From positions 1 to 63,331 of IMG/VR virus record IMGVR_UViG_3300028585_000024: a DNA stretch of 63,331 nucleotides; one strand, written 5' to 3'. This DNA comes from a virus (lineage: Duplodnaviria; Caudoviricetes). Each line of letters begins with the position of its first letter. Positions within the stretch are counted from its first letter, which is position 1. Both the position numbers and the translations under genes were made by a program. A model generated the notes under the pieces. It was not told the origin of the DNA. It saw only the letters and a list, made by a program, of their open reading frames with translations, and ran no database searches. Below, piece after piece: positions 1 to 63,331 of the stretch.

Positions 1-23
1 TTTTTGATCAGGGTTTCAATCAT
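1..23 (-). CDS. 5' fragment (MIETLI...) of the acidic, low-complexity protein that continues at 63331..62966 across the circular junction
   Basis: ATG at 23-21 with GGAG RBS at 30-33; joins in frame with the ORF at the window end if the first and last 8 bp are treated as an overlap. Confidence 0.75.
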
Positions 24-34
24 TTGCAACTCCA

Positions 35-220
35 TTAAATTGTGAGGGTGGACAGCACTTCGTCAATGCTGGCGATGAGGCGGTGCAGAGCGCTCAATTT
101 GTCCGGGTCCGTCGTGAATGTGGTACGAGCGACGATGACTCGGCGTGTTGCGGCCAATGTCTTCGCGTCTTCCTTCTTCCGCTGAATTCCAAAACTCGTT
201 TTGTCGTATTCCGCTGCCAC
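35..220 (-). CDS. hypothetical protein, first gene of the leftward replication arm
   Basis: 61-aa ORF with AAAGGTG upstream; stop lies next to the RBS of the following gene. Confidence 0.6.
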   Translation of the reverse strand: MAAEYDKTSFGIQRKKEDAKTLAATRRVIVARTTFTTDPDKLSALHRLIASIDEVLSTLTI

Positions 221-334
221 CGCATCACCTTTGTCGTCGATCAGTGCATGGAAAACATCTTCTCATGAGACATTGCGGGTCGTCAAGGGTCTGTGCGATA
301 ATTTGTTCAGATATTTTTGACCTAACAAGGAGGG

Positions 335-652
335 ATGACCAAAATGATTACTTTTCCACGGTGGGTAACGCACCCAGCCGGGCATGAATTGCCCGAGGAT
401 CGCGATGCGCTTCTGGCGCAGCGACGTGTTCGTTATATGGTGGGCTTGGCGGCGCTGCACGCCACGCCGCAAACCAGCATTGCAGCGCTTGCCGACCATT
501 GCGACATCGAACGGTCGCACATTCACGCGGCCATGCGTGACGGCCGATTCTCGTCAAAGCTGGCGCACAAGATTGAGCGTGCGTGCGGTCGCGGTGTGGT
601 CCGGCGCGAGTGGCTTATCTACCCTATGGATATCGAGGAATTGAATCTCTAA
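335..652 (+). CDS. HTH (Cro/XRE-like) DNA-binding protein
   Basis: AAGGAGG RBS; SIAALADHCDIERSHIHAAM helix-turn-helix-like segment; TAATG overlap with primase; same position as the HTH gene of Chi-like phages. Confidence 0.7.
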   Translation: MTKMITFPRWVTHPAGHELPEDRDALLAQRRVRYMVGLAALHATPQTSIAALADHCDIERSHIHAAMRDGRFSSKLAHKIERACGRGVVRREWLIYPMDIEELNL

Positions 653-3213
653 TGACCGACGAATACACTCCGAAGAACAGCGGACCTCTCGCTTATCTCG
701 GTAGCCGGCTGATCGACAATGGTTATTCGATCGTCCCAATCGCAGTTGGTAAAAAAGCGCCCGGTTTCGACAACTGGAGCAAGGCGCGTTCGACTAAACC
801 GCAACTCGACGAGTGGATCACGTCAGGGCATCGCCAGTCCGGCGCCGGCATCCTGACTAAGCACACGCCAGCGGTTGACATTGACGTACTCAACGAAGAA
901 GTCGCGCGCGAAGCTGTAGCGAAAGCGCTTGAGATCTTCGGCGAGGCACCACTTCGTATTGGCCGCGCACCGAAATGCCTGCTTTTGTTCCGCACCGAGA
1001 CCCCTTTCCGCAAGATGCGGTCCAACAAATATCAGGATGAATGGGGCGACTTGCACCAGATCGAGATCCTGGGTGAAGGTCAGCAGTTCGTGGCCTATCA
1101 CACGCACCCGGACACCGGCCTGCCGTACACCTGGCCGAATGAGAAGATCAGCGACGCCGGCAAGACGGTGAAGGCTGGCGGTCCGCTCACCATCAATGCC
1201 AACGATCTGACCGACATCACGCCCGAACAGTGCCAGGCGTTCATCGACTGGTTCGAGGCGCGCGCGGCCGAGGAAAGCGATTGGAAAATCGTGAAGAAGC
1301 GGCGCAGCGGCGACTTGGCCGACATCGACAGCGACAATCCGTTCTTGGAAGACTCGAACGCGGTCGACATCGCCGATGATGAACTGCGCAACCGCCTGAT
1401 GATGGTCCCGAACGCCGACGATTACGACACCTGGATCAATGTCGGCATGGCCCTGCACCACCAGTACGACGGCAGCGATGATGGTCTCGACTTGTGGAAG
1501 GAGTGGGCAGAGACCGCCGACAACTACGACCAGGATGCGCTGGAGCGGCGCTGGGCCGACTTTGCCATCGACGGTAAAAAGCGTGCGCCGCTCACGGCTC
1601 GCTTCATCCTGAAATTGTCGAAAGAGGCTGCGGCCGAATCGACCATTGCGCTGACCCTGAAACTGCGCGATGCGTTCAGTGCTGCGAAAGACCTGGCTTC
1701 GTGGAACAAGGCCCGCGATGCTGCGCGCGAAGCGGAGATCGACAGCCTGGCTCGCTCGGCACTTGCGACGCTGGCGAAGGATCGGCTCGACATCATCAAT
1801 GGCAGCAAAACGCCGCTGTCCGAAGTGAAGAAAGCCATCGCGTACTCGCCGGCAAAGGGTGAGAAGACGCCGAGTTGGGCGTCGCCGTTCGTGTACGACA
1901 CCACGGACGACCGCTTCTACGACACCGACCGCAAGTTCTCGACCACGCAGCAGGGATTCAATGCGATGTTCGACCGGAAGGCGATGACGAAGAAGGATCT
2001 GCTCGATGGGAAAACCACGCCGACCAGCACCGCGTCGACGCTGGCGTTGAACGTCTTCAGGATCACGGTCGTGAACGGTCGCCGGTACGAGCCGGGCGCC
2101 GACAAGATCTTCCACCGGACGGACGGCATCTTCGCCAACACCTACCCCGAGCACGAGATCCCCGAACTGCCGGATGAACTGCTGCCGCGCGACAAAGCGG
2201 CCATCAAGCGCGTGAAAAAACACGTCGGCCACCTGCTCGAAAAGCCGGAAGAACGCCGGCTGCTCGTGGACTGGCTGTCGTGGGTCGTCCAGAACCCCGG
2301 CAAGCACGCCAACTGGTCGATCCTGCTGCAAGGTGTGGAAGGCGACGGCAAGTCGTTTTTCGCATTCCTGTTGCGCGCGGTGATGGGCGTGTCGAACGTG
2401 CAGATGCTCAACGCCCATATCTTGGAGTCGCCATTCACCGATTGGGTTGTCGGCCAGTGCGTCACCTGTATCGAAGAAGTGCGGCTCATCAAGTCGACGA
2501 ACAAGTTCGAGTTGCTGAACCGGATCAAGCCTTTCATCACGAACGACGTGATCGAGGTGCATCCGAAAGGTAAGGCAACCTACGATGCGGTCAACACCAC
2601 CTCGTACCTGCTGTTCTCGAACTACCGCGATGCGCTTCCGCTGGACGATGACGGTCGGCGGTATTGCGTGCTTTTCAGCCAGTGGCAGCGCAAGGACAAG
2701 CTGGACGTGTTCAAGGCCGAAAACCCGGACTACTATGATCGGCTGTACGCGACCATCGTGACCTCGGCGCCGGCATTACGGAAGTGGTTGCTGGAGTGGG
2801 AGCAATTGGACACGTTCAAGGCGAAAGGTGATGCGCCGAACACGGATGCGAAGAAATACATGATCCGCATGGCGCAGCCCGAGTTCATCCAGAACGTGTT
2901 CGACATCATCGCCGAGGGTGATGAGCCGCTGATCTCGAACGACCTGATCGACGCGGCGAGGCTCACTGAAGTGATGATGGACCGCTCGATGGACATTCCA
3001 GGGAATAAGGCTTTCGGTGCCATGTTGTCCAGGTATCGGTTCGAGAGCATCGGAAAAGTGCGGATCGGGGGCGACGTGAGAACTTTTTACACACGCGAGC
3101 CTGAAATGTTCCAATTCCGCGATGATGGTGGCGAAATTCACGTCGACGCCGAAAAAGTTCGGCGCTTCGTTTTGTCGAAATCTGCGGAAATCGACGACGA
3201 TGACGAACTCTGA
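652..3213 (+). CDS. primase-polymerase/PriCT-2/SF3-type helicase fusion
   Basis: N-terminal prim-pol motifs (VDIDV, FVAYHTHPDTGLPYTW), PriCT-2-like DDYDTWINVGMALH, Walker A QGVEGDGKS; start taken as ATG 652, coupled to the upstream stop. Confidence 0.9.
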   Translation: MTDEYTPKNSGPLAYLGSRLIDNGYSIVPIAVGKKAPGFDNWSKARSTKPQLDEWITSGHRQSGAGILTKHTPAVDIDVLNEEVAREAVAKALEIFGEAPLRIGRAPKCLLLFRTETPFRKMRSNKYQDEWGDLHQIEILGEGQQFVAYHTHPDTGLPYTWPNEKISDAGKTVKAGGPLTINANDLTDITPEQCQAFIDWFEARAAEESDWKIVKKRRSGDLADIDSDNPFLEDSNAVDIADDELRNRLMMVPNADDYDTWINVGMALHHQYDGSDDGLDLWKEWAETADNYDQDALERRWADFAIDGKKRAPLTARFILKLSKEAAAESTIALTLKLRDAFSAAKDLASWNKARDAAREAEIDSLARSALATLAKDRLDIINGSKTPLSEVKKAIAYSPAKGEKTPSWASPFVYDTTDDRFYDTDRKFSTTQQGFNAMFDRKAMTKKDLLDGKTTPTSTASTLALNVFRITVVNGRRYEPGADKIFHRTDGIFANTYPEHEIPELPDELLPRDKAAIKRVKKHVGHLLEKPEERRLLVDWLSWVVQNPGKHANWSILLQGVEGDGKSFFAFLLRAVMGVSNVQMLNAHILESPFTDWVVGQCVTCIEEVRLIKSTNKFELLNRIKPFITNDVIEVHPKGKATYDAVNTTSYLLFSNYRDALPLDDDGRRYCVLFSQWQRKDKLDVFKAENPDYYDRLYATIVTSAPALRKWLLEWEQLDTFKAKGDAPNTDAKKYMIRMAQPEFIQNVFDIIAEGDEPLISNDLIDAARLTEVMMDRSMDIPGNKAFGAMLSRYRFESIGKVRIGGDVRTFYTREPEMFQFRDDGGEIHVDAEKVRRFVLSKSAEIDDDDEL

Positions 3214-3233
3214 CACCTGACCAGGTGCTCTAT

Positions 3234-3256
3234 CCCGGCCACGAGCCGGGTTTTTT
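3234..3256 (+). terminator. Rho-independent terminator after primase
   Basis: CCCGGC-CACGA-GCCGGG followed by TTTTTT. Confidence 0.85.
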
Positions 3257-3301
3257 ACGCCCTCACATTTTTTTTCTAAAACGCCGAACGACTTCAAAAT
3301 C

Positions 3302-3467
3302 GCGTTTATAGGGAACATAGAGATCAAAATTGCATCATTTCAGCCTTCTTTACCCCTTTTTGTTCCCTATGTTCTCTATTTCCCCTGTTTTGACTACGTG
3401 TAGCGAGAAAAAAATAATAAAAAGGGGATAGGATTAAAAGTGAAAACAGCGTTTATAGGGAACATAG
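3302..3467. repeat. cosB-like R repeats (candidate small-terminase binding sites)
   Basis: 19-bp perfect direct repeat GCGTTTATAGGGAACATAG at 3302-3320 and 3449-3467, inverted partial copies at 3361-3379, in AT-rich DNA next to cos. Confidence 0.6.
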
Positions 3468-3485
3468 GAATTTCTGTAAATCGGA

Positions 3486-3506
3486 TGACAAGGAAAAACA
3501 GTGTCA
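3486..3506. promoter_or_regulatory. 21-bp dyad operator copy next to cos
   Basis: TGACA-AGGAAAAACAG-TGTCA. Confidence 0.7.
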
Positions 3507-3546
3507 AGCCTTGGTGCTATGGTCATTTTGGAAAAATCGCGTGAAA

Positions 3547-3594
3547 CGGGGCTCAGCGGACCCCCGGAGGCCGGCCACCCCCGAAGAGGGACCC
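3547..3594 (-). other. putative cos site: cosN 12-mer GGTCCGCTGAGC (3562-3551) with upstream cosQ-like GGGTCCC (3594-3588)
   Basis: 12-mer flanked by a CGGG/CCCG dyad; 10/12 match to the Chi cohesive end as I recall it (GGTGCGCAGAGC); cosQ-like heptamer 25 bp away, similar to lambda; lambda-type terminase and portal present. Confidence 0.75.
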
Positions 3595-3964
3595 ATTGAC
3601 CCCGACATCAAAGAATCGCTCACAGGCCCGCCAGGCGACGCCGGACCCCGACAGGCTAGACGGATACCAACTGACCATCGTTCGTTGAATGGCGACCCCA
3701 TTCCGGCCTTCCCAGGCCCATTCCGATATGCAGGCTATCCCCGATATGCAGCTATCCGCGCTATTCGGGCTATTCAGCCATGCGGATATGCCACTACCAG
3801 GCCAGGGACCAGGCCACCACGCCGCGACCAGGGACAAGCCGACATGCGGATACGTCGAGACCAGGTCAGGCCGCTACCGGCCCTCTATGCGGGTTTGAGG
3901 AAAAGAGGAAATGCGGAGTCGTGCGCTACCAGGTACAAGCGCATGCACGTACACGAGGGGAGCG

Positions 3965-4034
3965 GGGGAGACAGGCCAGGCAATGCCGACCAGGGGAGAC
4001 AGGCCAGGCAATGCCGACCAGGGGAGACAGGCCA
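3965..4034. repeat. 28-bp tandem repeat, 2.5 copies
   Basis: GGGGAGACAGGCCAGGCAATGCCGACCA at 3965 and 3993, partial copy at 4021. Confidence 0.9.
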
Positions 4035-4060
4035 CCAGGTAGACCGGGGCCAGAAATGCG

Positions 4061-4082
4061 AAAGGCCCGCACGAGGCGGGCC
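4061..4082 (-). terminator. terminator of the leftward early cluster
   Basis: GGCCCGC-N5-GCGGGCC hairpin followed by TTT on the minus strand, just after the last gene. Confidence 0.65.
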
Positions 4083-4102
4083 AGGGTAGGAGGGGGAGCG
4101 GG

Positions 4103-4330
4103 TTATCGGTTATCCGGTGGAATCCATGGTTGGCGCATTTTCTGGAATTCATCGAATGCGGCGCGATCCTCCGCACATGGTTGGATCAACCACACAAGGA
4201 TGGCCGTGATGATGGCGCATTGCATGGCGTCGCCTTTCTGGCCGATTCCTACCAGGATCAAACAGGCCGCGCCGCCGATAACGCCACACAAAAGCGTGGC
4301 AACCATGCGCGCCAGGATAAGCCCCATCAC
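4103..4330 (-). CDS. small membrane protein (2 predicted TM segments)
   Basis: two hydrophobic stretches; GAGG RBS; GTGA overlap with upstream gene. Confidence 0.65.
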   Translation of the reverse strand: MMGLILARMVATLLCGVIGGAACLILVGIGQKGDAMQCAIITAILVWLIQPCAEDRAAFDEFQKMRQPWIPPDNR

Positions 4331-4527
4331 AGTGCCACCTCTTGAGCGGCGCGCACCTGAGCAAGCATGCCGTCAATACCCTCTTGCATGTCGTCACCCT
4401 CAAAACCGGCCATGAACGATTCGGCGGTATTAAGCGCCGCCTGCATGTAAAGGATTTTCGTTTTGAGTGCGGCAATCTGGCACGCCTGCTGTTCAATCGT
4501 GCCGCGCATCTGCTGTTGATTCATCAT
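4327..4527 (-). CDS. hypothetical coiled-coil protein
   Basis: ATG 4527 with GGAG RBS; tightly packed in operon. Confidence 0.65.
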   Translation of the reverse strand: MMNQQQMRGTIEQQACQIAALKTKILYMQAALNTAESFMAGFEGDDMQEGIDGMLAQVRAAQEVAL

Positions 4528-4544
4528 GGTTATTTGCTCCAGTG

Positions 4545-4799
4545 TTAGACAGTACGGCCCGCATCGCGGGACAGGTAGACATAGAACGCCGCACCAAGCG
4601 ACAGGCACGAAGTAATCGACTTACGCCAGCACACGGCGCGGGCCACGTCCTGCAATGCGACGCGCTCCGAAAAGGAAAGCGTGTGCGGATCGTTGCCGAA
4701 CTTCAGGCCAAGCGACTTATCGAGTTCAGCGCGGATTGCGGCGCGACGTTTCGCACCTTCCAGCGTGCGCAATTTGCGCAGTTCGTTATTGCGGCACAT
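4545..4799 (-). CDS. hypothetical protein
   Basis: ATG 4799 with GGGAG RBS, directly after the upstream stop. Confidence 0.65.
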   Translation of the reverse strand: MCRNNELRKLRTLEGAKRRAAIRAELDKSLGLKFGNDPHTLSFSERVALQDVARAVCWRKSITSCLSLGAAFYVYLSRDAGRTV

Positions 4800-4801
4800 G
4801 G

Positions 4802-5107
4802 TTAAACGCTCCCGTCTTCGTCCGATGGATAGGCGCATTCGATGGCGCGCCCGGTATGCACACATTTCAATTCTTCGTCTTCCCAATTCACCTCGACGGC
4901 CACCACGCGCCATTCATCGTTGCCGGTATGCGGGCCAGCGATGATTGCATCGCGAATCAGCGGCGCGACATCGGGAAGGCCCGCGACATCGAACGCCAGG
5001 CTTTCACCATCGGCCATCACGAAGTACAGCGGATATCCGCCAGGCCAGGCGTACCCGCCTTGCAACAATGCTTTGTTGAACTGGTCAACTCGCTTGATAG
5101 TTGCCAT
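4802..5107 (-). CDS. hypothetical phage protein (YAWPGGYP motif)
   Basis: GAGGA RBS; YAWPGGYPLYF and VNWED motifs that I recall from uncharacterised phage proteins. Confidence 0.75.
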   Translation of the reverse strand: MATIKRVDQFNKALLQGGYAWPGGYPLYFVMADGESLAFDVAGLPDVAPLIRDAIIAGPHTGNDEWRVVAVEVNWEDEELKCVHTGRAIECAYPSDEDGSV

Positions 5108-5109
5108 GG

Positions 5110-5640
5110 TTAGTTTTCCTCTTTCGATTGTTCGATGTAGTCGGCCAGTGCGCGCACCGTCGCATGGTCGTCAAAGCCTGGGATCACTTGCCCGCCAGGC
5201 GTTTTATTCGGGTTGCCGTTCAAGATGCGACGGAGCGCGGCAAGGTCATTGTTTGTCGTCGCATCGTGTTCACACAGCGCGGCGTAATCCGTCGCCTTGA
5301 TCGTCTCATTGTCGGCGAATGCGCGCGCCACGTCGGCCAGGTAGGCATTATTCGATTGCTTGCGGACCAGGGTGACGCCGAACAGTTCAGGCCAGGCGGA
5401 CACGCGGGCCTGTGCTGAGCGCAACACGTAGTCACCACTGATATTCGAGACGTACAGGCGCGGGCCATTGGGGCGCAGCGCAACGACGGTTTCCGATCCG
5501 ACGCCAGGCAGCGGATACATGCCGCACAGCGCGCGGGCCGACTTTGCCGAAATGCGGCCCATGTAGTCGTGCCCGTAGTTCTCACGGCAAGCGTGCGCAA
5601 ACTTGGCTTAGAATGGATGCGATTCTTTGACGATAATCAT
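5110..5640 (-). pseudogene. hypothetical protein interrupted by an in-frame TAA at codon 11 (5610-5608)
   Basis: strong GAGAGGA RBS before ATG 5640; reads MIIVKESHPF*AKFAHACRENYGHDY in frame into ORF 5562..5110. Confidence 0.65.
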
Positions 5641-5653
5641 GGTCTCGTTCCTC

Positions 5654-6331
5654 TCACAGTTCGATGTCGGCGTAGTCGTTCGCCAGTTCTTTGCGCTTTT
5701 CGCGCAACGTCTCGATTGCCCGTTCAAGTTCGCGCCGTGCGCGGGCGTGGTGACGCATCGGGACAAGTTCGGCAATGTCGGTTTTAAGCGTGCCGCATTC
5801 GTCCGACAAGTTGCGCGCCGCGCGCCACCGTTCGCTATATTCGCGCTCGACTTCCGCCAGGCTTTCCGCTTCGCTATCGGCGGCGCTGGCCGCTTCGGAT
5901 TCGTCCGTGTAGACATCGCCGAAATACACACGTTCGTCATTATCGCTATTGTGATAACCGGCGATGAAGCGACCATGCGGCAAGCGCCCGACAATGCCGC
6001 GCACCTTATCTGAGCAATCGTCGTCCGTGTACCATCCTTTATGATTCGGCCCGCCTTCCACTTCATCTGCAAAGCGTTCACCCCTGAATTTCGGGCCTGT
6101 ATGCGTGTACCAAATGGGAACCTTCTTTTCCCATTGCGTACCGGCGTTTTCAGTGTTGAACCCTTGCGACAAGTCACCGTATGAGCCGGAACCGTTGCGC
6201 AACGTACAGTCACGCGCGGAGCGCCAGTCGGGCAGACTCTTGTTAGCGGCGCGGGCGCGCAATGCGGCCAGGCGGCGCGGCGCGTTCACGGTGCGCGAGA
6301 TAGTCAGATACAGCGGTGGAAAATGGGACAT
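5654..6331 (-). CDS. hypothetical early protein
   Basis: 225-aa ORF with AGGAG RBS; helical C-terminus ending DIEL. Confidence 0.8.
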   Translation of the reverse strand: MSHFPPLYLTISRTVNAPRRLAALRARAANKSLPDWRSARDCTLRNGSGSYGDLSQGFNTENAGTQWEKKVPIWYTHTGPKFRGERFADEVEGGPNHKGWYTDDDCSDKVRGIVGRLPHGRFIAGYHNSDNDERVYFGDVYTDESEAASAADSEAESLAEVEREYSERWRAARNLSDECGTLKTDIAELVPMRHHARARRELERAIETLREKRKELANDYADIEL

Positions 6332-6376
6332 GGTTTATTGCTCCTATCAGTAGGATTGTTTGAGAGGGTAAAGCGA

Positions 6377-6778
6377 TTATTTCAAGTCGCGTTTGCGCGG
6401 CACTTCCGCATGGTCATATTCCACACGGCACGTATCGCGGAAATAGATCGTTGGATGCGCGCCAGCATGGGCCGGGAACAAGTCGGGGCGTTTCGCGTGC
6501 ATCGCGTCGCGCATGGCGTACGCCCATGCATCGCTGCCCCATGTTGAGCCGGATACGCGGAATAATTCAAGGTTGCCATCTGTCGTGCAAAGTTCAGCCT
6601 GAAATTCCCCGCCGTTCTTGCCGTACCAGGTGCGCGCCGTAATGCGATATTCCACCACTTGCGAAGCATCGGCCAGCGCCAGGCGGGCAATGTTCACCAT
6701 GTCGGCGACAGGCAGCGCCGCCTCGTTTGCGATCCGGTCCAGCGCAGCGGCCAGCACATCATATTTAACGCGATTCAT
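6377..6778 (-). CDS. hypothetical early protein
   Basis: ATG 6778 with GAGG RBS; overlaps the upstream gene end. Confidence 0.7.
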   Translation of the reverse strand: MNRVKYDVLAAALDRIANEAALPVADMVNIARLALADASQVVEYRITARTWYGKNGGEFQAELCTTDGNLELFRVSGSTWGSDAWAYAMRDAMHAKRPDLFPAHAGAHPTIYFRDTCRVEYDHAEVPRKRDLK

Positions 6779-6992
6779 TGTTTGCCTCTTGAGCAATAAA
6801 GTATTCAGTCGTCATGTCGGCTTTTGCTTTGTACGCGACAGGGACCGCGCCGGAAATGAACAATTCGCCTTTCTTCGGTGCGCGCATCGGTTCGCCATTC
6901 CAACGGGCCATGCGGGTGACAGGTTGACCGTTTGCGCCACGCTTGAACCCTTCCGCCGTGATGCGCTTAAATCCGATTTTCGGGCGCATCAC
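6765..6992 (-). CDS. hypothetical protein
   Basis: 75 aa; GTGA overlap with upstream gene, GAGG RBS. Confidence 0.65.
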   Translation of the reverse strand: MMRPKIGFKRITAEGFKRGANGQPVTRMARWNGEPMRAPKKGELFISGAVPVAYKAKADMTTEYFIAQEANNESR

Positions 6993-8092
6993 GCGGCCAC
7001 CTCTTCCGAAGTCGCGACAATGGAAATGCTTTCAACTTGCGCACCGTAGGACGCGGCCAGGCGTGCGGCCTCTTGTTCAACATCCATGTTCGGCCAGGTG
7101 TTCATGACGAGAACTTCGGCGCGCCCGCTATGCGTGCCGCGCACGGCAACACGATATTGCTTGAGCAAGTCGAGCGATACAGCCATGCGGGCCATTTCGT
7201 TAAACGCGATGTCGTGACAACCGACGACGATAGAGCCATCGGCGCGGATCGTGTTCAGGGTATAGACACCAAGGCGACGGACCAGGCGCGCCGCATCTTC
7301 CGGCGTGCGTTCCTTGCGCATCACGGACAAGAGAACCGGCCACAATGCCTGTGCATCGGTAACAGGAATTTCCGCGCCGTGGGAAGTCTGAATAACGCTA
7401 TGAATGATCGTCATGTTAGGCGACTTCGTGTCATTGCGTGCGACCAGGCGCAGCGCGGGCGGCAAGCTGGACATGCCGATAGTTTGCATAGTTGGATCGG
7501 TGCGCCACGCGGCCAGGTACTCACGCGCTGCGACTTGCTTCGCCTCTTCGCGCTTGCGCAATGCTTCCGCGTCACGCTCTTTCATTGCGACCAGTGCGGC
7601 GCGGACATCGGCCAGGCCGGACAGGTCAAACGGTTCGCACTCGCGTTCGTTTTCCGGCAGCGCGGCCAGGTACGCATTAAATTGTTCGGCCAGGTACAGC
7701 GCGCGGGCCTTGTGTGCGTCGCGGGTTTTCTGTTGAATGCGACGTTTCGTTTCCGCTTCATCCATGGCCGCGTTCATGGCATGTTGCGCCTCGCGCTTAT
7801 TCGTTGCCGCGCCAAATTCCGGGCTGTTGCAATAGACAACGGTGCGATTGTTGAGCGCCGACCGGGCATAAGCCAAATGCTTACTTGTCGAGTTGCCGTA
7901 AGTGCGAGTCGTCATGACGAACACATCAGCGCTGACACGGCGCGCCACACAGAAATGGCGACCGTAGGAGAACAGACGCGCGACGCCTTGCGAATCGGTC
8001 TCGAAATAGTAGTTACTGGCCTTGCCTTCGGTCTGAACCGAATTAGCGAAATAGTGTGCGACCTCTTGATTAGAACTTAAAACTTTACGCAT
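6989..8092 (-). CDS. hypothetical early protein
   Basis: 367-aa ORF with GGAG RBS. Confidence 0.8.
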   Translation of the reverse strand: MRKVLSSNQEVAHYFANSVQTEGKASNYYFETDSQGVARLFSYGRHFCVARRVSADVFVMTTRTYGNSTSKHLAYARSALNNRTVVYCNSPEFGAATNKREAQHAMNAAMDEAETKRRIQQKTRDAHKARALYLAEQFNAYLAALPENERECEPFDLSGLADVRAALVAMKERDAEALRKREEAKQVAAREYLAAWRTDPTMQTIGMSSLPPALRLVARNDTKSPNMTIIHSVIQTSHGAEIPVTDAQALWPVLLSVMRKERTPEDAARLVRRLGVYTLNTIRADGSIVVGCHDIAFNEMARMAVSLDLLKQYRVAVRGTHSGRAEVLVMNTWPNMDVEQEAARLAASYGAQVESISIVATSEEVAA

Positions 8093-8104
8093 GGTGAGAC
8101 TCCG

Positions 8105-8215
8105 TTAAAAAGGGTGAAAGATGACAAGCAAGGCCAGCACTAACGCGCCCGCGTGCGCCAGGTAGTCGGCGGCACGGTAAAGCAATCCATCGGGCGGCGT
8201 GTAGCCATAATCCAT
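8105..8215 (-). CDS. 36-aa membrane peptide (below the ORF-track cutoff)
   Basis: MDYGYTPPDGLLYRAADYLAHAGALVLALLVIFHPF; first ORF after the promoter at 8317; weak RBS. Confidence 0.45.
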   Translation of the reverse strand: MDYGYTPPDGLLYRAADYLAHAGALVLALLVIFHPF

Positions 8216-8237
8216 TGTGCGGCCTGTGCAAAGTCGT

Positions 8238-8317
8238 TGACAAGGTAAAACACTGTCAGCGGGCGTGTGTTGCCCTACTGAAATTGCATTTTACTCGACA
8301 AGGAAAAACCCTGTCAA
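8238..8317 (-). promoter_or_regulatory. leftward sigma70 promoter with two dyad operators
   Basis: TTGACA(8317-8312)-18 bp-TAAAAT(8293-8288); dyads at 8296-8316 and 8238-8258. Confidence 0.8.
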
Positions 8318-8327
8318 CAGGTTTGCA

Positions 8328-8708
8328 TTAACCGATGTAGACGAAAACGGACGGCGCGCCATACTCAACCAGGGTGCGGGCCTTGTGGCACCATTTCGAA
8401 CGGCGCGACCCTTCCGAAATGCGGACTTGCAAGGCCGCGCCGCGTTCGCTCAATCGGTCGTGAAAGACATCTGCGACAAACATCACAGCCGCATCACGCG
8501 AGACCGCCAGCGAACCACGGAATGCGCCAGGTATGTACTGGTCCGGCGTATCGGGCAACTGTGCGTCAATGTTGGACCACACGCGGAAGTGTGCGCGCAC
8601 GCGGGCCAGGCGCAGCACGGCAAGCGCTTGTTCCTTGTCGCGGCACATATAGACCTTGCCGCCGTTGCCGTCCAACGTGGGCGCGGGAAGTTTGACAGGT
8701 GCGGCCAT
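8328..8708 (-). CDS. hypothetical protein
   Basis: ATG 8708 two bases after the upstream stop; AAGGGG RBS. Confidence 0.7.
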   Translation of the reverse strand: MAAPVKLPAPTLDGNGGKVYMCRDKEQALAVLRLARVRAHFRVWSNIDAQLPDTPDQYIPGAFRGSLAVSRDAAVMFVADVFHDRLSERGAALQVRISEGSRRSKWCHKARTLVEYGAPSVFVYIG

Positions 8709-8710
8709 GA

Positions 8711-10000
8711 TTAACGCCCCTTGCCCATGTCGCACAGTTTGCGGGCCGCATCGGCGCGGGCCTGTTCGTGCGCAAGTGCGCGTTCCTGTTCAACACTGGC
8801 GCGGGACCAGGCGACGATATCCGCATAGGGATCAACCGACAACGCGCCGCGCGCCACGAGGGCCGGATTATCGAATTCACCATCGTCGAGCGCCACGATT
8901 GCGCGGGCCAATGACATATCCGTTTCGCCCGCGTCCAACGTGGCCGCGTCGCCTTCCTTTGCCGCCAGGTATTCAGCGGCCAGGCGCGCATCTTCGTCCG
9001 CGTGCGCCATTGCCGTGACGACTTCGGGCGGCGCGATTGCCAGCACGGCAGACATGATAGTGTCGCCAGCACATGCGGCCACGTATTCACGAGTAAGCCT
9101 GATATCGCGAACGAATGCGACGGCGCGCGCCATCACGTCGGCGTTAGATTCTTGCGGCACGTCGGCCAGGATGCACACGCATTCCGGCGCTTCAGGCTTC
9201 TCAAGCGAGACCGTTACAGGCCGCGCGGGTTGGACGCTATGCAGGGTGACGCAAATTGACCCGCGATGTTCTCGCGCCACGTTGTTAAACGCCCATTCGC
9301 GCGCCTCGCCTTCCGTGGCCGCATCGTACAACTGATTAACCGTGACTTGTCCGCGTTCATTTGCCGCCGTAATCCAGTAACGATTAAGCGCGACAGGCAT
9401 GCGCAAGTGCGCAAGGGCCGCGCGTTCGGCGTCCGCTTGCGTGGCGCACGGTTCGCCAATCCAGACATTATCCGGCGCGATGACGCGAACAGGGTAGATC
9501 GCGCCAGCGAACGCCGGACCATCTGACACGCGGCGCAACTCGTACAAGTCGGCCACGGTAGGATGCACGGCAGTCAGGCGTTCCCAGGAAGTGAACACGA
9601 TAAACGAAGCGGGGAGCGGCTGACCAGGTACGCAAACAGGTTGCGGCGCGATGCGCTTGACCAGGGACAAGGCCGCGCCGCGATCCTTTGCCGCTGCGAT
9701 CAATGCCGCGTCGCGGGCCTTCCATGCGTCCGCATCCGCTTCAGGTTCCCAGCCATCGGCGACAGGTTGCGCGATGATGGTTTCAACCTCTTCAGCGTGG
9801 ACGACTGGCGCGGCCTGTTCAGCGTCGCGCTTACGATTCAATTCCGCTTGCTTGGATGCTTCGCAACGGGCGCAACGTGCGCCGGTAGCGGCCTTGTATT
9901 CAGTCCAGTTCGCCGACATTGGAGTGTTGACCGCATCGCGACCGCATGCCGTTTTGCTTGCCAGGCCGTTGCCGCTTTTATTCAGGTGTAAAACTCGCAT
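8711..10000 (-). CDS. hypothetical multidomain early protein with N-terminal His/Cys finger
   Basis: 429 aa; AAGGAG RBS; H..CGR..CARC motif; first gene after the promoter. Confidence 0.8.
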   Translation of the reverse strand: MRVLHLNKSGNGLASKTACGRDAVNTPMSANWTEYKAATGARCARCEASKQAELNRKRDAEQAAPVVHAEEVETIIAQPVADGWEPEADADAWKARDAALIAAAKDRGAALSLVKRIAPQPVCVPGQPLPASFIVFTSWERLTAVHPTVADLYELRRVSDGPAFAGAIYPVRVIAPDNVWIGEPCATQADAERAALAHLRMPVALNRYWITAANERGQVTVNQLYDAATEGEAREWAFNNVAREHRGSICVTLHSVQPARPVTVSLEKPEAPECVCILADVPQESNADVMARAVAFVRDIRLTREYVAACAGDTIMSAVLAIAPPEVVTAMAHADEDARLAAEYLAAKEGDAATLDAGETDMSLARAIVALDDGEFDNPALVARGALSVDPYADIVAWSRASVEQERALAHEQARADAARKLCDMGKGR

Positions 10001-10053
10001 TTTGAGACTCCTTTTAGGATTGTTTGAATGCCGGTTTGCGCCGGTGAGATTGC

Positions 10054-10140
10054 ATATTAAGCGACAAGGAAAAACCCTGTCAAACGGTTTTCATCATAGC
10101 GGCGCAAATACAACACACTCGACAAGGAAAAACCCTGTCG
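10054..10140 (-). promoter_or_regulatory. leftward sigma70 promoter with two dyad operators
   Basis: TTGACA(10083-10078)-18 bp-TAATAT(10059-10054); dyads at 10062-10082 and 10120-10140. Confidence 0.8.
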
Positions 10141-10428
10141 CCGGGTTTGCACGCCGACCAGGCGCGGCCCGCCATGCCGCCTATATAGGGGGACCGGCCA
10201 GGCGCAAGGCGTCACCATACGAAACACGGCGCGCCAGGCCATGCCGCCGAACGTTCGCGCCGTCGATCGCAGCCCAGCACCATATATTCCACGGCGCGCC
10301 AGGCGTGCCCACCAAATTTCGTTCAAAACGGGGTTTTTCGCTGTGCCGCCAGCGCCAGGTCCGGCCACGGTCGGCGTCGTCTCGACGGAACTGCGGACCA
10401 GTCGACAAGGTGATACCATGTTTCCAGG

Positions 10429-10554
10429 CTTACTTGACAGACCTGGCCGGTTCCCAAAAATCCATTTCGGAATTTGAAAAAACCTTGTCGCCTTACTTCG
10501 CAGCCCTGGCCGGTTCCCAAAATTCGGGGCGCCGTTTTGAAAAAGTTGTTGACA
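10429..10554. repeat. imperfect ~63-bp tandem duplication
   Basis: CTTACTT..CAG.CCTGGCCGGTTCCCAAAA...TTTGAAAAA at 10429 and 10492. Confidence 0.75.
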
Positions 10555-10577
10555 AGGTTTTTCCGTGTTACGATAAT
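10549..10577 (+). promoter_or_regulatory. rightward sigma70 promoter with dyad operator
   Basis: TTGACA-17 bp-GATAAT; dyad TGACA-AGGTTTTTCCG-TGTTA at 10550-10570. Confidence 0.85.
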
Positions 10578-10611
10578 GGCTCACCGTTACCCAATGAATA
10601 GGAGAAACACC

Positions 10612-10827
10612 ATGGCAAAAGCAGCAGCAACCCCGAACACGCTGGACTCGATCACCGAGATCCGCGACCTGGCGCGCGAACTGGATGACAAGATCCGCGA
10701 CGTGAATCGCCAGGAGAAAGGGCAGCACGAGCAGACCGGCGCCTACGTCAACTCACACCTCGGTGAAGCACGCAAGGCGTCGCGCGAAGTTCTCAGCCGC
10801 CTCGACCTCGCACTCGACAGTCTGTAA
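10612..10827 (+). CDS. hypothetical helical protein
   Basis: ATG 10612 with AGGAG RBS; first gene after the promoter. Confidence 0.75.
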   Translation: MAKAAATPNTLDSITEIRDLARELDDKIRDVNRQEKGQHEQTGAYVNSHLGEARKASREVLSRLDLALDSL

Positions 10828-10848
10828 ATCACTCAACAAGGAAATACC

Positions 10849-11199
10849 ATGTCAGCAAAACAGCAAGTGCTCGCAGCGGCCATCGTCGGCGCCATGAGTC
10901 CCGAGTCGGACATCGTTGCACCACCCCGGACCCGCGCGTTCTCGTTCAACGCCGCCGTCGCGGACATGCAGGTTGGCGACATGCCGGCCGCGCGTGTGGT
11001 GCAGATCGACCCGACCATGGCAATCGGCGACGCACTGGCCGAAATGAGCACGCAAGCGGACAAGCTGCGCAACAGCGTGACTTCGGCCACGAGCCAGGCC
11101 AAGCGTCGTATCCCCGGCTCCGACTACAGCGTCGAGATCGCCGACATCAAACTCAAGAGCGGCCTGTACCTGCTGGCCCTCGTTCACCGGACGGTTTAA
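10849..11199 (+). CDS. hypothetical protein, possibly DNA-binding
   Basis: AAGGA RBS; a dyad copy (10834-10854) covers its RBS and ATG. Confidence 0.75.
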   Translation: MSAKQQVLAAAIVGAMSPESDIVAPPRTRAFSFNAAVADMQVGDMPAARVVQIDPTMAIGDALAEMSTQADKLRNSVTSATSQAKRRIPGSDYSVEIADIKLKSGLYLLALVHRTV

Positions 11200-11201
11200 T
11201 C

Positions 11202-11705
11202 ATGGACAAAATCAAAATGAGCGGACTGTTCGGTCGCTTCGGTGACACACCTGTCGACCACATGGACGCCGGGCCGGATAGCGATGAGCCGTTCGTCGTT
11301 GACCTGACTGGCGTTTCGCGCATCAACGCACAATTTGTCGAACTCACCAGCGATGAGCAGTCCGCAGTCGAGCGTGTCAAGGCCCGCCTGACCGACATGC
11401 GCAACAGCAATGGTGTCTACGGTAAGCGTGGCGCCCGCGTCGAAGGTACGCTGTACGATCCCGAGATCACGCACCTGCCGAGCGGCGGCAAGATGGTCAG
11501 CGGCAGCACCGATGCGCTGCGCGAGTACATCACCCGCGACATCGAAGCGACCGAGGAATTGCGCAAGCGCGCCGAGGTCGACCAGATCATCACGGAAGGT
11601 CTGCGCATGCAGGCACGCGGCCGTGCGGCACCGCTGCCACGTCCAACCATGATCGCAATGTGCATCCGTGCCGTGTGCGACGACATCGAATCCTGGAGTA
11701 AATGA
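11202..11705 (+). CDS. hypothetical protein
   Basis: 167-aa ORF packed in operon. Confidence 0.7.
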   Translation: MDKIKMSGLFGRFGDTPVDHMDAGPDSDEPFVVDLTGVSRINAQFVELTSDEQSAVERVKARLTDMRNSNGVYGKRGARVEGTLYDPEITHLPSGGKMVSGSTDALREYITRDIEATEELRKRAEVDQIITEGLRMQARGRAAPLPRPTMIAMCIRAVCDDIESWSK

Positions 11706-11706
11706 A

Positions 11707-12000
11707 ATGAGCATCAACGAATTTGGCGAACAACCACGCACCTCCGAAGAACAGCGCACCCGCAACGCTACGATTGCAGCCGGCATCGCAGTACGCCGTG
11801 GCACGCCACGCCCGGCCAACATTCGCCCGGCGTACCAGAACACCAGCGACGCCATGGACATCGCCGTGAAAGCGTTGCAACTGGCCGCATCGAACGCGCG
11901 CATGGAAGGCGCACCGCCAGCGCTGATCGAGAAGCTGGGTAGCCTGTCCGCGCGCCTGTCGGCGTCCCGCATTGAAGTGATGAAAGGTAATCCGGCATGA
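11707..12000 (+). CDS. hypothetical protein
   Basis: ATG 11707 with GGAG RBS; ATGA overlap with the next gene. Confidence 0.7.
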   Translation: MSINEFGEQPRTSEEQRTRNATIAAGIAVRRGTPRPANIRPAYQNTSDAMDIAVKALQLAASNARMEGAPPALIEKLGSLSARLSASRIEVMKGNPA

Positions 12001-12593
12001 GCATCGACCCAAAACGCGCCATCGTCGACCTGGTAGGTGTGGCACTTCAGTCGATGCGTGCGGCCCGCGACATCGCGAACGCCAGCGGCACCGAACACCA
12101 TGAACTTTATGCGAAGCTGTCGCTCACTACCGGCATGGTCGCCGGCCTGGTGATGGAAGTAGCCCGCACCACCGAGAGCAGCGACGCCGTACAGCCGGAC
12201 ACCCTGTCGCCGTTCGAGGCCGAGATCATGCAGGTGGTTCATGTCCACGGCAAGATCGCGAAGTCGCCAGTCGGCACGATGGCCGCATACGCGCTGTCGT
12301 CGCTCGTCAAGCGCCGCCTGCTGGTGCCGGCCAACCCGGAAGGTTCGGAGTTCATCGTGCCACGTTATCTGCCGATTGGCGAGAATGGCGCACTGGTGAT
12401 GGTGAGTCGCGGAACCGCAGTGATGTACGACACCATCATGCGCGGCGAAAACTACGATGTCACGCGCAATCCGCATGTGCGCGATTCCGTCGTCAAGCAA
12501 TGTTGGCGCCTCGTGGACGCCGGGATCGCGGTATGGCTCGGTGAGGGCGAACACGTCATAGCGAAGAATCCTGACGTACCGTTCAAGCCATGA
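11997..12593 (+). CDS. hypothetical protein
   Basis: ATGA-coupled on both sides. Confidence 0.7.
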   Translation: MSIDPKRAIVDLVGVALQSMRAARDIANASGTEHHELYAKLSLTTGMVAGLVMEVARTTESSDAVQPDTLSPFEAEIMQVVHVHGKIAKSPVGTMAAYALSSLVKRRLLVPANPEGSEFIVPRYLPIGENGALVMVSRGTAVMYDTIMRGENYDVTRNPHVRDSVVKQCWRLVDAGIAVWLGEGEHVIAKNPDVPFKP

Positions 12594-12838
12594 GCGGACT
12601 GACGCGCAACCAGGCGAGCCTACTGGTCGTGATGCGCAGAATGAAGTCGCTGCACTATAACCGCAACACCGGCCGCTTCGTGATCGTCCTCGCGATCAAG
12701 CGCTACAGCAAGACCGAAGAAGGCGTGACCGCGAGCGCAAAGGCGTTGTGGCGCAAGGGTTACATCGAGCCAATTAATCTGAACATCGGCAACGACGTTT
12801 GCGAATTTCGACTGACCGAAAAAGGAATGACACCATGA
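12590..12838 (+). CDS. hypothetical basic protein, winged-helix-like
   Basis: ATGA-coupled; LT.NQ..LL start and KALWRKGYIE...FRLTEKG end. Confidence 0.6.
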   Translation: MSGLTRNQASLLVVMRRMKSLHYNRNTGRFVIVLAIKRYSKTEEGVTASAKALWRKGYIEPINLNIGNDVCEFRLTEKGMTP

Positions 12839-13185
12839 CCCATATTTCACCAGGCGACGCCAGCTATCCGCCACAGGACATCATCGAAGCGGAAAAGAAG
12901 TTGAGCAACTACTGCCGTCAACTTCCCGGCACCGGCCGCTGGCAACTCGGCCACACGGCCGACCGTCGTTTCGTGTCACTGGCCGAGAACTACAAGAAAC
13001 AGCGCGACGAACTGCTCGCATTCATGCAGGGCGCCCCGGTGTCGAGCGGCGTGTGCTGCTGCGGCGACGACATGAACAAGCACGCTCACCCGATGAGCAG
13101 CGGCCACAACCCGGTCGACATGTGGGATCACGCAGTCATGTGTCACGCCGAAGAGATCGCCAAATTTGACGAGACCAGTGGCTAA
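12835..13185 (+). CDS. hypothetical protein with Cys/His cluster
   Basis: AAGGA RBS; CCCGDDMNKHAH...H motif. Confidence 0.7.
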   Translation: MTHISPGDASYPPQDIIEAEKKLSNYCRQLPGTGRWQLGHTADRRFVSLAENYKKQRDELLAFMQGAPVSSGVCCCGDDMNKHAHPMSSGHNPVDMWDHAVMCHAEEIAKFDETSG

Positions 13186-13271
13186 ACTCCCAGCCCGCAA
13201 TCCGCTCGTCCACACCGGGCCAGGCGAGCGATGCGAGAACTGCCCGAACCACACCATGAAAGGAAGCCCTG

Positions 13272-13844
13272 ATGCACGTACGACTGAATGACCGATACCA
13301 CCGCGTCGCAACGATAGCGGAAGCCGACGCCGAAAACAGTAGCCAGGCGGCGCCGCACGCAATCGTTCACGCGCTTTGGATCGAAGGCTCGCCCGACACG
13401 ACGATGTGCGGCAAGGTCGAGAGCCTGGACACGAAGCGCATGCCGAAGAACCGCATCGTCTCCTGTCCGCATTGCCTGGCCGCGATCAAGAAAGTCCGCC
13501 AGCGCAACAGCCGTGACGGTCGGATCGCAGCGGTCGAGCGCCACATTCTTGCAATCGAAGAGAACAAGCGTGAGCAGATCGCAGCCGAAGAGATCGCCGA
13601 AGCCAAGCAGCGCGGTATCGAGCGCGACGCCGAGTATCTGCGAAAGCTGCGCGAGTGCTGCGGCTACATCCAGAACGGCACCGAAGAAGCGCTGACCATC
13701 AGCCAGGACGATGCGACGCGCGGCTGGAGTATCCGCATCGGCGACAGCCTGGCTCGCAGCCGAGGCACCGACCGCAGCTATCACGCTGACGGATTCTATG
13801 AAGTGATCGACATGGCGCACGCCGTCGAAAAACAGGAGAACTAA
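13272..13844 (+). CDS. hypothetical protein with His/Cys finger
   Basis: AAGGA RBS; H..CGK..CPHC motif followed by coiled coil. Confidence 0.75.
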   Translation: MHVRLNDRYHRVATIAEADAENSSQAAPHAIVHALWIEGSPDTTMCGKVESLDTKRMPKNRIVSCPHCLAAIKKVRQRNSRDGRIAAVERHILAIEENKREQIAAEEIAEAKQRGIERDAEYLRKLRECCGYIQNGTEEALTISQDDATRGWSIRIGDSLARSRGTDRSYHADGFYEVIDMAHAVEKQEN

Positions 13845-13847
13845 ATC

Positions 13848-15290
13848 ATGAGCACCGCAATCCCACCGAACCCGAACGCCATCATCCGCGCGCTGCTGGA
13901 CATCGCCCAGGCCGCGTATGTGCTGATCCACTCGCCAGGCAAGGACATGGCCGACAACCTGAAGCGACAGGTGAACGTGCTCGAAGATCTGCCGCAATAC
14001 TGCAACAACCCGGTCAACGGGCCGTGCCGCGCGAGCAAATACCTCGAATCCTTCCTGGTTGGCGGCTCGACACTGACCACGGCAGGCGCCGACGTGCAGC
14101 GTGACGGCACCGAGTTCAAAGAGCACACATGGAATGCGCCGGTCGACGGACCAGGCTTCACGCCGACCGCCGAGTTCCCGGCCAGTGGTCCGATCTCGCA
14201 CGACTTCTACACGCACCGCGATACGTGGCGCGACCTGATCGTGCGCGCACGGCAGGACAATGCGCGATTCGAGGATGCAAAAGACTTTGTTGACGACAGG
14301 TCGTACATCGACCACGAACTGCGCGCATTCGACCGTGCGTTCGACAGCCTGCCGCCGCAACAGGAACGCCGGCTGCGCGAGCGCATGATCGAGCCGGCCA
14401 TCCCGGTCGTCGGCAAAGAGGCACTGGTCGAGGCGACCCGCCCGCTGTTCGTGAAGGCCATGCAGTCGCAAGGCCACCGTGCGGATCTCGACGAGCGCGG
14501 CCTGTACAAAGGCGTGAGCGAGTATCGCTGGGAAGGCTGGCGCGCTGCGGTCGAGTCGATGGGATTCAAGCCGGCCAGTGACGACATCGGCGCGCAGCGC
14601 GAGCAGGCCGAGGCATGGAACGCTGTGTGCGATGCGCTGACCAAGTATGCGCCAGGCTGGCAGGCGCTCACCTCGCGCGGCATGGATTCGGCGGTGAAGG
14701 CCATCGAGCAACTGGGGAGCAAGTCGGACTCGCTGGCTCAAGTCGGATGGCGCCACGTCATGCACATGGAAGGTGGGCAAACCCGGACCCTCTTCGGTGA
14801 CACCATCGAATGTCCGTGGGGCGTGCGCGGCAAGGAGTTCGACGCGACCTATGCTGTTACCTGTGAGCCGGTGTACGAGGTCAACCCTGCGGCTCGCCAG
14901 GCCATGCGCACCAACATGCTCGCCGACACCGCCGACGAGGCGCTGCGGATCATCAACGACGCCGGCCTGATGCGCAACCTGCATGAACTGTTCGACGGCA
15001 GCGACAAAACTGGTGGCGGCGTCGACATCGTGAACTGGAAAGTCGACGAGGGTATGCGCCCGGTCTGGAGCGTGGAAGTTCGCACCGGCACCGGCCAGCG
15101 CAAGTACGAGTCGACTTCCATGCACCAGGCTATCGTGGCGGCACACAAGGGTGAGCGTGATCTGTTCCAGCCCGAGCATGAAGAGTGCCGGTTCTGCGGC
15201 TTCACCGTCGAGACACCATGCGATACGCCGCCGTCCGCCGAATGCCCGACCGCACTGGCCGAAGAAATGATGAAGGCCGCGAAGAAATGA
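13848..15290 (+). CDS. hypothetical multidomain protein
   Basis: 480 aa; AGGAG RBS; C-terminal CRFC..C..C. Confidence 0.75.
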   Translation: MSTAIPPNPNAIIRALLDIAQAAYVLIHSPGKDMADNLKRQVNVLEDLPQYCNNPVNGPCRASKYLESFLVGGSTLTTAGADVQRDGTEFKEHTWNAPVDGPGFTPTAEFPASGPISHDFYTHRDTWRDLIVRARQDNARFEDAKDFVDDRSYIDHELRAFDRAFDSLPPQQERRLRERMIEPAIPVVGKEALVEATRPLFVKAMQSQGHRADLDERGLYKGVSEYRWEGWRAAVESMGFKPASDDIGAQREQAEAWNAVCDALTKYAPGWQALTSRGMDSAVKAIEQLGSKSDSLAQVGWRHVMHMEGGQTRTLFGDTIECPWGVRGKEFDATYAVTCEPVYEVNPAARQAMRTNMLADTADEALRIINDAGLMRNLHELFDGSDKTGGGVDIVNWKVDEGMRPVWSVEVRTGTGQRKYESTSMHQAIVAAHKGERDLFQPEHEECRFCGFTVETPCDTPPSAECPTALAEEMMKAAKK

Positions 15291-15646
15291 TGATCCGCGC
15301 CAGCTACCCCGCACCGATGTTCGCCGTCGTCCTGTCCACCTCGATCATCCCGCCGATGACCGATCCGCTGGGCAAGCACTGGCGCCAACCGGATACGGAC
15401 AATTTCGTGATCGACGACACCCATGTCATCATGTCGCAGCGCGACTTCGATCAGCTTGCCGAGTACAACACGACCACCCCGAGCGGCGTGTATCCCGGCA
15501 AGTGCTGGAGGGCGCAACAGTGGGAGAAAGACCCTGCTGCTCCGCGCGGTTGGAAGTGGATCGACAAGTGGGATCTGCGCTGGTACGGCGCCTGCGAAGA
15601 TCCGAAACTCGTGACCAACCACCACCGTGAAATCATCATCCTCTGA
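15287..15646 (+). CDS. hypothetical protein
   Basis: ATGA overlap; TDPLGKHWRQP and YNTTTPSGVYPGKCW motifs. Confidence 0.7.
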   Translation: MMIRASYPAPMFAVVLSTSIIPPMTDPLGKHWRQPDTDNFVIDDTHVIMSQRDFDQLAEYNTTTPSGVYPGKCWRAQQWEKDPAAPRGWKWIDKWDLRWYGACEDPKLVTNHHREIIIL

Positions 15647-15662
15647 AAAGGTAATTTGCACC

Positions 15663-16193
15663 ATGAGCCACAACAAAATAGTTCTTCTTATCGGCGGTCC
15701 AGCAGATGGCACGCGCATCGTCTTGTCGGCGAGCGCGCGCATCTACAACGCATGCGTTCGCGGTTTGCCTGACAACGAAGACGACGCCACGTCGGGCGCC
15801 ATCGACCCGAGCCGCGACCACATGGCTGAGATCACCACGTACGCCATCGGGGCCGTCCAGAACGCCTCCCACGACGTTTTCCACATTGGCGTGGTGGATC
15901 ACAACACCTGCGTCCTTTGCGAGCTTGTAGCGGGCTATCGCAAGCCGCGCAGCCACTCGACCGATGCGAACGTTGCGAAGCAACTCGTGACGTTCCTGGG
16001 TGGCGCGGCGGACGGCCATCAGGCTCCAGTGCAGACCGGCCTCACGCGATGCAAGGCGTCGTTCGAGGGATACGACATCGTGCCGCTGATCTGCCGCGAT
16101 GGCACCGAGATCCGTGTGGGCGTGACAGATCGTCTTCGCGCCGATCCGATCCGCATGCTCATCGAAGGTTATCGCATGGGAGCACAAGCATGA
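15663..16193 (+). CDS. hypothetical protein with internal duplication
   Basis: two units: LIGGPADG...LVAGYR and FLGGAADG...LIEGYR. Confidence 0.7.
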   Translation: MSHNKIVLLIGGPADGTRIVLSASARIYNACVRGLPDNEDDATSGAIDPSRDHMAEITTYAIGAVQNASHDVFHIGVVDHNTCVLCELVAGYRKPRSHSTDANVAKQLVTFLGGAADGHQAPVQTGLTRCKASFEGYDIVPLICRDGTEIRVGVTDRLRADPIRMLIEGYRMGAQA

Positions 16194-16321
16194 ACCAAGA
16201 TCCGAAACCCACGACACCGCCGCTGCCTGGCGCGCTCGGCACCGCGTTGCAGAAAGCCCTGAAACAACAGGCCGAGAAGCGTCCGGTCGAGCAGGCCGGC
16301 ACGCCGAAGGAGAAGAAATAA
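16190..16321 (+). CDS. 43-aa hypothetical protein
   Basis: GGGAG RBS; ATGA and TAATG coupling. Confidence 0.55.
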   Translation: MNQDPKPTTPPLPGALGTALQKALKQQAEKRPVEQAGTPKEKK

Positions 16322-16716
16322 TGCGCAAGGTTATCCAGATCACGTCGGCGCCATGGGAGGGTAGCGTCGCCCTCACGGCATTGTGCGACGACGGAACCAT
16401 GTGGGAAATGAACTCGGGACGGTGGGTCGAACTGCCGGCCATGGTGCAGGACGAATCGAAAGATCCGCTGGCGGTCGCGGCCGGCCGTATTCAGCGTGCC
16501 ATGAAGTATGCGAGCGATGTCATCCGATCCGGCCTGCCGCAACGCAGCGGAAGCCTGGTCGCGCTGAACGTGAACTCGATTCTTCGTGGCGCCGACGAGG
16601 GCTGTCAGGCGCGGCAGCACAGCGACCAGATGGTGTGCGAGAAGTGCGGCATCGGCTGGGATATGAACGACCAGGCGCCGCCGACGTGCGTAATCGTGGC
16701 ATCGGTGAAAGGGTAA
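16321..16716 (+). CDS. hypothetical protein with C-terminal Cys cluster
   Basis: AGGAG RBS; ALCDDGTMW and CQARQHSDQMVCEKCG motifs. Confidence 0.7.
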   Translation: MRKVIQITSAPWEGSVALTALCDDGTMWEMNSGRWVELPAMVQDESKDPLAVAAGRIQRAMKYASDVIRSGLPQRSGSLVALNVNSILRGADEGCQARQHSDQMVCEKCGIGWDMNDQAPPTCVIVASVKG

Positions 16717-16724
16717 CGCGACAC

Positions 16725-17354
16725 ATGGCCGGGTTAAACTATGAGACCGAGAACTCGCAAAAGATCATCAAGCAGATCCTTGCGTTCCTTCTCGGCCGGC
16801 CGCGTGAAGGCGCGACCCTGAAACAGATCCAGTCGATGCTCGGAGCAAGCCACGGCACCGCGCATCGTTTCGTGAACTACCTCACCGAACGCAACAAGAT
16901 CCACGTATCGGTCGAGGCGAAGGCAACACAGCAGGGCCACACGCCCGCGTACTACAGGCTCGGATACCGGATCATCACACCGATGATCCCCGGCATGCAG
17001 TACCGGGACATTCCACTCAATTTTTTTGGACCAAAAACCATGAACATCGACATATCGGAGCACTTGCCGGCGATGAGCGAATACATGAACGCCAGCGAGT
17101 TCCATCCTGCTCGCATCGGCGCCTACCAATGCGTGATGACCGGCGCGTTCGACGACGGCAGCGGCGTGACGCACATGCGCTGGTGGGACGGCGAGGACTG
17201 GTCGTATCCGCTCCAACCCGACCACGAAGACCTGGACGGCAACTACCTGAAGCCGGAAGCATCGTACTTCGTGAACGGCGACGAAGACGAACGCACCGAG
17301 TACCTGACTCGCTTCGCATGGCGCGGATACGCGGAAGATCCCGATCCATTGTAA
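16725..17354 (+). CDS. winged-HTH protein in frame with a second acidic domain (possibly two genes; second start at 17040)
   Basis: ATLKQIQSMLGASHGTAHRFVNYL is wHTH-like; T7 run at 17021-17027 just before the internal ATG. Confidence 0.65.
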   Translation: MAGLNYETENSQKIIKQILAFLLGRPREGATLKQIQSMLGASHGTAHRFVNYLTERNKIHVSVEAKATQQGHTPAYYRLGYRIITPMIPGMQYRDIPLNFFGPKTMNIDISEHLPAMSEYMNASEFHPARIGAYQCVMTGAFDDGSGVTHMRWWDGEDWSYPLQPDHEDLDGNYLKPEASYFVNGDEDERTEYLTRFAWRGYAEDPDPL

Positions 17355-17359
17355 ATGAG

Positions 17360-17388
17360 TTGACAAGGTAAAACCTTGTTAGTACACT
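17360..17388 (+). promoter_or_regulatory. rightward sigma70 promoter with dyad operator
   Basis: TTGACA-17 bp-TACACT; dyad TGACA-AGGTAAAACCT-TGTTA at 17361-17381. Confidence 0.8.
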
Positions 17389-17420
17389 TGCACTCAATCT
17401 ACCGCACAAGGGAAATGCAA

Positions 17421-18020
17421 ATGAATCAGAAAAAAGTAAGCGTCCACGGCCTCCAGAATATCGCGTCGCTGCTGGGCCGCGCTGATGCCCCGAAGCCAGC
17501 ACCGAAGCGCGAGAAGCGCGATCTGAACGGTCTGTTCAACCACACCCGCGAGAAGGTGCATGCTGCAATACCGCTCGGCGCAATGGGTTCGATGGACAAG
17601 AGCCACACGGAACTCATCAAGACCTACATCAACGCCGGCCTGCGCGAAGCCTACAACCTCGGCCACTCCGAAGCGCTGGAACAGAACGGCCAGGTCGAGC
17701 GCCTGCTGGAGAAGCAATACGAGAACCGCACGCGCGTCACCACGCCGGCAGTCGTGTGCGCCGTCATGGAGCAGACCGGCCTGTCGTCGATGACCCTGGA
17801 CATGGCGCTGATGGCGACCGTGTTCGAGCGCTGCGACATTCAGTACACCGTGACCGACGCGGACGTGATCGAATTCACGATGCGCCCGATTGGCGAGTTT
17901 GCCGATGGCGCGCTCGGTACGCCGTTCGTCGATCTCGAAGCCGACGTGCGCCACCAGGTCGAGGATATCGAGCAGACTGCGATCAACGTCGACGCGGAAC
18001 AGTTCGAGGACAAGCAATGA
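17421..18020 (+). CDS. hypothetical protein
   Basis: AAGGGA RBS; first gene after the promoter. Confidence 0.75.
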   Translation: MNQKKVSVHGLQNIASLLGRADAPKPAPKREKRDLNGLFNHTREKVHAAIPLGAMGSMDKSHTELIKTYINAGLREAYNLGHSEALEQNGQVERLLEKQYENRTRVTTPAVVCAVMEQTGLSSMTLDMALMATVFERCDIQYTVTDADVIEFTMRPIGEFADGALGTPFVDLEADVRHQVEDIEQTAINVDAEQFEDKQ

Positions 18021-18139
18021 AATGGGCCATGCTCGGCACCTTCATCGCGGGCATGGTCGGTCTCGGCTGGCTGATTGACCAGTGGGTCGACAACAAATAC
18101 AACCCGGAGAAACACCATGAACAAAAAGCGCAACGCTGA
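18017..18139 (+). CDS. 40-aa membrane peptide
   Basis: GAGGA RBS; ATGA overlap; hydrophobic N-terminus. Confidence 0.55.
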   Translation: MKWAMLGTFIAGMVGLGWLIDQWVDNKYNPEKHHEQKAQR

Positions 18140-18326
18140 CCCGGACATTCTGATGCCGCACGACCGGCACGGCCGTCCACCTGTAGCGTGGCTGATCGAA
18201 TCGCCGACCACCGGCAAGGTCTTCATGACCGAGAAGGCCGAGGTGGCAGAGAAGCGTTACCTGGCCGACGATCACGTCACCCCGTACCACTCGAAGAACG
18301 ACCCAGCCGAAGAGGACGAACTGTAA
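18117..18326 (+). CDS. hypothetical protein (ends EEDEL)
   Basis: GGAGA RBS; TAATG coupling to rdgC. Confidence 0.7.
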   Translation: MNKKRNADPDILMPHDRHGRPPVAWLIESPTTGKVFMTEKAEVAEKRYLADDHVTPYHSKNDPAEEDEL

Positions 18327-19315
18327 TGGCAAAGGCAATCAAAAACATCAAGGCGTTCATCCCGCTCACCGTGAACGATGCGCTGTTCAAGTGGTGCAAG
18401 CGCGCCGTGAAGGACAGCAACGCGGCACGCGAGGCGGTCGCCAACTTCATCGCCCGCGATCCGGGCAACAGCGAATGGCAGCACCTCGGGATCACCGAAG
18501 TCATGCCTGGCGAAGATGCTGTCGTCCACGATCTCGACGGCGCCGGCTTCCTCTTCATGTACCGCCACGCCGAGCGCAAGCTGCCGGCATCGGTGCGCGA
18601 CGAGGAACTGAAGAAACGCTATGACGCCCTGGTCGAGAAGGAAGGTCGCCCGCTGAACAAGCGTGAGTTCGCCCAACTGCGCGAGGACGTGGAAGTTGCG
18701 CTGCTGCCGAAAGCCTTCATCGTGCCGAAGACGATCCCGGTGATCGTGACGAAGAATCGCCTGTTCCTCTGCACCTCCAGCGCGTCGATGGCCGAGAAGA
18801 TCTTGACCCACCTGATGCGCCTGTGCGAGACCCGCAAGGTAGCGCTGGACTGGTCGGACATGCTGACCGCCGTGTCGCCGTCGACCATGCTCACGCAGAT
18901 CGTTCGCGATGGCATTATCGACGGCAATGCCGACAGCAGCGTGCATCTGCATCCGAGCCGTGCAGCCGTGTTCAAGGGTTCCGACAAGCGCGCCGTGCGT
19001 GTAAAGGATCGCGATCTGGCGCACGAGGAATTCAAGAGCATCGTGAACAGTGGCGAGTACGCCGTCACCGAGCTGCTGATGACCCTGAACAATGAAGATG
19101 GCGTCACCGCGTCTACCTTCACGATGACCGATAAATTCATCTTCAAGGGCATCAAACTCGGCGACGTGATCGTGGCCGGCAGCGGCGTTGATGCGGCCGA
19201 TTTGCACGCGACTTACTGGCTTTTCGCCAAAGAGATCGAGCGCATTCTGAAGGCCACGCACTACGCCTACCTGGATGGTCAGGATGCGCCGGACGACGAA
19301 GAAGACGAACTCTAA
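18326..19315 (+). CDS. rdgC: recombination-associated protein RdgC-like
   Basis: ERKLPASV..EL...EGRPL.KRE..QLREDV...LLPKAF signature. Confidence 0.85.
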   Translation: MAKAIKNIKAFIPLTVNDALFKWCKRAVKDSNAAREAVANFIARDPGNSEWQHLGITEVMPGEDAVVHDLDGAGFLFMYRHAERKLPASVRDEELKKRYDALVEKEGRPLNKREFAQLREDVEVALLPKAFIVPKTIPVIVTKNRLFLCTSSASMAEKILTHLMRLCETRKVALDWSDMLTAVSPSTMLTQIVRDGIIDGNADSSVHLHPSRAAVFKGSDKRAVRVKDRDLAHEEFKSIVNSGEYAVTELLMTLNNEDGVTASTFTMTDKFIFKGIKLGDVIVAGSGVDAADLHATYWLFAKEIERILKATHYAYLDGQDAPDDEEDEL

Positions 19316-19334
19316 ATACCTCGGGAAAGCATTC

Positions 19335-19574
19335 ATGCCACGCGATAAGACAGCCGACCAACAGACCCGCGTTCTCGTGGAAAAGATGAAGCGCATGCTG
19401 CCAGGTCAGTCGTTCTTCGTGCCGGACGTGAAGCGCGCCGACATGGAATTTCTGCGGCGCCCGGTGGTCAAGGCCGGCGTAGGTATCCGCATCGCTCAGG
19501 TCGAGGAAGACGAGATCTACTTCCAGCCTGGCGTGCGGATCTGGCGTGAAGAGGGCGAGTACGATGAACTCTGA
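19335..19574 (+). CDS. small putative DNA-binding protein (ends EYDEL)
   Basis: M.PGQSFFVP...GVRIWR motif pair seen in small phage proteins. Confidence 0.7.
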   Translation: MPRDKTADQQTRVLVEKMKRMLPGQSFFVPDVKRADMEFLRRPVVKAGVGIRIAQVEEDEIYFQPGVRIWREEGEYDEL

Positions 19575-19755
19575 AGAGAGCGAGGTCGAGCGCTTGCGCC
19601 GGCATGAGCGGATCGCCTGGGAGCACGCCGAGGCATTCAAGGCACTGATGCACGGAATGCAGGATGAACTGGATGAAGCGCGCACTACGGTCAAACGCCA
19701 GCGAGCAATCATCGCTAAACTGGAGGGGCAGCTAGGAATAGATCAAGAACTGTAA
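19564..19755 (+). CDS. coiled-coil hypothetical protein (ends IDQEL)
   Basis: GAGGG RBS; overlaps the upstream gene end. Confidence 0.65.
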   Translation: MNSEESEVERLRRHERIAWEHAEAFKALMHGMQDELDEARTTVKRQRAIIAKLEGQLGIDQEL

Positions 19756-19761
19756 AAGCAC

Positions 19762-19782
19762 TAACAAGTAAAAACCCTGTCA
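19762..19782. promoter_or_regulatory. dyad operator copy
   Basis: TAACA-AGTAAAAACCC-TGTCA in the intergenic gap. Confidence 0.7.
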
Positions 19783-19810
19783 CATCATTTACATAAAGGA
19801 AGTACCCATC

Positions 19811-20245
19811 ATGGCAAAATCGAAAACCAAGACCGCAACCGCAGCGGCATTCCCGGCCAAGGCTTCGCCGAAAGCTGTCGCAAAGCTGGCTGACCGCGCC
19901 GACGCGCAAGTGAAGAAGCCGACCCGCGCGAAGAAAGTCGTCGCAGCGAAGCCGCCCGCCGTCGTCGCCAAAGCCGGCAAGCTTCTCGCTGCTGATCCGA
20001 AAGGCGTGCCGGGCGTGAAGGCCATTCCAGCGTTGCCGAACCCGCGTTTGCGCACCGTGAAGGACACCGGCTTGGCGTCGCACGAGGCGACCAGTGTGGC
20101 GGAACTGGCGAAGCTGCTCGCCGACTTCCCGCGCGGCTCGACCTTCCTGCTCGCCGGCTCGAACATCGACATCTACAACCTGCGCGGCAAAATGATCGCC
20201 ACGATCCGCCAGGTCGCCAAGCCGGTCAAAGGCGCGAAGAAGTAA
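19811..20245 (+). CDS. Lys/Ala/Pro-rich, histone H1-like basic protein
   Basis: AAGGA RBS; N-terminal half rich in K, A and P. Confidence 0.7.
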   Translation: MAKSKTKTATAAAFPAKASPKAVAKLADRADAQVKKPTRAKKVVAAKPPAVVAKAGKLLAADPKGVPGVKAIPALPNPRLRTVKDTGLASHEATSVAELAKLLADFPRGSTFLLAGSNIDIYNLRGKMIATIRQVAKPVKGAKK

Positions 20246-20298
20246 TCCAGTAACCCCGGCCGGCGCCAGTCGTCGGCCACCTCTCACAAGGGACTGCA

Positions 20299-20583
20299 AT
20301 GAAAAATTTCGTGACCTACCTGAAGGCGCTTATGATTGCCGCGCTGATCTGGATCGGGGTCTACGTCAGCACCATGGGCGCGCTCACGGCCGGTTTCACG
20401 TTCAGCCTGATCCTGCTCGTCGTCGGCCTGGTCCTGCTGTTCATCGGCGTGCTGATGGCCGCGTCGCTGCTCCAGCGCTCGAACGACAAGTGGCTGCGCG
20501 GCCTGCTTGTGCTCCTGCTGTCGGTCGGCACGGTGATCGCGCTGCGCGCCATGGAAGGCGTTCACTGGACCAAGGGATTCTGA
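20299..20583 (+). CDS. membrane protein (3 predicted TM segments)
   Basis: three hydrophobic helices; AAGGGA RBS. Confidence 0.75.
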   Translation: MKNFVTYLKALMIAALIWIGVYVSTMGALTAGFTFSLILLVVGLVLLFIGVLMAASLLQRSNDKWLRGLLVLLLSVGTVIALRAMEGVHWTKGF

Positions 20584-20584
20584 T

Positions 20585-20938
20585 ATGACCATGCAAGAGA
20601 AAACGGTGCGCGTGACGTTCACTCGCGACGACCTGACCCGCAATGCCAAGAACCCGGAAGGGAACGAGGTGTTGGCCTCGCGCGTCATCTACGGGCGCCT
20701 GCGCTCGATGGGCGTGCCGGTAATCGGCAACCTGGGCGTCATCGCTGTTGAGTGGGGCAAGCTGACCATCACGCACGACGACGGCCTGGACGGCGACGAG
20801 TGGACCTGGGAATACACCGGCAAGCTGCTCGACCCGCACTGGATCGGCGTCGTCACCAAGCCGGGCCGCGCGATGCGCTTGGACCAACCGCTCGCCCCGC
20901 AGATCGCGCGCAAGGCTGCGGAGGATGACGAGCTATGA
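20585..20938 (+). CDS. hypothetical protein (ends EDDEL)
   Basis: 117-aa ORF with ATGA coupling to the next gene. Confidence 0.75.
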   Translation: MTMQEKTVRVTFTRDDLTRNAKNPEGNEVLASRVIYGRLRSMGVPVIGNLGVIAVEWGKLTITHDDGLDGDEWTWEYTGKLLDPHWIGVVTKPGRAMRLDQPLAPQIARKAAEDDEL

Positions 20939-21237
20939 GCGTCTACAGCCCGTTGAACTGGAAGCCGCGCCCGGTGTGCCAACTGCCGCGCGAGACGGTG
21001 TTGTCGGCCAAGCCTGGTTCGCCAGCGCACACCGGGCGCGCGAAGGCGATGAAGATTGCCGGCATTGAGGTGATCGTGATCGGCCGGAACATGGCCGAGT
21101 TGGAGAAAGTCTTCATCCACGTCGAGTCGCACCTGCACGGCGGCGAAGCCAACATGCCCGAGCAGTTCATCGCCATGCTCTCGCCCGAGGTCGCGGTGGT
21201 CGCAAAAGAATCGCTGATCTACGACGACGAACTGTAA
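20935..21237 (+). CDS. hypothetical protein (ends YDDEL)
   Basis: GGAGG RBS; last rightward gene. Confidence 0.75.
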   Translation: MSVYSPLNWKPRPVCQLPRETVLSAKPGSPAHTGRAKAMKIAGIEVIVIGRNMAELEKVFIHVESHLHGGEANMPEQFIAMLSPEVAVVAKESLIYDDEL

Positions 21238-21238
21238 T

Positions 21239-21277
21239 AAAAAAAAAGGGCCGGTCGGGATTTCTCCTAACCGGCCC
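21239..21277 (-). terminator. terminator at the convergence of the late and rightward arms
   Basis: GGGCCGG...CCGGCCC stem with an A9 run (U tract on minus strand). Confidence 0.75.
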
Positions 21278-21352
21278 AACGTCCATTCACAAGGGTCGCA
21301 TGTCCAAATGCGGCTTGATTATATCGCGACCCCGAGATCTAGTCACCCCCTT

Positions 21353-21598
21353 TCACCAACCACACAACTTCCGGCCCAGCTTATTATGCGCTAGGATCTG
21401 CCGGGCCGCTTTATCTGAGATCACTTTCGTGTCGTTCTCGGTCACGTAGATCGGCAGCGCGTTCGTGCAAAACTCAGGTTTGCTTGCGGCGATCTGCTTT
21501 TCCACTCGGGTCTCGGTCGGTTTCACGGCGCACCCAATCACGGCCAAGTTCATCAGCAGCATCGCCGTCATCGAGACCGCGCGTTTCGAGATCAACAT
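21353..21598 (-). CDS. o-spanin (Rz1-like lipoprotein)
   Basis: AAGGA RBS; signal peptide with lipobox LAVIG-C; overlaps the i-spanin in another frame. Confidence 0.8.
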   Translation of the reverse strand: MLISKRAVSMTAMLLMNLAVIGCAVKPTETRVEKQIAASKPEFCTNALPIYVTENDTKVISDKAARQILAHNKLGRKLCGW

Positions 21599-21767
21599 CG
21601 TGTCGTCCTTTCGCTCCAGCGGCAGCGCGCACCGCTTCTTCATAATCGTATTTCCGAATGGTCGCCTTGCGAGCAGTACGACCTCCAATTGCGTAGGCAC
21701 CGAAGAGAACCAGCAGCACGGCCAATGCTGTCAACGCCCACGCTTGCAGCCGCGTGACGATAGCCAT
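21474..21767 (-). CDS. i-spanin (Rz-like)
   Basis: single N-terminal TM; directly after endolysin; overlaps the lipoprotein gene. Confidence 0.8.
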   Translation of the reverse strand: MAIVTRLQAWALTALAVLLVLFGAYAIGGRTARKATIRKYDYEEAVRAAAGAKGRHDVDLETRGLDDGDAADELGRDWVRRETDRDPSGKADRRKQT

Positions 21768-22468
21768 TACGCCACCACGCCGGCCTGATGCTTCTTCACC
21801 TGCGAGTAGGCGATGAACACGGCCAGGCCGATAGTCGCCACGCCGATCACCAGGCGCACGATGGAGCCGGATGCGAGGTGATCCTGGGACGACTCCATGG
21901 CCGCGATAACCTGCGGCGCCACGTCGGCCACCTGCGCGGCACCCAGCGTCGCCGTGGCGCTCGCGCCGATGGTTTCCTTCGTCACCGGCACGCCGGCTTC
22001 CATGGCATGCGCCTTGACCACGCCGGCACGCTGCAAGCCGGTCTTGATCGTGGCATCGTCGTACCAGGTGTTCTCGTTCGCTTTCGGGCCACGGCCGTTC
22101 TCGTGACGGATGATCGCTTCGAGGATCGGCCGCAGATGGTCGTAGTTGTGCATGTCCAGCTTCTCGGCCTGGGTGAAGCCGCTGCTGTCGGACACGAAGT
22201 CGATGTACGCCTGGGTGTTGTTCTCGACGCTCGGCGCCCAGCGATTGATGATGCCCTTGATGGTGCGGATCTTATGCTTGTCCTGGTAGTTAATCAGCAG
22301 GATCGCCAGCGCGCGGATGCCCCAAGTCGGATCTTTGAATTGCGCGAAGCGGCCATCTGTTTGTTCGACGGCGAGACCCTGCCACTTGTCGGTGCCGAGT
22401 TCGATGTTGCCGGGGTTGTGGTTGCGGATGCCGCGCGGCTGTGCGCGCTTTTGAGCGGCTGTCGTCAT
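21767..22468 (-). CDS. endolysin (RGIRNHNPGNI family) with C-terminal TM segment
   Basis: RGIRNHNPGNI, INRWAPSVENNT and IIRHENG motifs; position in lysis cassette. Confidence 0.85.
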   Translation of the reverse strand: MTTAAQKRAQPRGIRNHNPGNIELGTDKWQGLAVEQTDGRFAQFKDPTWGIRALAILLINYQDKHKIRTIKGIINRWAPSVENNTQAYIDFVSDSSGFTQAEKLDMHNYDHLRPILEAIIRHENGRGPKANENTWYDDATIKTGLQRAGVVKAHAMEAGVPVTKETIGASATATLGAAQVADVAPQVIAAMESSQDHLASGSIVRLVIGVATIGLAVFIAYSQVKKHQAGVVA

Positions 22469-22845
22469 TATTCTTTACTCCATTCCTTGAGTTGACGCTG
22501 GCTTACGGAGGGGTTGCGGAAAATGATCTGGTTGAGCATTCCTTTGATCTCGGACATTTCACTCTTCATGTCGTCGCGGAGGGTTTTGCTCGCGGCCACC
22601 TGGTCGACGCGCACGCTGTTGATGGTGCCTTCCACGCGGTCGACGCGCTGCGCCAGTGCCGTCATTGCCAATTCGGTCATGACCATGCGGCGGTCGAACT
22701 CGGCATAGACGCCGACGCCCCAGGCAGAAGTAGTGACGATGGCCGTGACCAGCATCATCATGGTCGGAAGGTTAATGGTTAGATCGAAGCGCGCGCGATG
22801 CCGGCGTTCGCCTTCCGCGCTTGGCGGATCTACTGGTTGGTTCAT
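22468..22845 (-). CDS. putative holin-like lysis protein (1 TM + coiled coil)
   Basis: GGAGA RBS at ATG 22845; first gene of the lysis cassette; TAATG coupled. Confidence 0.6.
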   Translation of the reverse strand: MNQPVDPPSAEGERRHRARFDLTINLPTMMMLVTAIVTTSAWGVGVYAEFDRRMVMTELAMTALAQRVDRVEGTINSVRVDQVAASKTLRDDMKSEMSEIKGMLNQIIFRNPSVSQRQLKEWSKE

Positions 22846-22875
22846 TAAGGGTTCTCCGTAAAGGTGAGAGGGTAG

Positions 22876-22916
22876 AAACAAATAAAGCCGGGAATCATTA
22901 TAACTCCCGGCTTTAT
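22876..22916 (-). terminator. terminator between tail and lysis genes
   Basis: 12-bp stem ATAAAGCCGGGA/TCCCGGCTTTAT followed by a U-rich tail. Confidence 0.8.
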
Positions 22917-22921
22917 CCACC

Positions 22922-25093
22922 TTACGAGATCGTCACCGTCACGACAGGGCGTGGCCCCTGGCGCAGCGGAACACCCTTCATCGTCGGGTCGCGCGTGACG
23001 TAGAACTGCAACACGGACGGCACCGAGATCTCCGACATACCGAACTGCCCGATCAGCGATGGGTCGCGCGCGGCCAGGAAGGCGCCTACACGCTGCACGG
23101 TGAGATCGGACAGGGGAATCGTAGGGTCAGGCAGTTCGCCGTCTCCTACGGCCGCAAATTCGACCACGGCCATCACCTCGATCTCGGACTGCGGAATCGC
23201 CGGATCTGGCATGGTCGAATCGACCACGACCGCCACCGTCGACAAGCCGGCCACCAGCGCGTCGGATTGCGGCAGCGCCGGGTCAGGGAAGGCATCGCCA
23301 TGCGCAACGCTCTGCGCCAGGTGCTCGACCAACAATTCCGATGCCGGGATAGTCGGGTCGATCCAGCCCTCCGCGTCACCGACCGCGACAACACCGTGAA
23401 CACCTGGCGCGATGACAGCGGAGATCGCACCTAGTTCGCCTAGGTCGTCCTGCTGCACCACGGCCTCGGCCACCAGGTTCACGAACGTCTCAGGCACCAC
23501 CGGCTCAGGATAGTCAGGCGGCGGGAACTTGTCGCCAATGACCACGCGCTGAAGTACGTTGTATGCGTACCGGCTTTCCTTGCTGATGGTCTCGGGCGGG
23601 ATCGTGACGCGGTGCTGCACGGTCATCGCGCCGAGCAGGCCGACGTGTCGACCGATGGCCGGGTCGATCACCTCCCACGGCAGCGGGAAGTCCTTACCGA
23701 AGACGAACGCCAACCTGAGACTCGGCACGCGGGTGATCGAGCGCTGATGTGTCGGCGGGTTGGTTGCCAGGACAGTCATGCGTCGCAGCGTCTTCGTTTG
23801 GATCGGCGTGCGGTAGTCGCTCGGTGGCAGCTTCGAGACCTGATGCACACTCATGCGCCGCAGCTTCGAGACGTGCCGGCCAAGCGCTTGCGATGGATGC
23901 AGCGTGTCGCGACGGATGACAGCGGCTTCGGTCATCACCGGCACGCGCGTTGTCGAGAATGCCGGCGCGGCCGGATTGCGCAGTTGCGTCACCACCTCGC
24001 GATACGATGCGACATGATCGCTGCCGATAGCGGGCGGTGCTGGATCGCGCGCAGTCACGACAACCTGGGCAAGTGAAGCCGCCCTGTCGTCGATGCCTGG
24101 TGGCGTGACCGTGCGCTGCTGGACGATGCTGTAATCCAGTCGAGCCGCGTCGATCCGCGACCTGTATTCGACCACCTCGCGAAGCTGTACAACCTGCTGC
24201 ACTTCAGTGGCGACGTGCGCCTCTGTGGTGATGACCACGTCGCTCGCATTGCGCGATTGGATGATCTGCCTGACGACCTTCGCCATCTGGATCGGCGTGC
24301 GAACCTGCGGCGCCGGGATCTTGTCGACGCGCTGCACGAACTGCGCACGGAGGACGGACGTGACCACCTCGGATACCGGCACATACGTCTTGCCGCGAGA
24401 TAGCACACACGACCACACCAAGCGTGAGTTTCGGATCTGGCTGCGCATGTCCTCTTCGCGAGCGGGCGGACGCGCCATCGAGATCTGGTACGCCAAGCGG
24501 TTGACGGACAACTGGCTGAACGGCGCTGCACGCTCCCGTTGCACGGTGACGATCTCGCGCAGCACCACCGTGTCGCGGTAACTCTGCACTGTACCTGGGT
24601 GCGGCATCGGTGGTCGCGGAACGAGAGCGTCTTGCCAGAACGCCGGCACGAGGCGTTGCAGGGTCAGCGAATCGACCATGCTGACCAGGGACTCGCGGAC
24701 CACGCTGCTGAATGAAAACGGCGGCGCCGCGATCAACGCCTCGCGCACCACGCCCGACACGCCGGCAGCGTTGAGAGGTCCGGGGATCTCGTCGCCGATC
24801 AATGTCTCGCGTACAACGGACGCCACCTCAACTGGTCGCGGAGGTTGCAGCGGATCTGAAGTAAGCGTCTCGCGAACCAAGCTGGCGACGTGCGGCGGCG
24901 TGCCGTCGAGAATGGATACAAGCGACTCTCTGACCACGCTGCCGACCGCGACCGCTGGCTGCGGTCCGAGCGGATCACCAGTAAGCGTCTCGCGAACGAC
25001 GCTTGCAGTATCCAGTAGCGGAGGACTAACTAAAGGATTGCCTGTAAGCGCCTCGCGAACTACCGACGAAGTTGTAATTTTAATGTCGGCCAT
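22922..25093 (-). CDS. repeat-rich virion/tail fibre-associated protein
   Basis: 723 aa; seven SVVRE.L repeats and PDP.IPQS repeats; last gene of the tail module. Confidence 0.7.
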   Translation of the reverse strand: MADIKITTSSVVREALTGNPLVSPPLLDTASVVRETLTGDPLGPQPAVAVGSVVRESLVSILDGTPPHVASLVRETLTSDPLQPPRPVEVASVVRETLIGDEIPGPLNAAGVSGVVREALIAAPPFSFSSVVRESLVSMVDSLTLQRLVPAFWQDALVPRPPMPHPGTVQSYRDTVVLREIVTVQRERAAPFSQLSVNRLAYQISMARPPAREEDMRSQIRNSRLVWSCVLSRGKTYVPVSEVVTSVLRAQFVQRVDKIPAPQVRTPIQMAKVVRQIIQSRNASDVVITTEAHVATEVQQVVQLREVVEYRSRIDAARLDYSIVQQRTVTPPGIDDRAASLAQVVVTARDPAPPAIGSDHVASYREVVTQLRNPAAPAFSTTRVPVMTEAAVIRRDTLHPSQALGRHVSKLRRMSVHQVSKLPPSDYRTPIQTKTLRRMTVLATNPPTHQRSITRVPSLRLAFVFGKDFPLPWEVIDPAIGRHVGLLGAMTVQHRVTIPPETISKESRYAYNVLQRVVIGDKFPPPDYPEPVVPETFVNLVAEAVVQQDDLGELGAISAVIAPGVHGVVAVGDAEGWIDPTIPASELLVEHLAQSVAHGDAFPDPALPQSDALVAGLSTVAVVVDSTMPDPAIPQSEIEVMAVVEFAAVGDGELPDPTIPLSDLTVQRVGAFLAARDPSLIGQFGMSEISVPSVLQFYVTRDPTMKGVPLRQGPRPVVTVTIS

Positions 25094-25102
25094 GTGCGTG
25101 CT

Positions 25103-27259
25103 TTACGTCTGCACACGCATTCCGAATTGAGCCACAGCGGCTTCGGCCGGCGTCCACGCTACTCCGGTTTCGGGATTGATGGCTGAGATCGAATAGCTCG
25201 GCACGAAGCCCGAGAACGCCACGAGATTCACGTCGATTGCCTGAGCGTCAAATCCCCACGCAACGCCTGTACCGAGCAGCAGCCATCGGCCATCGGGCAA
25301 AGCTGTTGCAGCAGTCAATGCGTCATTGGTGACAGGTTCCGGTGTATAAACCGTGGTGCCGTTTTGCGCGATAAAGGCGAGTCGCGCGACATTACTGGTC
25401 GTCGTGATGACAGTGCCGGCTTTGTTGTAGAACTCGTCACCCTTAGCGTAGGCTACCGAAACAAGGGTTGATCCGATTACGGCCGAGTTCAAATTCGGCA
25501 CACTCAATCCTGACCAGATCTGGCCGCCATCTGAACTTTTTCGACTGTAGGTGTCGTATCCGGCCCTGATGAATCCGCCAACGAAATAGATTTGATCGCC
25601 GTCCGATACCATTCCCTTAGCCGCAGCACCGGCAGCGCCAGTAGCCACGAGCACCCACGATGCTCCGAATGTACTGCTCCTGTAGACCACTGGCTGCGAT
25701 GCGCTCGTGGTAGCCACGAATGAACTCGTCTTGTCGGCGGCAACGCCAATGAAGTCGCCCCCTGAAACGATCACACCGAGGCTCCAGTTCGCTGTAAGAT
25801 GAACGTTGCCAGTGGGCGTGGTGCTCCGCGCGAACCTGCCGCTGGCACCAACGAAAACAATCCAGCCTTCAGGTGACACGGCGACAGCTTTCCATGCACC
25901 CGATCCAGTAAGGGCCAAATTAACAGCCGTCTCCGAATTGGGCTGAATTACGGAAAGAAGTCCACTACTTCGACCGAAAACCATGGCGCCATCAGCCCGC
26001 GAGGCGACGCAAAGAATGTCGGTAATAGTTCCGAGAATGTCGGTCCGCTTTTCCCATGTCGAACCGTCGCCAGCGAGACACTGATACACGCCGGTAGTCG
26101 TGGCGGCAAACAGGGCGCCGTCGCTGTGCCGCACGGCCATGTCGACAGGTACAGCGTTGCCAGGAATAGGAGTCATCGGCTTCAGTGCCGGTGTGCGGTC
26201 AGTCATGCCCTCGGTTCCCAACTGCGTGCGAAGAAGGGGGCGAAGCGTATGGTTGGCACCGTCAAGACTACCTGCCATCACTTTCACCGCAAGAGCATGA
26301 ACGAGCGAACCCGACATGGTTTCAGTATCAAGAATCGTTTCATAGATATCTTGATCGCCGACCGATGCCGCTTGCAATGATACGGGCGGCGCGTCGACGA
26401 GCGGTTGCGCCACAACAGCGGCATTGCTCGAATAGCCCGCTGGCCGTTGGAAGTCCGTCTCAACGTCAACGTCGGGGCGAACGCCGATCACGCGCGTAGT
26501 TGGTCCGAGGCGCGTGGTTGGCGCCACACCGTCATCCTGCAAAAGATACCAGTTCGAGATAGCCCAGCGACCAGGTACTCCGGTCATGGTTGATGCACCT
26601 GCCGGTGTGGTTAGTGCGTCGAACGAAAACGCGATGCTCTCTCGAATCAGAGAGAAGCTTTTCTGAAGAACGATCACGTTGTCCACCCACACGCGGATCT
26701 CGGTATCGCTAATCGTAAATTCGATGAAGGCCATGCGTCCCGGCGCCAGCGTCTTGTCGCTCAATGGTGCATCGGTTCCCCATCGGAACATGAGATCGGC
26801 GCTGATGCGAAACGCCTCATTGGCGTCGTCTCCGGTGTTGTCGGCGATATACCATGCTGCTGTCGAACCTACGGGGCAAAACACCCGCAAACATGGCACC
26901 GTCGTAGAAGTCATGCTTCGCACGAACTCAGGTGGAACGTACAAGCTGAAGCCGCCGATCAAGGTCTTGCGTGTAAGCGGCAGGCGCTTCCGAATAGCGC
27001 TGCTTTTTGGCGCCGTACTGAGCGGAGTCGCTGACGACGTGTGAACCAGCGCTGCGCGCCCCGGCGCAATTGGATCTTGCCGCACCACGATCCCGCCCGA
27101 CAGCGCAACGGTGTCTTGCGTGCCAATGGCGACCTCGTAACCACCTCGACGCAAATTGGCTGCGGCATTCAAAATAGCTTGCGTGTTGTCAGTGTTGAAT
27201 TCGTCATTCCCGATCACTTGCGGATACGCGATGAACGACTCGGTGTGTTGCAATGACAT
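25103..27259 (-). CDS. tail-tip/fibre paralog 4 with inserted propeller-like domain (candidate receptor-binding protein)
   Basis: MSLQHTESF start and FGMRVQT end match the paralog family; S.DGG..W/BNR-like repeats. Confidence 0.7.
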   Translation of the reverse strand: MSLQHTESFIAYPQVIGNDEFNTDNTQAILNAAANLRRGGYEVAIGTQDTVALSGGIVVRQDPIAPGRAALVHTSSATPLSTAPKSSAIRKRLPLTRKTLIGGFSLYVPPEFVRSMTSTTVPCLRVFCPVGSTAAWYIADNTGDDANEAFRISADLMFRWGTDAPLSDKTLAPGRMAFIEFTISDTEIRVWVDNVIVLQKSFSLIRESIAFSFDALTTPAGASTMTGVPGRWAISNWYLLQDDGVAPTTRLGPTTRVIGVRPDVDVETDFQRPAGYSSNAAVVAQPLVDAPPVSLQAASVGDQDIYETILDTETMSGSLVHALAVKVMAGSLDGANHTLRPLLRTQLGTEGMTDRTPALKPMTPIPGNAVPVDMAVRHSDGALFAATTTGVYQCLAGDGSTWEKRTDILGTITDILCVASRADGAMVFGRSSGLLSVIQPNSETAVNLALTGSGAWKAVAVSPEGWIVFVGASGRFARSTTPTGNVHLTANWSLGVIVSGGDFIGVAADKTSSFVATTSASQPVVYRSSTFGASWVLVATGAAGAAAKGMVSDGDQIYFVGGFIRAGYDTYSRKSSDGGQIWSGLSVPNLNSAVIGSTLVSVAYAKGDEFYNKAGTVITTTSNVARLAFIAQNGTTVYTPEPVTNDALTAATALPDGRWLLLGTGVAWGFDAQAIDVNLVAFSGFVPSYSISAINPETGVAWTPAEAAVAQFGMRVQT

Positions 27260-27270
27260 GCGTGTTCTCC

Positions 27271-28281
27271 TTAACGAGCGATGATGCCGAAGTTCGACGA
27301 TTCGACCAGGTTGCGATTCCAGTCCTGACCACCTGGCGCCTGCTCGAAGATGCGCTGCTTGTATGCGTAGGCGGTGTCGAGCGGAACCTGGATCTCCTGA
27401 TCCCCGCCGACAGTCCCAACGGTCATGCCGAGCTTACGATCATCCAGGTCGCCCTTGCGCGCGTATGCGACCAGTGCCACGGCGAAGACCTTGTTGTCGT
27501 TCGGGAGAACCACGTTAGACGTGAACTTGTCGACGCGCCCTTCGACGTTCGCTTGCAGATACGGCGCACCAGCGCGGCCGGGATCGAGTTGCGACAGGAT
27601 CGCCGAGTGCGTGGCGGTCGAGTTCACTGGCGTCCACTGTGCGGTCACGTCGGTGGTCGGCGAGCGCGTGATGATCTGGATCGGACCGATGCGTTCGTTG
27701 TTCGTGCCGCCCGAGTTGTCGAGAGCGTAGAAGTCGTCGATCTCGATGGTGCCGGCCGTGGCCGACGCAGACGACATGCCCCAGGTGATCGTGTACGCCG
27801 AGCCGACACCACCAGGCAAAGGGACGGTGAGTTGCAAGGTGTCGTTGGCCCACACGCGCACTTCGTTCGCGGTCTTGTCGACCTCGATCTCAATGTACCA
27901 GAAGGTACTCAGAATAATCACGTCCTGGCCGAGCGTGGTCCCGACCTTCATCTTGCCGGTGGTCGTGTCCCAATCGAGGTCGATCACGCCAGCGATACGC
28001 GCAAAGCGCAAGCGCGACGCGACGCCACGGAATGAGAAGCCGAAGACGACCAGGGTGGCCGCGCTGTCGACCGTGCGACTGAATGATGGCGGCGTCGACG
28101 CGGAGGCCGCAACGGTCATCTTGAGACCCAGCGATCCCACGTCCTGACCGTCGACGATATTGAATGTGCTGTTGGTCGCGTTGGCGACCGTGTAGCCGGC
28201 CGCTTGCAGATATCCGACGATGGTGATAGCGGCGGCACTCTTGTCGGCGTAATGGTCGAAGCCATCGGTGTGAAGAAGCAT
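27271..28281 (-). CDS. tail-tip/fibre paralog 3
   Basis: MLLHTDGFD start, WYIEIEVDK, DDFY, FGIIAR end. Confidence 0.75.
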   Translation of the reverse strand: MLLHTDGFDHYADKSAAAITIVGYLQAAGYTVANATNSTFNIVDGQDVGSLGLKMTVAASASTPPSFSRTVDSAATLVVFGFSFRGVASRLRFARIAGVIDLDWDTTTGKMKVGTTLGQDVIILSTFWYIEIEVDKTANEVRVWANDTLQLTVPLPGGVGSAYTITWGMSSASATAGTIEIDDFYALDNSGGTNNERIGPIQIITRSPTTDVTAQWTPVNSTATHSAILSQLDPGRAGAPYLQANVEGRVDKFTSNVVLPNDNKVFAVALVAYARKGDLDDRKLGMTVGTVGGDQEIQVPLDTAYAYKQRIFEQAPGGQDWNRNLVESSNFGIIAR

Positions 28282-28298
28282 GATGTGGATTCCTTTTG

Positions 28299-30176
28299 TT
28301 ATGGGCGGACGGTGATACCGAACGGGGTAGATACTACATTATCTGCGGTCCAGGCCACGTCGCCGGGCGCCTTCTCGAAGACCGCGTAGCTGTACTCCAG
28401 CGTGGTCGAGAGCGTCGTGTCGATCACCTCTTTTTGGAAGTTCCCGCTACCGACCACGAGGCCAAGCTGGCGATTGTCCAGGTCCGATTTCTGTGCGAGC
28501 GCGATCACGCCCACCGCGATAATCGGCGCATCGGCTTCGCCGGCACCAGCGGGCAGCGGCGTGTTCGACGCATAGATATCCTGCGCACCTGAGACGGCCG
28601 AGCGCACGTAGCTGGAGTTCGACGGTGGCAGCAGGCCGACCAGCGGCCAGTGCGGGCCAGGGTCAGATGGCGTCCAGTTCACGTCCACGTCGGCGGTCGG
28701 CGCGCGAAGCGGGATCGAGATCGGACGCAGCCGGCCGGTGAGCGCAGATCCGCCAGCGGTGTCGGCGTCGAGCAGGTACAGGTCGTCGAGCATCGCCACG
28801 GCGCCGTTCTCTGCCTGCCAGGTCAACACGTATGTCGAGAGTGCTGCGGCGCTGCCAGGCAGAGGTGCGGTGAGGTCGAGCGTGTCGTTGACATACAGGT
28901 TCACCACGTTGGCAACCTTGTCGATCTCGATCTCGTAGTAGTACCAGACATTGCGGATCGGGACCGACGCGCCGCGCACGCCCAGGATCTCGATACCGGC
29001 CGGCCAGTCGACGTTGAGCAGGTTGGCGATGGACAGGATGCGGCCGCGCGCGGTTGCCTGGTGTGCGAAGCCGATCACCACGCGGGTTTGCGTCGACACG
29101 AACGTGCGCGAGAACGTGGTGGGCGGCGCCATCGAAACGTAGATGGTCGCGGTGTCCGAAGTCAGACCGCCGCGCGCGCCGACAACAGCCCAACCGACTT
29201 GCGCGCCCGACGAGACATTCACGTCGAACAGTGCATTCGTGGTGCCGGTGAAGGCCGGCCGCGTCCAGGTGGTCGTGTCGTCGCTCATGAAGATCGTTGC
29301 GTTGTCGCCGACCGCGATCCAGCGACCCTCGGACACCTTGATAGCGTTCATGTTCGATGAGACTGGCGGAAGATCCTGCGCGGCCGTCGTCCAGGTGACG
29401 CCCTTGTCGGTAGAGCGGCGAATGTTGCGCGCGGTGACAGCGAGCCAGGTGCCGTTGCTGAACGCGATGTCGTTGATCGCGGTGGTGACGCCTGACGTGC
29501 GGTCGGTGTAGCCGAGGCCGTTATCCGAGGTGAGCAACTGACCCTGCACGCCGCCCACCAGCCAGGCGTCGCCAAACTCGACACACAGGTTCGCGCGCAC
29601 GCCGGGATTTTCCGACACGACGCTCCAGGTCATGCCGTCATCCTCGGACGAGATAATGGCGCCGGCCGTACCGTTGGCACCGACCGCGATCCAGCGTGGC
29701 CCGCTGCACGCCGCATCTGCAATGCTCATGGTCGGGATCGGCGACGTGCGCGCGCTCCATACCTGGCCGTCCCTCGACCGCAAGATCGTGCCGCCTTCAC
29801 CGACGGCGATGAAGGTGTCGTTCTTGCATTCGACCGAGCGCATGTTCTTGTCGGTGCCGAGCACAAGCGTCGCCCAGGTGATGCCGTCGACCGACGTGAC
29901 CGCGATGCCGCCATCCCCGACCGCGACGAAGCGGCCTTGCGAGTTCGCCGCCACGCCGCGCAGATTGGCCTTCACGTTGTTCGTGCGCGCCGACCAGGTG
30001 GAACCGCCAGCACCGGGTGACACCTGCAATTCCAGCGCGTGTGATGCAGGCTTGCGACCAGCGGCCATCGCCAGGCCGTTCGACACCGCGTAGCCGGCCG
30101 ACTGGAGCGACGTGAGAAGTGCTTGCGCGGCCTGGCCCTGGAACTGGTCGAAGCCGTCGATGTGTTTGATGCTCAT
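28299..30176 (-). CDS. tail-tip/fibre paralog 2 with inserted beta-propeller
   Basis: ATG 30176 with AAGGA RBS; MSIKHIDGFD start; repeated F/W.AVG..G.I..S.DG.TW blades. Confidence 0.75.
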   Translation of the reverse strand: MSIKHIDGFDQFQGQAAQALLTSLQSAGYAVSNGLAMAAGRKPASHALELQVSPGAGGSTWSARTNNVKANLRGVAANSQGRFVAVGDGGIAVTSVDGITWATLVLGTDKNMRSVECKNDTFIAVGEGGTILRSRDGQVWSARTSPIPTMSIADAACSGPRWIAVGANGTAGAIISSEDDGMTWSVVSENPGVRANLCVEFGDAWLVGGVQGQLLTSDNGLGYTDRTSGVTTAINDIAFSNGTWLAVTARNIRRSTDKGVTWTTAAQDLPPVSSNMNAIKVSEGRWIAVGDNATIFMSDDTTTWTRPAFTGTTNALFDVNVSSGAQVGWAVVGARGGLTSDTATIYVSMAPPTTFSRTFVSTQTRVVIGFAHQATARGRILSIANLLNVDWPAGIEILGVRGASVPIRNVWYYYEIEIDKVANVVNLYVNDTLDLTAPLPGSAAALSTYVLTWQAENGAVAMLDDLYLLDADTAGGSALTGRLRPISIPLRAPTADVDVNWTPSDPGPHWPLVGLLPPSNSSYVRSAVSGAQDIYASNTPLPAGAGEADAPIIAVGVIALAQKSDLDNRQLGLVVGSGNFQKEVIDTTLSTTLEYSYAVFEKAPGDVAWTADNVVSTPFGITVRP

Positions 30177-30186
30177 GTGATTTTCC

Positions 30187-31161
30187 TTATGGTGGTGAAA
30201 CGGTGATGCCGAATTGCGAAGCGAGGACTGCGGCCGGCGTGTCTTCGCGCGGCTCGAAGAACAGGTATTGCGTTTTCCAGTCGGTGTCGACCTCCGTGAC
30301 CATTTCGCGCGACGACATGCCGTCACCTTCGATGAACACGCCCAGCTTCGCGGCCAGCGTCGGCGCCTTGCGGGCCAGCACGACCACGCCAGTAGCGATC
30401 ACCGGGTTGTTGTTCACGAGCGTGTGGTCCGAGGTGAAGCGGTCCTCTGCGCCGATCTCGTTCGCGGCCACGTAGTTATCCAGCGGCTTCGGTGGGCGCA
30501 GCGACAGCGATGATGCGTGCGTGCCGCTCGTGGCCGCAGCGAACCACTCGACGTTCTGATCCATGGTCGGAAAGCGGGTCGACACGACAATCGGGCCGAA
30601 GCGCGCGGCGTCGCGAATGTAGAGATCGTCGAACGTCTTGGTGGCGTTGTCGACTGGCACCGGGTCCGCGTCGGGACGATAGACTTGCGGCAGAATGTAG
30701 CCGATGCCGACCTCCAATTCTTGCGCGCTCAGGTCGCCCTCGACCGGGTACGTCATGTCGATCCGGTTGTTGATCGAGAGGGTCACGGTGGAAGCGGCGC
30801 GATTGAGTTCCAGTTCATAGTAGTACCAGCGATTCGCGGTCGGCAGCGCGCCGCCAGGCTGATCGTTCAGGTACGGCAGGCCGGTGTCCGGGTGCAGCCA
30901 CAAGTTGATCTGCGTGTCGCCGACCTTCAGCCATGCGGCCGAGCCGCGCGTGTCGAAGATGTGGGCGAAGCCGACGCTGCACACACCTGTCGTCCATGGC
31001 ATGCTGCGAACGAGCGCCGCGTTGCGACCGGCCAGGCCATGCGCGCCGATGCGACCACCGACGACGCCCCACTGGCCGGACACCTGGTACTGCGCGCGCT
31101 CCAGTTGTTTGTTCGGCGCCGGGTCGTTCGCGAATTCCTCGAAGCCGTCAATGTGAAGCAT
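30187..31161 (-). CDS. tail-tip/fibre paralog 1
   Basis: MLHIDGFEE start, WYYYELEL, DDLY, FGITVSPP end. Confidence 0.75.
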   Translation of the reverse strand: MLHIDGFEEFANDPAPNKQLERAQYQVSGQWGVVGGRIGAHGLAGRNAALVRSMPWTTGVCSVGFAHIFDTRGSAAWLKVGDTQINLWLHPDTGLPYLNDQPGGALPTANRWYYYELELNRAASTVTLSINNRIDMTYPVEGDLSAQELEVGIGYILPQVYRPDADPVPVDNATKTFDDLYIRDAARFGPIVVSTRFPTMDQNVEWFAAATSGTHASSLSLRPPKPLDNYVAANEIGAEDRFTSDHTLVNNNPVIATGVVVLARKAPTLAAKLGVFIEGDGMSSREMVTEVDTDWKTQYLFFEPREDTPAAVLASQFGITVSPP

Positions 31162-31895
31162 CAGTTACCTCCGTTTGTTTGCAGGATCAGGCGCAGCGTC
31201 ACGCCGTAATCGCGGAAGCCGGCCGGTGGATTGTCCGGCATGTGGATCGTCAGCAGATCGTTCGTCGCGAAAGGCTTATCACCCTGCACCGTGAAGATCG
31301 CGAAGACGCTGTTCTGCGCGAACGTGATTGTACCAATCTCGGTGCCGTTCCTCCGAACAGGCAGGCGCACAATACCGTTCGGCGGAACCGTGCATCGACC
31401 GCGAGATCCGGCAGCGGTTGCCGGCAGCGTCATCGGCTCAGGAACCGTGAACACCAGCAGCGTTTCACCGGCCTCGGCCTCGTAGCCGACCGACATGGCG
31501 ATGTCGTAGCGCGTGCCGAGGATCGGCGTCGGCGTGTCACCCGACTGGTCTTCACCCAGCCACGATGCGCCGTTGAACCAGATCCAGCCGGCCGGGTTGC
31601 GCAGCCTGGCGCGCACGCCTTCGAGCGGTGTGGCGAAGATCCATTTGTCTTCGGCGCGCAGAGCAAGTTGACCGTCCCGATTGAGCCAGTCGCCACTTCC
31701 GCCAGCGGCCACGATGAACATATCGCCCATCTGCACGGCGCCCGGTGGCGGCGCGCTCTCGGTCATCGACTCGATCATCGGGTTCACGAGCATGTCGAGC
31801 ATGATGAAGTTGGCCGATACCGGATCGCCCCACCAGTCTTCGCCGCGCAACCAGCCTTGTGAAAAACGGAACCTTGCAGTCTCTTGTCTTGGCAT
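31161..31895 (-). CDS. DUF2793-like tail fibre protein
   Basis: APP....GD.FIVAAGGSGDW....GQLA......W.F..P.EG pattern. Confidence 0.7.
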   Translation of the reverse strand: MPRQETARFRFSQGWLRGEDWWGDPVSANFIMLDMLVNPMIESMTESAPPPGAVQMGDMFIVAAGGSGDWLNRDGQLALRAEDKWIFATPLEGVRARLRNPAGWIWFNGASWLGEDQSGDTPTPILGTRYDIAMSVGYEAEAGETLLVFTVPEPMTLPATAAGSRGRCTVPPNGIVRLPVRRNGTEIGTITFAQNSVFAIFTVQGDKPFATNDLLTIHMPDNPPAGFRDYGVTLRLILQTNGGN

Positions 31896-31898
31896 TAC

Positions 31899-34349
31899 TT
31901 ATTCCCCTTGATTGTCTTTCGTGTATGCGTCCCAATGGCGGTCCCAATTCATGTCCCAATGCGCGGCCAGGGCTGGATTCGGATCATCAGGATCAGGCTC
32001 AGGCGGCTCGATTGGATCAGGCCAGTCAGGCGGCACCTCGGGCGGTTCCGGTGGACCGTTGCCATTATCGCCGCCGCCATTATCTCCCGGCTCGCCGCCG
32101 CCAGTGTTATCGCCTGGTCCGGGTGTCGGATCGGTCGGGTTGGTAGGGTCGCCGCCAGTGTCGCCGTTACCGTTGCCGTTGTCGCCCGGAAGCTGACCGC
32201 CGCCAGGTGGCTTGCCTGGTGGGCAGGGTGGCGCCGGCAGCAGGATCGGGATCACGTAGTTCTGCCACGAGACGTAATCGTCGCGGATCGTTTCGAGCAC
32301 CAGGCCCACCGTCACGCGGCCACACACGTCGAGCAGCGTGCCGGCGCGGTAGCCATCCGTCATCGCCATCTGATAGCTGTACGTGAAGATCTCGCCGTCG
32401 ACGACCTCGTTGCGGACCGTCACCGGATACGCGGGATCGTTCGGGCCGGCGCCGCGCACCATGATCGTGATCTTCAGGCGGTACTTCTGGCCCGGCTCAG
32501 GCGCGCGTGTCGGCGCGTGGTGGTCGACCGCATTGCCGCCTTGCGTATCGCGGTTGCGGTGCCGCCAGGTGATCGTGGTGACTTGATCTTTCGCGATCTG
32601 CACGCCGTTGTACCAGGCCCGGCCGTTCACCAGCACTTCGCCTGGCGGATACGGGCGCTCGACGCGGAACTTCATGTCGAGGCGATCGGTCGGCACCTGG
32701 TCAAGATCCAGCGGTGGACCGTATACATCGGGGATCAGTTTCACTTGCGCCGCCGCGCCGAGCACCTGGTTCCTCGGGTCGACCGTGTACGGGTAGGTGT
32801 TCGGATCGTTGCCGGCCGCAGTCTGGAAGAACCACATGCGGGCATTCTTGTTGTGCTTCGCCGGCACCGTGTCGTAGACGCCGCGCGCGATGGTGAACGC
32901 GGTGGCCGTGCGCGAGACGACCATGACCACCTCGGCGTCGACCAGGGCCACCTGACCAGGCTGCACGCCGTCCAGGGAAATGCCGTCGTAGAACGACGAC
33001 GTGGCGATCTCGACCACCGTGTCCAGGTAGCCCACGGCAGCGCCGAGTGTCATCCATGGCGTGAATGCCGGCGCCGCGCGTTTCGCGTAATCGAACGATG
33101 CACCCAATCCGGCAGGGTAGTCGTACCGCGACCATAGCGTGTGAGAGTCCGTCAGACGGTCTCCAGGGCGCGCGGCGACCGTGACTAGGTGCGACCCACC
33201 AGTGGACACGCCGAGGCGCGTGAGGTGCGCGTATGGCGCCTCAAACAGATTGCGGTTGATGCCGGTATAGAACGAGGTGTGCTGACCGGCGCCCTCTTGC
33301 AGCGCACCGATGAACATCGCGTCGGCCGCGATCACGTTTTCGTAATCCTCGGCGTTCGCTTTCTGCATCGAGATCTGGCCCACCGACGCGGCCATCACGG
33401 CGTCGACTGGCGGGTATGGTCCGCTCGACTGGTTGATGTCGTCTTCCTGCGCCGAGACCTGGCCGAGTTGCGCCACGCGGAGATAGAACGCTTCCGGGTC
33501 CAGGTCGAACGGAATGGTGTAGCCCTGCCACGAATCGAAGTTGTCGCGCGTCGCGTGGATCGTCATCGTCGCCGGCATCAGATCGCCGTCCTCGTCAGGC
33601 AAGCTGCTGCCACCGAGATCCCCCATGGCCTGTTGCCACGAGTAGGCCCACGCCGGCTGACGCAATCGACCGTAGCGGTCACGCGGCTCTGCCATGATGC
33701 CGACCTCGGTGCGGCGCAGTTGCCCGCTGCCGTTGTAGACGCGCACGGTGTAGGTGGTGCCGGACTCGGGGCTGACGCCGGCATCGTCGTGATCGAGCAG
33801 CTTGTCGGACTGGATCAAGCGATTGCGGTGGACCCACTGGAGAAGCAACGCCGGATCATCCGCCGACAGCAGGTGCCGCTCGTACCAGCGCTTCGAGCCG
33901 ACGTACAGCCGGCCAGGTGGATACGGGCGGTAGAAGCGCCAGTTGAAATTCACGGTGTCGATCTCGCCCGTAGTGTTCGGGTGCATCGCGCCGCTCGGTG
34001 TGTACGGGGAATACTTGATCGAGGTCGAGTCGCCCGCGCTGTATTCGACGCCATCGGTGCCGACCACGCTCACGTCGATGAACCAGGCCAGTGAGTTCGC
34101 CGGGTGTTTCGCCGGCACCGTGTCCGCGCAACCACGCTTGACCGTGACGCGGCCAGGTCCGATGTCCGTCACCTGCATGAATTCGTCGTTCACCAGCACG
34201 GCCATGCCCACTTGCAGAGAATCGAGTCGCGGGAAATTCGAGCGGCCCAGGATCAGCGTGCGATCCAGGTAATCGAGCGCATCGTGAAGTTCGGCCAGTG
34301 GCGTGAACTGACCCTTACCGCCTGTGTTCTTGTAGTCGTCTTGTGCCAT
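31899..34349 (-). CDS. tail tip protein, paralog B (two repeat domains, Gly/Pro-rich C-terminus)
   Basis: two RG..DTVPAKH...W / RPYPPG units. Confidence 0.75.
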   Translation of the reverse strand: MAQDDYKNTGGKGQFTPLAELHDALDYLDRTLILGRSNFPRLDSLQVGMAVLVNDEFMQVTDIGPGRVTVKRGCADTVPAKHPANSLAWFIDVSVVGTDGVEYSAGDSTSIKYSPYTPSGAMHPNTTGEIDTVNFNWRFYRPYPPGRLYVGSKRWYERHLLSADDPALLLQWVHRNRLIQSDKLLDHDDAGVSPESGTTYTVRVYNGSGQLRRTEVGIMAEPRDRYGRLRQPAWAYSWQQAMGDLGGSSLPDEDGDLMPATMTIHATRDNFDSWQGYTIPFDLDPEAFYLRVAQLGQVSAQEDDINQSSGPYPPVDAVMAASVGQISMQKANAEDYENVIAADAMFIGALQEGAGQHTSFYTGINRNLFEAPYAHLTRLGVSTGGSHLVTVAARPGDRLTDSHTLWSRYDYPAGLGASFDYAKRAAPAFTPWMTLGAAVGYLDTVVEIATSSFYDGISLDGVQPGQVALVDAEVVMVVSRTATAFTIARGVYDTVPAKHNKNARMWFFQTAAGNDPNTYPYTVDPRNQVLGAAAQVKLIPDVYGPPLDLDQVPTDRLDMKFRVERPYPPGEVLVNGRAWYNGVQIAKDQVTTITWRHRNRDTQGGNAVDHHAPTRAPEPGQKYRLKITIMVRGAGPNDPAYPVTVRNEVVDGEIFTYSYQMAMTDGYRAGTLLDVCGRVTVGLVLETIRDDYVSWQNYVIPILLPAPPCPPGKPPGGGQLPGDNGNGNGDTGGDPTNPTDPTPGPGDNTGGGEPGDNGGGDNGNGPPEPPEVPPDWPDPIEPPEPDPDDPNPALAAHWDMNWDRHWDAYTKDNQGE

Positions 34350-34352
34350 GGG

Positions 34353-36197
34353 TTAGCAAGGGAATGAGGGAACGCGGATTGGCGTGATGTATGACTGAAG
34401 CGATTCGAGGCCGTCACGCGCAGAGAGCATGCGGCAGTAGATCACGACCGTTCCGCAGATGCCCAGCGCATTGCCGGCCGCGAGACCGTCGGCCTGTGCC
34501 ATCGCGTAGGTGTAGGCGAACGTCATGCCGGCGAGCGGGTTCGCGTTGCCTGTTGGCGAGGCGATGTCCTCTTGGCGCAGAACGTGCTCGACCGGCGCGC
34601 CGCCTTCGGTCTGTGCCGGCGTCTCGTAATAGAAGCGCAGCCGCGTGACTTGGCCGGCCTCCGCGCCCTTGTCCTCGTCCTCGTGCGCCACGATGCCGGA
34701 ACCCTGTGCAACGCGATTGCGGCGCGCCCACGAGAACAGCGTCGAGGCTCCGCTGACCGCCTGTGCTTCCTCGAACCATGGGCGACCATTCACGACCACC
34801 CGGCCTGGCGCATACGGCAGTTCCGCGCGGCGCCCGAAGGTCACGTTGTTCGACGGCAGATCGTCGAGCGAGTACGGCGAACCATAGCTCACCGGCCGCA
34901 GCTTGTATTGCACCGGCTCGCCGTCCGTGCGCTCGATGGCGTCGAAGGAGTAGGTCACGCCGATCAGCCATGCGCGGGCGCCGGCAATGTGGACACGCGG
35001 CACGGTGTCGCAGCAGCCACGCCGGACAACGATCTGTGTCGGGCTGACGGTCTCGATCTGGACGAGTTCATCGTCGATAAGCACCAGGTCGCCGGCTTTG
35101 GCTGCGGCCAGTGATACGCCGTTGTACAGCGACGACGTGCGGATATTGATCGTGGTCTCCAGTTCCGGCATGCGGAAGTCCAGCGTGACCCATGGTGTGA
35201 AGTGCGCGCCGTCTTGCAACTGCACGCCGTTGCCGACAAGCTGGTAGAGATCGGCCATGCGGTCGACCGGACGAGCGCCCATCGCGACAGCGTAATTGCC
35301 GGCGTAGTTCATCACGTTGCGCGCCACGTTGATCGCATACGGCGACTCGATCACCCGCTGCGCGAATCCCATGAGTGGCGGCGTCTCGATGCTGCCTGGC
35401 GCGAGGATGAAGTCGGCCTCGTAGGTTTGCCACGCCTCGAAGCCTTCCCGCATCGACGTGAACAGGATCGTCGGCATCTGCGAGGAAGTCAGTTGCCCCA
35501 GGTCGTGAAGCGCCTGTGCGCGCCGGTAGTAGAACTCAGCGCCGACGATGCCGACCTCGGTGCGAACCACATCGCCGCTCACCGGATGAACCACCGAGAC
35601 GCTGTACGTGGTGCCGGGTTCAGGGCCGACCGATGCCGCGTCATGGCCTACCAGGTGATCGGCTTGCAGCACGCGGTCACGGTGCGCCCAGGACAGGTGC
35701 AGGGCCGGCGTGTCGATGTCGACGGTTGCGGCGACGGTCCAGCGCTCGCCGTTGATCTGGAAGCGGCCTGGCGGATACGGGCGGTTGAATCTCCAGTTGA
35801 ACTCGATCAGGTGCGGCGGCGCGGCGTCGAGCGGCACAGCGGCGCTCGTGGTGTACGGCGTGACCTTCACGCTGACTTCCTCGGTGGCTGCGCGTTCCAC
35901 CTCGTCGGTTCCCACGGTGCCGGCGTCGAAGATCCAGGCCAGCGAGTTCGCCGGGTGTTCGGCAGGGATGGTGTCGGCGCAGCCGCGATCCACGGTGATC
36001 GACAGCAGGCCCACGTCGGTGACGGACATGATCTCACCGTTGACCATCACGGCCATGTCGACCTCGATTGCGTCGAGCGATGGGAAGTTGAATCGGGTGT
36101 AGTTGATGATGGTGTCGAAGCGGCCGAGCGGCGCGTCGAGAATGACCATGGCCGTGAAGCTGCCTTGGCCGGTTTCTGCGTAATCGGAATTTGCCAT
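34353..36197 (-). CDS. tail tip protein, paralog A (two repeat domains)
   Basis: two RGC.DT.P..H...W / PY.PG units; collinear with paralog B. Confidence 0.75.
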   Translation of the reverse strand: MANSDYAETGQGSFTAMVILDAPLGRFDTIINYTRFNFPSLDAIEVDMAVMVNGEIMSVTDVGLLSITVDRGCADTIPAEHPANSLAWIFDAGTVGTDEVERAATEEVSVKVTPYTTSAAVPLDAAPPHLIEFNWRFNRPYPPGRFQINGERWTVAATVDIDTPALHLSWAHRDRVLQADHLVGHDAASVGPEPGTTYSVSVVHPVSGDVVRTEVGIVGAEFYYRRAQALHDLGQLTSSQMPTILFTSMREGFEAWQTYEADFILAPGSIETPPLMGFAQRVIESPYAINVARNVMNYAGNYAVAMGARPVDRMADLYQLVGNGVQLQDGAHFTPWVTLDFRMPELETTINIRTSSLYNGVSLAAAKAGDLVLIDDELVQIETVSPTQIVVRRGCCDTVPRVHIAGARAWLIGVTYSFDAIERTDGEPVQYKLRPVSYGSPYSLDDLPSNNVTFGRRAELPYAPGRVVVNGRPWFEEAQAVSGASTLFSWARRNRVAQGSGIVAHEDEDKGAEAGQVTRLRFYYETPAQTEGGAPVEHVLRQEDIASPTGNANPLAGMTFAYTYAMAQADGLAAGNALGICGTVVIYCRMLSARDGLESLQSYITPIRVPSFPC

Positions 36198-37678
36198 TAT
36201 GGATTCGGTGCGGTGCCTGGTGGGTAGTCCTCTTCTTCCGGTGGCCCGTTCTTCACGTACAGGTCATAGGCGAGCGAGAGGTCGGTGGGCTTCGCGACCA
36301 CGGTGCCGATGAAGCCGGCATCAGGTGCGAGGTAGTCGAAGTCGGCGGGCGACATGCCGGCGCGGATCAGGAAGTACGGCAACTCGAACGCCCGGTGTTC
36401 TTTCAATTCAGGCTTCGTGTTCGGCTGCACCCAATTCGGCGGCTCGTTACCGATGAATGACGAAGTAGGCAGCGAGAACACGTCCTGCACCGCCGTGATG
36501 GTGATCGTGCCGTTCGTCAGCGTACCGTCTTCGACGGCGCCCACGCGCACCACCATTTCGCCGACGCCGCGCACCACGTCGCTCAAGCGAAATACGCTTG
36601 CCGGCGCGATCCGCCATGCGCGGCGGTCCATCGTGATCTTGAACCGGCGCAGCGACATCGCATTGATGCGCAGATCCCGCTGGCCCACGCGGCGCGCGAG
36701 ACCGTTGGTCGGCAGGCCGGGGTAGCTTTTCTTCAGCGAGTTGAACACGCCGCGCGAGGCTTGCAGCGAGGCGAGGTTCTGCTGGTTCACGGTGCGCGTC
36801 TCGCCGGTAACAGGGTCGACGTACTCGACCACTACTTCGTTCACGGCCGGCCCGAGCGCCGAGCTTTCCGCTTCCTTGATCTCCAGAATGCCGCTGTCGG
36901 TGGTGTAGATCGGCAGGGTCGTCGGCTCATAGTCGAAGCGGATCAACTTCAGCGTAATCGTTGCAGTTTCGCGGTCGGCGTAGATGGCTGCACCGATGTG
37001 GTCGATCACGGTCTGGATGAACGCTTGCAGGTTTTCACGGCGGGTCCAGCGCAGACACAGGCCGAAGCCTTCCTCGAACAGCGTGTCGGCGGCTTGCGTG
37101 AACGATGCGACGTTCAGCGCCGACTCCGGCAGGCCGCGCCCCCACTCGCTGTTGGTCAGGCATTCGTAGATGATGTGCGCCGGGTTCATCGCGTGGATCT
37201 TCGTGTCGACGTTCTCGTCGCCCTGTTTCAGCGGTTGGCCGTCGAGGATGATGCGCGCCTTCTCGGGATACCACGGCGCGTCGTTCTGCCAACCCTTCAT
37301 GCTGCGCCGCATCCGCATCTTCCACGGCTTCGGGTACGGCGAGTTCGAGGCGATCTGTCCGTTGAAGAACGCGGTACACATTTTGCGGAATCCCGGCAGC
37401 GCGCGGCCAATCATCGACACGAGGCCCGGCGCCGCAACCTGGTCAGGTTTCCCCATCATCAGATTGAACGTGCCGACCACGCCGCCTTCCCGCTTGTCGC
37501 CGCCGAACACGTCAGGCGCATTGATGCTCACGGTGCTGCTGTCAACCATGTTCCCCTGCCACACCATCTTGTCGCCGACGCGGATCTCGATGATCTCGTC
37601 CACCGGGCCACGGCTCAGGCCCATGTGAATGCCGAAGAAGTACCTGTAGCCGGTGGTCTGTTTTTTACTGCTGCCCAT
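36197..37678 (-). CDS. central tail/hub protein
   Basis: GYRYFFGIHMGL, FGGDKREGG, SPYPKPW, MNPAHIIYECLTN.EWGRG motifs. Confidence 0.8.
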   Translation of the reverse strand: MGSSKKQTTGYRYFFGIHMGLSRGPVDEIIEIRVGDKMVWQGNMVDSSTVSINAPDVFGGDKREGGVVGTFNLMMGKPDQVAAPGLVSMIGRALPGFRKMCTAFFNGQIASNSPYPKPWKMRMRRSMKGWQNDAPWYPEKARIILDGQPLKQGDENVDTKIHAMNPAHIIYECLTNSEWGRGLPESALNVASFTQAADTLFEEGFGLCLRWTRRENLQAFIQTVIDHIGAAIYADRETATITLKLIRFDYEPTTLPIYTTDSGILEIKEAESSALGPAVNEVVVEYVDPVTGETRTVNQQNLASLQASRGVFNSLKKSYPGLPTNGLARRVGQRDLRINAMSLRRFKITMDRRAWRIAPASVFRLSDVVRGVGEMVVRVGAVEDGTLTNGTITITAVQDVFSLPTSSFIGNEPPNWVQPNTKPELKEHRAFELPYFLIRAGMSPADFDYLAPDAGFIGTVVAKPTDLSLAYDLYVKNGPPEEEDYPPGTAPNP

Positions 37679-37895
37679 TGTTCACCTCTTTCTTCGCCGC
37701 CTCTTCGCGTGCGAGCCGGGACACCAGCAGCGCGAAGTGATCGCCAGTGGCCTCCATGGTCTCGACCGGCACGCCGTTCTTCAGATAATCCATGTAGTCG
37801 ATCTTGTACTGCTCGAACCACAAGCGCGAACCGCGCGCGCAAATGTCGGCAGCGGCCAGGTGTCGACGATGAACGCGAATGCCGCATTCGGTCAT
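37665..37895 (-). CDS. small tail assembly protein
   Basis: ICARGSRLWF...IDY.DYLKNGVP motif; tail-tip synteny. Confidence 0.7.
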   Translation of the reverse strand: MTECGIRVHRRHLAAADICARGSRLWFEQYKIDYMDYLKNGVPVETMEATGDHFALLVSRLAREEAAKKEVNNGQQ

Positions 37896-38128
37896 TTCTT
37901 GCCGCCTTTCTGTTTGATTTCCTCGACCCGATAATTGCCCACGGCGAGGACCATCCAGTCACCCGACCAGCAGTCGCCGAACACCACCGCTTGCGGCGTG
38001 CCTTCATCTGCTTGCGGGAAGTCGATGTCCTCGAATGCGGTGGGCGCTGGACCTTGCTGTTTCGGCGCCAGTGCCAACTGGATCAGCGCCGACACGACCA
38101 TCATTGCGATGGCGTAGTAGATGTTCAC
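37892..38128 (-). CDS. small tail assembly protein
   Basis: hydrophobic N-terminus; FPQADEGTPQAVVFG. Confidence 0.7.
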   Translation of the reverse strand: MNIYYAIAMMVVSALIQLALAPKQQGPAPTAFEDIDFPQADEGTPQAVVFGDCWSGDWMVLAVGNYRVEEIKQKGGKK

Positions 38129-38140
38129 GTTCGCGCCCCT

Positions 38141-38956
38141 TTAGAAAACAGGATCACCATCGAACGGTGATTTCCCCGGAAGATCGGGAATGCCGCCGTA
38201 GTTCTCCAAGTTGTTGAATTTAGATGCGCAATCGGCCGTGGTGCGCTTGCAGCCGGGGTACGCTCTGACATTGAGGCCGTAGTATAAGCCATCACCCAGG
38301 CCGAACATTTCGACGGTGTTGGATAGCTGGCGTTCGACAGCCCTGAACTCGGTGCCGCGCGACGGATGATCCCATTCCAAGAATCCGCCATCGAGCAGAC
38401 CATCGCTCAGGCTCGCGCCCTCCAGAACCACGATATTCCCCTGCACGTCATACACCTTCATTTCGATGACGTGCTCGGTCTTGTCCGCGCGGCAGGTGTG
38501 CGGGTCGTACAGCGCATAGGGACAGTTGCGCTGCCACGAGAGGCGCAGGCCGTCGCGCTGCATGGACGCATTGATCGCATCGCACGTCATGACGGCCTGG
38601 CCTGGCGCCGGCTGGTTCACCTGCATCAGTTCGCCCATGTAACCGAGGACCGCCTGGTTGTCGCTCTCGTGGTAGTAGAAGATCCGCACCATGATCGCGG
38701 CCGATGGCGGCGTGCCGATGAACAGTTGTGCCGGCGCGATGGTCGACGGCGCGGTGATCTCCAGGGTGTCCGTATTGGAATCGCCGGTTTGTTTGACGCC
38801 GCTATCGGAAATAGAAACGGCTTCCCATCGGTAGCCGCCGTAATTCACATCAGCGTCGGACGACGTGTACCGCCATACCGCCGCGCCGAGCGTGAATGAG
38901 TAGAGGAAAATGGGGCGACCTTCATCGTCGCTGATCTCGACTTCATTGAAACTCAT
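38141..38956 (-). CDS. DUF2163/BR0599-like tail protein
   Basis: RNCPYALYD..C and YPGCKRT..DC..KFNNLENYGGIP. Confidence 0.85.
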   Translation of the reverse strand: MSFNEVEISDDEGRPIFLYSFTLGAAVWRYTSSDADVNYGGYRWEAVSISDSGVKQTGDSNTDTLEITAPSTIAPAQLFIGTPPSAAIMVRIFYYHESDNQAVLGYMGELMQVNQPAPGQAVMTCDAINASMQRDGLRLSWQRNCPYALYDPHTCRADKTEHVIEMKVYDVQGNIVVLEGASLSDGLLDGGFLEWDHPSRGTEFRAVERQLSNTVEMFGLGDGLYYGLNVRAYPGCKRTTADCASKFNNLENYGGIPDLPGKSPFDGDPVF

Positions 38957-40629
38957 GCTGGGATTGTCCTCGGGTTGGTGGCCTGGCGAAGAACACACGC
39001 GACTTCGATCATCGCCTGGCCGTTTGTTGGATGGTGGATCTCGAACGAGTCTTGCGCGAAGCGCGTCTCACAGATGAACGAGATCCGCTTCAGGTCGGAC
39101 ATTGTAATCTGGGGCAGCGGGTCGACCAGTACCAGCACTTCGGCCACGAGGCGACCGGACTGGTACACCTCGCGCACTTCAGTGATGTCGGCGTAGACGG
39201 TGGGTGCGCTGTCGCGGAACTGGAACGCGATCTGCAATCGGATAGGCTGCGGCGAGAGCATCGAACGACGGAAGCCTTGCGGCTGCACCACGAGTTCGTT
39301 CGTGCCGCCGATGACATCGCCGACCGGGTACACGTCCTGCATGAACGACGGCGCGTAGAAGTGCCGGGCCATGCCGCGCGCCGCTTGGAGGAATTGGCGG
39401 AACCGAAACGCATTGGGTCGACCGAACACGCGCATGCGGGTCTGCACCACGGCCGATGTGTATTTGCCGTGATCGGTGATCGTCGGCTTGCCGGACGTGT
39501 TGTCGATGACGAACGACTTGCGGCTGTACTCGGTGTCGAGCGAGTTCGCGCGATCCACGGTGAAGCCGAAGATCGGCAGACCGCCGCCAGCGTTGCCCCA
39601 CGCCGCTTCGATGACGTAAGGGTCGTCCAGGGTGAAGCGCACCTCGGCGCTGCGCACCGTGTCCGTGATGCCGCTGGTTCGCGCGTCGCCTGGATCAATG
39701 TGTGCCACGCGCATCGGGAAGATCCGCGTACCGACCGGCCAGGCGCGCGGTGGTGGCGACTTCCACGAGAAGCGGTCTTGATCCACGTCGCCGATCTCCA
39801 GCAAGTCGTAATCGTTCGGGTCGCCGTTGTTCACGAACACGATGTCGCCGACACGGAATTCGCGCAGCCGCAGTTCGCCATCAGGGAATGTGACGCCGCT
39901 GGCCTCCATGTCGATGCCGTCGACCATGCGAACCTGCTCGTGCCACAACGGGACAAGGAACGGCGCGGGACCAACGCCGACCAGGAAAGCGTCGATGCGC
40001 GCCGCGTTCGCATCTTGGCGCAGAAACGACGCCTCGAACGACCGGCGCGCATTGCGGCGCACCGAGCGGCGCTGCTCGGCGTCGCGCTCACTGTCCAGAA
40101 TATCGGTCTGCCAGGACAGGCGTTCGGTGATGCCGCTCTGCCAGTTCGGCATGGTTGTCCACACCGGCATCGTGTAGCGAATGTCCTGGCTTGGCGGCAG
40201 ATCGTTGTCGTTGATCGCCGTGTCGTCCAATAGCCAGGCTTCCTTCGACGACGTGTAGAACACCTCGGCGCCGCGCATGATGACCATGGTGAAGTACGCG
40301 GGACTCGGGCCGGTGGTGAGGTTCTGGAGGATCACGTCGACCCGGTATTCACCGGCCGGGACATTCACCTCAGCGCGAGCCGGCACGGCCAGGGTAGGCG
40401 TCGCGATGATGCGCGCGTTTAGCTGGCTGGTTCCGATCCAGATCGTCGCCGCATCATCGGCTTCCACGATGAATGAGTAGTCGCCTTCGGGGAAGGTGAA
40501 GCGGCGCGAGAGGTAGAACGTGCTCGACCCTGGCGCCGCGTCGATTGGATCGGCGACCGAGACGATCCTTTCGCCGAGTGGATGGGTTTCAGGATCTTGC
40601 GGGAAGTCATAAGGGTTTCGCAGGGCCAT
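38953..40629 (-). CDS. distal tail protein
   Basis: follows tape measure; PNW..GITERLSWQTDIL.S....EQRRSVR. Confidence 0.75.
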   Translation of the reverse strand: MALRNPYDFPQDPETHPLGERIVSVADPIDAAPGSSTFYLSRRFTFPEGDYSFIVEADDAATIWIGTSQLNARIIATPTLAVPARAEVNVPAGEYRVDVILQNLTTGPSPAYFTMVIMRGAEVFYTSSKEAWLLDDTAINDNDLPPSQDIRYTMPVWTTMPNWQSGITERLSWQTDILDSERDAEQRRSVRRNARRSFEASFLRQDANAARIDAFLVGVGPAPFLVPLWHEQVRMVDGIDMEASGVTFPDGELRLREFRVGDIVFVNNGDPNDYDLLEIGDVDQDRFSWKSPPPRAWPVGTRIFPMRVAHIDPGDARTSGITDTVRSAEVRFTLDDPYVIEAAWGNAGGGLPIFGFTVDRANSLDTEYSRKSFVIDNTSGKPTITDHGKYTSAVVQTRMRVFGRPNAFRFRQFLQAARGMARHFYAPSFMQDVYPVGDVIGGTNELVVQPQGFRRSMLSPQPIRLQIAFQFRDSAPTVYADITEVREVYQSGRLVAEVLVLVDPLPQITMSDLKRISFICETRFAQDSFEIHHPTNGQAMIEVACVLRQATNPRTIPA

Positions 40630-40631
40630 AG

Positions 40632-43600
40632 TTAGATTCTCAGGAGCGACTTGATAGCCGGCAGGTTGTTCTTGATGGTCGCAATGATAACCCGCTCACC
40701 CGACGAGCTATTCATCGCTTCAGGCACCGACTGCCGGTCGTCGACCACCACGACGCGCGTGCCTGCATCCGCACCACCGCCACCAGCAGCGCCGCCCGAC
40801 TTGCCGCCGTTCAGGACGTGGCGTGGATCGTCGCGGGTCAGCACCTCTTCGTTGCGCTCCAAGATCGCCGGCACCTCGTTCGGACGGAACCCGGCCAAGC
40901 CGCCAGTGTGATATCGCATGGCGTTGCTGAACGCTTCCAGTGGCACGGTGCGGGTGAACGTGCGGTCCCGGCCAACGACACCGCCGCGATGCAGGCCAGT
41001 GCCAGCCACGCTGGCGCCTGCCGAGACAGCAGCACCGCCGATACCACTTGCCGCACCCATCGCCCGCACCAGCGCGTTCAGGATCAACTGACGGATGATC
41101 GCGGTCGCGATGTCTTGCAGCAGTTGAGCGAAGAACATGCCCACCGCCGACAGCGCGCCCTTGAATCCTTCACCGATGCTTCTCGCGCCGGTCGCCACTT
41201 CGGCGATGCTGGTTGCCAGCGCCTCGAATGCGGTGACGCCGTTGCCGGCCACCGAGTTCACGATCACTTTGTCCAGGTCGGTCGAGGCCGTCGTGGCATT
41301 CACCGTCTCCAGCTTCAGGCCGTTCGCCGCAGCCTTCGCTTTGTTGAACGACTCTTCGCTCATGCCGCCGACTTGCCGCGTCACGTCGAGCAGGCGGATC
41401 AGTTCGTCGATGGTCTCGGTGATGGACTGCTTGTACTGGCCGGTGACAGCGTTGGTCTGGTCCGCCTCCTGCTGTGCCGTAATCATGCCGAGCGAGCGCT
41501 GGGTCTTGATCTCGTCCAGTTTCGTTTTCTGCTCGTCCATCAGCGCGTTCAAGCGGGCCTGTTGTGCGACCACGTTGTTCGCCGCCGTCATCGCTTCAGT
41601 GTTCGCCGTGGCGAGGCCGGTGCGGATGCCTGACACGAGGGTCTGGAACGCCACCGGGTCCATGATCGAGCGGAAGCGCTCGGCGAACTCCAGCGCAGCC
41701 TGGCCGGCCGCTTGCACGCCTGGCCCGAGTTCGGCGATGGCCGCGTTCGTGCGTGCCTGCTGGTCCGTTGCCGAGATCAGGCCGGCATCGTACAGCGCAT
41801 TGATCTCTTCGATCTGCGTCTTCAGGATGGTCTGTGTGTCCTCGAAGTCTTTCGCCAGGCGCTCGGCTTCCTTGCGGTCGCTGTTCTGGCCGGCGAGCAG
41901 TTTGTGCTGGGCCTCCAATTCCTTCGTGCGCTTGAGGTCCGCTGCGGCCTGAGTCGGGTTGAACTTCGCGATTGCCGCGATGTCGTTCTCCAACTCGCGG
42001 TAGGCTTTCTGCACAGCGCCCACGGCGGCGGCGCGGCGCTGCTCGTAAGGGATCGTCGGGTCGGCCTTGCCTTCCCGGTTGGCGAGATCTTCCGCGATCT
42101 TGGCGAGGCGTTCGCTCACGGCCTCCTGCATGCGGATGCGCTTGTTGCCGGACTCCTGACCTTTGCGGTTCTGCTCGTTGGCGAACTTCGCGCGCTCGAC
42201 AGCCTGGGCCTTCAGCGACGAGGCGTTAATCATCTTCAGCGCCTCTTGCAGCTTGCTCTCGTCTTTGATCTCGCGCTCGGCCTGATCGCGTTTGATCTGG
42301 AACGTCTCGTCGACGATAGCCAGGCGGTCGGCCAATTCTTCCTTCGCCGACTTCAGGCGTTGCGCGCGCAGATTCTTTTCCGACCGCTTGTCTTCGCGCT
42401 CAAGATCCTTGCGCAGTCGCTTCAGCACGTCCTCGGGTCGATTGCCTGGATCTTCGGTTGCAGCTACCGGCGCTGCGGCCTTGAGCGATGCAGCGGCTTG
42501 CGCGCGCAGCGGCTCGAAGTCGATGTTCTTGTCGCGTGCTGCCGCGATTGCCCGGCCCTCGGCTTTCACCGCATCCACGGCGATGTCGCGCAGCTTCAGG
42601 TATTTGTCGCGCAGATCCTTCTCTTCCTTGGTGCCGCGCGCCTTGTTCGCCGCGTCCTGTGCGGCCTCGGCATCCTGGGTCGCCTTCAGCGTGGCCTTCA
42701 TCGCGTTGCTCACGTTGTCGCGCACCTTGTCGTCCAGCTTATCGAGCAGGAACGAAGTACCCTGGTATGCAGCGATGGCGAGGCCGATCATCGGGAGCCA
42801 GCGATACAGGGTCGCAAGCGCGGTGCTCAAGCTGCCCACGGCAATCGTGAGGCGGGCTACCACGCCGGTCAGGCCGGTCGCACCAGCGGCCAGGGTTGCG
42901 GCAGCAGCGGCGGCGCGCACGCCCATCTGCGTGTTCAGCGTCACCATGGCCCCGTTCAGCAGGACCACCTCGGCCAGTACAGCGCGGTACAGCGCCGGCA
43001 GCGTCACGAGCCACTTCAGCAGACCGATGCTGATGAGCGCGGCCACGGCGAACTTCAGTGCGTCGATGTTCTCGACCAGGGTTTCGATCACGCCGATCAC
43101 GGCCGCGAAGCCTGCCGACAAACTATTCGCCAGCCGGTCGCCGTCGCCGCCATCGAGCAGCGCGGTCATCTTCGTGAGGAATTCGGTATAGGCGTCGATG
43201 AAGCCACCCTCGGCGGTCGACGTGCGGAAGCGGTTGGCAGCGTTCTCGAAGCGGGCTTCAGCGGCGAGCAGGTTCACGGTCCCTTCGGACACGGTGCCGT
43301 AGGTTTTGCCGAGTTCGCGCGCGATGCCGATCACCTGGTCAGCGCTCACCTGGCCGAGTTCCATCATCTTCGTGTATTCCTCGACCGTCTTGCCGGCAGC
43401 GCGGGCCGCGATCTGGAATGCGCCAGGCAGGCGGTCGCCCAACTGACCGCGAAGTTCCTCGGCCTGCACAGTGCCTTTGGAAAGGATCTGCTCGAACGCC
43501 TTGAACACGCCTTCCAGTTCTTCCGTGGACAGGCGCGCCTTCACCGCCGACTCTGCGATGTTCTCGAAGATGAAACGGGTCTCTTGCGTGCTGAAGTTTG

Positions 43601-45374
43601 CCGAGCGAGCCGCGATAGCGAATTTCGTGAATGCCGGCGCGATACGCTGGAACACGAAGCCGATCCGGTCGGCCTGCTTTTCCAGGTAGGCGTAATCGAG
43701 GCCGGCCTGGCGCGCATCGCCGCCGTTCGCGATCAGCAGGCGCGACATGATCGCCTGGTTCGCCTTGTAGCTGTTGATCGTCGACGAGGCCAGGTTGATC
43801 GAGGCGTTCAGGCCGACGAAGCTGGCACCGAGGGCGAGCACTTCGCCGCGCAAGCGCTGCGCGAACGACAGGGTTGTCCGGCCATTGGCGCCGCCGAACC
43901 AGTTGAAGATCCGCGAGCCAGCGTCGCCCGCTGCGGCGCCATTGCGGCGATGCGCCTCGGTCAGCGAGTTGAGCGCCTGGGTTGCGCGGTTGGCCTGGGC
44001 CACCAAGTCCGCCTCGGCTTGCGTGAGGTTGCGCGTGTCGACGCCGGCCTGCTGAAGCGCGAGGCGTGCGGCGCGAGCCTGGGTCGTCAGGTTGCCGAGA
44101 TTCTGCGCGGCCTGCTGCATGGTGCGCTGGGCTTGCGCGAGGCGGGTGGTGATGTCCTCGCCGGCCGCGCCCGACCGCATTTCCGCGATCAGGGCGTTCA
44201 CCGCCACGCGGGACTGCCCGTATTCGTAACGAGCGGCCCGTACAGCCACGATCTGACGCTGGTAGGCATCCACCTGGCCCGCGACCGTCAAAAGCGCCTG
44301 CTGGGCGCGTTTCGTCTCGTCCAGGGCGCCTCGGTAGTCGCGCACCGGCCCACGGATCTCGCGCACGCGGCGTTCGAGGCCGACCAGGGCGTTCTCGATG
44401 CCCGAGATCGAGCGCACGGCGGCGTCGGCCGGGTTGGCGATATCGCGCAGTTGGTTCGACAGATCCGGCATCTGGACCGGCGTGCGGCCACGCGCTTGAA
44501 CCAGCGAGGCGCGCATCATGCGTTCGGCTTGATCGGCGGCGGCGCGCAAGGCCAACTGCTGCGCACGGAGCGCGGCGTTTTTCTTGTTGATCTCTTCGGT
44601 CGCCTTGCGTTCGGCGTTGGCGAACAGCACGTCGACCTCGACCTGGCGTTCGCGGTTGGCGATGTTCGCGGCCGTGTTGGCGTCGCGCTGCGCATCAGCC
44701 GTGGCCTTCAGTTGGCGGGCCAGGTCGCGCTCGGCCTGAGCGAAGATGTTGTCGACGCGGACCTGAGTTTCACGCTGCGCGATGGCGGCGTTTGCGGCTG
44801 CGCGGCGTGCGGCATCGCTGTCGGTTGCGTTGATCGCGCGCTCCTGCCGTTCGAGCGCAGCGTTCGCGCCGGCCACGGCATCGCGGATCTTCTGTTGGGA
44901 TGCGGCCAGGTTTGCGGCGGTGATGCCGAACTCGCCCATGCGCTGCGCGGTCTTGCCGACGTTGGCCTCGGTGCGCGCGTATTGCTTCTCGACGCTGGCG
45001 AGTGCGCGACCCAGCTTGTTCAGTTCGTCCTGTTGCTTCTTCGTGCGGTCGGAGCCGGCCGGCAGGGAATCGGCGTATGCCTTCTGTGCTTCGCGGGCCG
45101 CGTCGACCTTCGCCTTCAGTTCGGCCAGGGTCTTGTTCTGCGACTCGTACAGCTTCGTGAGGGACTGCTGGGATAGCAGCGCCTTCGCCGCATCTTCGAG
45201 TTTCTTGTATGAGGCTTCCAGGGCCGCGACGTTCGTGGTGCCTTTCTTGGCGCTCTCGATCTGCGCGTCTTGGGCCTTGGTCATTTCCTTCAGGGCGTCG
45301 ACCACTTTCTCCATTGGTTGCTTGGAGTAGTTGGTCGCCCTGATTCGGAGTTCTACGTCTTGATGGTCAGCCAT
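40632..45374 (-). CDS. tape measure protein
   Basis: 1580 aa, Ala-rich helical; [24 protein letters not shown] tape-measure domain. Confidence 0.95.
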   Translation of the reverse strand: [1580 protein letters not shown]

Positions 45375-45696
45375 CGGTCAGCCTTTTGAGTTGATCGTTA
45401 AAGTTCTTCACGCCCTTGCCGTCGAGCGATAGAACTGCAACGATGGCCGACTGGATCAAGGACGCTTCGGTTGCTATCTTGGAGTTGATGCGTTCGCGGA
45501 CTATTTCAGCCTCAATCCATAGTTTCGACAGCGGGTAATGGTTGGCGTGTATCTGACCTTCAGAGATCAGCAAACTCGCCGACGAGCGGAGCGACCTATG
45601 GAATCGCTCGGCCCGCGTCAGGTGCTCAAGCCCTCGCTCGCCGCTTTGGGGCGAAGACTCGTTACCATCTGCATTAGGCTGTCGAGGAATTTTTTT
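45367..45696 (-). CDS. tail assembly chaperone, -1 frameshift extension (gpT-like)
   Basis: open -1 frame from the A AAA AAA site (45696-45690) to the tape measure start. Confidence 0.75.
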   Translation of the reverse strand, partial: KKIPRQPNADGNESSPQSGERGLEHLTRAERFHRSLRSSASLLISEGQIHANHYPLSKLWIEAEIVRERINSKIATEASLIQSAIVAVLSLDGKGVKNFNDQLKRLTDG

Positions 45697-46055
45697 GCGC
45701 CGCCCGCTTCCTCGAAGGTGAGATTGATGATGCAGCGAACACATTCGACTTGCAGCGGGAGCGGGAATTTCTCGGCGTGCTCGATGTGCTCTTGCGGCGA
45801 GTCCGATGCCAGCACGATCAGTTGAGCGACCATGCCGGGCGCCTCCTGCACGATCTTGATGGCGAAGTTCGCGGATTGGGAAATTGCGGTCTCGCGAGTT
45901 TCGACGTTATCGTACATATCGAACAGCTTCGAGAGTTCGGCCATGTGGCCGCGCATCAGGGTTGAGAAGTCGTTCAGGGACAAGCCGCGAAAGGACAGCG
46001 ACTCGCCCCGAAACATCACTTCATCGCGTGGGATCAGAATATTTGCGAGTGACAT
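45618..46055 (-). CDS. tail assembly chaperone (gpG-like)
   Basis: between major tail and tape measure; contains a slippery heptamer. Confidence 0.8.
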   Translation of the reverse strand: MSLANILIPRDEVMFRGESLSFRGLSLNDFSTLMRGHMAELSKLFDMYDNVETRETAISQSANFAIKIVQEAPGMVAQLIVLASDSPQEHIEHAEKFPLPLQVECVRCIINLTFEEAGGAKKFLDSLMQMVTSLRPKAASEGLST

Positions 46056-46070
46056 TTCGGGGCTTCCTTA

Positions 46071-46913
46071 TTACGGGGTGGTGACGGCCGGCGTTGCGTC
46101 GGCAGGGTGGGCTTCGATGTAGACGCGCTCGGTCACGTTGTCCAGCTTCAGGACTTCGTAGTTGAACGACATGGTTTGCCATTCGTCGCCCTTCAGCGCG
46201 TAGTCACCGTTCGCGGTGATGGTGACATAAGGCCACAGGTAGTCGTTGCGCGAGCCGACCGGGTTGGTCGAATCGAAGCGCAGGCGACCACGGATCTGAT
46301 CGCCCTTAGCGATGATGATGGTGCGGGTCGTCGCTTCCTGGTCGTAGGTCACACGCAGCACGTCATTGTTGTCGATATCCGGTGCGTCCGGCTCGATGTA
46401 CAAGCGGCCACGGTCCAGGTCGATTTCGACGTTGCCGTCCAGTTCGGCCAGTTCGGTGACGACTGGTGGATCTTGCGGGGTGGCGCCTGGGGCCACGATG
46501 GCGACCTTCACGTTGTCGATCTTGCGCGCACCCATCGGGTTGTCCGCAGTCGCGCCGATCTGGTGGTAGCGGCCACGGACAGCGGAGAAGTCCGCATCCA
46601 CGATTGCGGTGCCGGCCAGGATCGCGGAGCGGTCGACTGGGCCGCCGAACCACATTGCGATGTTTTCCGGCTCGATGCTGTCGAGGGTGAAACTGCCGCC
46701 CATCGAATTGCTGATGGTGATCGACTCGTCCTTGACGTTCATGCCTTCATCCGCGTCGATGTGATCCAGCGTCTCCTGCTCGCGGGTCTGCGTGAGTTCC
46801 GGCGAGTTGCCGAGGTAGCGTTCGCCCATCGTGCTCACCTTCGAGCCTGGGGCGAACATTGCAAAGGACAATTTGCCTTTGCCGATCACATAATTTTTGC
46901 CTGGACCTGCCAT
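46071..46913 (-). CDS. major tail protein
   Basis: NYVIGKGKL, ERYLGNSPE, GDYALKGDEWQ motifs; synteny. Confidence 0.85.
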   Translation of the reverse strand: MAGPGKNYVIGKGKLSFAMFAPGSKVSTMGERYLGNSPELTQTREQETLDHIDADEGMNVKDESITISNSMGGSFTLDSIEPENIAMWFGGPVDRSAILAGTAIVDADFSAVRGRYHQIGATADNPMGARKIDNVKVAIVAPGATPQDPPVVTELAELDGNVEIDLDRGRLYIEPDAPDIDNNDVLRVTYDQEATTRTIIIAKGDQIRGRLRFDSTNPVGSRNDYLWPYVTITANGDYALKGDEWQTMSFNYEVLKLDNVTERVYIEAHPADATPAVTTP

Positions 46914-46962
46914 GGTGTTTTCTCCAAAAAGAAAGGGTGATAAAAGGTTTTGCGAGCGGTGC

Positions 46963-47502
46963 TTACTCGCCGATCTCTCTTACCGCGACACCGAAGTAGA
47001 TCGCGATATAGAAGAACGCATTATTCGCAACGCCTGCCTCGGGTGGACGGATGATAGGCGCGACGATTTCAACGGAGGTGATTTTACCACCGAGCATGTA
47101 GTGCTCCGGGTACATCGGGTCGCCCCGCTTCTCGGCCATGATGCGGTGCAGCCGGCGTTCCACGTCCTGGCAGAGATAGTAGATATCGTCCGACCCGTTC
47201 TCGTCGCGGCGGCTGTCGGCGGTCATGCCTTGCACGAGGATCGTCCACTGATCCTTGCGGGCTTCGCGCTCGTTGCCGGCGAACGAATTGATGCCGGCGC
47301 GCGGCGCTTCAAGGATGGACACGGCCGGCAAGTTCGGACGCTCGTTCACGTCGGCGCCGAGCAGCGTGCGGTTGCGGTACACCTTGCCAGCCAGGGTGTA
47401 GGCGTAGCCTGCATCTTCGGCCACACCTTCGAGCAGGGCTTGCAGGGCTTTCATGATCGCCAGGCGCTTCGGCACCGGGCGGTCGGGGAATGAATTGTTC
47501 AT
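46963..47502 (-). CDS. tail terminator-like protein
   Basis: ATG 47502 with GAGG RBS; position before major tail. Confidence 0.65.
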   Translation of the reverse strand: MNNSFPDRPVPKRLAIMKALQALLEGVAEDAGYAYTLAGKVYRNRTLLGADVNERPNLPAVSILEAPRAGINSFAGNEREARKDQWTILVQGMTADSRRDENGSDDIYYLCQDVERRLHRIMAEKRGDPMYPEHYMLGGKITSVEIVAPIIRPPEAGVANNAFFYIAIYFGVAVREIGE

Positions 47503-48080
47503 CGGATGAACCTCGTGAGTTGACGGAAGAATTCGGCTTGCAACATGCGGCCGACCGGATCGGCGATGTCCTCGGATACGTCGCGGAACACCTGGTCGAC
47601 GGATGGACCGTACAGCAGGGCCACCTTGCCCGGTACGAGCCAGCGCGTCGTGCCTGTTTTGTTGTCGATGGACTGGCCCGGCTTGAGGCGTACGGCCAGG
47701 CCAAGATTCCCGTTTCGCAGTTTGACGAGCCAAGCCTTTTTCAGCAGGGTCGATGCGCCGCGTTTCACCTGTACGCGCACGCCTACGCGAGCACGCGATC
47801 CGAGGGTCGTCGACGAGTCTGCGAAGCGGGCAAGGCTGGTGGCGCGCTGGCGTGCGCCGATGACGGCCTCCAGGTCGCCCTGCCTCGCCAGCTTCGTGAC
47901 GCGCAGGTTGTCGCCGGTAAGGTAGTCTTTTGGGAAGTTGATCTGCGCGAGAATGTCGTTGCGCGCCAGCTTCAGCGCGCCACGATTAGCGACAGTGTTG
48001 ATCGAGAGTTGCGCGGCCTTGTCGACCTCGCGGGGGAGCCGTTGAATGAACTCAGCGGTCTCAAGTAGTGAGAGGGCCAT
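47499..48080 (-). CDS. minor tail/neck protein (gpZ-like)
   Basis: basic protein with LYGPSVDQVF; synteny. Confidence 0.7.
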   Translation of the reverse strand: MALSLLETAEFIQRLPREVDKAAQLSINTVANRGALKLARNDILAQINFPKDYLTGDNLRVTKLARQGDLEAVIGARQRATSLARFADSSTTLGSRARVGVRVQVKRGASTLLKKAWLVKLRNGNLGLAVRLKPGQSIDNKTGTTRWLVPGKVALLYGPSVDQVFRDVSEDIADPVGRMLQAEFFRQLTRFIR

Positions 48081-48438
48081 GGTAGCGTCCGACGTGCCAG
48101 ATCTCTCGCGCGGCTTCGGACTTGGGATCGCGGGTGCTGGCCTCAAGGACGGCGCCGCCGAAGTATGCGGCGGTTAGCTGAATGCGATCACCGCGACGGA
48201 TCTGAATGGCTTTCTCGGCCAGGTCGGCAGCATCGAAAATCAGCTTGTCGACGGTGTCGATACTCAGCGCGTATTCGCCGTTCAGATCCCCGGTGTTCAC
48301 AATTTGATTGTGCCAACGAACCCGCAGCGGCACCGGGACCACCGTATCATCGCGGCCCAGGTACAGCGCCTCTACAGCCAGCGTGTCGTGGACTGCGCGA
48401 TGAAGGGTGGCCTTGGCCGCTGCGAAGTTGAAGCCCAT
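48061..48438 (-). CDS. head-tail joining protein (gpFII-like)
   Basis: size and synteny after capsid. Confidence 0.6.
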   Translation of the reverse strand: MGFNFAAAKATLHRAVHDTLAVEALYLGRDDTVVPVPLRVRWHNQIVNTGDLNGEYALSIDTVDKLIFDAADLAEKAIQIRRGDRIQLTAAYFGGAVLEASTRDPKSEAAREIWHVGRYHGPLTT

Positions 48439-48440
48439 GA

Positions 48441-48785
48441 TTACAGGTCGTCGTCGCCGACTTTAGGATCAGCCTTGCTGCCCGCCTTTGCAGGAGCAGG
48501 GTTCTTGCCGGTGCCGGTGGTTGGCGAGGTAGCCGCGCCCTTCGGTGCAGGAACCGATGCGTCCAGGTTGGCCGCACTGTCGCCAGCGTTCACGACGCCG
48601 CCGAGGTTCACGTTGGTAACGGTCTCTTCTTCGTTGACCGTCTTGCGCAGCGCGTCCTTGCCGCCAGTGGCTTCGATTTCCTTGATCTGCGCGGTGGTCA
48701 GTTCATAGGTTTTGCCTGGCTTCAGGACTTGGCGTTTGCCGTCGATGTGCATGACGATGGACATGGTGGGAATGCGTTTTGGCAT
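48441..48785 (-). CDS. small protein after capsid gene (gpFI position; ends GDDDL)
   Basis: GGAGA RBS; low-complexity C-terminal half. Confidence 0.6.
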   Translation of the reverse strand: MPKRIPTMSIVMHIDGKRQVLKPGKTYELTTAQIKEIEATGGKDALRKTVNEEETVTNVNLGGVVNAGDSAANLDASVPAPKGAATSPTTGTGKNPAPAKAGSKADPKVGDDDL

Positions 48786-48815
48786 GGTAGTTCTCCGAGA
48801 ATAAAAAGGATGGTG

Positions 48816-48836
48816 AAAGGCCGGGTTTCCCCGGCC
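48816..48836 (-). terminator. hairpin/terminator after major capsid gene
   Basis: GGCCGGG-GAAA-CCCGGCC-TTT. Confidence 0.7.
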
Positions 48837-48845
48837 CGGTTGCTA

Positions 48846-49916
48846 TTACGGGGTGACTGGCGGCGCGACCGTGATCTTGAAGGTCGCGTTGGTCTCGCGT
48901 GGGACCATCAGCGGAGCCGATTGCGTCAGCAGATATTCTTGCGACGGATCTTGTTCACGCCAGTTTTTGAAGAAGCGGTCGACGGCGCGATAGCCGGCTT
49001 CAGCGTCCATGATGCCGCCGAAGCAGCGCACGCCGTCCATCATGTCGGACACGCCCACCACGTCGTTCTCGCCCAGGTGGTACGCTTCCTCGCCGGTTTC
49101 CGGGTCGATGTACTTCGACGAATCGACGTAGAACTCCATCTTGCCTTGACCGTTCAGGCCGGCGATGGAACCCATGTATTCGATGGTGTCGTCGTAGCCG
49201 TCGCTGATGAGGGTCACACTGGTGTTCTGGCCGCGACCAGCGTACTCCAGGCGCATCATTTCCTTCAGGTCGACGCGCTGGCAGAACAGTTCCCAGGCGT
49301 TGGTGCCGAAGTAGTATTTGCTGATGCGGGCGCCGAACGAGAACTGGTTCGCAGCCTGGCGCATTTCGCGCAGATCTTGCAGCGGATTGCCGGTCGGCTC
49401 GTCCCAGGTTGCGGCGCCGGTCAGCACGCGGGTCAGTTCCGCATTGCGGCGGAAGTCGACCAGGGTTTCAGGGTAGTCTTCACCCTTGATCGTGACCTTG
49501 CCGTCGATGGTCGCGCGAGCGGCCAGCCAGTTCCAGGTGTTTTCGATCTTGACGTTCTGGCGACGGATCAGTTCAGCGATCACGGCGTTGCGGCGTTGGT
49601 CGACGGTCAGCGAGCCACCGATTGCTTCACCAGCCTGGCGGGTGATGTGCATCGTGTAATCCACCACGTCCTTTTGCTTGGAATAGGCCGGGGTGAAGGT
49701 GTCCATCTGGAAGCCGTCGAGGCGCTGCGGACGACCAGCGACGTTAGGCACGACGAACGGTGCCAGCTTGCGGTCTTCACCGAACACGCGCTCGAACAGG
49801 ATCTTGCGACCGTCGAAGTTGATCTGGCTCTTGTAGAAGTTGGTCAGCCAGAAGCGAGGCGAGGTTTTGATCTGGCGCTGAACCGCTTGCAGCGTAAAGA
49901 GATCGTAGAGGTCCAT
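48846..49916 (-). CDS. major capsid protein (lambda gpE family)
   Basis: RKLAPFVVP, FTPAYSK.K, LLTQSAPLMVP motifs. Confidence 0.9.
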   Translation of the reverse strand: MDLYDLFTLQAVQRQIKTSPRFWLTNFYKSQINFDGRKILFERVFGEDRKLAPFVVPNVAGRPQRLDGFQMDTFTPAYSKQKDVVDYTMHITRQAGEAIGGSLTVDQRRNAVIAELIRRQNVKIENTWNWLAARATIDGKVTIKGEDYPETLVDFRRNAELTRVLTGAATWDEPTGNPLQDLREMRQAANQFSFGARISKYYFGTNAWELFCQRVDLKEMMRLEYAGRGQNTSVTLISDGYDDTIEYMGSIAGLNGQGKMEFYVDSSKYIDPETGEEAYHLGENDVVGVSDMMDGVRCFGGIMDAEAGYRAVDRFFKNWREQDPSQEYLLTQSAPLMVPRETNATFKITVAPPVTP

Positions 49917-49955
49917 GTTTTTACTTTCTATCTAAGGTTGTGAACGATCTGCGGA

Positions 49956-50363
49956 TCAGATCAGATGGGCGACTTTGAGGATCGTGCCGGTGAAGAACGC
50001 CTTGCGCTCCGCGTAGGTGTCGAACGCGGTGCCTGCCGGCCAGATCAGCGCTTCGTGGTTGAAGCGGCCTTCAGCGAAGTACGGGGTCGACATGCCAGCG
50101 GTGACAGGCTGGGCCACGACCACGGCTTGCGTGGCTTCGTGGGTGCCTGGCACGAAGCGCACCAGTTGACCGAGCGTGGCGCCAGCGGCAGTCTCCAGCG
50201 CAGCGATCTCGTATTTCTGGAAAGCGACGGCAGCGATTGCAGCGTCGGTGACGACTTGCGCGCCGCCGATCCACAATTGGAATGGACCGCCGCGTGCGGC
50301 GAGGACTTCGGCACCGGCCAGATCCGAGCGCGGATCGAGCGGGCGTTGTTCGAGTTCAGCCAT
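49956..50363 (-). CDS. head decoration protein (gpD-like)
   Basis: between protease and capsid; YFAEGRFNHEALIWP. Confidence 0.8.
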   Translation of the reverse strand: MAELEQRPLDPRSDLAGAEVLAARGGPFQLWIGGAQVVTDAAIAAVAFQKYEIAALETAAGATLGQLVRFVPGTHEATQAVVVAQPVTAGMSTPYFAEGRFNHEALIWPAGTAFDTYAERKAFFTGTILKVAHLI

Positions 50364-50426
50364 GTTTTTCTCCTAAAGGTATGGCGTTAATGGGTTGGAT
50401 TGCTTCGCTTCGTTCCGGTCTGCGAA

Positions 50427-50879
50427 TTACTTCGCGGCCTTCTCGCCGACCTTGTGGCCGGTTGCCTGTTGGTAGTCGTTCAGGATCGACATATGCTTCG
50501 GCACGTCGCCGTTCGCTGCCGCCGCTGCTGCGGAATCTGCACCGACGTTCGGCTGCGCGGTTGCAGCCATTGCCTGCTCCAGCGCGTTCGTCGCCGCTAC
50601 TGGCGCTGCCGGTGCTGCGGCTGCGTCCTTGCCGGCGACAGCCAGCATGCCCTTCGCGTCTTCCAGGGACATGCTGGTGTTGAAGGCCAGGTGGTTCGCC
50701 AGCGACGAGCGGCCCTTGGCTTCTTCGCAGCCGGTGATGCCGGCGATGCGTTCGCGTTCGGCTTTCTGGACCGATGCTTGATCGACCACGCCAGGCGCCG
50801 CTGCCGGGGTTGCCGCTGCTGCGGTTGCCGCTGCTGGAGTTGCTGCTGCCGCTGCTGCGGCTTGTTCTGCGGTGCTCAT
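50427..50879 (-). CDS. nested scaffolding protein (Nu3-like), in frame with the protease
   Basis: internal AAGGA RBS before ATG 50879 (MSTAEQAAA). Confidence 0.7.
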   Translation of the reverse strand: MSTAEQAAAAAAATPAAATAAAATPAAAPGVVDQASVQKAERERIAGITGCEEAKGRSSLANHLAFNTSMSLEDAKGMLAVAGKDAAAAPAAPVAATNALEQAMAATAQPNVGADSAAAAAANGDVPKHMSILNDYQQATGHKVGEKAAK

Positions 50880-51797
50880 ATTTTCATCCTTTTGCGTCGA
50901 GAGTTGAGTATCGGATTTGTCGGTGTTCGCCGACTCTTCGTCCTTGATTTGTTGCAGCACGGCGGATGGTACTGCAATTGCATGCACCAGGCCGAGTTCG
51001 AGAGCGTCGTCGGCCCGGTACGTGCGCGCCTCGGTATTATGAACGATCTTGCTGTCCAAGCCGAGGTTGCGCGCCACGAGCGCGACGAATTTGCCACGCG
51101 ACTTGTCGACGCTGGCCTGAATGTCGGCCTTCACTTCTGCCGACAATGCCTCGTACGGATTGCCGTCGACCTTGTGATCGCCCGAGTGGATGAACGTGAT
51201 GACGACCCCGAATTTATCGAGCGCCTTGCTCATGTCGACGTGCATTGCGACCACGCCGATGCTGCCCACGCCAGCGCTCGGGATCACGTACAACTTCGTT
51301 GCGGCCGACGCCAAAGCGAACGACGCGGAGTAGCAATTCGAGTCGACGACCGCGTAAGTCGGTTTGACAGTGCGAGAGTTGTAGATGTCGTCGGCCAGTT
51401 CAAAACAGCCGGCCGCTTCGCCGCCGTACGAGTTGTGATCGTGAACGATCAGCTTCACGTCCGGGTCCATCAGCGCGGCGTTGTGCTGGGCGCGAATGAA
51501 GTTGTAGCCAGTGACCCAGCCGTAGGTGCTGCCGAAGCGGTTGATGAGGGTGCCATGGACCGGGATGATCGCAACGCCATCGGCGAACGCGAACGGCTTG
51601 CTCTGCTCACGACGCGAGAAGCCATAGGCTTCGCACAGTTCGGCGCGCTGGTGGTTCAGGAAGCGCTCGTGCGCCTCTTGCGGGTTCGTGGCGCCCATTC
51701 GCATCATGTCGTCGGCCAGGCCGGTGTAATGCGGTGCAATGAACTGCTCGCGCATGTTCATCCGCGAAAGCGCCGCGTGCATTGCTGTGTCACTCAT
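50427..51797 (-). CDS. S49 prohead protease with nested scaffold
   Basis: NSYGGE, CYSASFALAS, GSIGVV; Ala-rich C-terminal part with ERERIAGI. Confidence 0.9.
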   Translation of the reverse strand: MSDTAMHAALSRMNMREQFIAPHYTGLADDMMRMGATNPQEAHERFLNHQRAELCEAYGFSRREQSKPFAFADGVAIIPVHGTLINRFGSTYGWVTGYNFIRAQHNAALMDPDVKLIVHDHNSYGGEAAGCFELADDIYNSRTVKPTYAVVDSNCYSASFALASAATKLYVIPSAGVGSIGVVAMHVDMSKALDKFGVVITFIHSGDHKVDGNPYEALSAEVKADIQASVDKSRGKFVALVARNLGLDSKIVHNTEARTYRADDALELGLVHAIAVPSAVLQQIKDEESANTDKSDTQLSTQKDENMSTAEQAAAAAAATPAAATAAAATPAAAPGVVDQASVQKAERERIAGITGCEEAKGRSSLANHLAFNTSMSLEDAKGMLAVAGKDAAAAPAAPVAATNALEQAMAATAQPNVGADSAAAAAANGDVPKHMSILNDYQQATGHKVGEKAAK

Positions 51798-53493
51798 CTT
51801 CTTCCTCCCGTTGATTTTTACCGTCGCTATTATCGCTCATCGTTTGCTGGCGGTCGTTCGCGCCTGGCTTGGTCGCTTCGGTGCCGAACTCCAGGCCCAG
51901 CGACTTCGCCAGCTTCTGCTCGCGCGCGGCCTGGCGGAAGACCTCGCGATAGTCCTCGCCGAGACGCGCAGTTTCAGTTTGACGATTCGACAGGCCGGCA
52001 TTGATCCGCATGACCGCAGCCTGGGTTTCCTTCACTTCGTCGATCTGACCACGCGATGCGCCGATCCACGAGAACGAGCAGATCGCCTCGCGCATCACCG
52101 GGTCGTAGAACATCGACTTGAATTGTGCGCGAGTCACACCGGCCGGCAGCGGCAAGTCGTTCTGCATGTAGTTGACCTCTTCCTCCAACCACAGTACCGC
52201 GATCATGGTGGCCTGCTTGTCGGAGACGATCTTCTTCCGCGACTGCATGAACTTCCAGGTCTCGGCCATGCTGGCGCGCGCGCTGGAGTAGTTGGTCTTC
52301 GTGTAGTCCTTGCTGAACTGCTCGTAGGACAGGCCCAGCGGCGATGCGATGTTCCGCAGCAGCGATTCCTCGTAGCTCGTGCCGACGCCGCCTGGCGTGC
52401 CTGCCGACTGCACCTTCAGCTTCGTGCCTGGGAACAGGTGCGGCATCTTCACGCCGTCGATGGCGATGTTGCTCGCACCCGAGACGTAGGAAGCCAGCGC
52501 CGACATATAGTCGCCCAGCGCGCCCTGGAGACCACCGCCACCGGCACCAAGCGAACTGAACACCACGTCGGTCGGCAGTTCGGATTCGACGGCCGCAGCG
52601 TAGGTTGCATTGACCACGGCGCTTTGCAGGGTGATGTCTTGGAACTTCTTCGTCATCCGCATCTGCTTGAGCACTGACACCATGTCCGAGATCCCGCGTG
52701 TCTGGTCCGGTTGCAGGCGTTCGGCGATGTGGATCACCTGGCGCCGGCCCCACGGCTTGAACGCTGCGATGCGCTTCCACAGCGGGAAGGCGTCGTACGG
52801 CCAGAAGTCGCCGGGATGGCCGCTGCGAATGTGATACGCGACCGACCGGCCATGGTGATCGAGTTCGATGCCGCGTCGGATCGTTGCGGTGTCCATGCCG
52901 CCGTTTGGATTCGAGAGGCGGGTCGGCGAGACGGTCTGGATCGCGGTGAAGAACGGACGCTCTTTACGCTCGGCCAGCCACTCGGCGGTTCCCAGCACCT
53001 CGCCGGTCAGCAGATAGCCGGTGATGCCGAGGCGGATGATCTCGGTGAACGACATATCGCCGCTGGCGTCGAACCAGTTCTCGGTCGAATTGGCGAGCAG
53101 GTTGAAGCGGGTCTCGATGTATTCCGCCCACTCGTCCGCCCACTCTTCCGTGAATTTCGGGCCGAGCACTTTGATGTTCGGCGAGCAGATCATCCGATAG
53201 CTCGCGCCCACGATGCTGTCGCGGTGCGTGTGGATCGCACCCATCGCCAGGCCGTCGTTCTGCACCGAGTCGCGTGCTCGCGCATCGGCGAGTTCCTTGA
53301 CCGGGTTGATCTGGCGATCCGGCGAAATGATCGGCGGCGCCCAAAGCATCGTCTCGCGGCTCAGTCGTTCGGCGCCCTCCAGGCCACCGCCCATCGCATT
53401 CTCGCGCGGGCCGGTGGTGACGAGCGCGGTGCCTGGCACGTCGATGATGTCAGCGCTTGCGGCGGCTGACTTGCCTTTGCGTGGGCCGGCCAT
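51790..53493 (-). CDS. portal protein (lambda family)
   Basis: ARARDSVQND, QTRGIS, DYTKTNYSSARAS motifs. Confidence 0.92.
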   Translation of the reverse strand: MAGPRKGKSAAASADIIDVPGTALVTTGPRENAMGGGLEGAERLSRETMLWAPPIISPDRQINPVKELADARARDSVQNDGLAMGAIHTHRDSIVGASYRMICSPNIKVLGPKFTEEWADEWAEYIETRFNLLANSTENWFDASGDMSFTEIIRLGITGYLLTGEVLGTAEWLAERKERPFFTAIQTVSPTRLSNPNGGMDTATIRRGIELDHHGRSVAYHIRSGHPGDFWPYDAFPLWKRIAAFKPWGRRQVIHIAERLQPDQTRGISDMVSVLKQMRMTKKFQDITLQSAVVNATYAAAVESELPTDVVFSSLGAGGGGLQGALGDYMSALASYVSGASNIAIDGVKMPHLFPGTKLKVQSAGTPGGVGTSYEESLLRNIASPLGLSYEQFSKDYTKTNYSSARASMAETWKFMQSRKKIVSDKQATMIAVLWLEEEVNYMQNDLPLPAGVTRAQFKSMFYDPVMREAICSFSWIGASRGQIDEVKETQAAVMRINAGLSNRQTETARLGEDYREVFRQAAREQKLAKSLGLEFGTEATKPGANDRQQTMSDNSDGKNQREEEDE

Positions 53494-53494
53494 G

Positions 53495-53758
53495 TCAGAA
53501 CACGAAGCCGGCAGGACGGAGCGGCACGCCGCCGCACGCTGGCGAGAACTGGCCGAGTTGAGCCTTCAGCGACATGATGTAGTTGTACAGATTGCCTTTG
53601 CTGGACGCCATGAATTCGACGCGCTCACCGTTCTGGTCGACGATAACGCGCGCGGCGCCGCCGACCTGGAGCGTGTGATACGCGGCCTGTGCTTCGGCCA
53701 ACTGCTTTTCAAGCAAGGCTCGCGCTTCAGGGGTGAGATTGGTGCAGGTTGGGTACAT
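53495..53758 (-). CDS. head-tail joining protein (gpW-like)
   Basis: AYHTLQVGG...DQNGERVEF..L.NYI..L; between terL and portal. Confidence 0.85.
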   Translation of the reverse strand: MYPTCTNLTPEARALLEKQLAEAQAAYHTLQVGGAARVIVDQNGERVEFMASSKGNLYNYIMSLKAQLGQFSPACGGVPLRPAGFVF

Positions 53759-53774
53759 TTTGGGTTCCTCGTTG

Positions 53775-55841
53775 TTAGGCCATGGCCTTCGCCATGTCGG
53801 CAAAATTCACGGCCGATTTTACAGTATTCCCATAGGGCTTCTCCTGCTCAGGGGTGCGGATAAAATCGTTGGTATTCCAGTCCGCAGCCCACGATGGCGG
53901 GTTGGCCCAATCAATCGACTCGATGCGGCAGTACCGCGACACGCAAAGACCGATGGCGTAATACGACAAGTCCCATGTTTCGTTGCGCACGTTGCCGTTA
54001 TGCTCCCAACCCTTCGGCGTGCGTGTCTCGGCGCACAGTTCGACGTACACCTGCATCGGCAACCACTCGGGCGTGCGGAACATGCCCTTGCCCGGCTCCA
54101 TGCAATTCAGGCGCGCGTCGAGGTCATCCTTCAGGATCGTCGGGTTGAAGAACAGCACCGGGATATCGCCGCGCGCGCCGGCCTTCGAGTCTTTGCGATT
54201 GCTGTCGGGGAAGTGGATGTGTGCGCGCGGTTGGCCCGGCTTACCTTCACCCTTCGTCAGCACGAATCGGTGGTGGCGGTTCATCTTCACCAGCTTGCGC
54301 CAGAAGTTGTACGCCTGGGTCGTCGCGCCGGCCTCACCCGCCGAGTCGCAGCCGGTCAACTTGATCGACATGAGACGCCCTGAGCCATCGTCCAGTGGGT
54401 ACTCGCGGTCCATCACCTGCTCGATCAGCAGATCCCAATCCTCGGCGTAGGTCGCCGGCTTGAGCGGCAGCGGGTCGCCGTCATCATCGCGCCGCGCGGA
54501 CTTCTCGATGTCGAAGCGGTCGATCAGCACCATGTCGAATGGCGCGCCAGGCATGATGCCTGTGATCTGGACTGCGAAGGAGCGGATCTGCACGTCGACG
54601 GTGGCGACGAGGAAGCGCACGCCTTCCGGCACAACATGCTTGCCCAGCATTGCCTCGGCGCCGGCCTTCAGATCTTCCGGCAGGCGAATGTCGGAGCGAG
54701 CACGGCTGTAGTACGGCTCGCCCAAGTCATTGTTGTAGAACTTCTTCAGCGACTCTTCCGTCTTCGTGCGCTCGAAGTCGTCGACCGCATCCAGGTAGGT
54801 CACGAGCAGCTTCTTCCACGACACGAACGCTGCGGCCACGCCACGCAACCAGAACGATGCGATCAGCGTGCGGATACCGCGACCGAACTTTTTGCCGCGC
54901 GCGTCGATGGCCTCGCCGTCCTTGACCCACTGGCCCCAAAGGTTCATTTCGTGGCGGTCGTCCGGGTGAATCGGCTCGGCGCATTTCGGGCATTCCATCC
55001 GCACGGTTTCGGCCACGTCCAGGTTCGAGTAGCCTGGCTTGCGGTCGTACTTCAGCATTTCAAACTTGCCCTCGAAGTAGTGGTCGCAATGCGGACAGGG
55101 CCAGTACCAGCGGCGCCGGTCGCCACGGTTGTACAGGCCGATGATGCCGTCGCATGGCGGCGCTTCGTGCGGCGTGCGCGCGATCCACTTCATGTCCTTC
55201 ACCTCGCGCGACGGCGACGACTCGGCCACACACATCGCGTTCGAGCCGAACGTGGTGGTCCGCTTATACGCCAGGTCGAATGGCTCACCGTCGCCGTCCA
55301 CGTCATCCGGCATGCGGTCACGGTCGGTCAGCACCACGCGGCCAATCGGCTTACCTGCCAGTTCGGTCGGCGTCGGCCAGGACAGCGACAGCATCATTCC
55401 GGTGTTGTACAGCTTGTCGAATTTGTTGTCGTTGTCGGCGCCCGGCAGCAGCATCTTGCCCACCTCGGGCGAGTAGCGGTTCAGGCGGTCGATCCGTCGC
55501 ATGGAGAAGTCGCGCGCCGCCGTGTTGGTGGGGCAAACGATCATCATGTCCATCGGGTCGATCTTGATCGAGTAAAGGGTCGTGTTGATGACCAGGCCAT
55601 CGGTCTTGGCCGACTGCGCAGGGCCGACAAAAATCATGCCGGTGAAGTCGGTCGACGCGAACACGTTCATCGGCTCGACCATGTATGGCGTGGTCTGGTT
55701 GAACCATGGGCCGACGTATGCGCCTGGGCTGTTGACAATGCGGTACTTGCTCGCGGCGTCGGCGACGGTGGTGCGTTCCGGTGGGCGCAGCATTTCCGCG
55801 CAGGCCAGCGCGATCTGTTCTACGGAATTAAAGTTCATCAT
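53775..55841 (-). CDS. terL: terminase large subunit (GpA family)
   Basis: TPYMVEPM, GPAQSAKT, ESSP, CPHC/CPKC, TVDVQ, RNETWD. Confidence 0.93.
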   Translation of the reverse strand: MMNFNSVEQIALACAEMLRPPERTTVADAASKYRIVNSPGAYVGPWFNQTTPYMVEPMNVFASTDFTGMIFVGPAQSAKTDGLVINTTLYSIKIDPMDMMIVCPTNTAARDFSMRRIDRLNRYSPEVGKMLLPGADNDNKFDKLYNTGMMLSLSWPTPTELAGKPIGRVVLTDRDRMPDDVDGDGEPFDLAYKRTTTFGSNAMCVAESSPSREVKDMKWIARTPHEAPPCDGIIGLYNRGDRRRWYWPCPHCDHYFEGKFEMLKYDRKPGYSNLDVAETVRMECPKCAEPIHPDDRHEMNLWGQWVKDGEAIDARGKKFGRGIRTLIASFWLRGVAAAFVSWKKLLVTYLDAVDDFERTKTEESLKKFYNNDLGEPYYSRARSDIRLPEDLKAGAEAMLGKHVVPEGVRFLVATVDVQIRSFAVQITGIMPGAPFDMVLIDRFDIEKSARRDDDGDPLPLKPATYAEDWDLLIEQVMDREYPLDDGSGRLMSIKLTGCDSAGEAGATTQAYNFWRKLVKMNRHHRFVLTKGEGKPGQPRAHIHFPDSNRKDSKAGARGDIPVLFFNPTILKDDLDARLNCMEPGKGMFRTPEWLPMQVYVELCAETRTPKGWEHNGNVRNETWDLSYYAIGLCVSRYCRIESIDWANPPSWAADWNTNDFIRTPEQEKPYGNTVKSAVNFADMAKAMA

Positions 55842-56424
55842 CGTCCCCCTTCACTTCAGCGATCATCATTTCGGACTCTTCGATCACGTCCATGTTCGTC
55901 GGATGCGTCGAGAAGGCTTCGAGGATTGTGCGGTACGCCTCTTCCAGCATGCCGTCGGCTTGCGACTTCACGATCTGCCGCTGGCGGTCGCTCAATTCAG
56001 CCTGTCGATCCACCTGGTCGCTCATCAGGCGTGCGCTCATTTTAATCAGCTTCATGATGCCGCCCATGACCTCGACCACGCGCGTAGTAGGCCACAGGTT
56101 GCCTTCTCTCTGCTCGTATTCCTGGCGTGACCGCAGGCCGGCCCAAAACTCTTTCGTCAGGTGCTTCGGCAGATCGTTGTGGTGCATCCGCTTGATGTAT
56201 TCCTCGATCTCGTAGGCCGGCTTCACGATGTACGGCGCCACCTCGTTCACCGCGTAGATGTCGACGCCGTTGCGAGTACCGCATGGCTTGCATCCACCTT
56301 TCGTCAGCTTCTCGACCAGGACGCGGTGATCCATGCGGAACAGCGAGCCGAGTTGCGACAGGTTTGCTCCGTCGTACAAGATCGCCTTGGTGATGTCGTC
56401 AGTTTGTTCAGTTCGTTTTGCCAT
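55828..56424 (-). CDS. terS: terminase small subunit (DUF1441-like; ends GDDDEL)
   Basis: N-terminal HTH; LPKHLTKEFW; overlaps the terL start. Confidence 0.8.
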   Translation of the reverse strand: MAKRTEQTDDITKAILYDGANLSQLGSLFRMDHRVLVEKLTKGGCKPCGTRNGVDIYAVNEVAPYIVKPAYEIEEYIKRMHHNDLPKHLTKEFWAGLRSRQEYEQREGNLWPTTRVVEVMGGIMKLIKMSARLMSDQVDRQAELSDRQRQIVKSQADGMLEEAYRTILEAFSTHPTNMDVIEESEMMIAEVKGDDDEL

Positions 56425-56632
56425 TGATTCGCTCGTCGATAAGTCGTGTGAGGGCGCGGCCCGACAGCATGCCGATGACCTCGATGTGGTTCTGGTGGTA
56501 GGGTTGGAGCGGGCGGCTGCAATTGCGATACGCCGCGTAGGTGGAATATGCGATGCCGAGAACTCGGCACGCGAGCGGTGGATCGAGACCGATCATGGCC
56601 TCGAAGTCCACCAGGGTTGTCAATTCGTTCAT
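56408..56632 (-). CDS. small HTH protein upstream of terminase
   Basis: ACRVLGIAYSTYAAY HTH-like. Confidence 0.65.
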   Translation of the reverse strand: MNELTTLVDFEAMIGLDPPLACRVLGIAYSTYAAYRNCSRPLQPYHQNHIEVIGMLSGRALTRLIDERINGKTN

Positions 56633-56698
56633 CGTATCCCGCGCTATCCATTGAATAGTTCGGGATACTACAGCAGGATCGTTAAAATCCCCGGCTTG

Positions 56699-58429
56699 TC
56701 AAAGTTCGTCTTCGTCCTCGTCGTCCGACACCGCGCTCGTATCGGACAGAATCTCGACCACGGCGTCCCACTCGGCATCGCCAGGCTTCGCGGCCTTGCG
56801 GTTCTTGAGCAGCTTGCGCAGCTTCTTCCGCATCCGCTTGAGCAGGCGGAACAGCATGTCTTGCGCGTCGTCCTTCGCCAGCAGCGCCTTCACCACCACC
56901 TCGTCGAGCGTGTCGGCGCACACGATAGAGAACACGGTGACGCGGTGCTTCTGACCCTGGCGCGCGAGCCGGCCGATAAACTGTTTATACAGTTCCAGCG
57001 ACCATGGAATGTCGTACCACACAACGATGTGTCCGCCCACTTGCAGGTTCAGGCCATGACCGCCCGACTTCGGGTGCATGGCGAGGATCGGGATCTTCCC
57101 CTTATTCCATGGCTTCACGCACTTGCCGTCAGCGTCCATGAACGTGATCTTGTCGCCGTAGCGATTCTTCAGGCGGTCCTTCGACGAGCGGTGGCTGTAG
57201 CCGACCAGGATCGGCTTGCCTTGCGCCTCTTCGATGATCTGGTCCAGCATTTCCAATTTATGCGTGTGGATCGGGTGGACTTTCTTGATCTTGACAAAAT
57301 CGTCGTCCTCGCTCTGCCCTGGCTTCAGTTCGGTCTCGTACAGGACACCGGATGCCATTTGCAGCAGCTTCGCCGACAGGGCCGCAGCGGTATCGGCCGT
57401 GACCTCGCTGCCGTCGTCGAGCGTCACCACCATGTCCTGCTCCATCTTCATGTACAGGGCGCGCTGGGCCTCGTTCATGCGGACCTCGCGCGTCACGTAG
57501 ACAGGTGGTACGCGCGGCAGATAGTCCTCTTCCTTCATGACCAGGCAGATGTCGGAGATCTTCGCCACGATCTCTTTCTCGGCATCGGGTCGCAGATCCC
57601 ATTTGCGGCTGTACTTGTTCTCTGTGAAGTATTTGCCCCGGTACGCGGTGATGTTGCGGCCAAGCCGCGCGCCGCGATCCAGCAGGTAGATCTGAGGGAA
57701 CAAGTGAATGTAGCTTTCCGCTGCCGGTGTCGCCGTGAGCAGGTGCATGCGCGTGATGGCGCCGGGCGTGTCGCGAACGGCTTGCAGCGCTTTGAAGCGC
57801 CCCGATTCATGGTTCTTGAACTGGCTCGACTCGTCGATGATGACGGTGCGGTACGGCCACTTCCGCCCCGACTTCGGATGCCAGTACTGAACGATCCACT
57901 CAATCCAGTCGCTGCTGATGACGTGAACAGACGCGCTGTTCAGTGTTCCCTCGACGCGGATCTTCTCGCGTTCAGCGGCCACCTCTGCCGTAGCGCCCCG
58001 CTGCGCGTCTTTCGCCTTCTCGGACTGGAACAGACCCGAACTATTGGCGCGCGCGGCTTCGCGGCCCCTTCTCGCGGCTTCCTTGAGGCGCGGATCATCC
58101 TCGTCGACGTGGATAATCGAGAGATTCAGGTGCGCCAGGTGGTTCCACTTCCTGAATTCGTCCGGCCAGGTCTGTGTGGCGACGCGCAGCGGCCCGATGA
58201 TGAGCACCTTGCCGTCGTGATCCAGGTCCGCCAACAGATCCGCGATCAGCGTCGCCGACGTGACCGTCTTACCCAGGCCCATGTCGATGAACAGCGCCGA
58301 GAACGGATTTTTCTTCATGAACTCCAGGCCGGTGTTCTGGTATCCGTGCATCTGCTCGCGGTGCAGTTCGACCTCGCTGAATTTCCCCTTCAGCCATGCG
58401 GCAATTTCTCTCGCAATCATTTTTGTCAT
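56699..58429 (-). CDS. SNF2-family helicase (ends EDEDEL)
   Basis: DMGLGKT, IIDES, LTATP, GHGLNLQ, QFIGRLARQGQ. Confidence 0.92.
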   Translation of the reverse strand: MTKMIAREIAAWLKGKFSEVELHREQMHGYQNTGLEFMKKNPFSALFIDMGLGKTVTSATLIADLLADLDHDGKVLIIGPLRVATQTWPDEFRKWNHLAHLNLSIIHVDEDDPRLKEAARRGREAARANSSGLFQSEKAKDAQRGATAEVAAEREKIRVEGTLNSASVHVISSDWIEWIVQYWHPKSGRKWPYRTVIIDESSQFKNHESGRFKALQAVRDTPGAITRMHLLTATPAAESYIHLFPQIYLLDRGARLGRNITAYRGKYFTENKYSRKWDLRPDAEKEIVAKISDICLVMKEEDYLPRVPPVYVTREVRMNEAQRALYMKMEQDMVVTLDDGSEVTADTAAALSAKLLQMASGVLYETELKPGQSEDDDFVKIKKVHPIHTHKLEMLDQIIEEAQGKPILVGYSHRSSKDRLKNRYGDKITFMDADGKCVKPWNKGKIPILAMHPKSGGHGLNLQVGGHIVVWYDIPWSLELYKQFIGRLARQGQKHRVTVFSIVCADTLDEVVVKALLAKDDAQDMLFRLLKRMRKKLRKLLKNRKAAKPGDAEWDAVVEILSDTSAVSDDEDEDEL

Positions 58430-58713
58430 CGCATCAACTCCATAAATTCTTCCATGTTATCCATTACGTAGACCTCGGCGCCGTGCTCACGCATTTCACG
58501 GATGCGGACCACCTGGATCGCCGACAGGCCAGTCTCGCCGCGTCCCGGCCGCTTCCACTCGATCCACACGTAGCGGCCACGGCGCAGGTACATGCGATCC
58601 GGCAGGCCGTTGAACGTCGGCGATTCCACCTTGAACGTGAACCAGCCGCGACGCTCTGCATATTTGTGCGCCTCACTGGTGTTATGGCTTTCCAGCTTCG
58701 GCTTAATCATCAT
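58426..58713 (-). CDS. VRR-NUC domain nuclease
   Basis: GLPDRMYL, WIEWKRPG, LSAIQ. Confidence 0.85.
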   Translation of the reverse strand: MMIKPKLESHNTSEAHKYAERRGWFTFKVESPTFNGLPDRMYLRRGRYVWIEWKRPGRGETGLSAIQVVRIREMREHGAEVYVMDNMEEFMELMR

Positions 58714-60895
58714 CGTCGTCCTCCGCGTCGACGTATCCGCGTTCTTCCTGGCACACCTTGCAGAAACGCATGTCGTGTGGGACGTGGTTCAGTTCTTCCC
58801 ACGGCTCGCGGACGTTCTTCGCAGCTTTGCCGCACAGCGACAAGTTCGTCTGGAGGTCGATGACGTGCGCGGTCTTCTGCTTTGGCAGCACGGCGGCACG
58901 GTAGCCCTGCCGGCCTTCCAGCTTAGGATTCTTGGTGCGCAGGCCGATGTCGTCGAGCCGCGCATAGGCTTCGCGCACATACCACTGATGATCCACGTCG
59001 TCGGGGAATTCTTCAGGCAGATCCATGCACGGCACAGCGCCAGTGGTGCCGGCCACGCGCGCGCCGTTAGCCTTCGCGATGAAGCCGGTTGCACCTTCGC
59101 CGTAATACCAGCGCACCATCTTGCCCAGGTACTCGCCGTCCTTGTATCCGCCCGCTTTCTTCGTGCCGTCGCCCAAGGTGGACAGGCCCACCTGTTTGAC
59201 GCCGAGGAATTGCGTGATGTCCTCGCAGGCGTAGATCGTCGACTCGATGTCGGTGCCATGGAGCAGGTATTCGATCACGGCGGTCGAGCAAATATCGAAA
59301 GTTGGATCATGCTTCGCTTGCAGGCCGGCCTTCGCGAATACGCCCTTGCGCTTCACCTCGGGAATGCCATCGACGATCTTGATCTCGCCCGGCACCTTGT
59401 CGTCCTCGACCACGGCGAGATAGCTGTTCACGTCGCGGTTGTACACACCCAGGTAGCGCACGGCTTCGGTCGAGAATGAGGTCGCCATTTCCCAATCGAA
59501 CACGATGCTGGCAAACAGACCGTATCGCTCGCGCGGGATCACCGTGACGATGCCGTCAGTGTTGGCCGAGATCACGTTGAACTTGTTCAGGTGCAGTTCC
59601 TCGATCAGCATCAGCAGCGAGAACTGGCCGGTCATCGTGGTCGCGATCATCATCTGCGGCGCGTACACAATGGAGTACGGCGAGCCGAGTTTTCCGTACA
59701 GGCCGTTATTCACAATCTTGAAAGTGTCGGAGCGCTTTTTGTAGACCATGGATTTTTCCATGGCGCCGGCTTTCTTCAGCGTTGCCGCCTGGGCCTTGTA
59801 CACGTCGCGCAGATCCACGAAGCGTTGGAAAATCGGCACGAACTGCTTGCCGACCGCGACAGGCGCATAGCCTGAACCGAGCATGATGCGCGGGTAGTAC
59901 GCTCGCACGTCTCGATCCTCAATCAGATTGTCCTCGTCGGCGATGTACGACCGGCGCTTCTCTTGCGAGTGCAGCCCGCCGATGCCCAACTTGTAATCGG
60001 TGAAGCCGATGCGCAGATCCGCGTTAAGATCCTTGATCGCTTGCGGCAATCGAACGACGCCGTAGTTTTTCTTACCCTTCTTCGCGCCTGGTGGATCTGG
60101 TTCACCGCTCACGAAGAAGCGCGTTGCGAGCACGACTTCGAGCGCTTTCTGGAGCAGCGGCGTTTTGAACTTGATGAACGGTGGCGGCGTGTACTTGAAC
60201 GAGAAAGTCTTTACCTCGGGCTTGTCCGGCTTGTATCCGGTGGCCTTCTCAACCTCGTGCGCCAGCAGGGTCTCGGCGATCTGCGCATCGGACTTCGAGC
60301 GCACGTCGATGTTGTACTCGGCACTGATCTCGTTGCGAATGTCGATCTCTTCGTCCAGGTTCTTGACCAGGGCGGCGGTCGTGTCCAGGTCGTTGCCGAG
60401 GTACTGGCGCATCAGTGGCCGGCGCGCGGCGCCGATCAGTTCGCTCGGGTCAATCGGCAATTCTTGGAGCTTCGGCATGTTCATGCGCGCACCGTACTTC
60501 TTTAGCGACAGCTTCACGCCTGGCGCCACTTCGATCAGGTCAACGTGGTCGATGTACGGCGGCAGCGACACGCCATATTTGTCGTAGAACTTCCATGCTC
60601 GCGTGCCGAACTGGATGATGTCGTCGCTCGCTTCCTTCAGCTTATTGTTGCTGGCCCCGGCCATCGCCAGCGCGATCATTGGCATGTCGTAGCCGTTGCC
60701 GTTGAACGTGTAGATGCGGAATTTGCGGAACGCTTTGGCGATGCGCGCGGTGTCCAGCGGCAGGCCGTCATACTTCTCGATGATGAGTTTCTTTCCGGTT
60801 TCGAGGTTCATGAAACCGATGCTCCAGTAGTCACGATAGCACTCGGTATCGCACACCGCCTCGGGCCGCTTTTCGCGGTAGTCTTTTTTCGCCAT
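58703..60895 (-). CDS. DNA polymerase, family B type (NTDG), with 3'-5' exonuclease
   Basis: DTE, FNGNGYD, YLGND exonuclease motifs; DVRAYYP, KIVNNGLYGK, SANTDG polymerase motifs. Confidence 0.88.
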   Translation of the reverse strand: MAKKDYREKRPEAVCDTECYRDYWSIGFMNLETGKKLIIEKYDGLPLDTARIAKAFRKFRIYTFNGNGYDMPMIALAMAGASNNKLKEASDDIIQFGTRAWKFYDKYGVSLPPYIDHVDLIEVAPGVKLSLKKYGARMNMPKLQELPIDPSELIGAARRPLMRQYLGNDLDTTAALVKNLDEEIDIRNEISAEYNIDVRSKSDAQIAETLLAHEVEKATGYKPDKPEVKTFSFKYTPPPFIKFKTPLLQKALEVVLATRFFVSGEPDPPGAKKGKKNYGVVRLPQAIKDLNADLRIGFTDYKLGIGGLHSQEKRRSYIADEDNLIEDRDVRAYYPRIMLGSGYAPVAVGKQFVPIFQRFVDLRDVYKAQAATLKKAGAMEKSMVYKKRSDTFKIVNNGLYGKLGSPYSIVYAPQMMIATTMTGQFSLLMLIEELHLNKFNVISANTDGIVTVIPRERYGLFASIVFDWEMATSFSTEAVRYLGVYNRDVNSYLAVVEDDKVPGEIKIVDGIPEVKRKGVFAKAGLQAKHDPTFDICSTAVIEYLLHGTDIESTIYACEDITQFLGVKQVGLSTLGDGTKKAGGYKDGEYLGKMVRWYYGEGATGFIAKANGARVAGTTGAVPCMDLPEEFPDDVDHQWYVREAYARLDDIGLRTKNPKLEGRQGYRAAVLPKQKTAHVIDLQTNLSLCGKAAKNVREPWEELNHVPHDMRFCKVCQEERGYVDAEDDDDD

Positions 60896-60911
60896 GGGTT
60901 TTCCGGTCTAT

Positions 60912-60948
60912 AAACGAAACAACGCCGCAGGTTGTAAGTCTGCGGCGT
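60912..60948 (-). terminator. terminator/attenuator after the SSB-like gene
   Basis: ACGCCGCAG..CTGCGGCGT stem followed by TGTTTCGTTT. Confidence 0.7.
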
Positions 60949-60966
60949 CGCGGGTACTGCTAGGTG

Positions 60967-61614
60967 TTACAGGTCGTCTTCGTCACCGTCGTCGTCACCG
61001 GCATCGGGATCGGCAACATCGTCCCATGCGCCGGAATCGTCGATGCGACCTTGACCGAACGCCTTGTCGTCTTTGGAGAACAGAGCGCCGACCAAGCCGG
61101 CATTGATGCGCTTGCCGTGCTCATTGTTCTGCACCCATGGGCGAATCAGCATGTGGCCCCAGGCGCCACCGTAAAAGAGTTCGGTGATCTTTTCGAGGTC
61201 GTCGACCGGATCGAGCTTCTTACCTTGCTTGTCGCGCAGCGAAGGACGATTCGTCTCACGAGCGTTGACGAAGTACATGCCGGCGTAGGTGTTCTCGGTC
61301 TTCGCATCATCATCATCGTCGTCCATGCCCGAATTGGCATCGCCATCGCGAAGGAATTTCATGTTCGATGCGACGGTGATTTTCGCGTCTGCCGCCAATT
61401 GCTTCATGACTTTCGCGATGGCGACCTTCGCCTCTTCGTGAGTCTCTTTCGGCATGAGGCCGGTCAGGCTGAACTTCGGCACACCCTTGTCCGTTTCCTT
61501 CTTCCATGCCTTGTCGACGTGAGGGTAGGAGAACCGAACATTGTCGATGCGGATCACGCCTTCGTTGTAGATGACGTAATTTTTACCGCGCGATTTAACA
61601 GTCAATGCAGCCAT
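60967..61614 (-). CDS. DUF2815-type single-stranded DNA-binding protein (ends DEDDL)
   Basis: VRFSYPH, LRDGD, FYGG, acidic tail. Confidence 0.85.
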   Translation of the reverse strand: MAALTVKSRGKNYVIYNEGVIRIDNVRFSYPHVDKAWKKETDKGVPKFSLTGLMPKETHEEAKVAIAKVMKQLAADAKITVASNMKFLRDGDANSGMDDDDDDAKTENTYAGMYFVNARETNRPSLRDKQGKKLDPVDDLEKITELFYGGAWGHMLIRPWVQNNEHGKRINAGLVGALFSKDDKAFGQGRIDDSGAWDDVADPDAGDDDGDEDDL

Positions 61615-61647
61615 GTCTATTTCCTTAAAATTTTCAGATAAATGAAT

Positions 61648-62952
61648 TCACGATTTTTCGACAAATTCGCTAAATGCGTCGTCGTAGGCTTCCGCCAGTG
61701 CTGGCCGGCTGTCCTTGATCGACGCCAGTGTTGCCTTGCCCGGTGGTTGGAACACGAGATCCTTGAGCGCATCTTTCGCGTCCTTGTATCTGTAACCCTC
61801 GGCCTTCAGCAACTCTTCGGCCTTCGCCGGACTAATCAACTCTTCGGTGAGCAGATCGTCGCGGTCCAGACCCAAGGCGACCAATGCTTCGACCGCCTTG
61901 CCCTTGTTGCGGAAGACCCGATGCGAACGGCCTTCCACGGTCTTGAACAGCTTCAGTTTCACGCCGTCCCTGGCGCGCTTTTCGAGTTCTTCGCCCACCT
62001 TTTTGAAGAACTTCTCGACGGTGCTGCGCCAACCGTACAGCTTTTCCATTTCCAGCGTTGTCAGTGTCGCGATCTCGGCCACGATAGGCGCCTTCGACTC
62101 GCTCAGGTCTTCACGAAACTCAGCCATATCGGCGTCCGTCACTTCCTGCTCGAATTCGTCGAACGCCCCACCAGTCAGGTCGATCACCGCTTTCGCCTTC
62201 GCTGCGCACGTCGCCTGGATCTTGCACCACATGCACGCTTTTTCGCTCGGCGTGCGAGGCGCGTTCTGCACCCATGCCGCCGCTGCGCGTTCCTTGACGT
62301 ATTCGGCGAACTTGAGCAGATACGCTCGATCCACCGTCCATTCCTCAAACACGTCCAGTCTCGGTTGCGCGATCCGCACCACGATCTCTTGAAAATCGTA
62401 GAGCCAATCCCATTCGTAGAAAAAGCCAAGCGCGTACAGCAATGCCTGGCTATTCTCTTTGGCGTACACCCGAACACCCTTGCCCATCTTCAGGTCGGTG
62501 ATGACCAACCGCTGCCACGTACACGCCGCATGGTCGGCCGTGCCACCTTGACCCGGAATCGGGGTAAGCCGCGAGAAGTCGACCCGCGTTTCAACGTGAT
62601 GATCGCCAGGTAAAAATCTGCACCAGTCAACATACCGTTTCACGTACTCCATCATCGACTCGTCGACGGTGATGAAGTAGCCCCACTCACCCGACTGCAC
62701 GAAATGCCGCGTGCCGAGCAGGTGGATCGGACGGAAGCCGTCTTTCAACCAGGTCTCGCCGACCATGTGGCCGACTGTCCCGTAGGCGGCATCCTCGCCC
62801 GAATCGTCTTCTGCAAACAGGTTCGGGATTAGCGAACCGCTGCAACCGAGCCACATCGGCGATCCAGACGGTGAGAAGACAGAGTGACCCCCATCCACAA
62901 TCCGCTGCATCGCCGCCCGCATGTCTGCGAGCGAGAATGTGTGCTCGGTCAT
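61648..62952 (-). CDS. DUF2800/Cas4-like PD-(D/E)xK exonuclease
   Basis: HSVFSPS..WLGC.GS, GTAD, DLKMGKG, Q.LLYALG, CMWC...C. Confidence 0.85.
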   Translation of the reverse strand: MTEHTFSLADMRAAMQRIVDGGHSVFSPSGSPMWLGCSGSLIPNLFAEDDSGEDAAYGTVGHMVGETWLKDGFRPIHLLGTRHFVQSGEWGYFITVDESMMEYVKRYVDWCRFLPGDHHVETRVDFSRLTPIPGQGGTADHAACTWQRLVITDLKMGKGVRVYAKENSQALLYALGFFYEWDWLYDFQEIVVRIAQPRLDVFEEWTVDRAYLLKFAEYVKERAAAAWVQNAPRTPSEKACMWCKIQATCAAKAKAVIDLTGGAFDEFEQEVTDADMAEFREDLSESKAPIVAEIATLTTLEMEKLYGWRSTVEKFFKKVGEELEKRARDGVKLKLFKTVEGRSHRVFRNKGKAVEALVALGLDRDDLLTEELISPAKAEELLKAEGYRYKDAKDALKDLVFQPPGKATLASIKDSRPALAEAYDDAFSEFVEKS

Positions 62953-62965
62953 GCCGCTTCAGCGA

Positions 62966-63331
62966 TTACAGGTCGCCGTCGTCGCCGGCATCGTCGTCTT
63001 CACCGGCCAGTTTTTTCGTGGCGGCGTCGAAGACCAACTTCAGCTTGTCGTCAGGGATCTCGGCCATCTTCGCGACGCCGGCCAGGGCAACCAGTGGCTT
63101 CGCTTCGGCGGCACCCTGTTCGTCCTTGATCTTGGTGAGCAGCGCGACGACTTCTTCGCGGGTCGGGCCTTTCGGCGCGGTGGTTTTGCCCTTGCCGGTG
63201 GTGGTGGTCTTGCCGGTGGTCTTGCCGGTGGTGGTGGTCGCTGCGGCGTCGGCTGCGACGTTATCGGTCGATGCTGCGGCGCCGCCGAGGGCTGCGGTGT
63301 TTGCGTTCAGTGCTGCGATCAGGTTTTGGAT
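62966..63331 (-). CDS. acidic, low-complexity protein (start at 23 across the junction; ends DDGDL)
   Basis: open frame IQNLIAALNANTAALGG...TTTTGKTTGKTTTTGK...AGEDDDAGDDGDL* not in the ORF track. Confidence 0.8.
   Translation of the reverse strand: MQNLIAALNANTAALGGAAASTDNVAADAAATTTTGKTTGKTTTTGKGKTTAPKGPTREEVVALLTKIKDEQGAAEAKPLVALAGVAKMAEIPDDKLKLVFDAATKKLAGEDDDAGDDGDL

What the first reader, a model, noticed from the sequence alone, without database searches (positions are those of the whole stretch)
18117..21237. Genome-wide C-terminal acidic-Leu tag (-DDEL/-EDEL/-DDDL) on at least 12 unrelated proteins
Seen in sequence: primase-helicase (DDDDEL, stop 3213), 18117 (EEDEL), RdgC (EEDEL), 19335 (EYDEL), 19564 (IDQEL), 20585 (EDDEL), 20935 (YDDEL), 48785 (GDDDL), TerS (DDDEL), SNF2 helicase (EDEDEL), SSB (DEDDL) and the junction gene (DDGDL). 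Weaker variants are EDPDPL (17354), ADIEL (5654) and IEELNL (652). Six of the last eight rightward genes carry it; capsid, decoration, tail and lysis proteins do not. The terminal Leu uses different codons (CTC, CTG, CTA, CTT), so the constraint looks protein-level rather than a DNA repeat. Established: acidic tails ending in a hydrophobic residue act as docking motifs (bacterial SSB-Ct, T7 gp2.5), and C-terminal residues control Tsp/ClpXP turnover. Inference: a shared address tag that docks replication, packaging and accessory proteins on one hub, or sets their stability. I know of no description of this, but could not search.
Basis: partly seen in the sequence, partly recalled or inferred. 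Interest (0 to 1): 0.88.

Follow-up and report, generated by a model that had tools for sequence, protein, structure and literature searches.

The report
Shared acidic C-terminal tail on phage proteins
About a dozen unrelated DNA-replication, recombination and packaging proteins of this phage and its whole family end in the same short acidic tail capped by one greasy residue, and that cap changes in step across the proteins from lineage to lineage, which points to one still unknown docking partner.

Summary
In my gene calls, 13 of 76 window proteins end in an acidic stretch plus Leu, against 0.30 expected (P 6e-18).

The constraint is on the protein. Codons vary and no DNA repeat is shared. 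In seven close relatives 79 of 81 orthologs keep the tail. The last four residues are 70-88% identical, while the preceding ones are 30-40%.

The trait runs through the Casjensviridae-like family. It sits on primase-helicase, RdgC, gp2.5-type SSB, TerS, exonuclease, SNF2 helicase and small early proteins, never on virion proteins.

The cap is lineage-specific and changes together in unrelated proteins: Leu here, Val in Chi, Enc34 and Seifer, Ile in A18P4, Gly-Leu in BcepNazgul. Agreement within genomes is 0.89 against 0.48 when shuffled. Nine unrelated phages show no enrichment. T7 yields only its two known tails.

Best reading: a docking tail read by one co-evolving hub, like the T7 gp2.5/gp4 and T4 gp43/gp55/gp33 tails but on far more proteins. 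The hub is not identified and no binding is shown. I rate it a new variant of a known kind.

The parts
652..3213 (+). Primase-helicase (Prim-Pol, PriCT_2, DUF5906). Ends DDDDEL.
   Evidence: Pfam and PHROG phrog_1156. Tail. 25 of 35 orthologs in relatives carry an acidic+hydrophobic tail.
5654..6331 (-). 225-aa protein of unknown function (phrog_8188). Ends YADIEL. Weak or atypical tail.
   Evidence: 5 of 12 orthologs are tailed. In the Val-type phages this family ends ..VEI or ..IEV, so it may be a family-specific end rather than the shared tail.
16725..17354 (+). 209-aa protein with weak HTH matches. Ends EDPDPL (weak variant).
   Evidence: 7 of 7 orthologs end in Leu with an acidic context.
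18117..18326 (+). 69-aa early protein with no family match. Ends AEEDEL.
   Evidence: 5 of 5 orthologs are tailed. In G1 the preceding residues differ entirely but EEEDEL is kept.
18326..19315 (+). RdgC homolog. Ends DEEDEL, about 20 residues beyond the Pfam RdgC domain.
   Evidence: PF04381 E 2e-27, covering residues 29-309 of 329. 24 of 24 orthologs are tailed.
19284..19574 (+). 96-aa protein (phrog_7200). Ends GEYDEL.
   Evidence: 12 of 19 orthologs are tailed.
19564..19755 (+). 63-aa protein. Ends GIDQEL. Its coding score is low.
   Evidence: 5 of 5 orthologs are tailed.
20585..20938 (+). 117-aa protein (phrog_31589). Ends AEDDEL. Its stop overlaps the next start (ATGA).
   Evidence: 8 of 8 orthologs are tailed.
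20935..21237 (+). 100-aa protein, the last gene of the rightward block. Ends IYDDEL.
   Evidence: 6 of 6 orthologs are tailed. No downstream gene within 60 nt.
48441..48785 (-). 114-aa DUF7443 protein between the major capsid gene and the head-tail connector genes (the position of lambda FI, by recall). Ends VGDDDL.
   Evidence: PF24227. 11 of 12 orthologs are tailed. In Seifer the syntenic gp18 ends ADEEV.
55828..56424 (-). Small terminase subunit. Ends GDDDEL. Its last 14 nt overlap the TerL start.
   Evidence: phrog_141 E 2e-40. In 51 of 54 TerL-centred loci a TerS end was read: 49 end in Leu and 2 in Ile. 27 of 31 whole-genome orthologs are tailed.
56699..58429 (-). SNF2-family helicase. 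Ends EDEDEL.
   Evidence: Pfam SNF2-rel_dom and Helicase_C. 13 of 36 orthologs are tailed. G1 and G3 have a different, longer end that still finishes YDEL.
58703..60895 (-). Divergent family B DNA polymerase. Ends EDDDDD, an acidic run with no hydrophobic cap.
   Evidence: phrog_1252 E 5e-167. In more distant relatives the polymerase ends C.KC..[DE]xL.
60967..61614 (-). T7 gp2.5 / Enc34 ORF6-type single-stranded DNA-binding protein. Ends GDEDDL.
   Evidence: PF10991 E 1e-19, phrog_112. PDB 5ODJ E 2e-39. AlphaFold2 core pLDDT above 90, tail residues 205-215 below 50. 30 of 35 orthologs are tailed.
62966..63331 (-). 'Junction' gene (phrog_7721, unknown function), cut by the end of the record. 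Ends GDDGDL.
   Evidence: A homolog was found in 29 of the 37 genomes listed, the window included.
437..652 (+). 71-aa protein (phrog_7401). Ends IEELNL. Weak, probably not part of the system.
   Evidence: Only 2 of 15 orthologs are tailed.

Best explanation
The tail is a short linear docking motif at the free C-terminus. It is a disordered run of Asp/Glu ending in one small hydrophobic residue with its free carboxylate. It has been added to most of the phage's non-virion DNA-handling proteins: primase-helicase, gp2.5-type SSB, RdgC, SNF2 helicase, in many relatives the Cas4-like exonuclease and the polymerase, the small terminase, an FI-position head-module protein and several small early proteins.

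I infer that all these tails are read by one binding site, or very few. That site would have a basic surface for the acidic run and a pocket for the cap. It would gather or hand over these proteins at replicating and packaging phage DNA.

The cap differs between lineages yet is uniform within a genome. Candidates are the DNA-binding groove of the SSB, the polymerase and the helicase.

Shown here: the motif, its enrichment, its purifying selection, its restriction to DNA-metabolism and packaging proteins, and its concerted change.

Inferred: that it binds anything, and what it binds.
For: 1. Enrichment. 13 of 76 proteins against 0.30 expected. 17 of 19 genomes of the IMG/VR clade have P below 1e-3 under the strict tag. 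13 of 19 named relatives have P below 1e-3 for acidic + any hydrophobic cap. 0 of 9 unrelated phages reach P below 0.05 on that test.

2. Protein-level selection. Mixed codons, and the longest exact DNA string shared between tails is 12 nt, mean 6.5. 79 of 81 orthologs in seven close relatives keep a tail. Identity at the last four residues is 0.88, 0.84, 0.74 and 0.70, against 0.27-0.46 at positions 6 to 20 from the end. Untagged proteins are flat at 0.31-0.46.

3. Client set. Tail counts per orthologous family over 36 relatives: RdgC 24/24, SSB 30/35, TerS 27/31, primase 25/35, exonuclease 17/36, SNF2 13/36, DUF7443 11/12. TerL, portal, protease, capsid and tape measure are each 0/36.

4. 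Concerted change of the cap in unrelated proteins:
- ..DEV in Chi, Enc34, Redjac and Seifer
- ..DEI in A18P4 (11 proteins)
- ..DEL in phiWae15 (13) and the window clade
- ..DDxL in SNUABM08
- ..ESL in G10
- ..DDPAAGL in BcepNazgul (GL x10) and G017 (GL x7)
- ..DDLLG in RpoS-V7
- ..LV in RcExplorer
Agreement of the terminal residue between different families within a genome is 0.893 against 0.475 when shuffled (0 of 10,000 shuffles reach it). With 7 lineages it is 0.877 against 0.360.

5. The cap is not set by host taxon. Two Aeromonas phages use Ile and Leu. Enterobacterales phages use Val, Ile/Phe, x-Leu or Leu.

6. Precedents.
- The window's SSB is a homolog of Enc34 ORF6. In the crystals the tail of that protein lies in the concave sheet of a neighbouring molecule (PMC5686142, passages).
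- The T7 gp2.5 tail anchors on the polymerase's front basic patch. PDB 6P7E holds a DTDF peptide that mimics the gp4 tail (PMC12339929, passages).
- T4 gp43, gp55 and gp33 share interchangeable hydrophobic-acidic C-termini that bind the gp45 clamp (PMC2988020, passages).
- My pipeline recovers exactly the two known T7 tails, those of gp2.5 and gp4.
Against: No interaction was demonstrated and no reader was identified.

No conserved, never-tailed replication protein stands out as the hub. SSB, primase, RdgC and often the polymerase are themselves tailed.

RdgC presence tracks the tail-rich state: by BLAST it is in 24 of 27 tail-rich genomes and 0 of 6 tail-poor ones. With the Pfam model it also appears in G017 and PM87, but it is absent from tail-rich G020 and pCB2051A. 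It therefore cannot be an obligatory reader.

RcExplorer has a shared ..LV end on 7 proteins but no detectable gp2.5-type SSB. This weakens the SSB-groove idea.

A similar ..DDDPAAGLV end occurs in Bordetella phage BMP-1, from another family. Its likeness to BcepNazgul's ..DDPAAGL could point to a host-linked reader.

The shuffle test ignores relatedness, so its count is not a probability. The number of independent cap changes is about 8-10.

JC01 and phiAxp-2 each use two caps: Phe or Met on SSB, SNF2 and the junction homolog, and Ile or Leu on the rest. There may be more than one reader.
Confidence: 0.6

Rival explanations
1. Self-inhibiting DNA mimic. Each tail folds back on the DNA-binding surface of its own protein or its own oligomer, as proposed for T7 gp2.5 and seen for Enc34 ORF6. 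It would tune DNA affinity or single-strand specificity, with no shared reader.
For: Nearly all identified carriers are DNA-binding proteins. Removing the Enc34 ORF6 tail lets the protein bind dsDNA. In the crystals the tails lie in neighbours' DNA-binding sheets (PMC5686142, passages).
Against: Unrelated DNA-binding folds have no reason to demand the same capping residue, or to change it together between lineages. Several carriers are small proteins with no detectable DNA-binding domain. AlphaFold2 does not dock the SSB's own tail: residues 205-215 have pLDDT below 50. That is a weak point, since disorder is also expected for a tail that binds in trans.
Confidence: 0.15
2. Turnover tag. The tail is read by a protease or its adaptor, either as a degron that clears replication and packaging factors on schedule, or as an anti-degron that shields their ends.
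For: C-terminal residues control proteolysis in bacteria, and acidic ends are protective in E. coli (both recalled, no call). The set includes many early proteins whose amounts might need timing.
Against: Known bacterial C-terminal degrons are non-polar over the last 3-5 residues (recalled), whereas these ends are acidic with a single hydrophobic cap. Host proteases are conserved, but the cap differs between phages of one host genus. TerS and the FI-position protein are late and needed to the end, yet carry it. A pure shield would not need a conserved hydrophobic last residue.
Confidence: 0.12
3. The reader is a host protein, for example a replication or repair factor that normally reads the host SSB tip. 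The phage proteins would be mimics that hijack or block it.
For: The general form, acidic run plus terminal hydrophobic residue, is that of the bacterial SSB tip (recalled..DDDIPF). One relative, G020, encodes an 88-aa protein ending exactly ..DDDIPF. BcepNazgul and Bordetella phage BMP-1, from different families, share a ..DDPAAGL(V) end.
Against: No window tail has the Pro-Phe end. Caps differ among phages of one host genus and among Enterobacterales phages. Within-genome uniformity implies a narrow reader that changes quickly, which is unlike conserved host replication proteins.
Confidence: 0.2
4. Nucleotide-level by-product. The ends would reflect ribosome-binding sites of downstream genes, a termination context or a DNA repeat, not protein function.
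For: GAN-rich ends can contain GAGG-like cores. The penultimate Glu is GAA in 80 of 110 tails against 47% GAA in the background. That hints at some added constraint on the mRNA.
Against: Only 3 of 13 tails contain an SD-like core, against 19 of 63 untagged ends. 6 of 13 have no downstream gene within 60 nt. Asp codons GAC and GAT, which cannot form an SD, dominate. Leu uses four codons and no DNA string longer than 12 nt is shared. D/E exchanges and cap changes follow amino-acid classes. The phage has no tRNA genes.
Confidence: 0.03

Closest known systems
Acidic C-terminal tails of phage T7 gp2.5 (SSB) and gp4 (primase-helicase), which dock on the gp5 DNA polymerase
   Same: Here too the SSB (a gp2.5/Enc34-type homolog) and the primase-helicase end in an acidic run with a hydrophobic last residue. 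My pipeline finds exactly these two tails in T7. The T7 tails share one site, the front basic patch of gp5 (PMC12339929).
   Different: T7 has two carriers, while this family has 10-16 per genome, including TerS, RdgC, exonuclease, SNF2 helicase and small proteins. The cap is aliphatic (Leu, Val or Ile), not Phe. The polymerase is family B, not T7-like family A with a thioredoxin-binding domain.
Phage T4 sliding-clamp 'toolbelt': the similar hydrophobic-acidic C-termini of gp43, gp55 and gp33 bind gp45
   Same: Functionally unrelated proteins share an interchangeable C-terminal epitope, joined by a divergent linker, that docks on one hub (PMC2988020). The window's tails likewise follow poorly conserved residues.
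   Different: No clamp gene was detected in the window by Pfam or PHROGs. The T4 epitopes have several hydrophobic residues, while the window's tails have one. T4 has three carriers, not a dozen.
Bacterial SSB C-terminal tip (..DDDIPF, recalled), which recruits many partners
   Same: An acidic, disordered tail whose last hydrophobic residue and free carboxylate are the binding determinants.
   Different: The topology is inverted: in bacteria one tail meets many readers, and here many tails presumably meet one reader. The Pro-Phe end is absent.
Enc34 ORF6 (PDB 5ODJ, 5ODK, 5ODL), the solved SSB of a family member
   Same: It is a direct homolog of the window's SSB (E 2e-39). Its tail is acidic, and the reverse primer printed in the paper implies that it ends ..WDEDEV. 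My call on the Enc34 genome agrees.
   Different: The paper treats the tail as a feature of the SSB alone. In the passages I read it does not say that other proteins of the phage carry the same end.

Membership tests
T7-type SSB with acidic C-terminal tail (gp2.5 / Enc34 ORF6, PF10991) | gp2.5/Enc34-type OB-fold core | tested here: met
   PF10991 E 1.4e-19 and phrog_112 E 1.9e-35. PDB 5ODJ E 2e-39. AlphaFold2 core pLDDT above 90.
T7-type SSB with acidic C-terminal tail (gp2.5 / Enc34 ORF6, PF10991) | Disordered acidic C-terminal segment | tested here: met
   The SSB ends DPDAGDDDGDEDDL. Residues 205-215 have pLDDT below 50.
T7-type SSB with acidic C-terminal tail (gp2.5 / Enc34 ORF6, PF10991) | Terminal aromatic residue (Phe in T7), essential for function | tested here: not met
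   The last residue is Leu here, and Val, Ile, Met or Phe in relatives.
T7-type SSB with acidic C-terminal tail (gp2.5 / Enc34 ORF6, PF10991) | The tail binds the phage polymerase and helicase | not testable with these tools
   No binding assay was available.
T4-like clamp-binding C-terminal epitopes | Several unrelated proteins share a hydrophobic-acidic C-terminus behind a variable linker | tested here: met
   13 of 76 proteins. The linker positions are poorly conserved.
   No clamp family appeared among the Pfam and PHROG hits for the window proteins scanned. Many small proteins have no hit at all, so a divergent clamp is not excluded.
Bacterial SSB-Ct mimic | C-terminal ..D-D-D-[IL]-P-F (recalled consensus) | tested here: not met
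   No window protein ends in Pro-Phe. Only one protein, in relative G020, ends DDDIPF.
Beta-clamp-binding motif (QL[SD]LF / QLxLxL, recalled) | Gln plus two or three spaced hydrophobic residues | tested here: not met
   The window's tails have a single hydrophobic residue. Carli's ..LDLDGL ends look closer to the motif but were not tested.
C-terminal degrons of the ssrA / ClpXP type (recalled) | Non-polar last three to five residues | tested here: not met
   The last five residues hold 2-4 acidic residues.
Eukaryotic ER-retrieval signal (KDEL, HDEL, DDEL; recalled) | Secretory-pathway protein read by the KDEL receptor | tested here: not met
   This is a tailed phage of bacteria, and the carriers are cytoplasmic DNA enzymes. 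The likeness is in letters only.

The most novel reading that the evidence does not exclude
Casjensviridae run a private C-terminal address code. One phage-encoded hub reads an acidic tail whose cap is specific to the lineage. The hub might be SSB-coated DNA acting as a scaffold or condensate, or a ring-shaped toolbelt such as RdgC. In this way it would assemble replication, recombination and packaging-initiation proteins into one DNA factory. Concerted switching of the cap (Leu, Val, Ile, Gly-Leu, Leu-Val) would keep the factories of related co-infecting phages from cross-talking. The same logic may exist outside the family, as in Bordetella phage BMP-1.
Probability: 0.3. Interest if true: 0.85.

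Novelty: new variant of a known kind. Interest (0 to 1): 0.72.

Why it matters
Docking tails are known for two proteins in T7 and three in T4. Here one motif marks 10-16 proteins per genome across a large phage family that includes Chi, Enc34 and many Salmonella, Klebsiella, Pseudomonas and Burkholderia phages. It links replication and recombination enzymes with the small terminase.

If one reader exists, it is an unrecognised organising centre of these phages. Finding it would show how replication is coupled to packaging.

The tail also gives a one-line sequence rule. It flags which of the many unknown small early proteins belong to the DNA factory.

The lineage-specific caps are a natural set of orthogonal peptide-pocket pairs, which could be used for engineering.

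Six literature searches found no description of this pattern. The library lacks most subscription journals, so that absence is not proof.

Tried and rejected
1. Complex prediction of the SSB core (residues 1-190, 18-row alignment) with the last 49 residues of TerS (15-row alignment). Result: no verdict, score 0.01 against a mark of 0.32, controls not run. It says nothing either way.

2. AlphaFold2 of the full SSB, to see whether its own tail docks. The tail is simply low-confidence, which is uninformative about binding in trans.

3. Phyletic search for a gene present in tail-rich genomes and absent from tail-poor ones. RdgC scored best by BLAST, in 24 of 27 against 0 of 6. It is itself always tailed, is absent from two tail-rich genomes, and the contrast is confounded by relatedness. 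I rejected it as an obligatory reader.

4. Two tail sub-classes (SSB plus junction protein against the rest). These are seen in JC01 and phiAxp-2, but overall the last two residues agree in 9 of 29 pairs against 14 of 49, which is no difference.

5. The idea that the trait follows the gp2.5-type SSB into other families. Xfas53, phiCDKH02 and NatCom_34192 have that SSB but no shared end. BMP-1 has a ..LV end on 5 proteins. Mixed result.

6. DNA repeat, SD overlap and tRNA explanations were rejected.

7. Megablast of the region against named phages found nothing. The closest relatives are unnamed IMG/VR records.

9. Pfam scans of 20 further early proteins gave one DUF and nothing that looks like a peptide-binding domain.

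Full report
**What the window is.** The window is a whole or nearly whole virus record of 63,331 bp (CheckV 97% complete) at about 61% G+C. Its head genes resemble those of Burkholderia, Achromobacter, Pseudomonas and enterobacterial Casjensviridae at 65-70% nucleotide identity. Its TerL is 40-60% identical in protein to 348 named phage records, among them Chi, Enc34 and Redjac. No named phage matches the flagged region by megablast.

No gene finder was installed. I therefore called genes with a codon-usage model trained on the long high-GC3 frames, which gave 76 genes. C-termini depend only on stop codons. The ORF tool gives the same ends for 18100-21240.

I defined the tag as last residue Leu, penultimate Asp or Glu, and at least two acidic residues in the four before Leu. 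Under that definition 13 of 76 proteins are tagged. The same pattern occurs 73 times in 18,756 internal windows, so 0.30 are expected (P 5.7e-18). A stricter form gives 10 against 0.13.

The carriers are:
- the primase-helicase
- RdgC
- a gp2.5/Enc34-type SSB (PF10991; PDB 5ODJ, E 2e-39)
- an SNF2 helicase
- the small terminase
- a DUF7443 protein that sits where lambda has FI (position by recall)
- the gene cut by the record's ends
- six proteins without a known function, five of them small (63-117 aa) and one of 225 aa

The family B polymerase ends in EDDDDD, without a cap. No virion or lysis protein is tagged.

**It is a protein-level constraint.**
- The 13 tails use GAC, GAT, GAA and GAG, and four Leu codons.
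- The longest exact string shared by any two tails is 12 nt, mean 6.5.
- Only 3 of 13 contain an SD-like core, against 19 of 63 untagged ends.
- 6 of 13 have no gene downstream within 60 nt.
- There are no tRNA genes.

Two IMG/VR relatives (RdgC 73-76% identical) have 13 tagged genes each, and the orthologs correspond. In seven relatives of the clade, 79 of 81 orthologs of tagged proteins keep an acidic-hydrophobic end. Identity to the window is 0.88, 0.84, 0.74 and 0.70 at the last four residues, and 0.27-0.46 at positions 6 to 20 from the end. In untagged proteins it is flat at 0.31-0.46.

Some ends were rebuilt and still finish the same way. The SNF2 helicase of G1 ends ..GPGSDCYDEL where the window has ..SDDEDEDEL. 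The 69-aa protein's ortholog ends ..AAELEEEDEL against ..KNDPAEEDEL.

**It is a family trait.** In 54 TerL-centred loci from IMG/VR (TerL 53-93% identical):
- A TerS end could be read in 51. Of these, 49 end in Leu and 2 in Ile.
- An SSB end could be read in 38. Of these, 36 end in Leu and 2 in Ile.
- The portal (50 read) and the VRR-NUC-like endonuclease (42 read) do not follow this pattern.

I then examined 18 whole genomes plus one partial genome of the clade, the window included. The strict tag occurs 0-14 times per genome against 0.2-0.4 expected, and 17 of the 19 have P below 1e-3.

I next took 19 named relatives and widened the definition to an acidic stretch plus any hydrophobic last residue. 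Thirteen of the 19 have P below 1e-3.

Nine phages outside the family were run through the same pipeline: T7, H66, PA8, VHML, mEp213, BMP-1, Xfas53, phiCDKH02 and NatCom_34192. None reaches P below 0.05 on this test. In T7 the pipeline returns exactly gp2.5 and gp4, the two known cases.

**Which proteins carry it.** The table gives tail counts per orthologous family over 36 relatives. The partial genome G11 and the controls were left out, and the window was the query.

| Family | Tailed / orthologs found |
|---|---|
| RdgC | 24/24 |
| SSB | 30/35 |
| TerS | 27/31 |
| Primase-helicase | 25/35 |
| Cas4-like exonuclease | 17/36 (not tailed in the window) |
| SNF2 helicase | 13/36 |
| DUF7443 protein | 11/12 |
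| 96-aa phrog_7200 protein | 12/19 |
| W-type polymerase | 4/18 |
| TerL, portal, protease, major capsid, tape measure | 0/36 each |

The set is therefore the non-virion proteins that work on phage DNA, from replication through recombination to the start of packaging.

**The key new result: the cap changes in concert.** The last residue is uniform within a genome and differs between lineages.

| Phage or clade | Shared end |
|---|---|
| Window clade, phiWae15, UF_RH7, SS2019XI | ..D[DE]L |
| Chi, Enc34, Redjac, Seifer | ..DDEV, on primase, RdgC, TerS, SSB and exonuclease |
| A18P4 | ..D[DE]I, on 11 proteins |
| SNUABM08 | ..DDxL |
| G10 | ..ESL |
| JC01 | Phe on three proteins, Ile on five |
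| phiAxp-2 | Met on three proteins, Leu on nine |

An unbiased scan for over-represented terminal dipeptides finds these ends without any prior definition. It also recovers shared ends in genomes that my definition had missed:
- BcepNazgul: GL on 10 proteins (0.45 expected, corrected P 1e-8), typically ..DDPAAGL
- G017: GL on 7
- Carli: GL on 8 (..LDLDGL)
- RpoS-V7: LG on 7 (..DDLLG)
- RcExplorer: LV on 7

Across six protein families in 20 representative genomes, two different families of one genome share the last residue in 0.893 of 169 pairs. I chose the 20 out of 37, dropping close relatives and genomes without tails by the definition. The shuffled value is 0.475, and 0 of 10,000 shuffles reach the observed one. 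With seven lineages it is 0.877 against 0.360. The shuffles ignore relatedness, so the real weight lies in the roughly 8-10 separate switches, each of which affects five or more unrelated proteins.

**What this implies.** Independent proteins do not change the same residue together unless something common reads it. The cap is not fixed by host. Two Aeromonas phages use Ile and Leu, and Enterobacterales phages use Val, Ile/Phe, x-Leu or Leu. This favours a reader encoded by the phage.

Against that, Bordetella phage BMP-1, of another family, has five proteins ending ..LV, one of them ..DDDPAAGLV. That resembles BcepNazgul's end and could reflect a host-linked reader or an exchanged gene module.

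**Comparison with known systems.**
- In T7, the gp2.5 tail anchors on the front basic patch of the polymerase. PDB 6P7E contains a DTDF peptide that mimics the gp4 tail (PMC12339929, passages read).
- For Enc34 ORF6, a homolog of the window's SSB, the tail lies in the concave sheet of neighbouring molecules in the crystal, and removing it lets the protein bind dsDNA (PMC5686142, passages read).

The window's system works like these but has four to six times more carriers, includes packaging proteins, and has no identified reader. I therefore file it as a new variant of a known kind, not as a member of the T7 or T4 systems. The T7 aromatic cap and the T4 clamp were both tested and not met.

- The complex prediction (SSB core with TerS tail) gave no verdict.
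- AlphaFold2 leaves the SSB tail disordered.
- RdgC is the gene whose presence best tracks tail-rich genomes. By BLAST it is in 24 of 27 tail-rich genomes and 0 of 6 tail-poor ones. With the Pfam model it is also found in G017 and PM87 but not in G020, G022, pCB2051A, G016, BcepNazgul, Suzuki, RpoS-V7 or RcExplorer. It is always tailed itself, two tail-rich genomes lack it, and the contrast follows relatedness.
- RcExplorer has a shared end but no detectable gp2.5-type SSB.
- Pfam and PHROG scans of the window's proteins show no clamp, TPR or PDZ-like domain.

**Rivals.**
- A self-inhibiting DNA mimic in each protein fits the DNA-binding nature of the carriers and the Enc34 data, but not the concerted cap changes.
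- A turnover tag is not excluded, but the ends are acidic rather than non-polar, and the cap varies between phages of one host.
- A nucleotide-level cause is rejected. One loose end remains: the penultimate Glu is GAA in 80 of 110 tails against 47% in the background.

**Literature.** Six full-text searches found no description of a proteome-wide tail in these phages. Most subscription journals are not in the library.

**Verdict.** The docking reading is the best supported (0.6) but rests on comparative evidence alone.

Noticed in passing
G020:C1:52205-52471 (-), within L120: An 88-aa protein of a relative ends ..KFIDDDIPF. That is the canonical bacterial SSB tip (recalled consensus) on a small non-SSB protein, so it may be a decoy or a hijacker of host SSB partners.
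   Followed up: no
window, last codons of the 13 tagged genes, and the same in 13 relatives: The penultimate Glu of the tails is GAA in 80 of 110 cases, against 47% GAA among internal Glu codons. In the window it is 9 of 10. The orthologs are not independent, and the cause is unknown.
   Followed up: partly
window 1-23 and 62966-63331 (-): The reverse complement of bases 1-23 reads MIETLIK, like the N-termini of the junction gene's homologs in G1 and G2. The gene therefore spans the record's ends. The two parts do not join in frame, and there is no terminal repeat of 11-200 nt. A few bases seem to be missing.
   Followed up: partly
Bordetella phage BMP-1 (AY526908.1), e.g. 25734-26318 (-), 34300-35556 (+), 35729-36277 (+): Five proteins of this unrelated podophage end in ..LV (0.19 expected, corrected P 6e-4). 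One ends ..DDDPAAGLV, close to BcepNazgul's ..DDPAAGL. Shared C-terminal ends may exist outside the Casjensviridae.
   Followed up: partly
L109:13875-14609 (-) and L117:692-1435 (-), the SSBs of G022 and G017: These SSBs carry a basic RSSRR-rich insert between two acidic runs before the final ..DGL or ..AAGL.
   Followed up: no
window 55828-55841: The last 14 nt of TerS, which encode its tail, overlap the first codons of TerL in another frame. This tail is therefore under double coding constraint.
   Followed up: no
window 58703-60895 (-) and 51790-53493 (-): The polymerase ends EDDDDD and the portal ends REEEDE. These are acidic ends without a hydrophobic cap. Polymerases of more distant relatives end C.KC..[DE]xL instead.
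   Followed up: partly
window 4103-10000 (-) and 25103-27259 (-): A block of leftward genes inside the rightward early region, and a 718-aa frame in the tail-fibre region, have a lower third-position G+C (0.59-0.73 and 0.61, against about 0.8). They have few or no orthologs in relatives, so they look like recently acquired accessory or host-range genes.
   Followed up: no
Cronobacter phage JC01 and Achromobacter phage phiAxp-2: Each uses two caps. Phe or Met is on the SSB, the SNF2 helicase and the junction-gene homolog. Ile or Leu is on TerS, RdgC and others. This may mean two readers in these lineages. No such split is seen across the family as a whole.
   Followed up: partly
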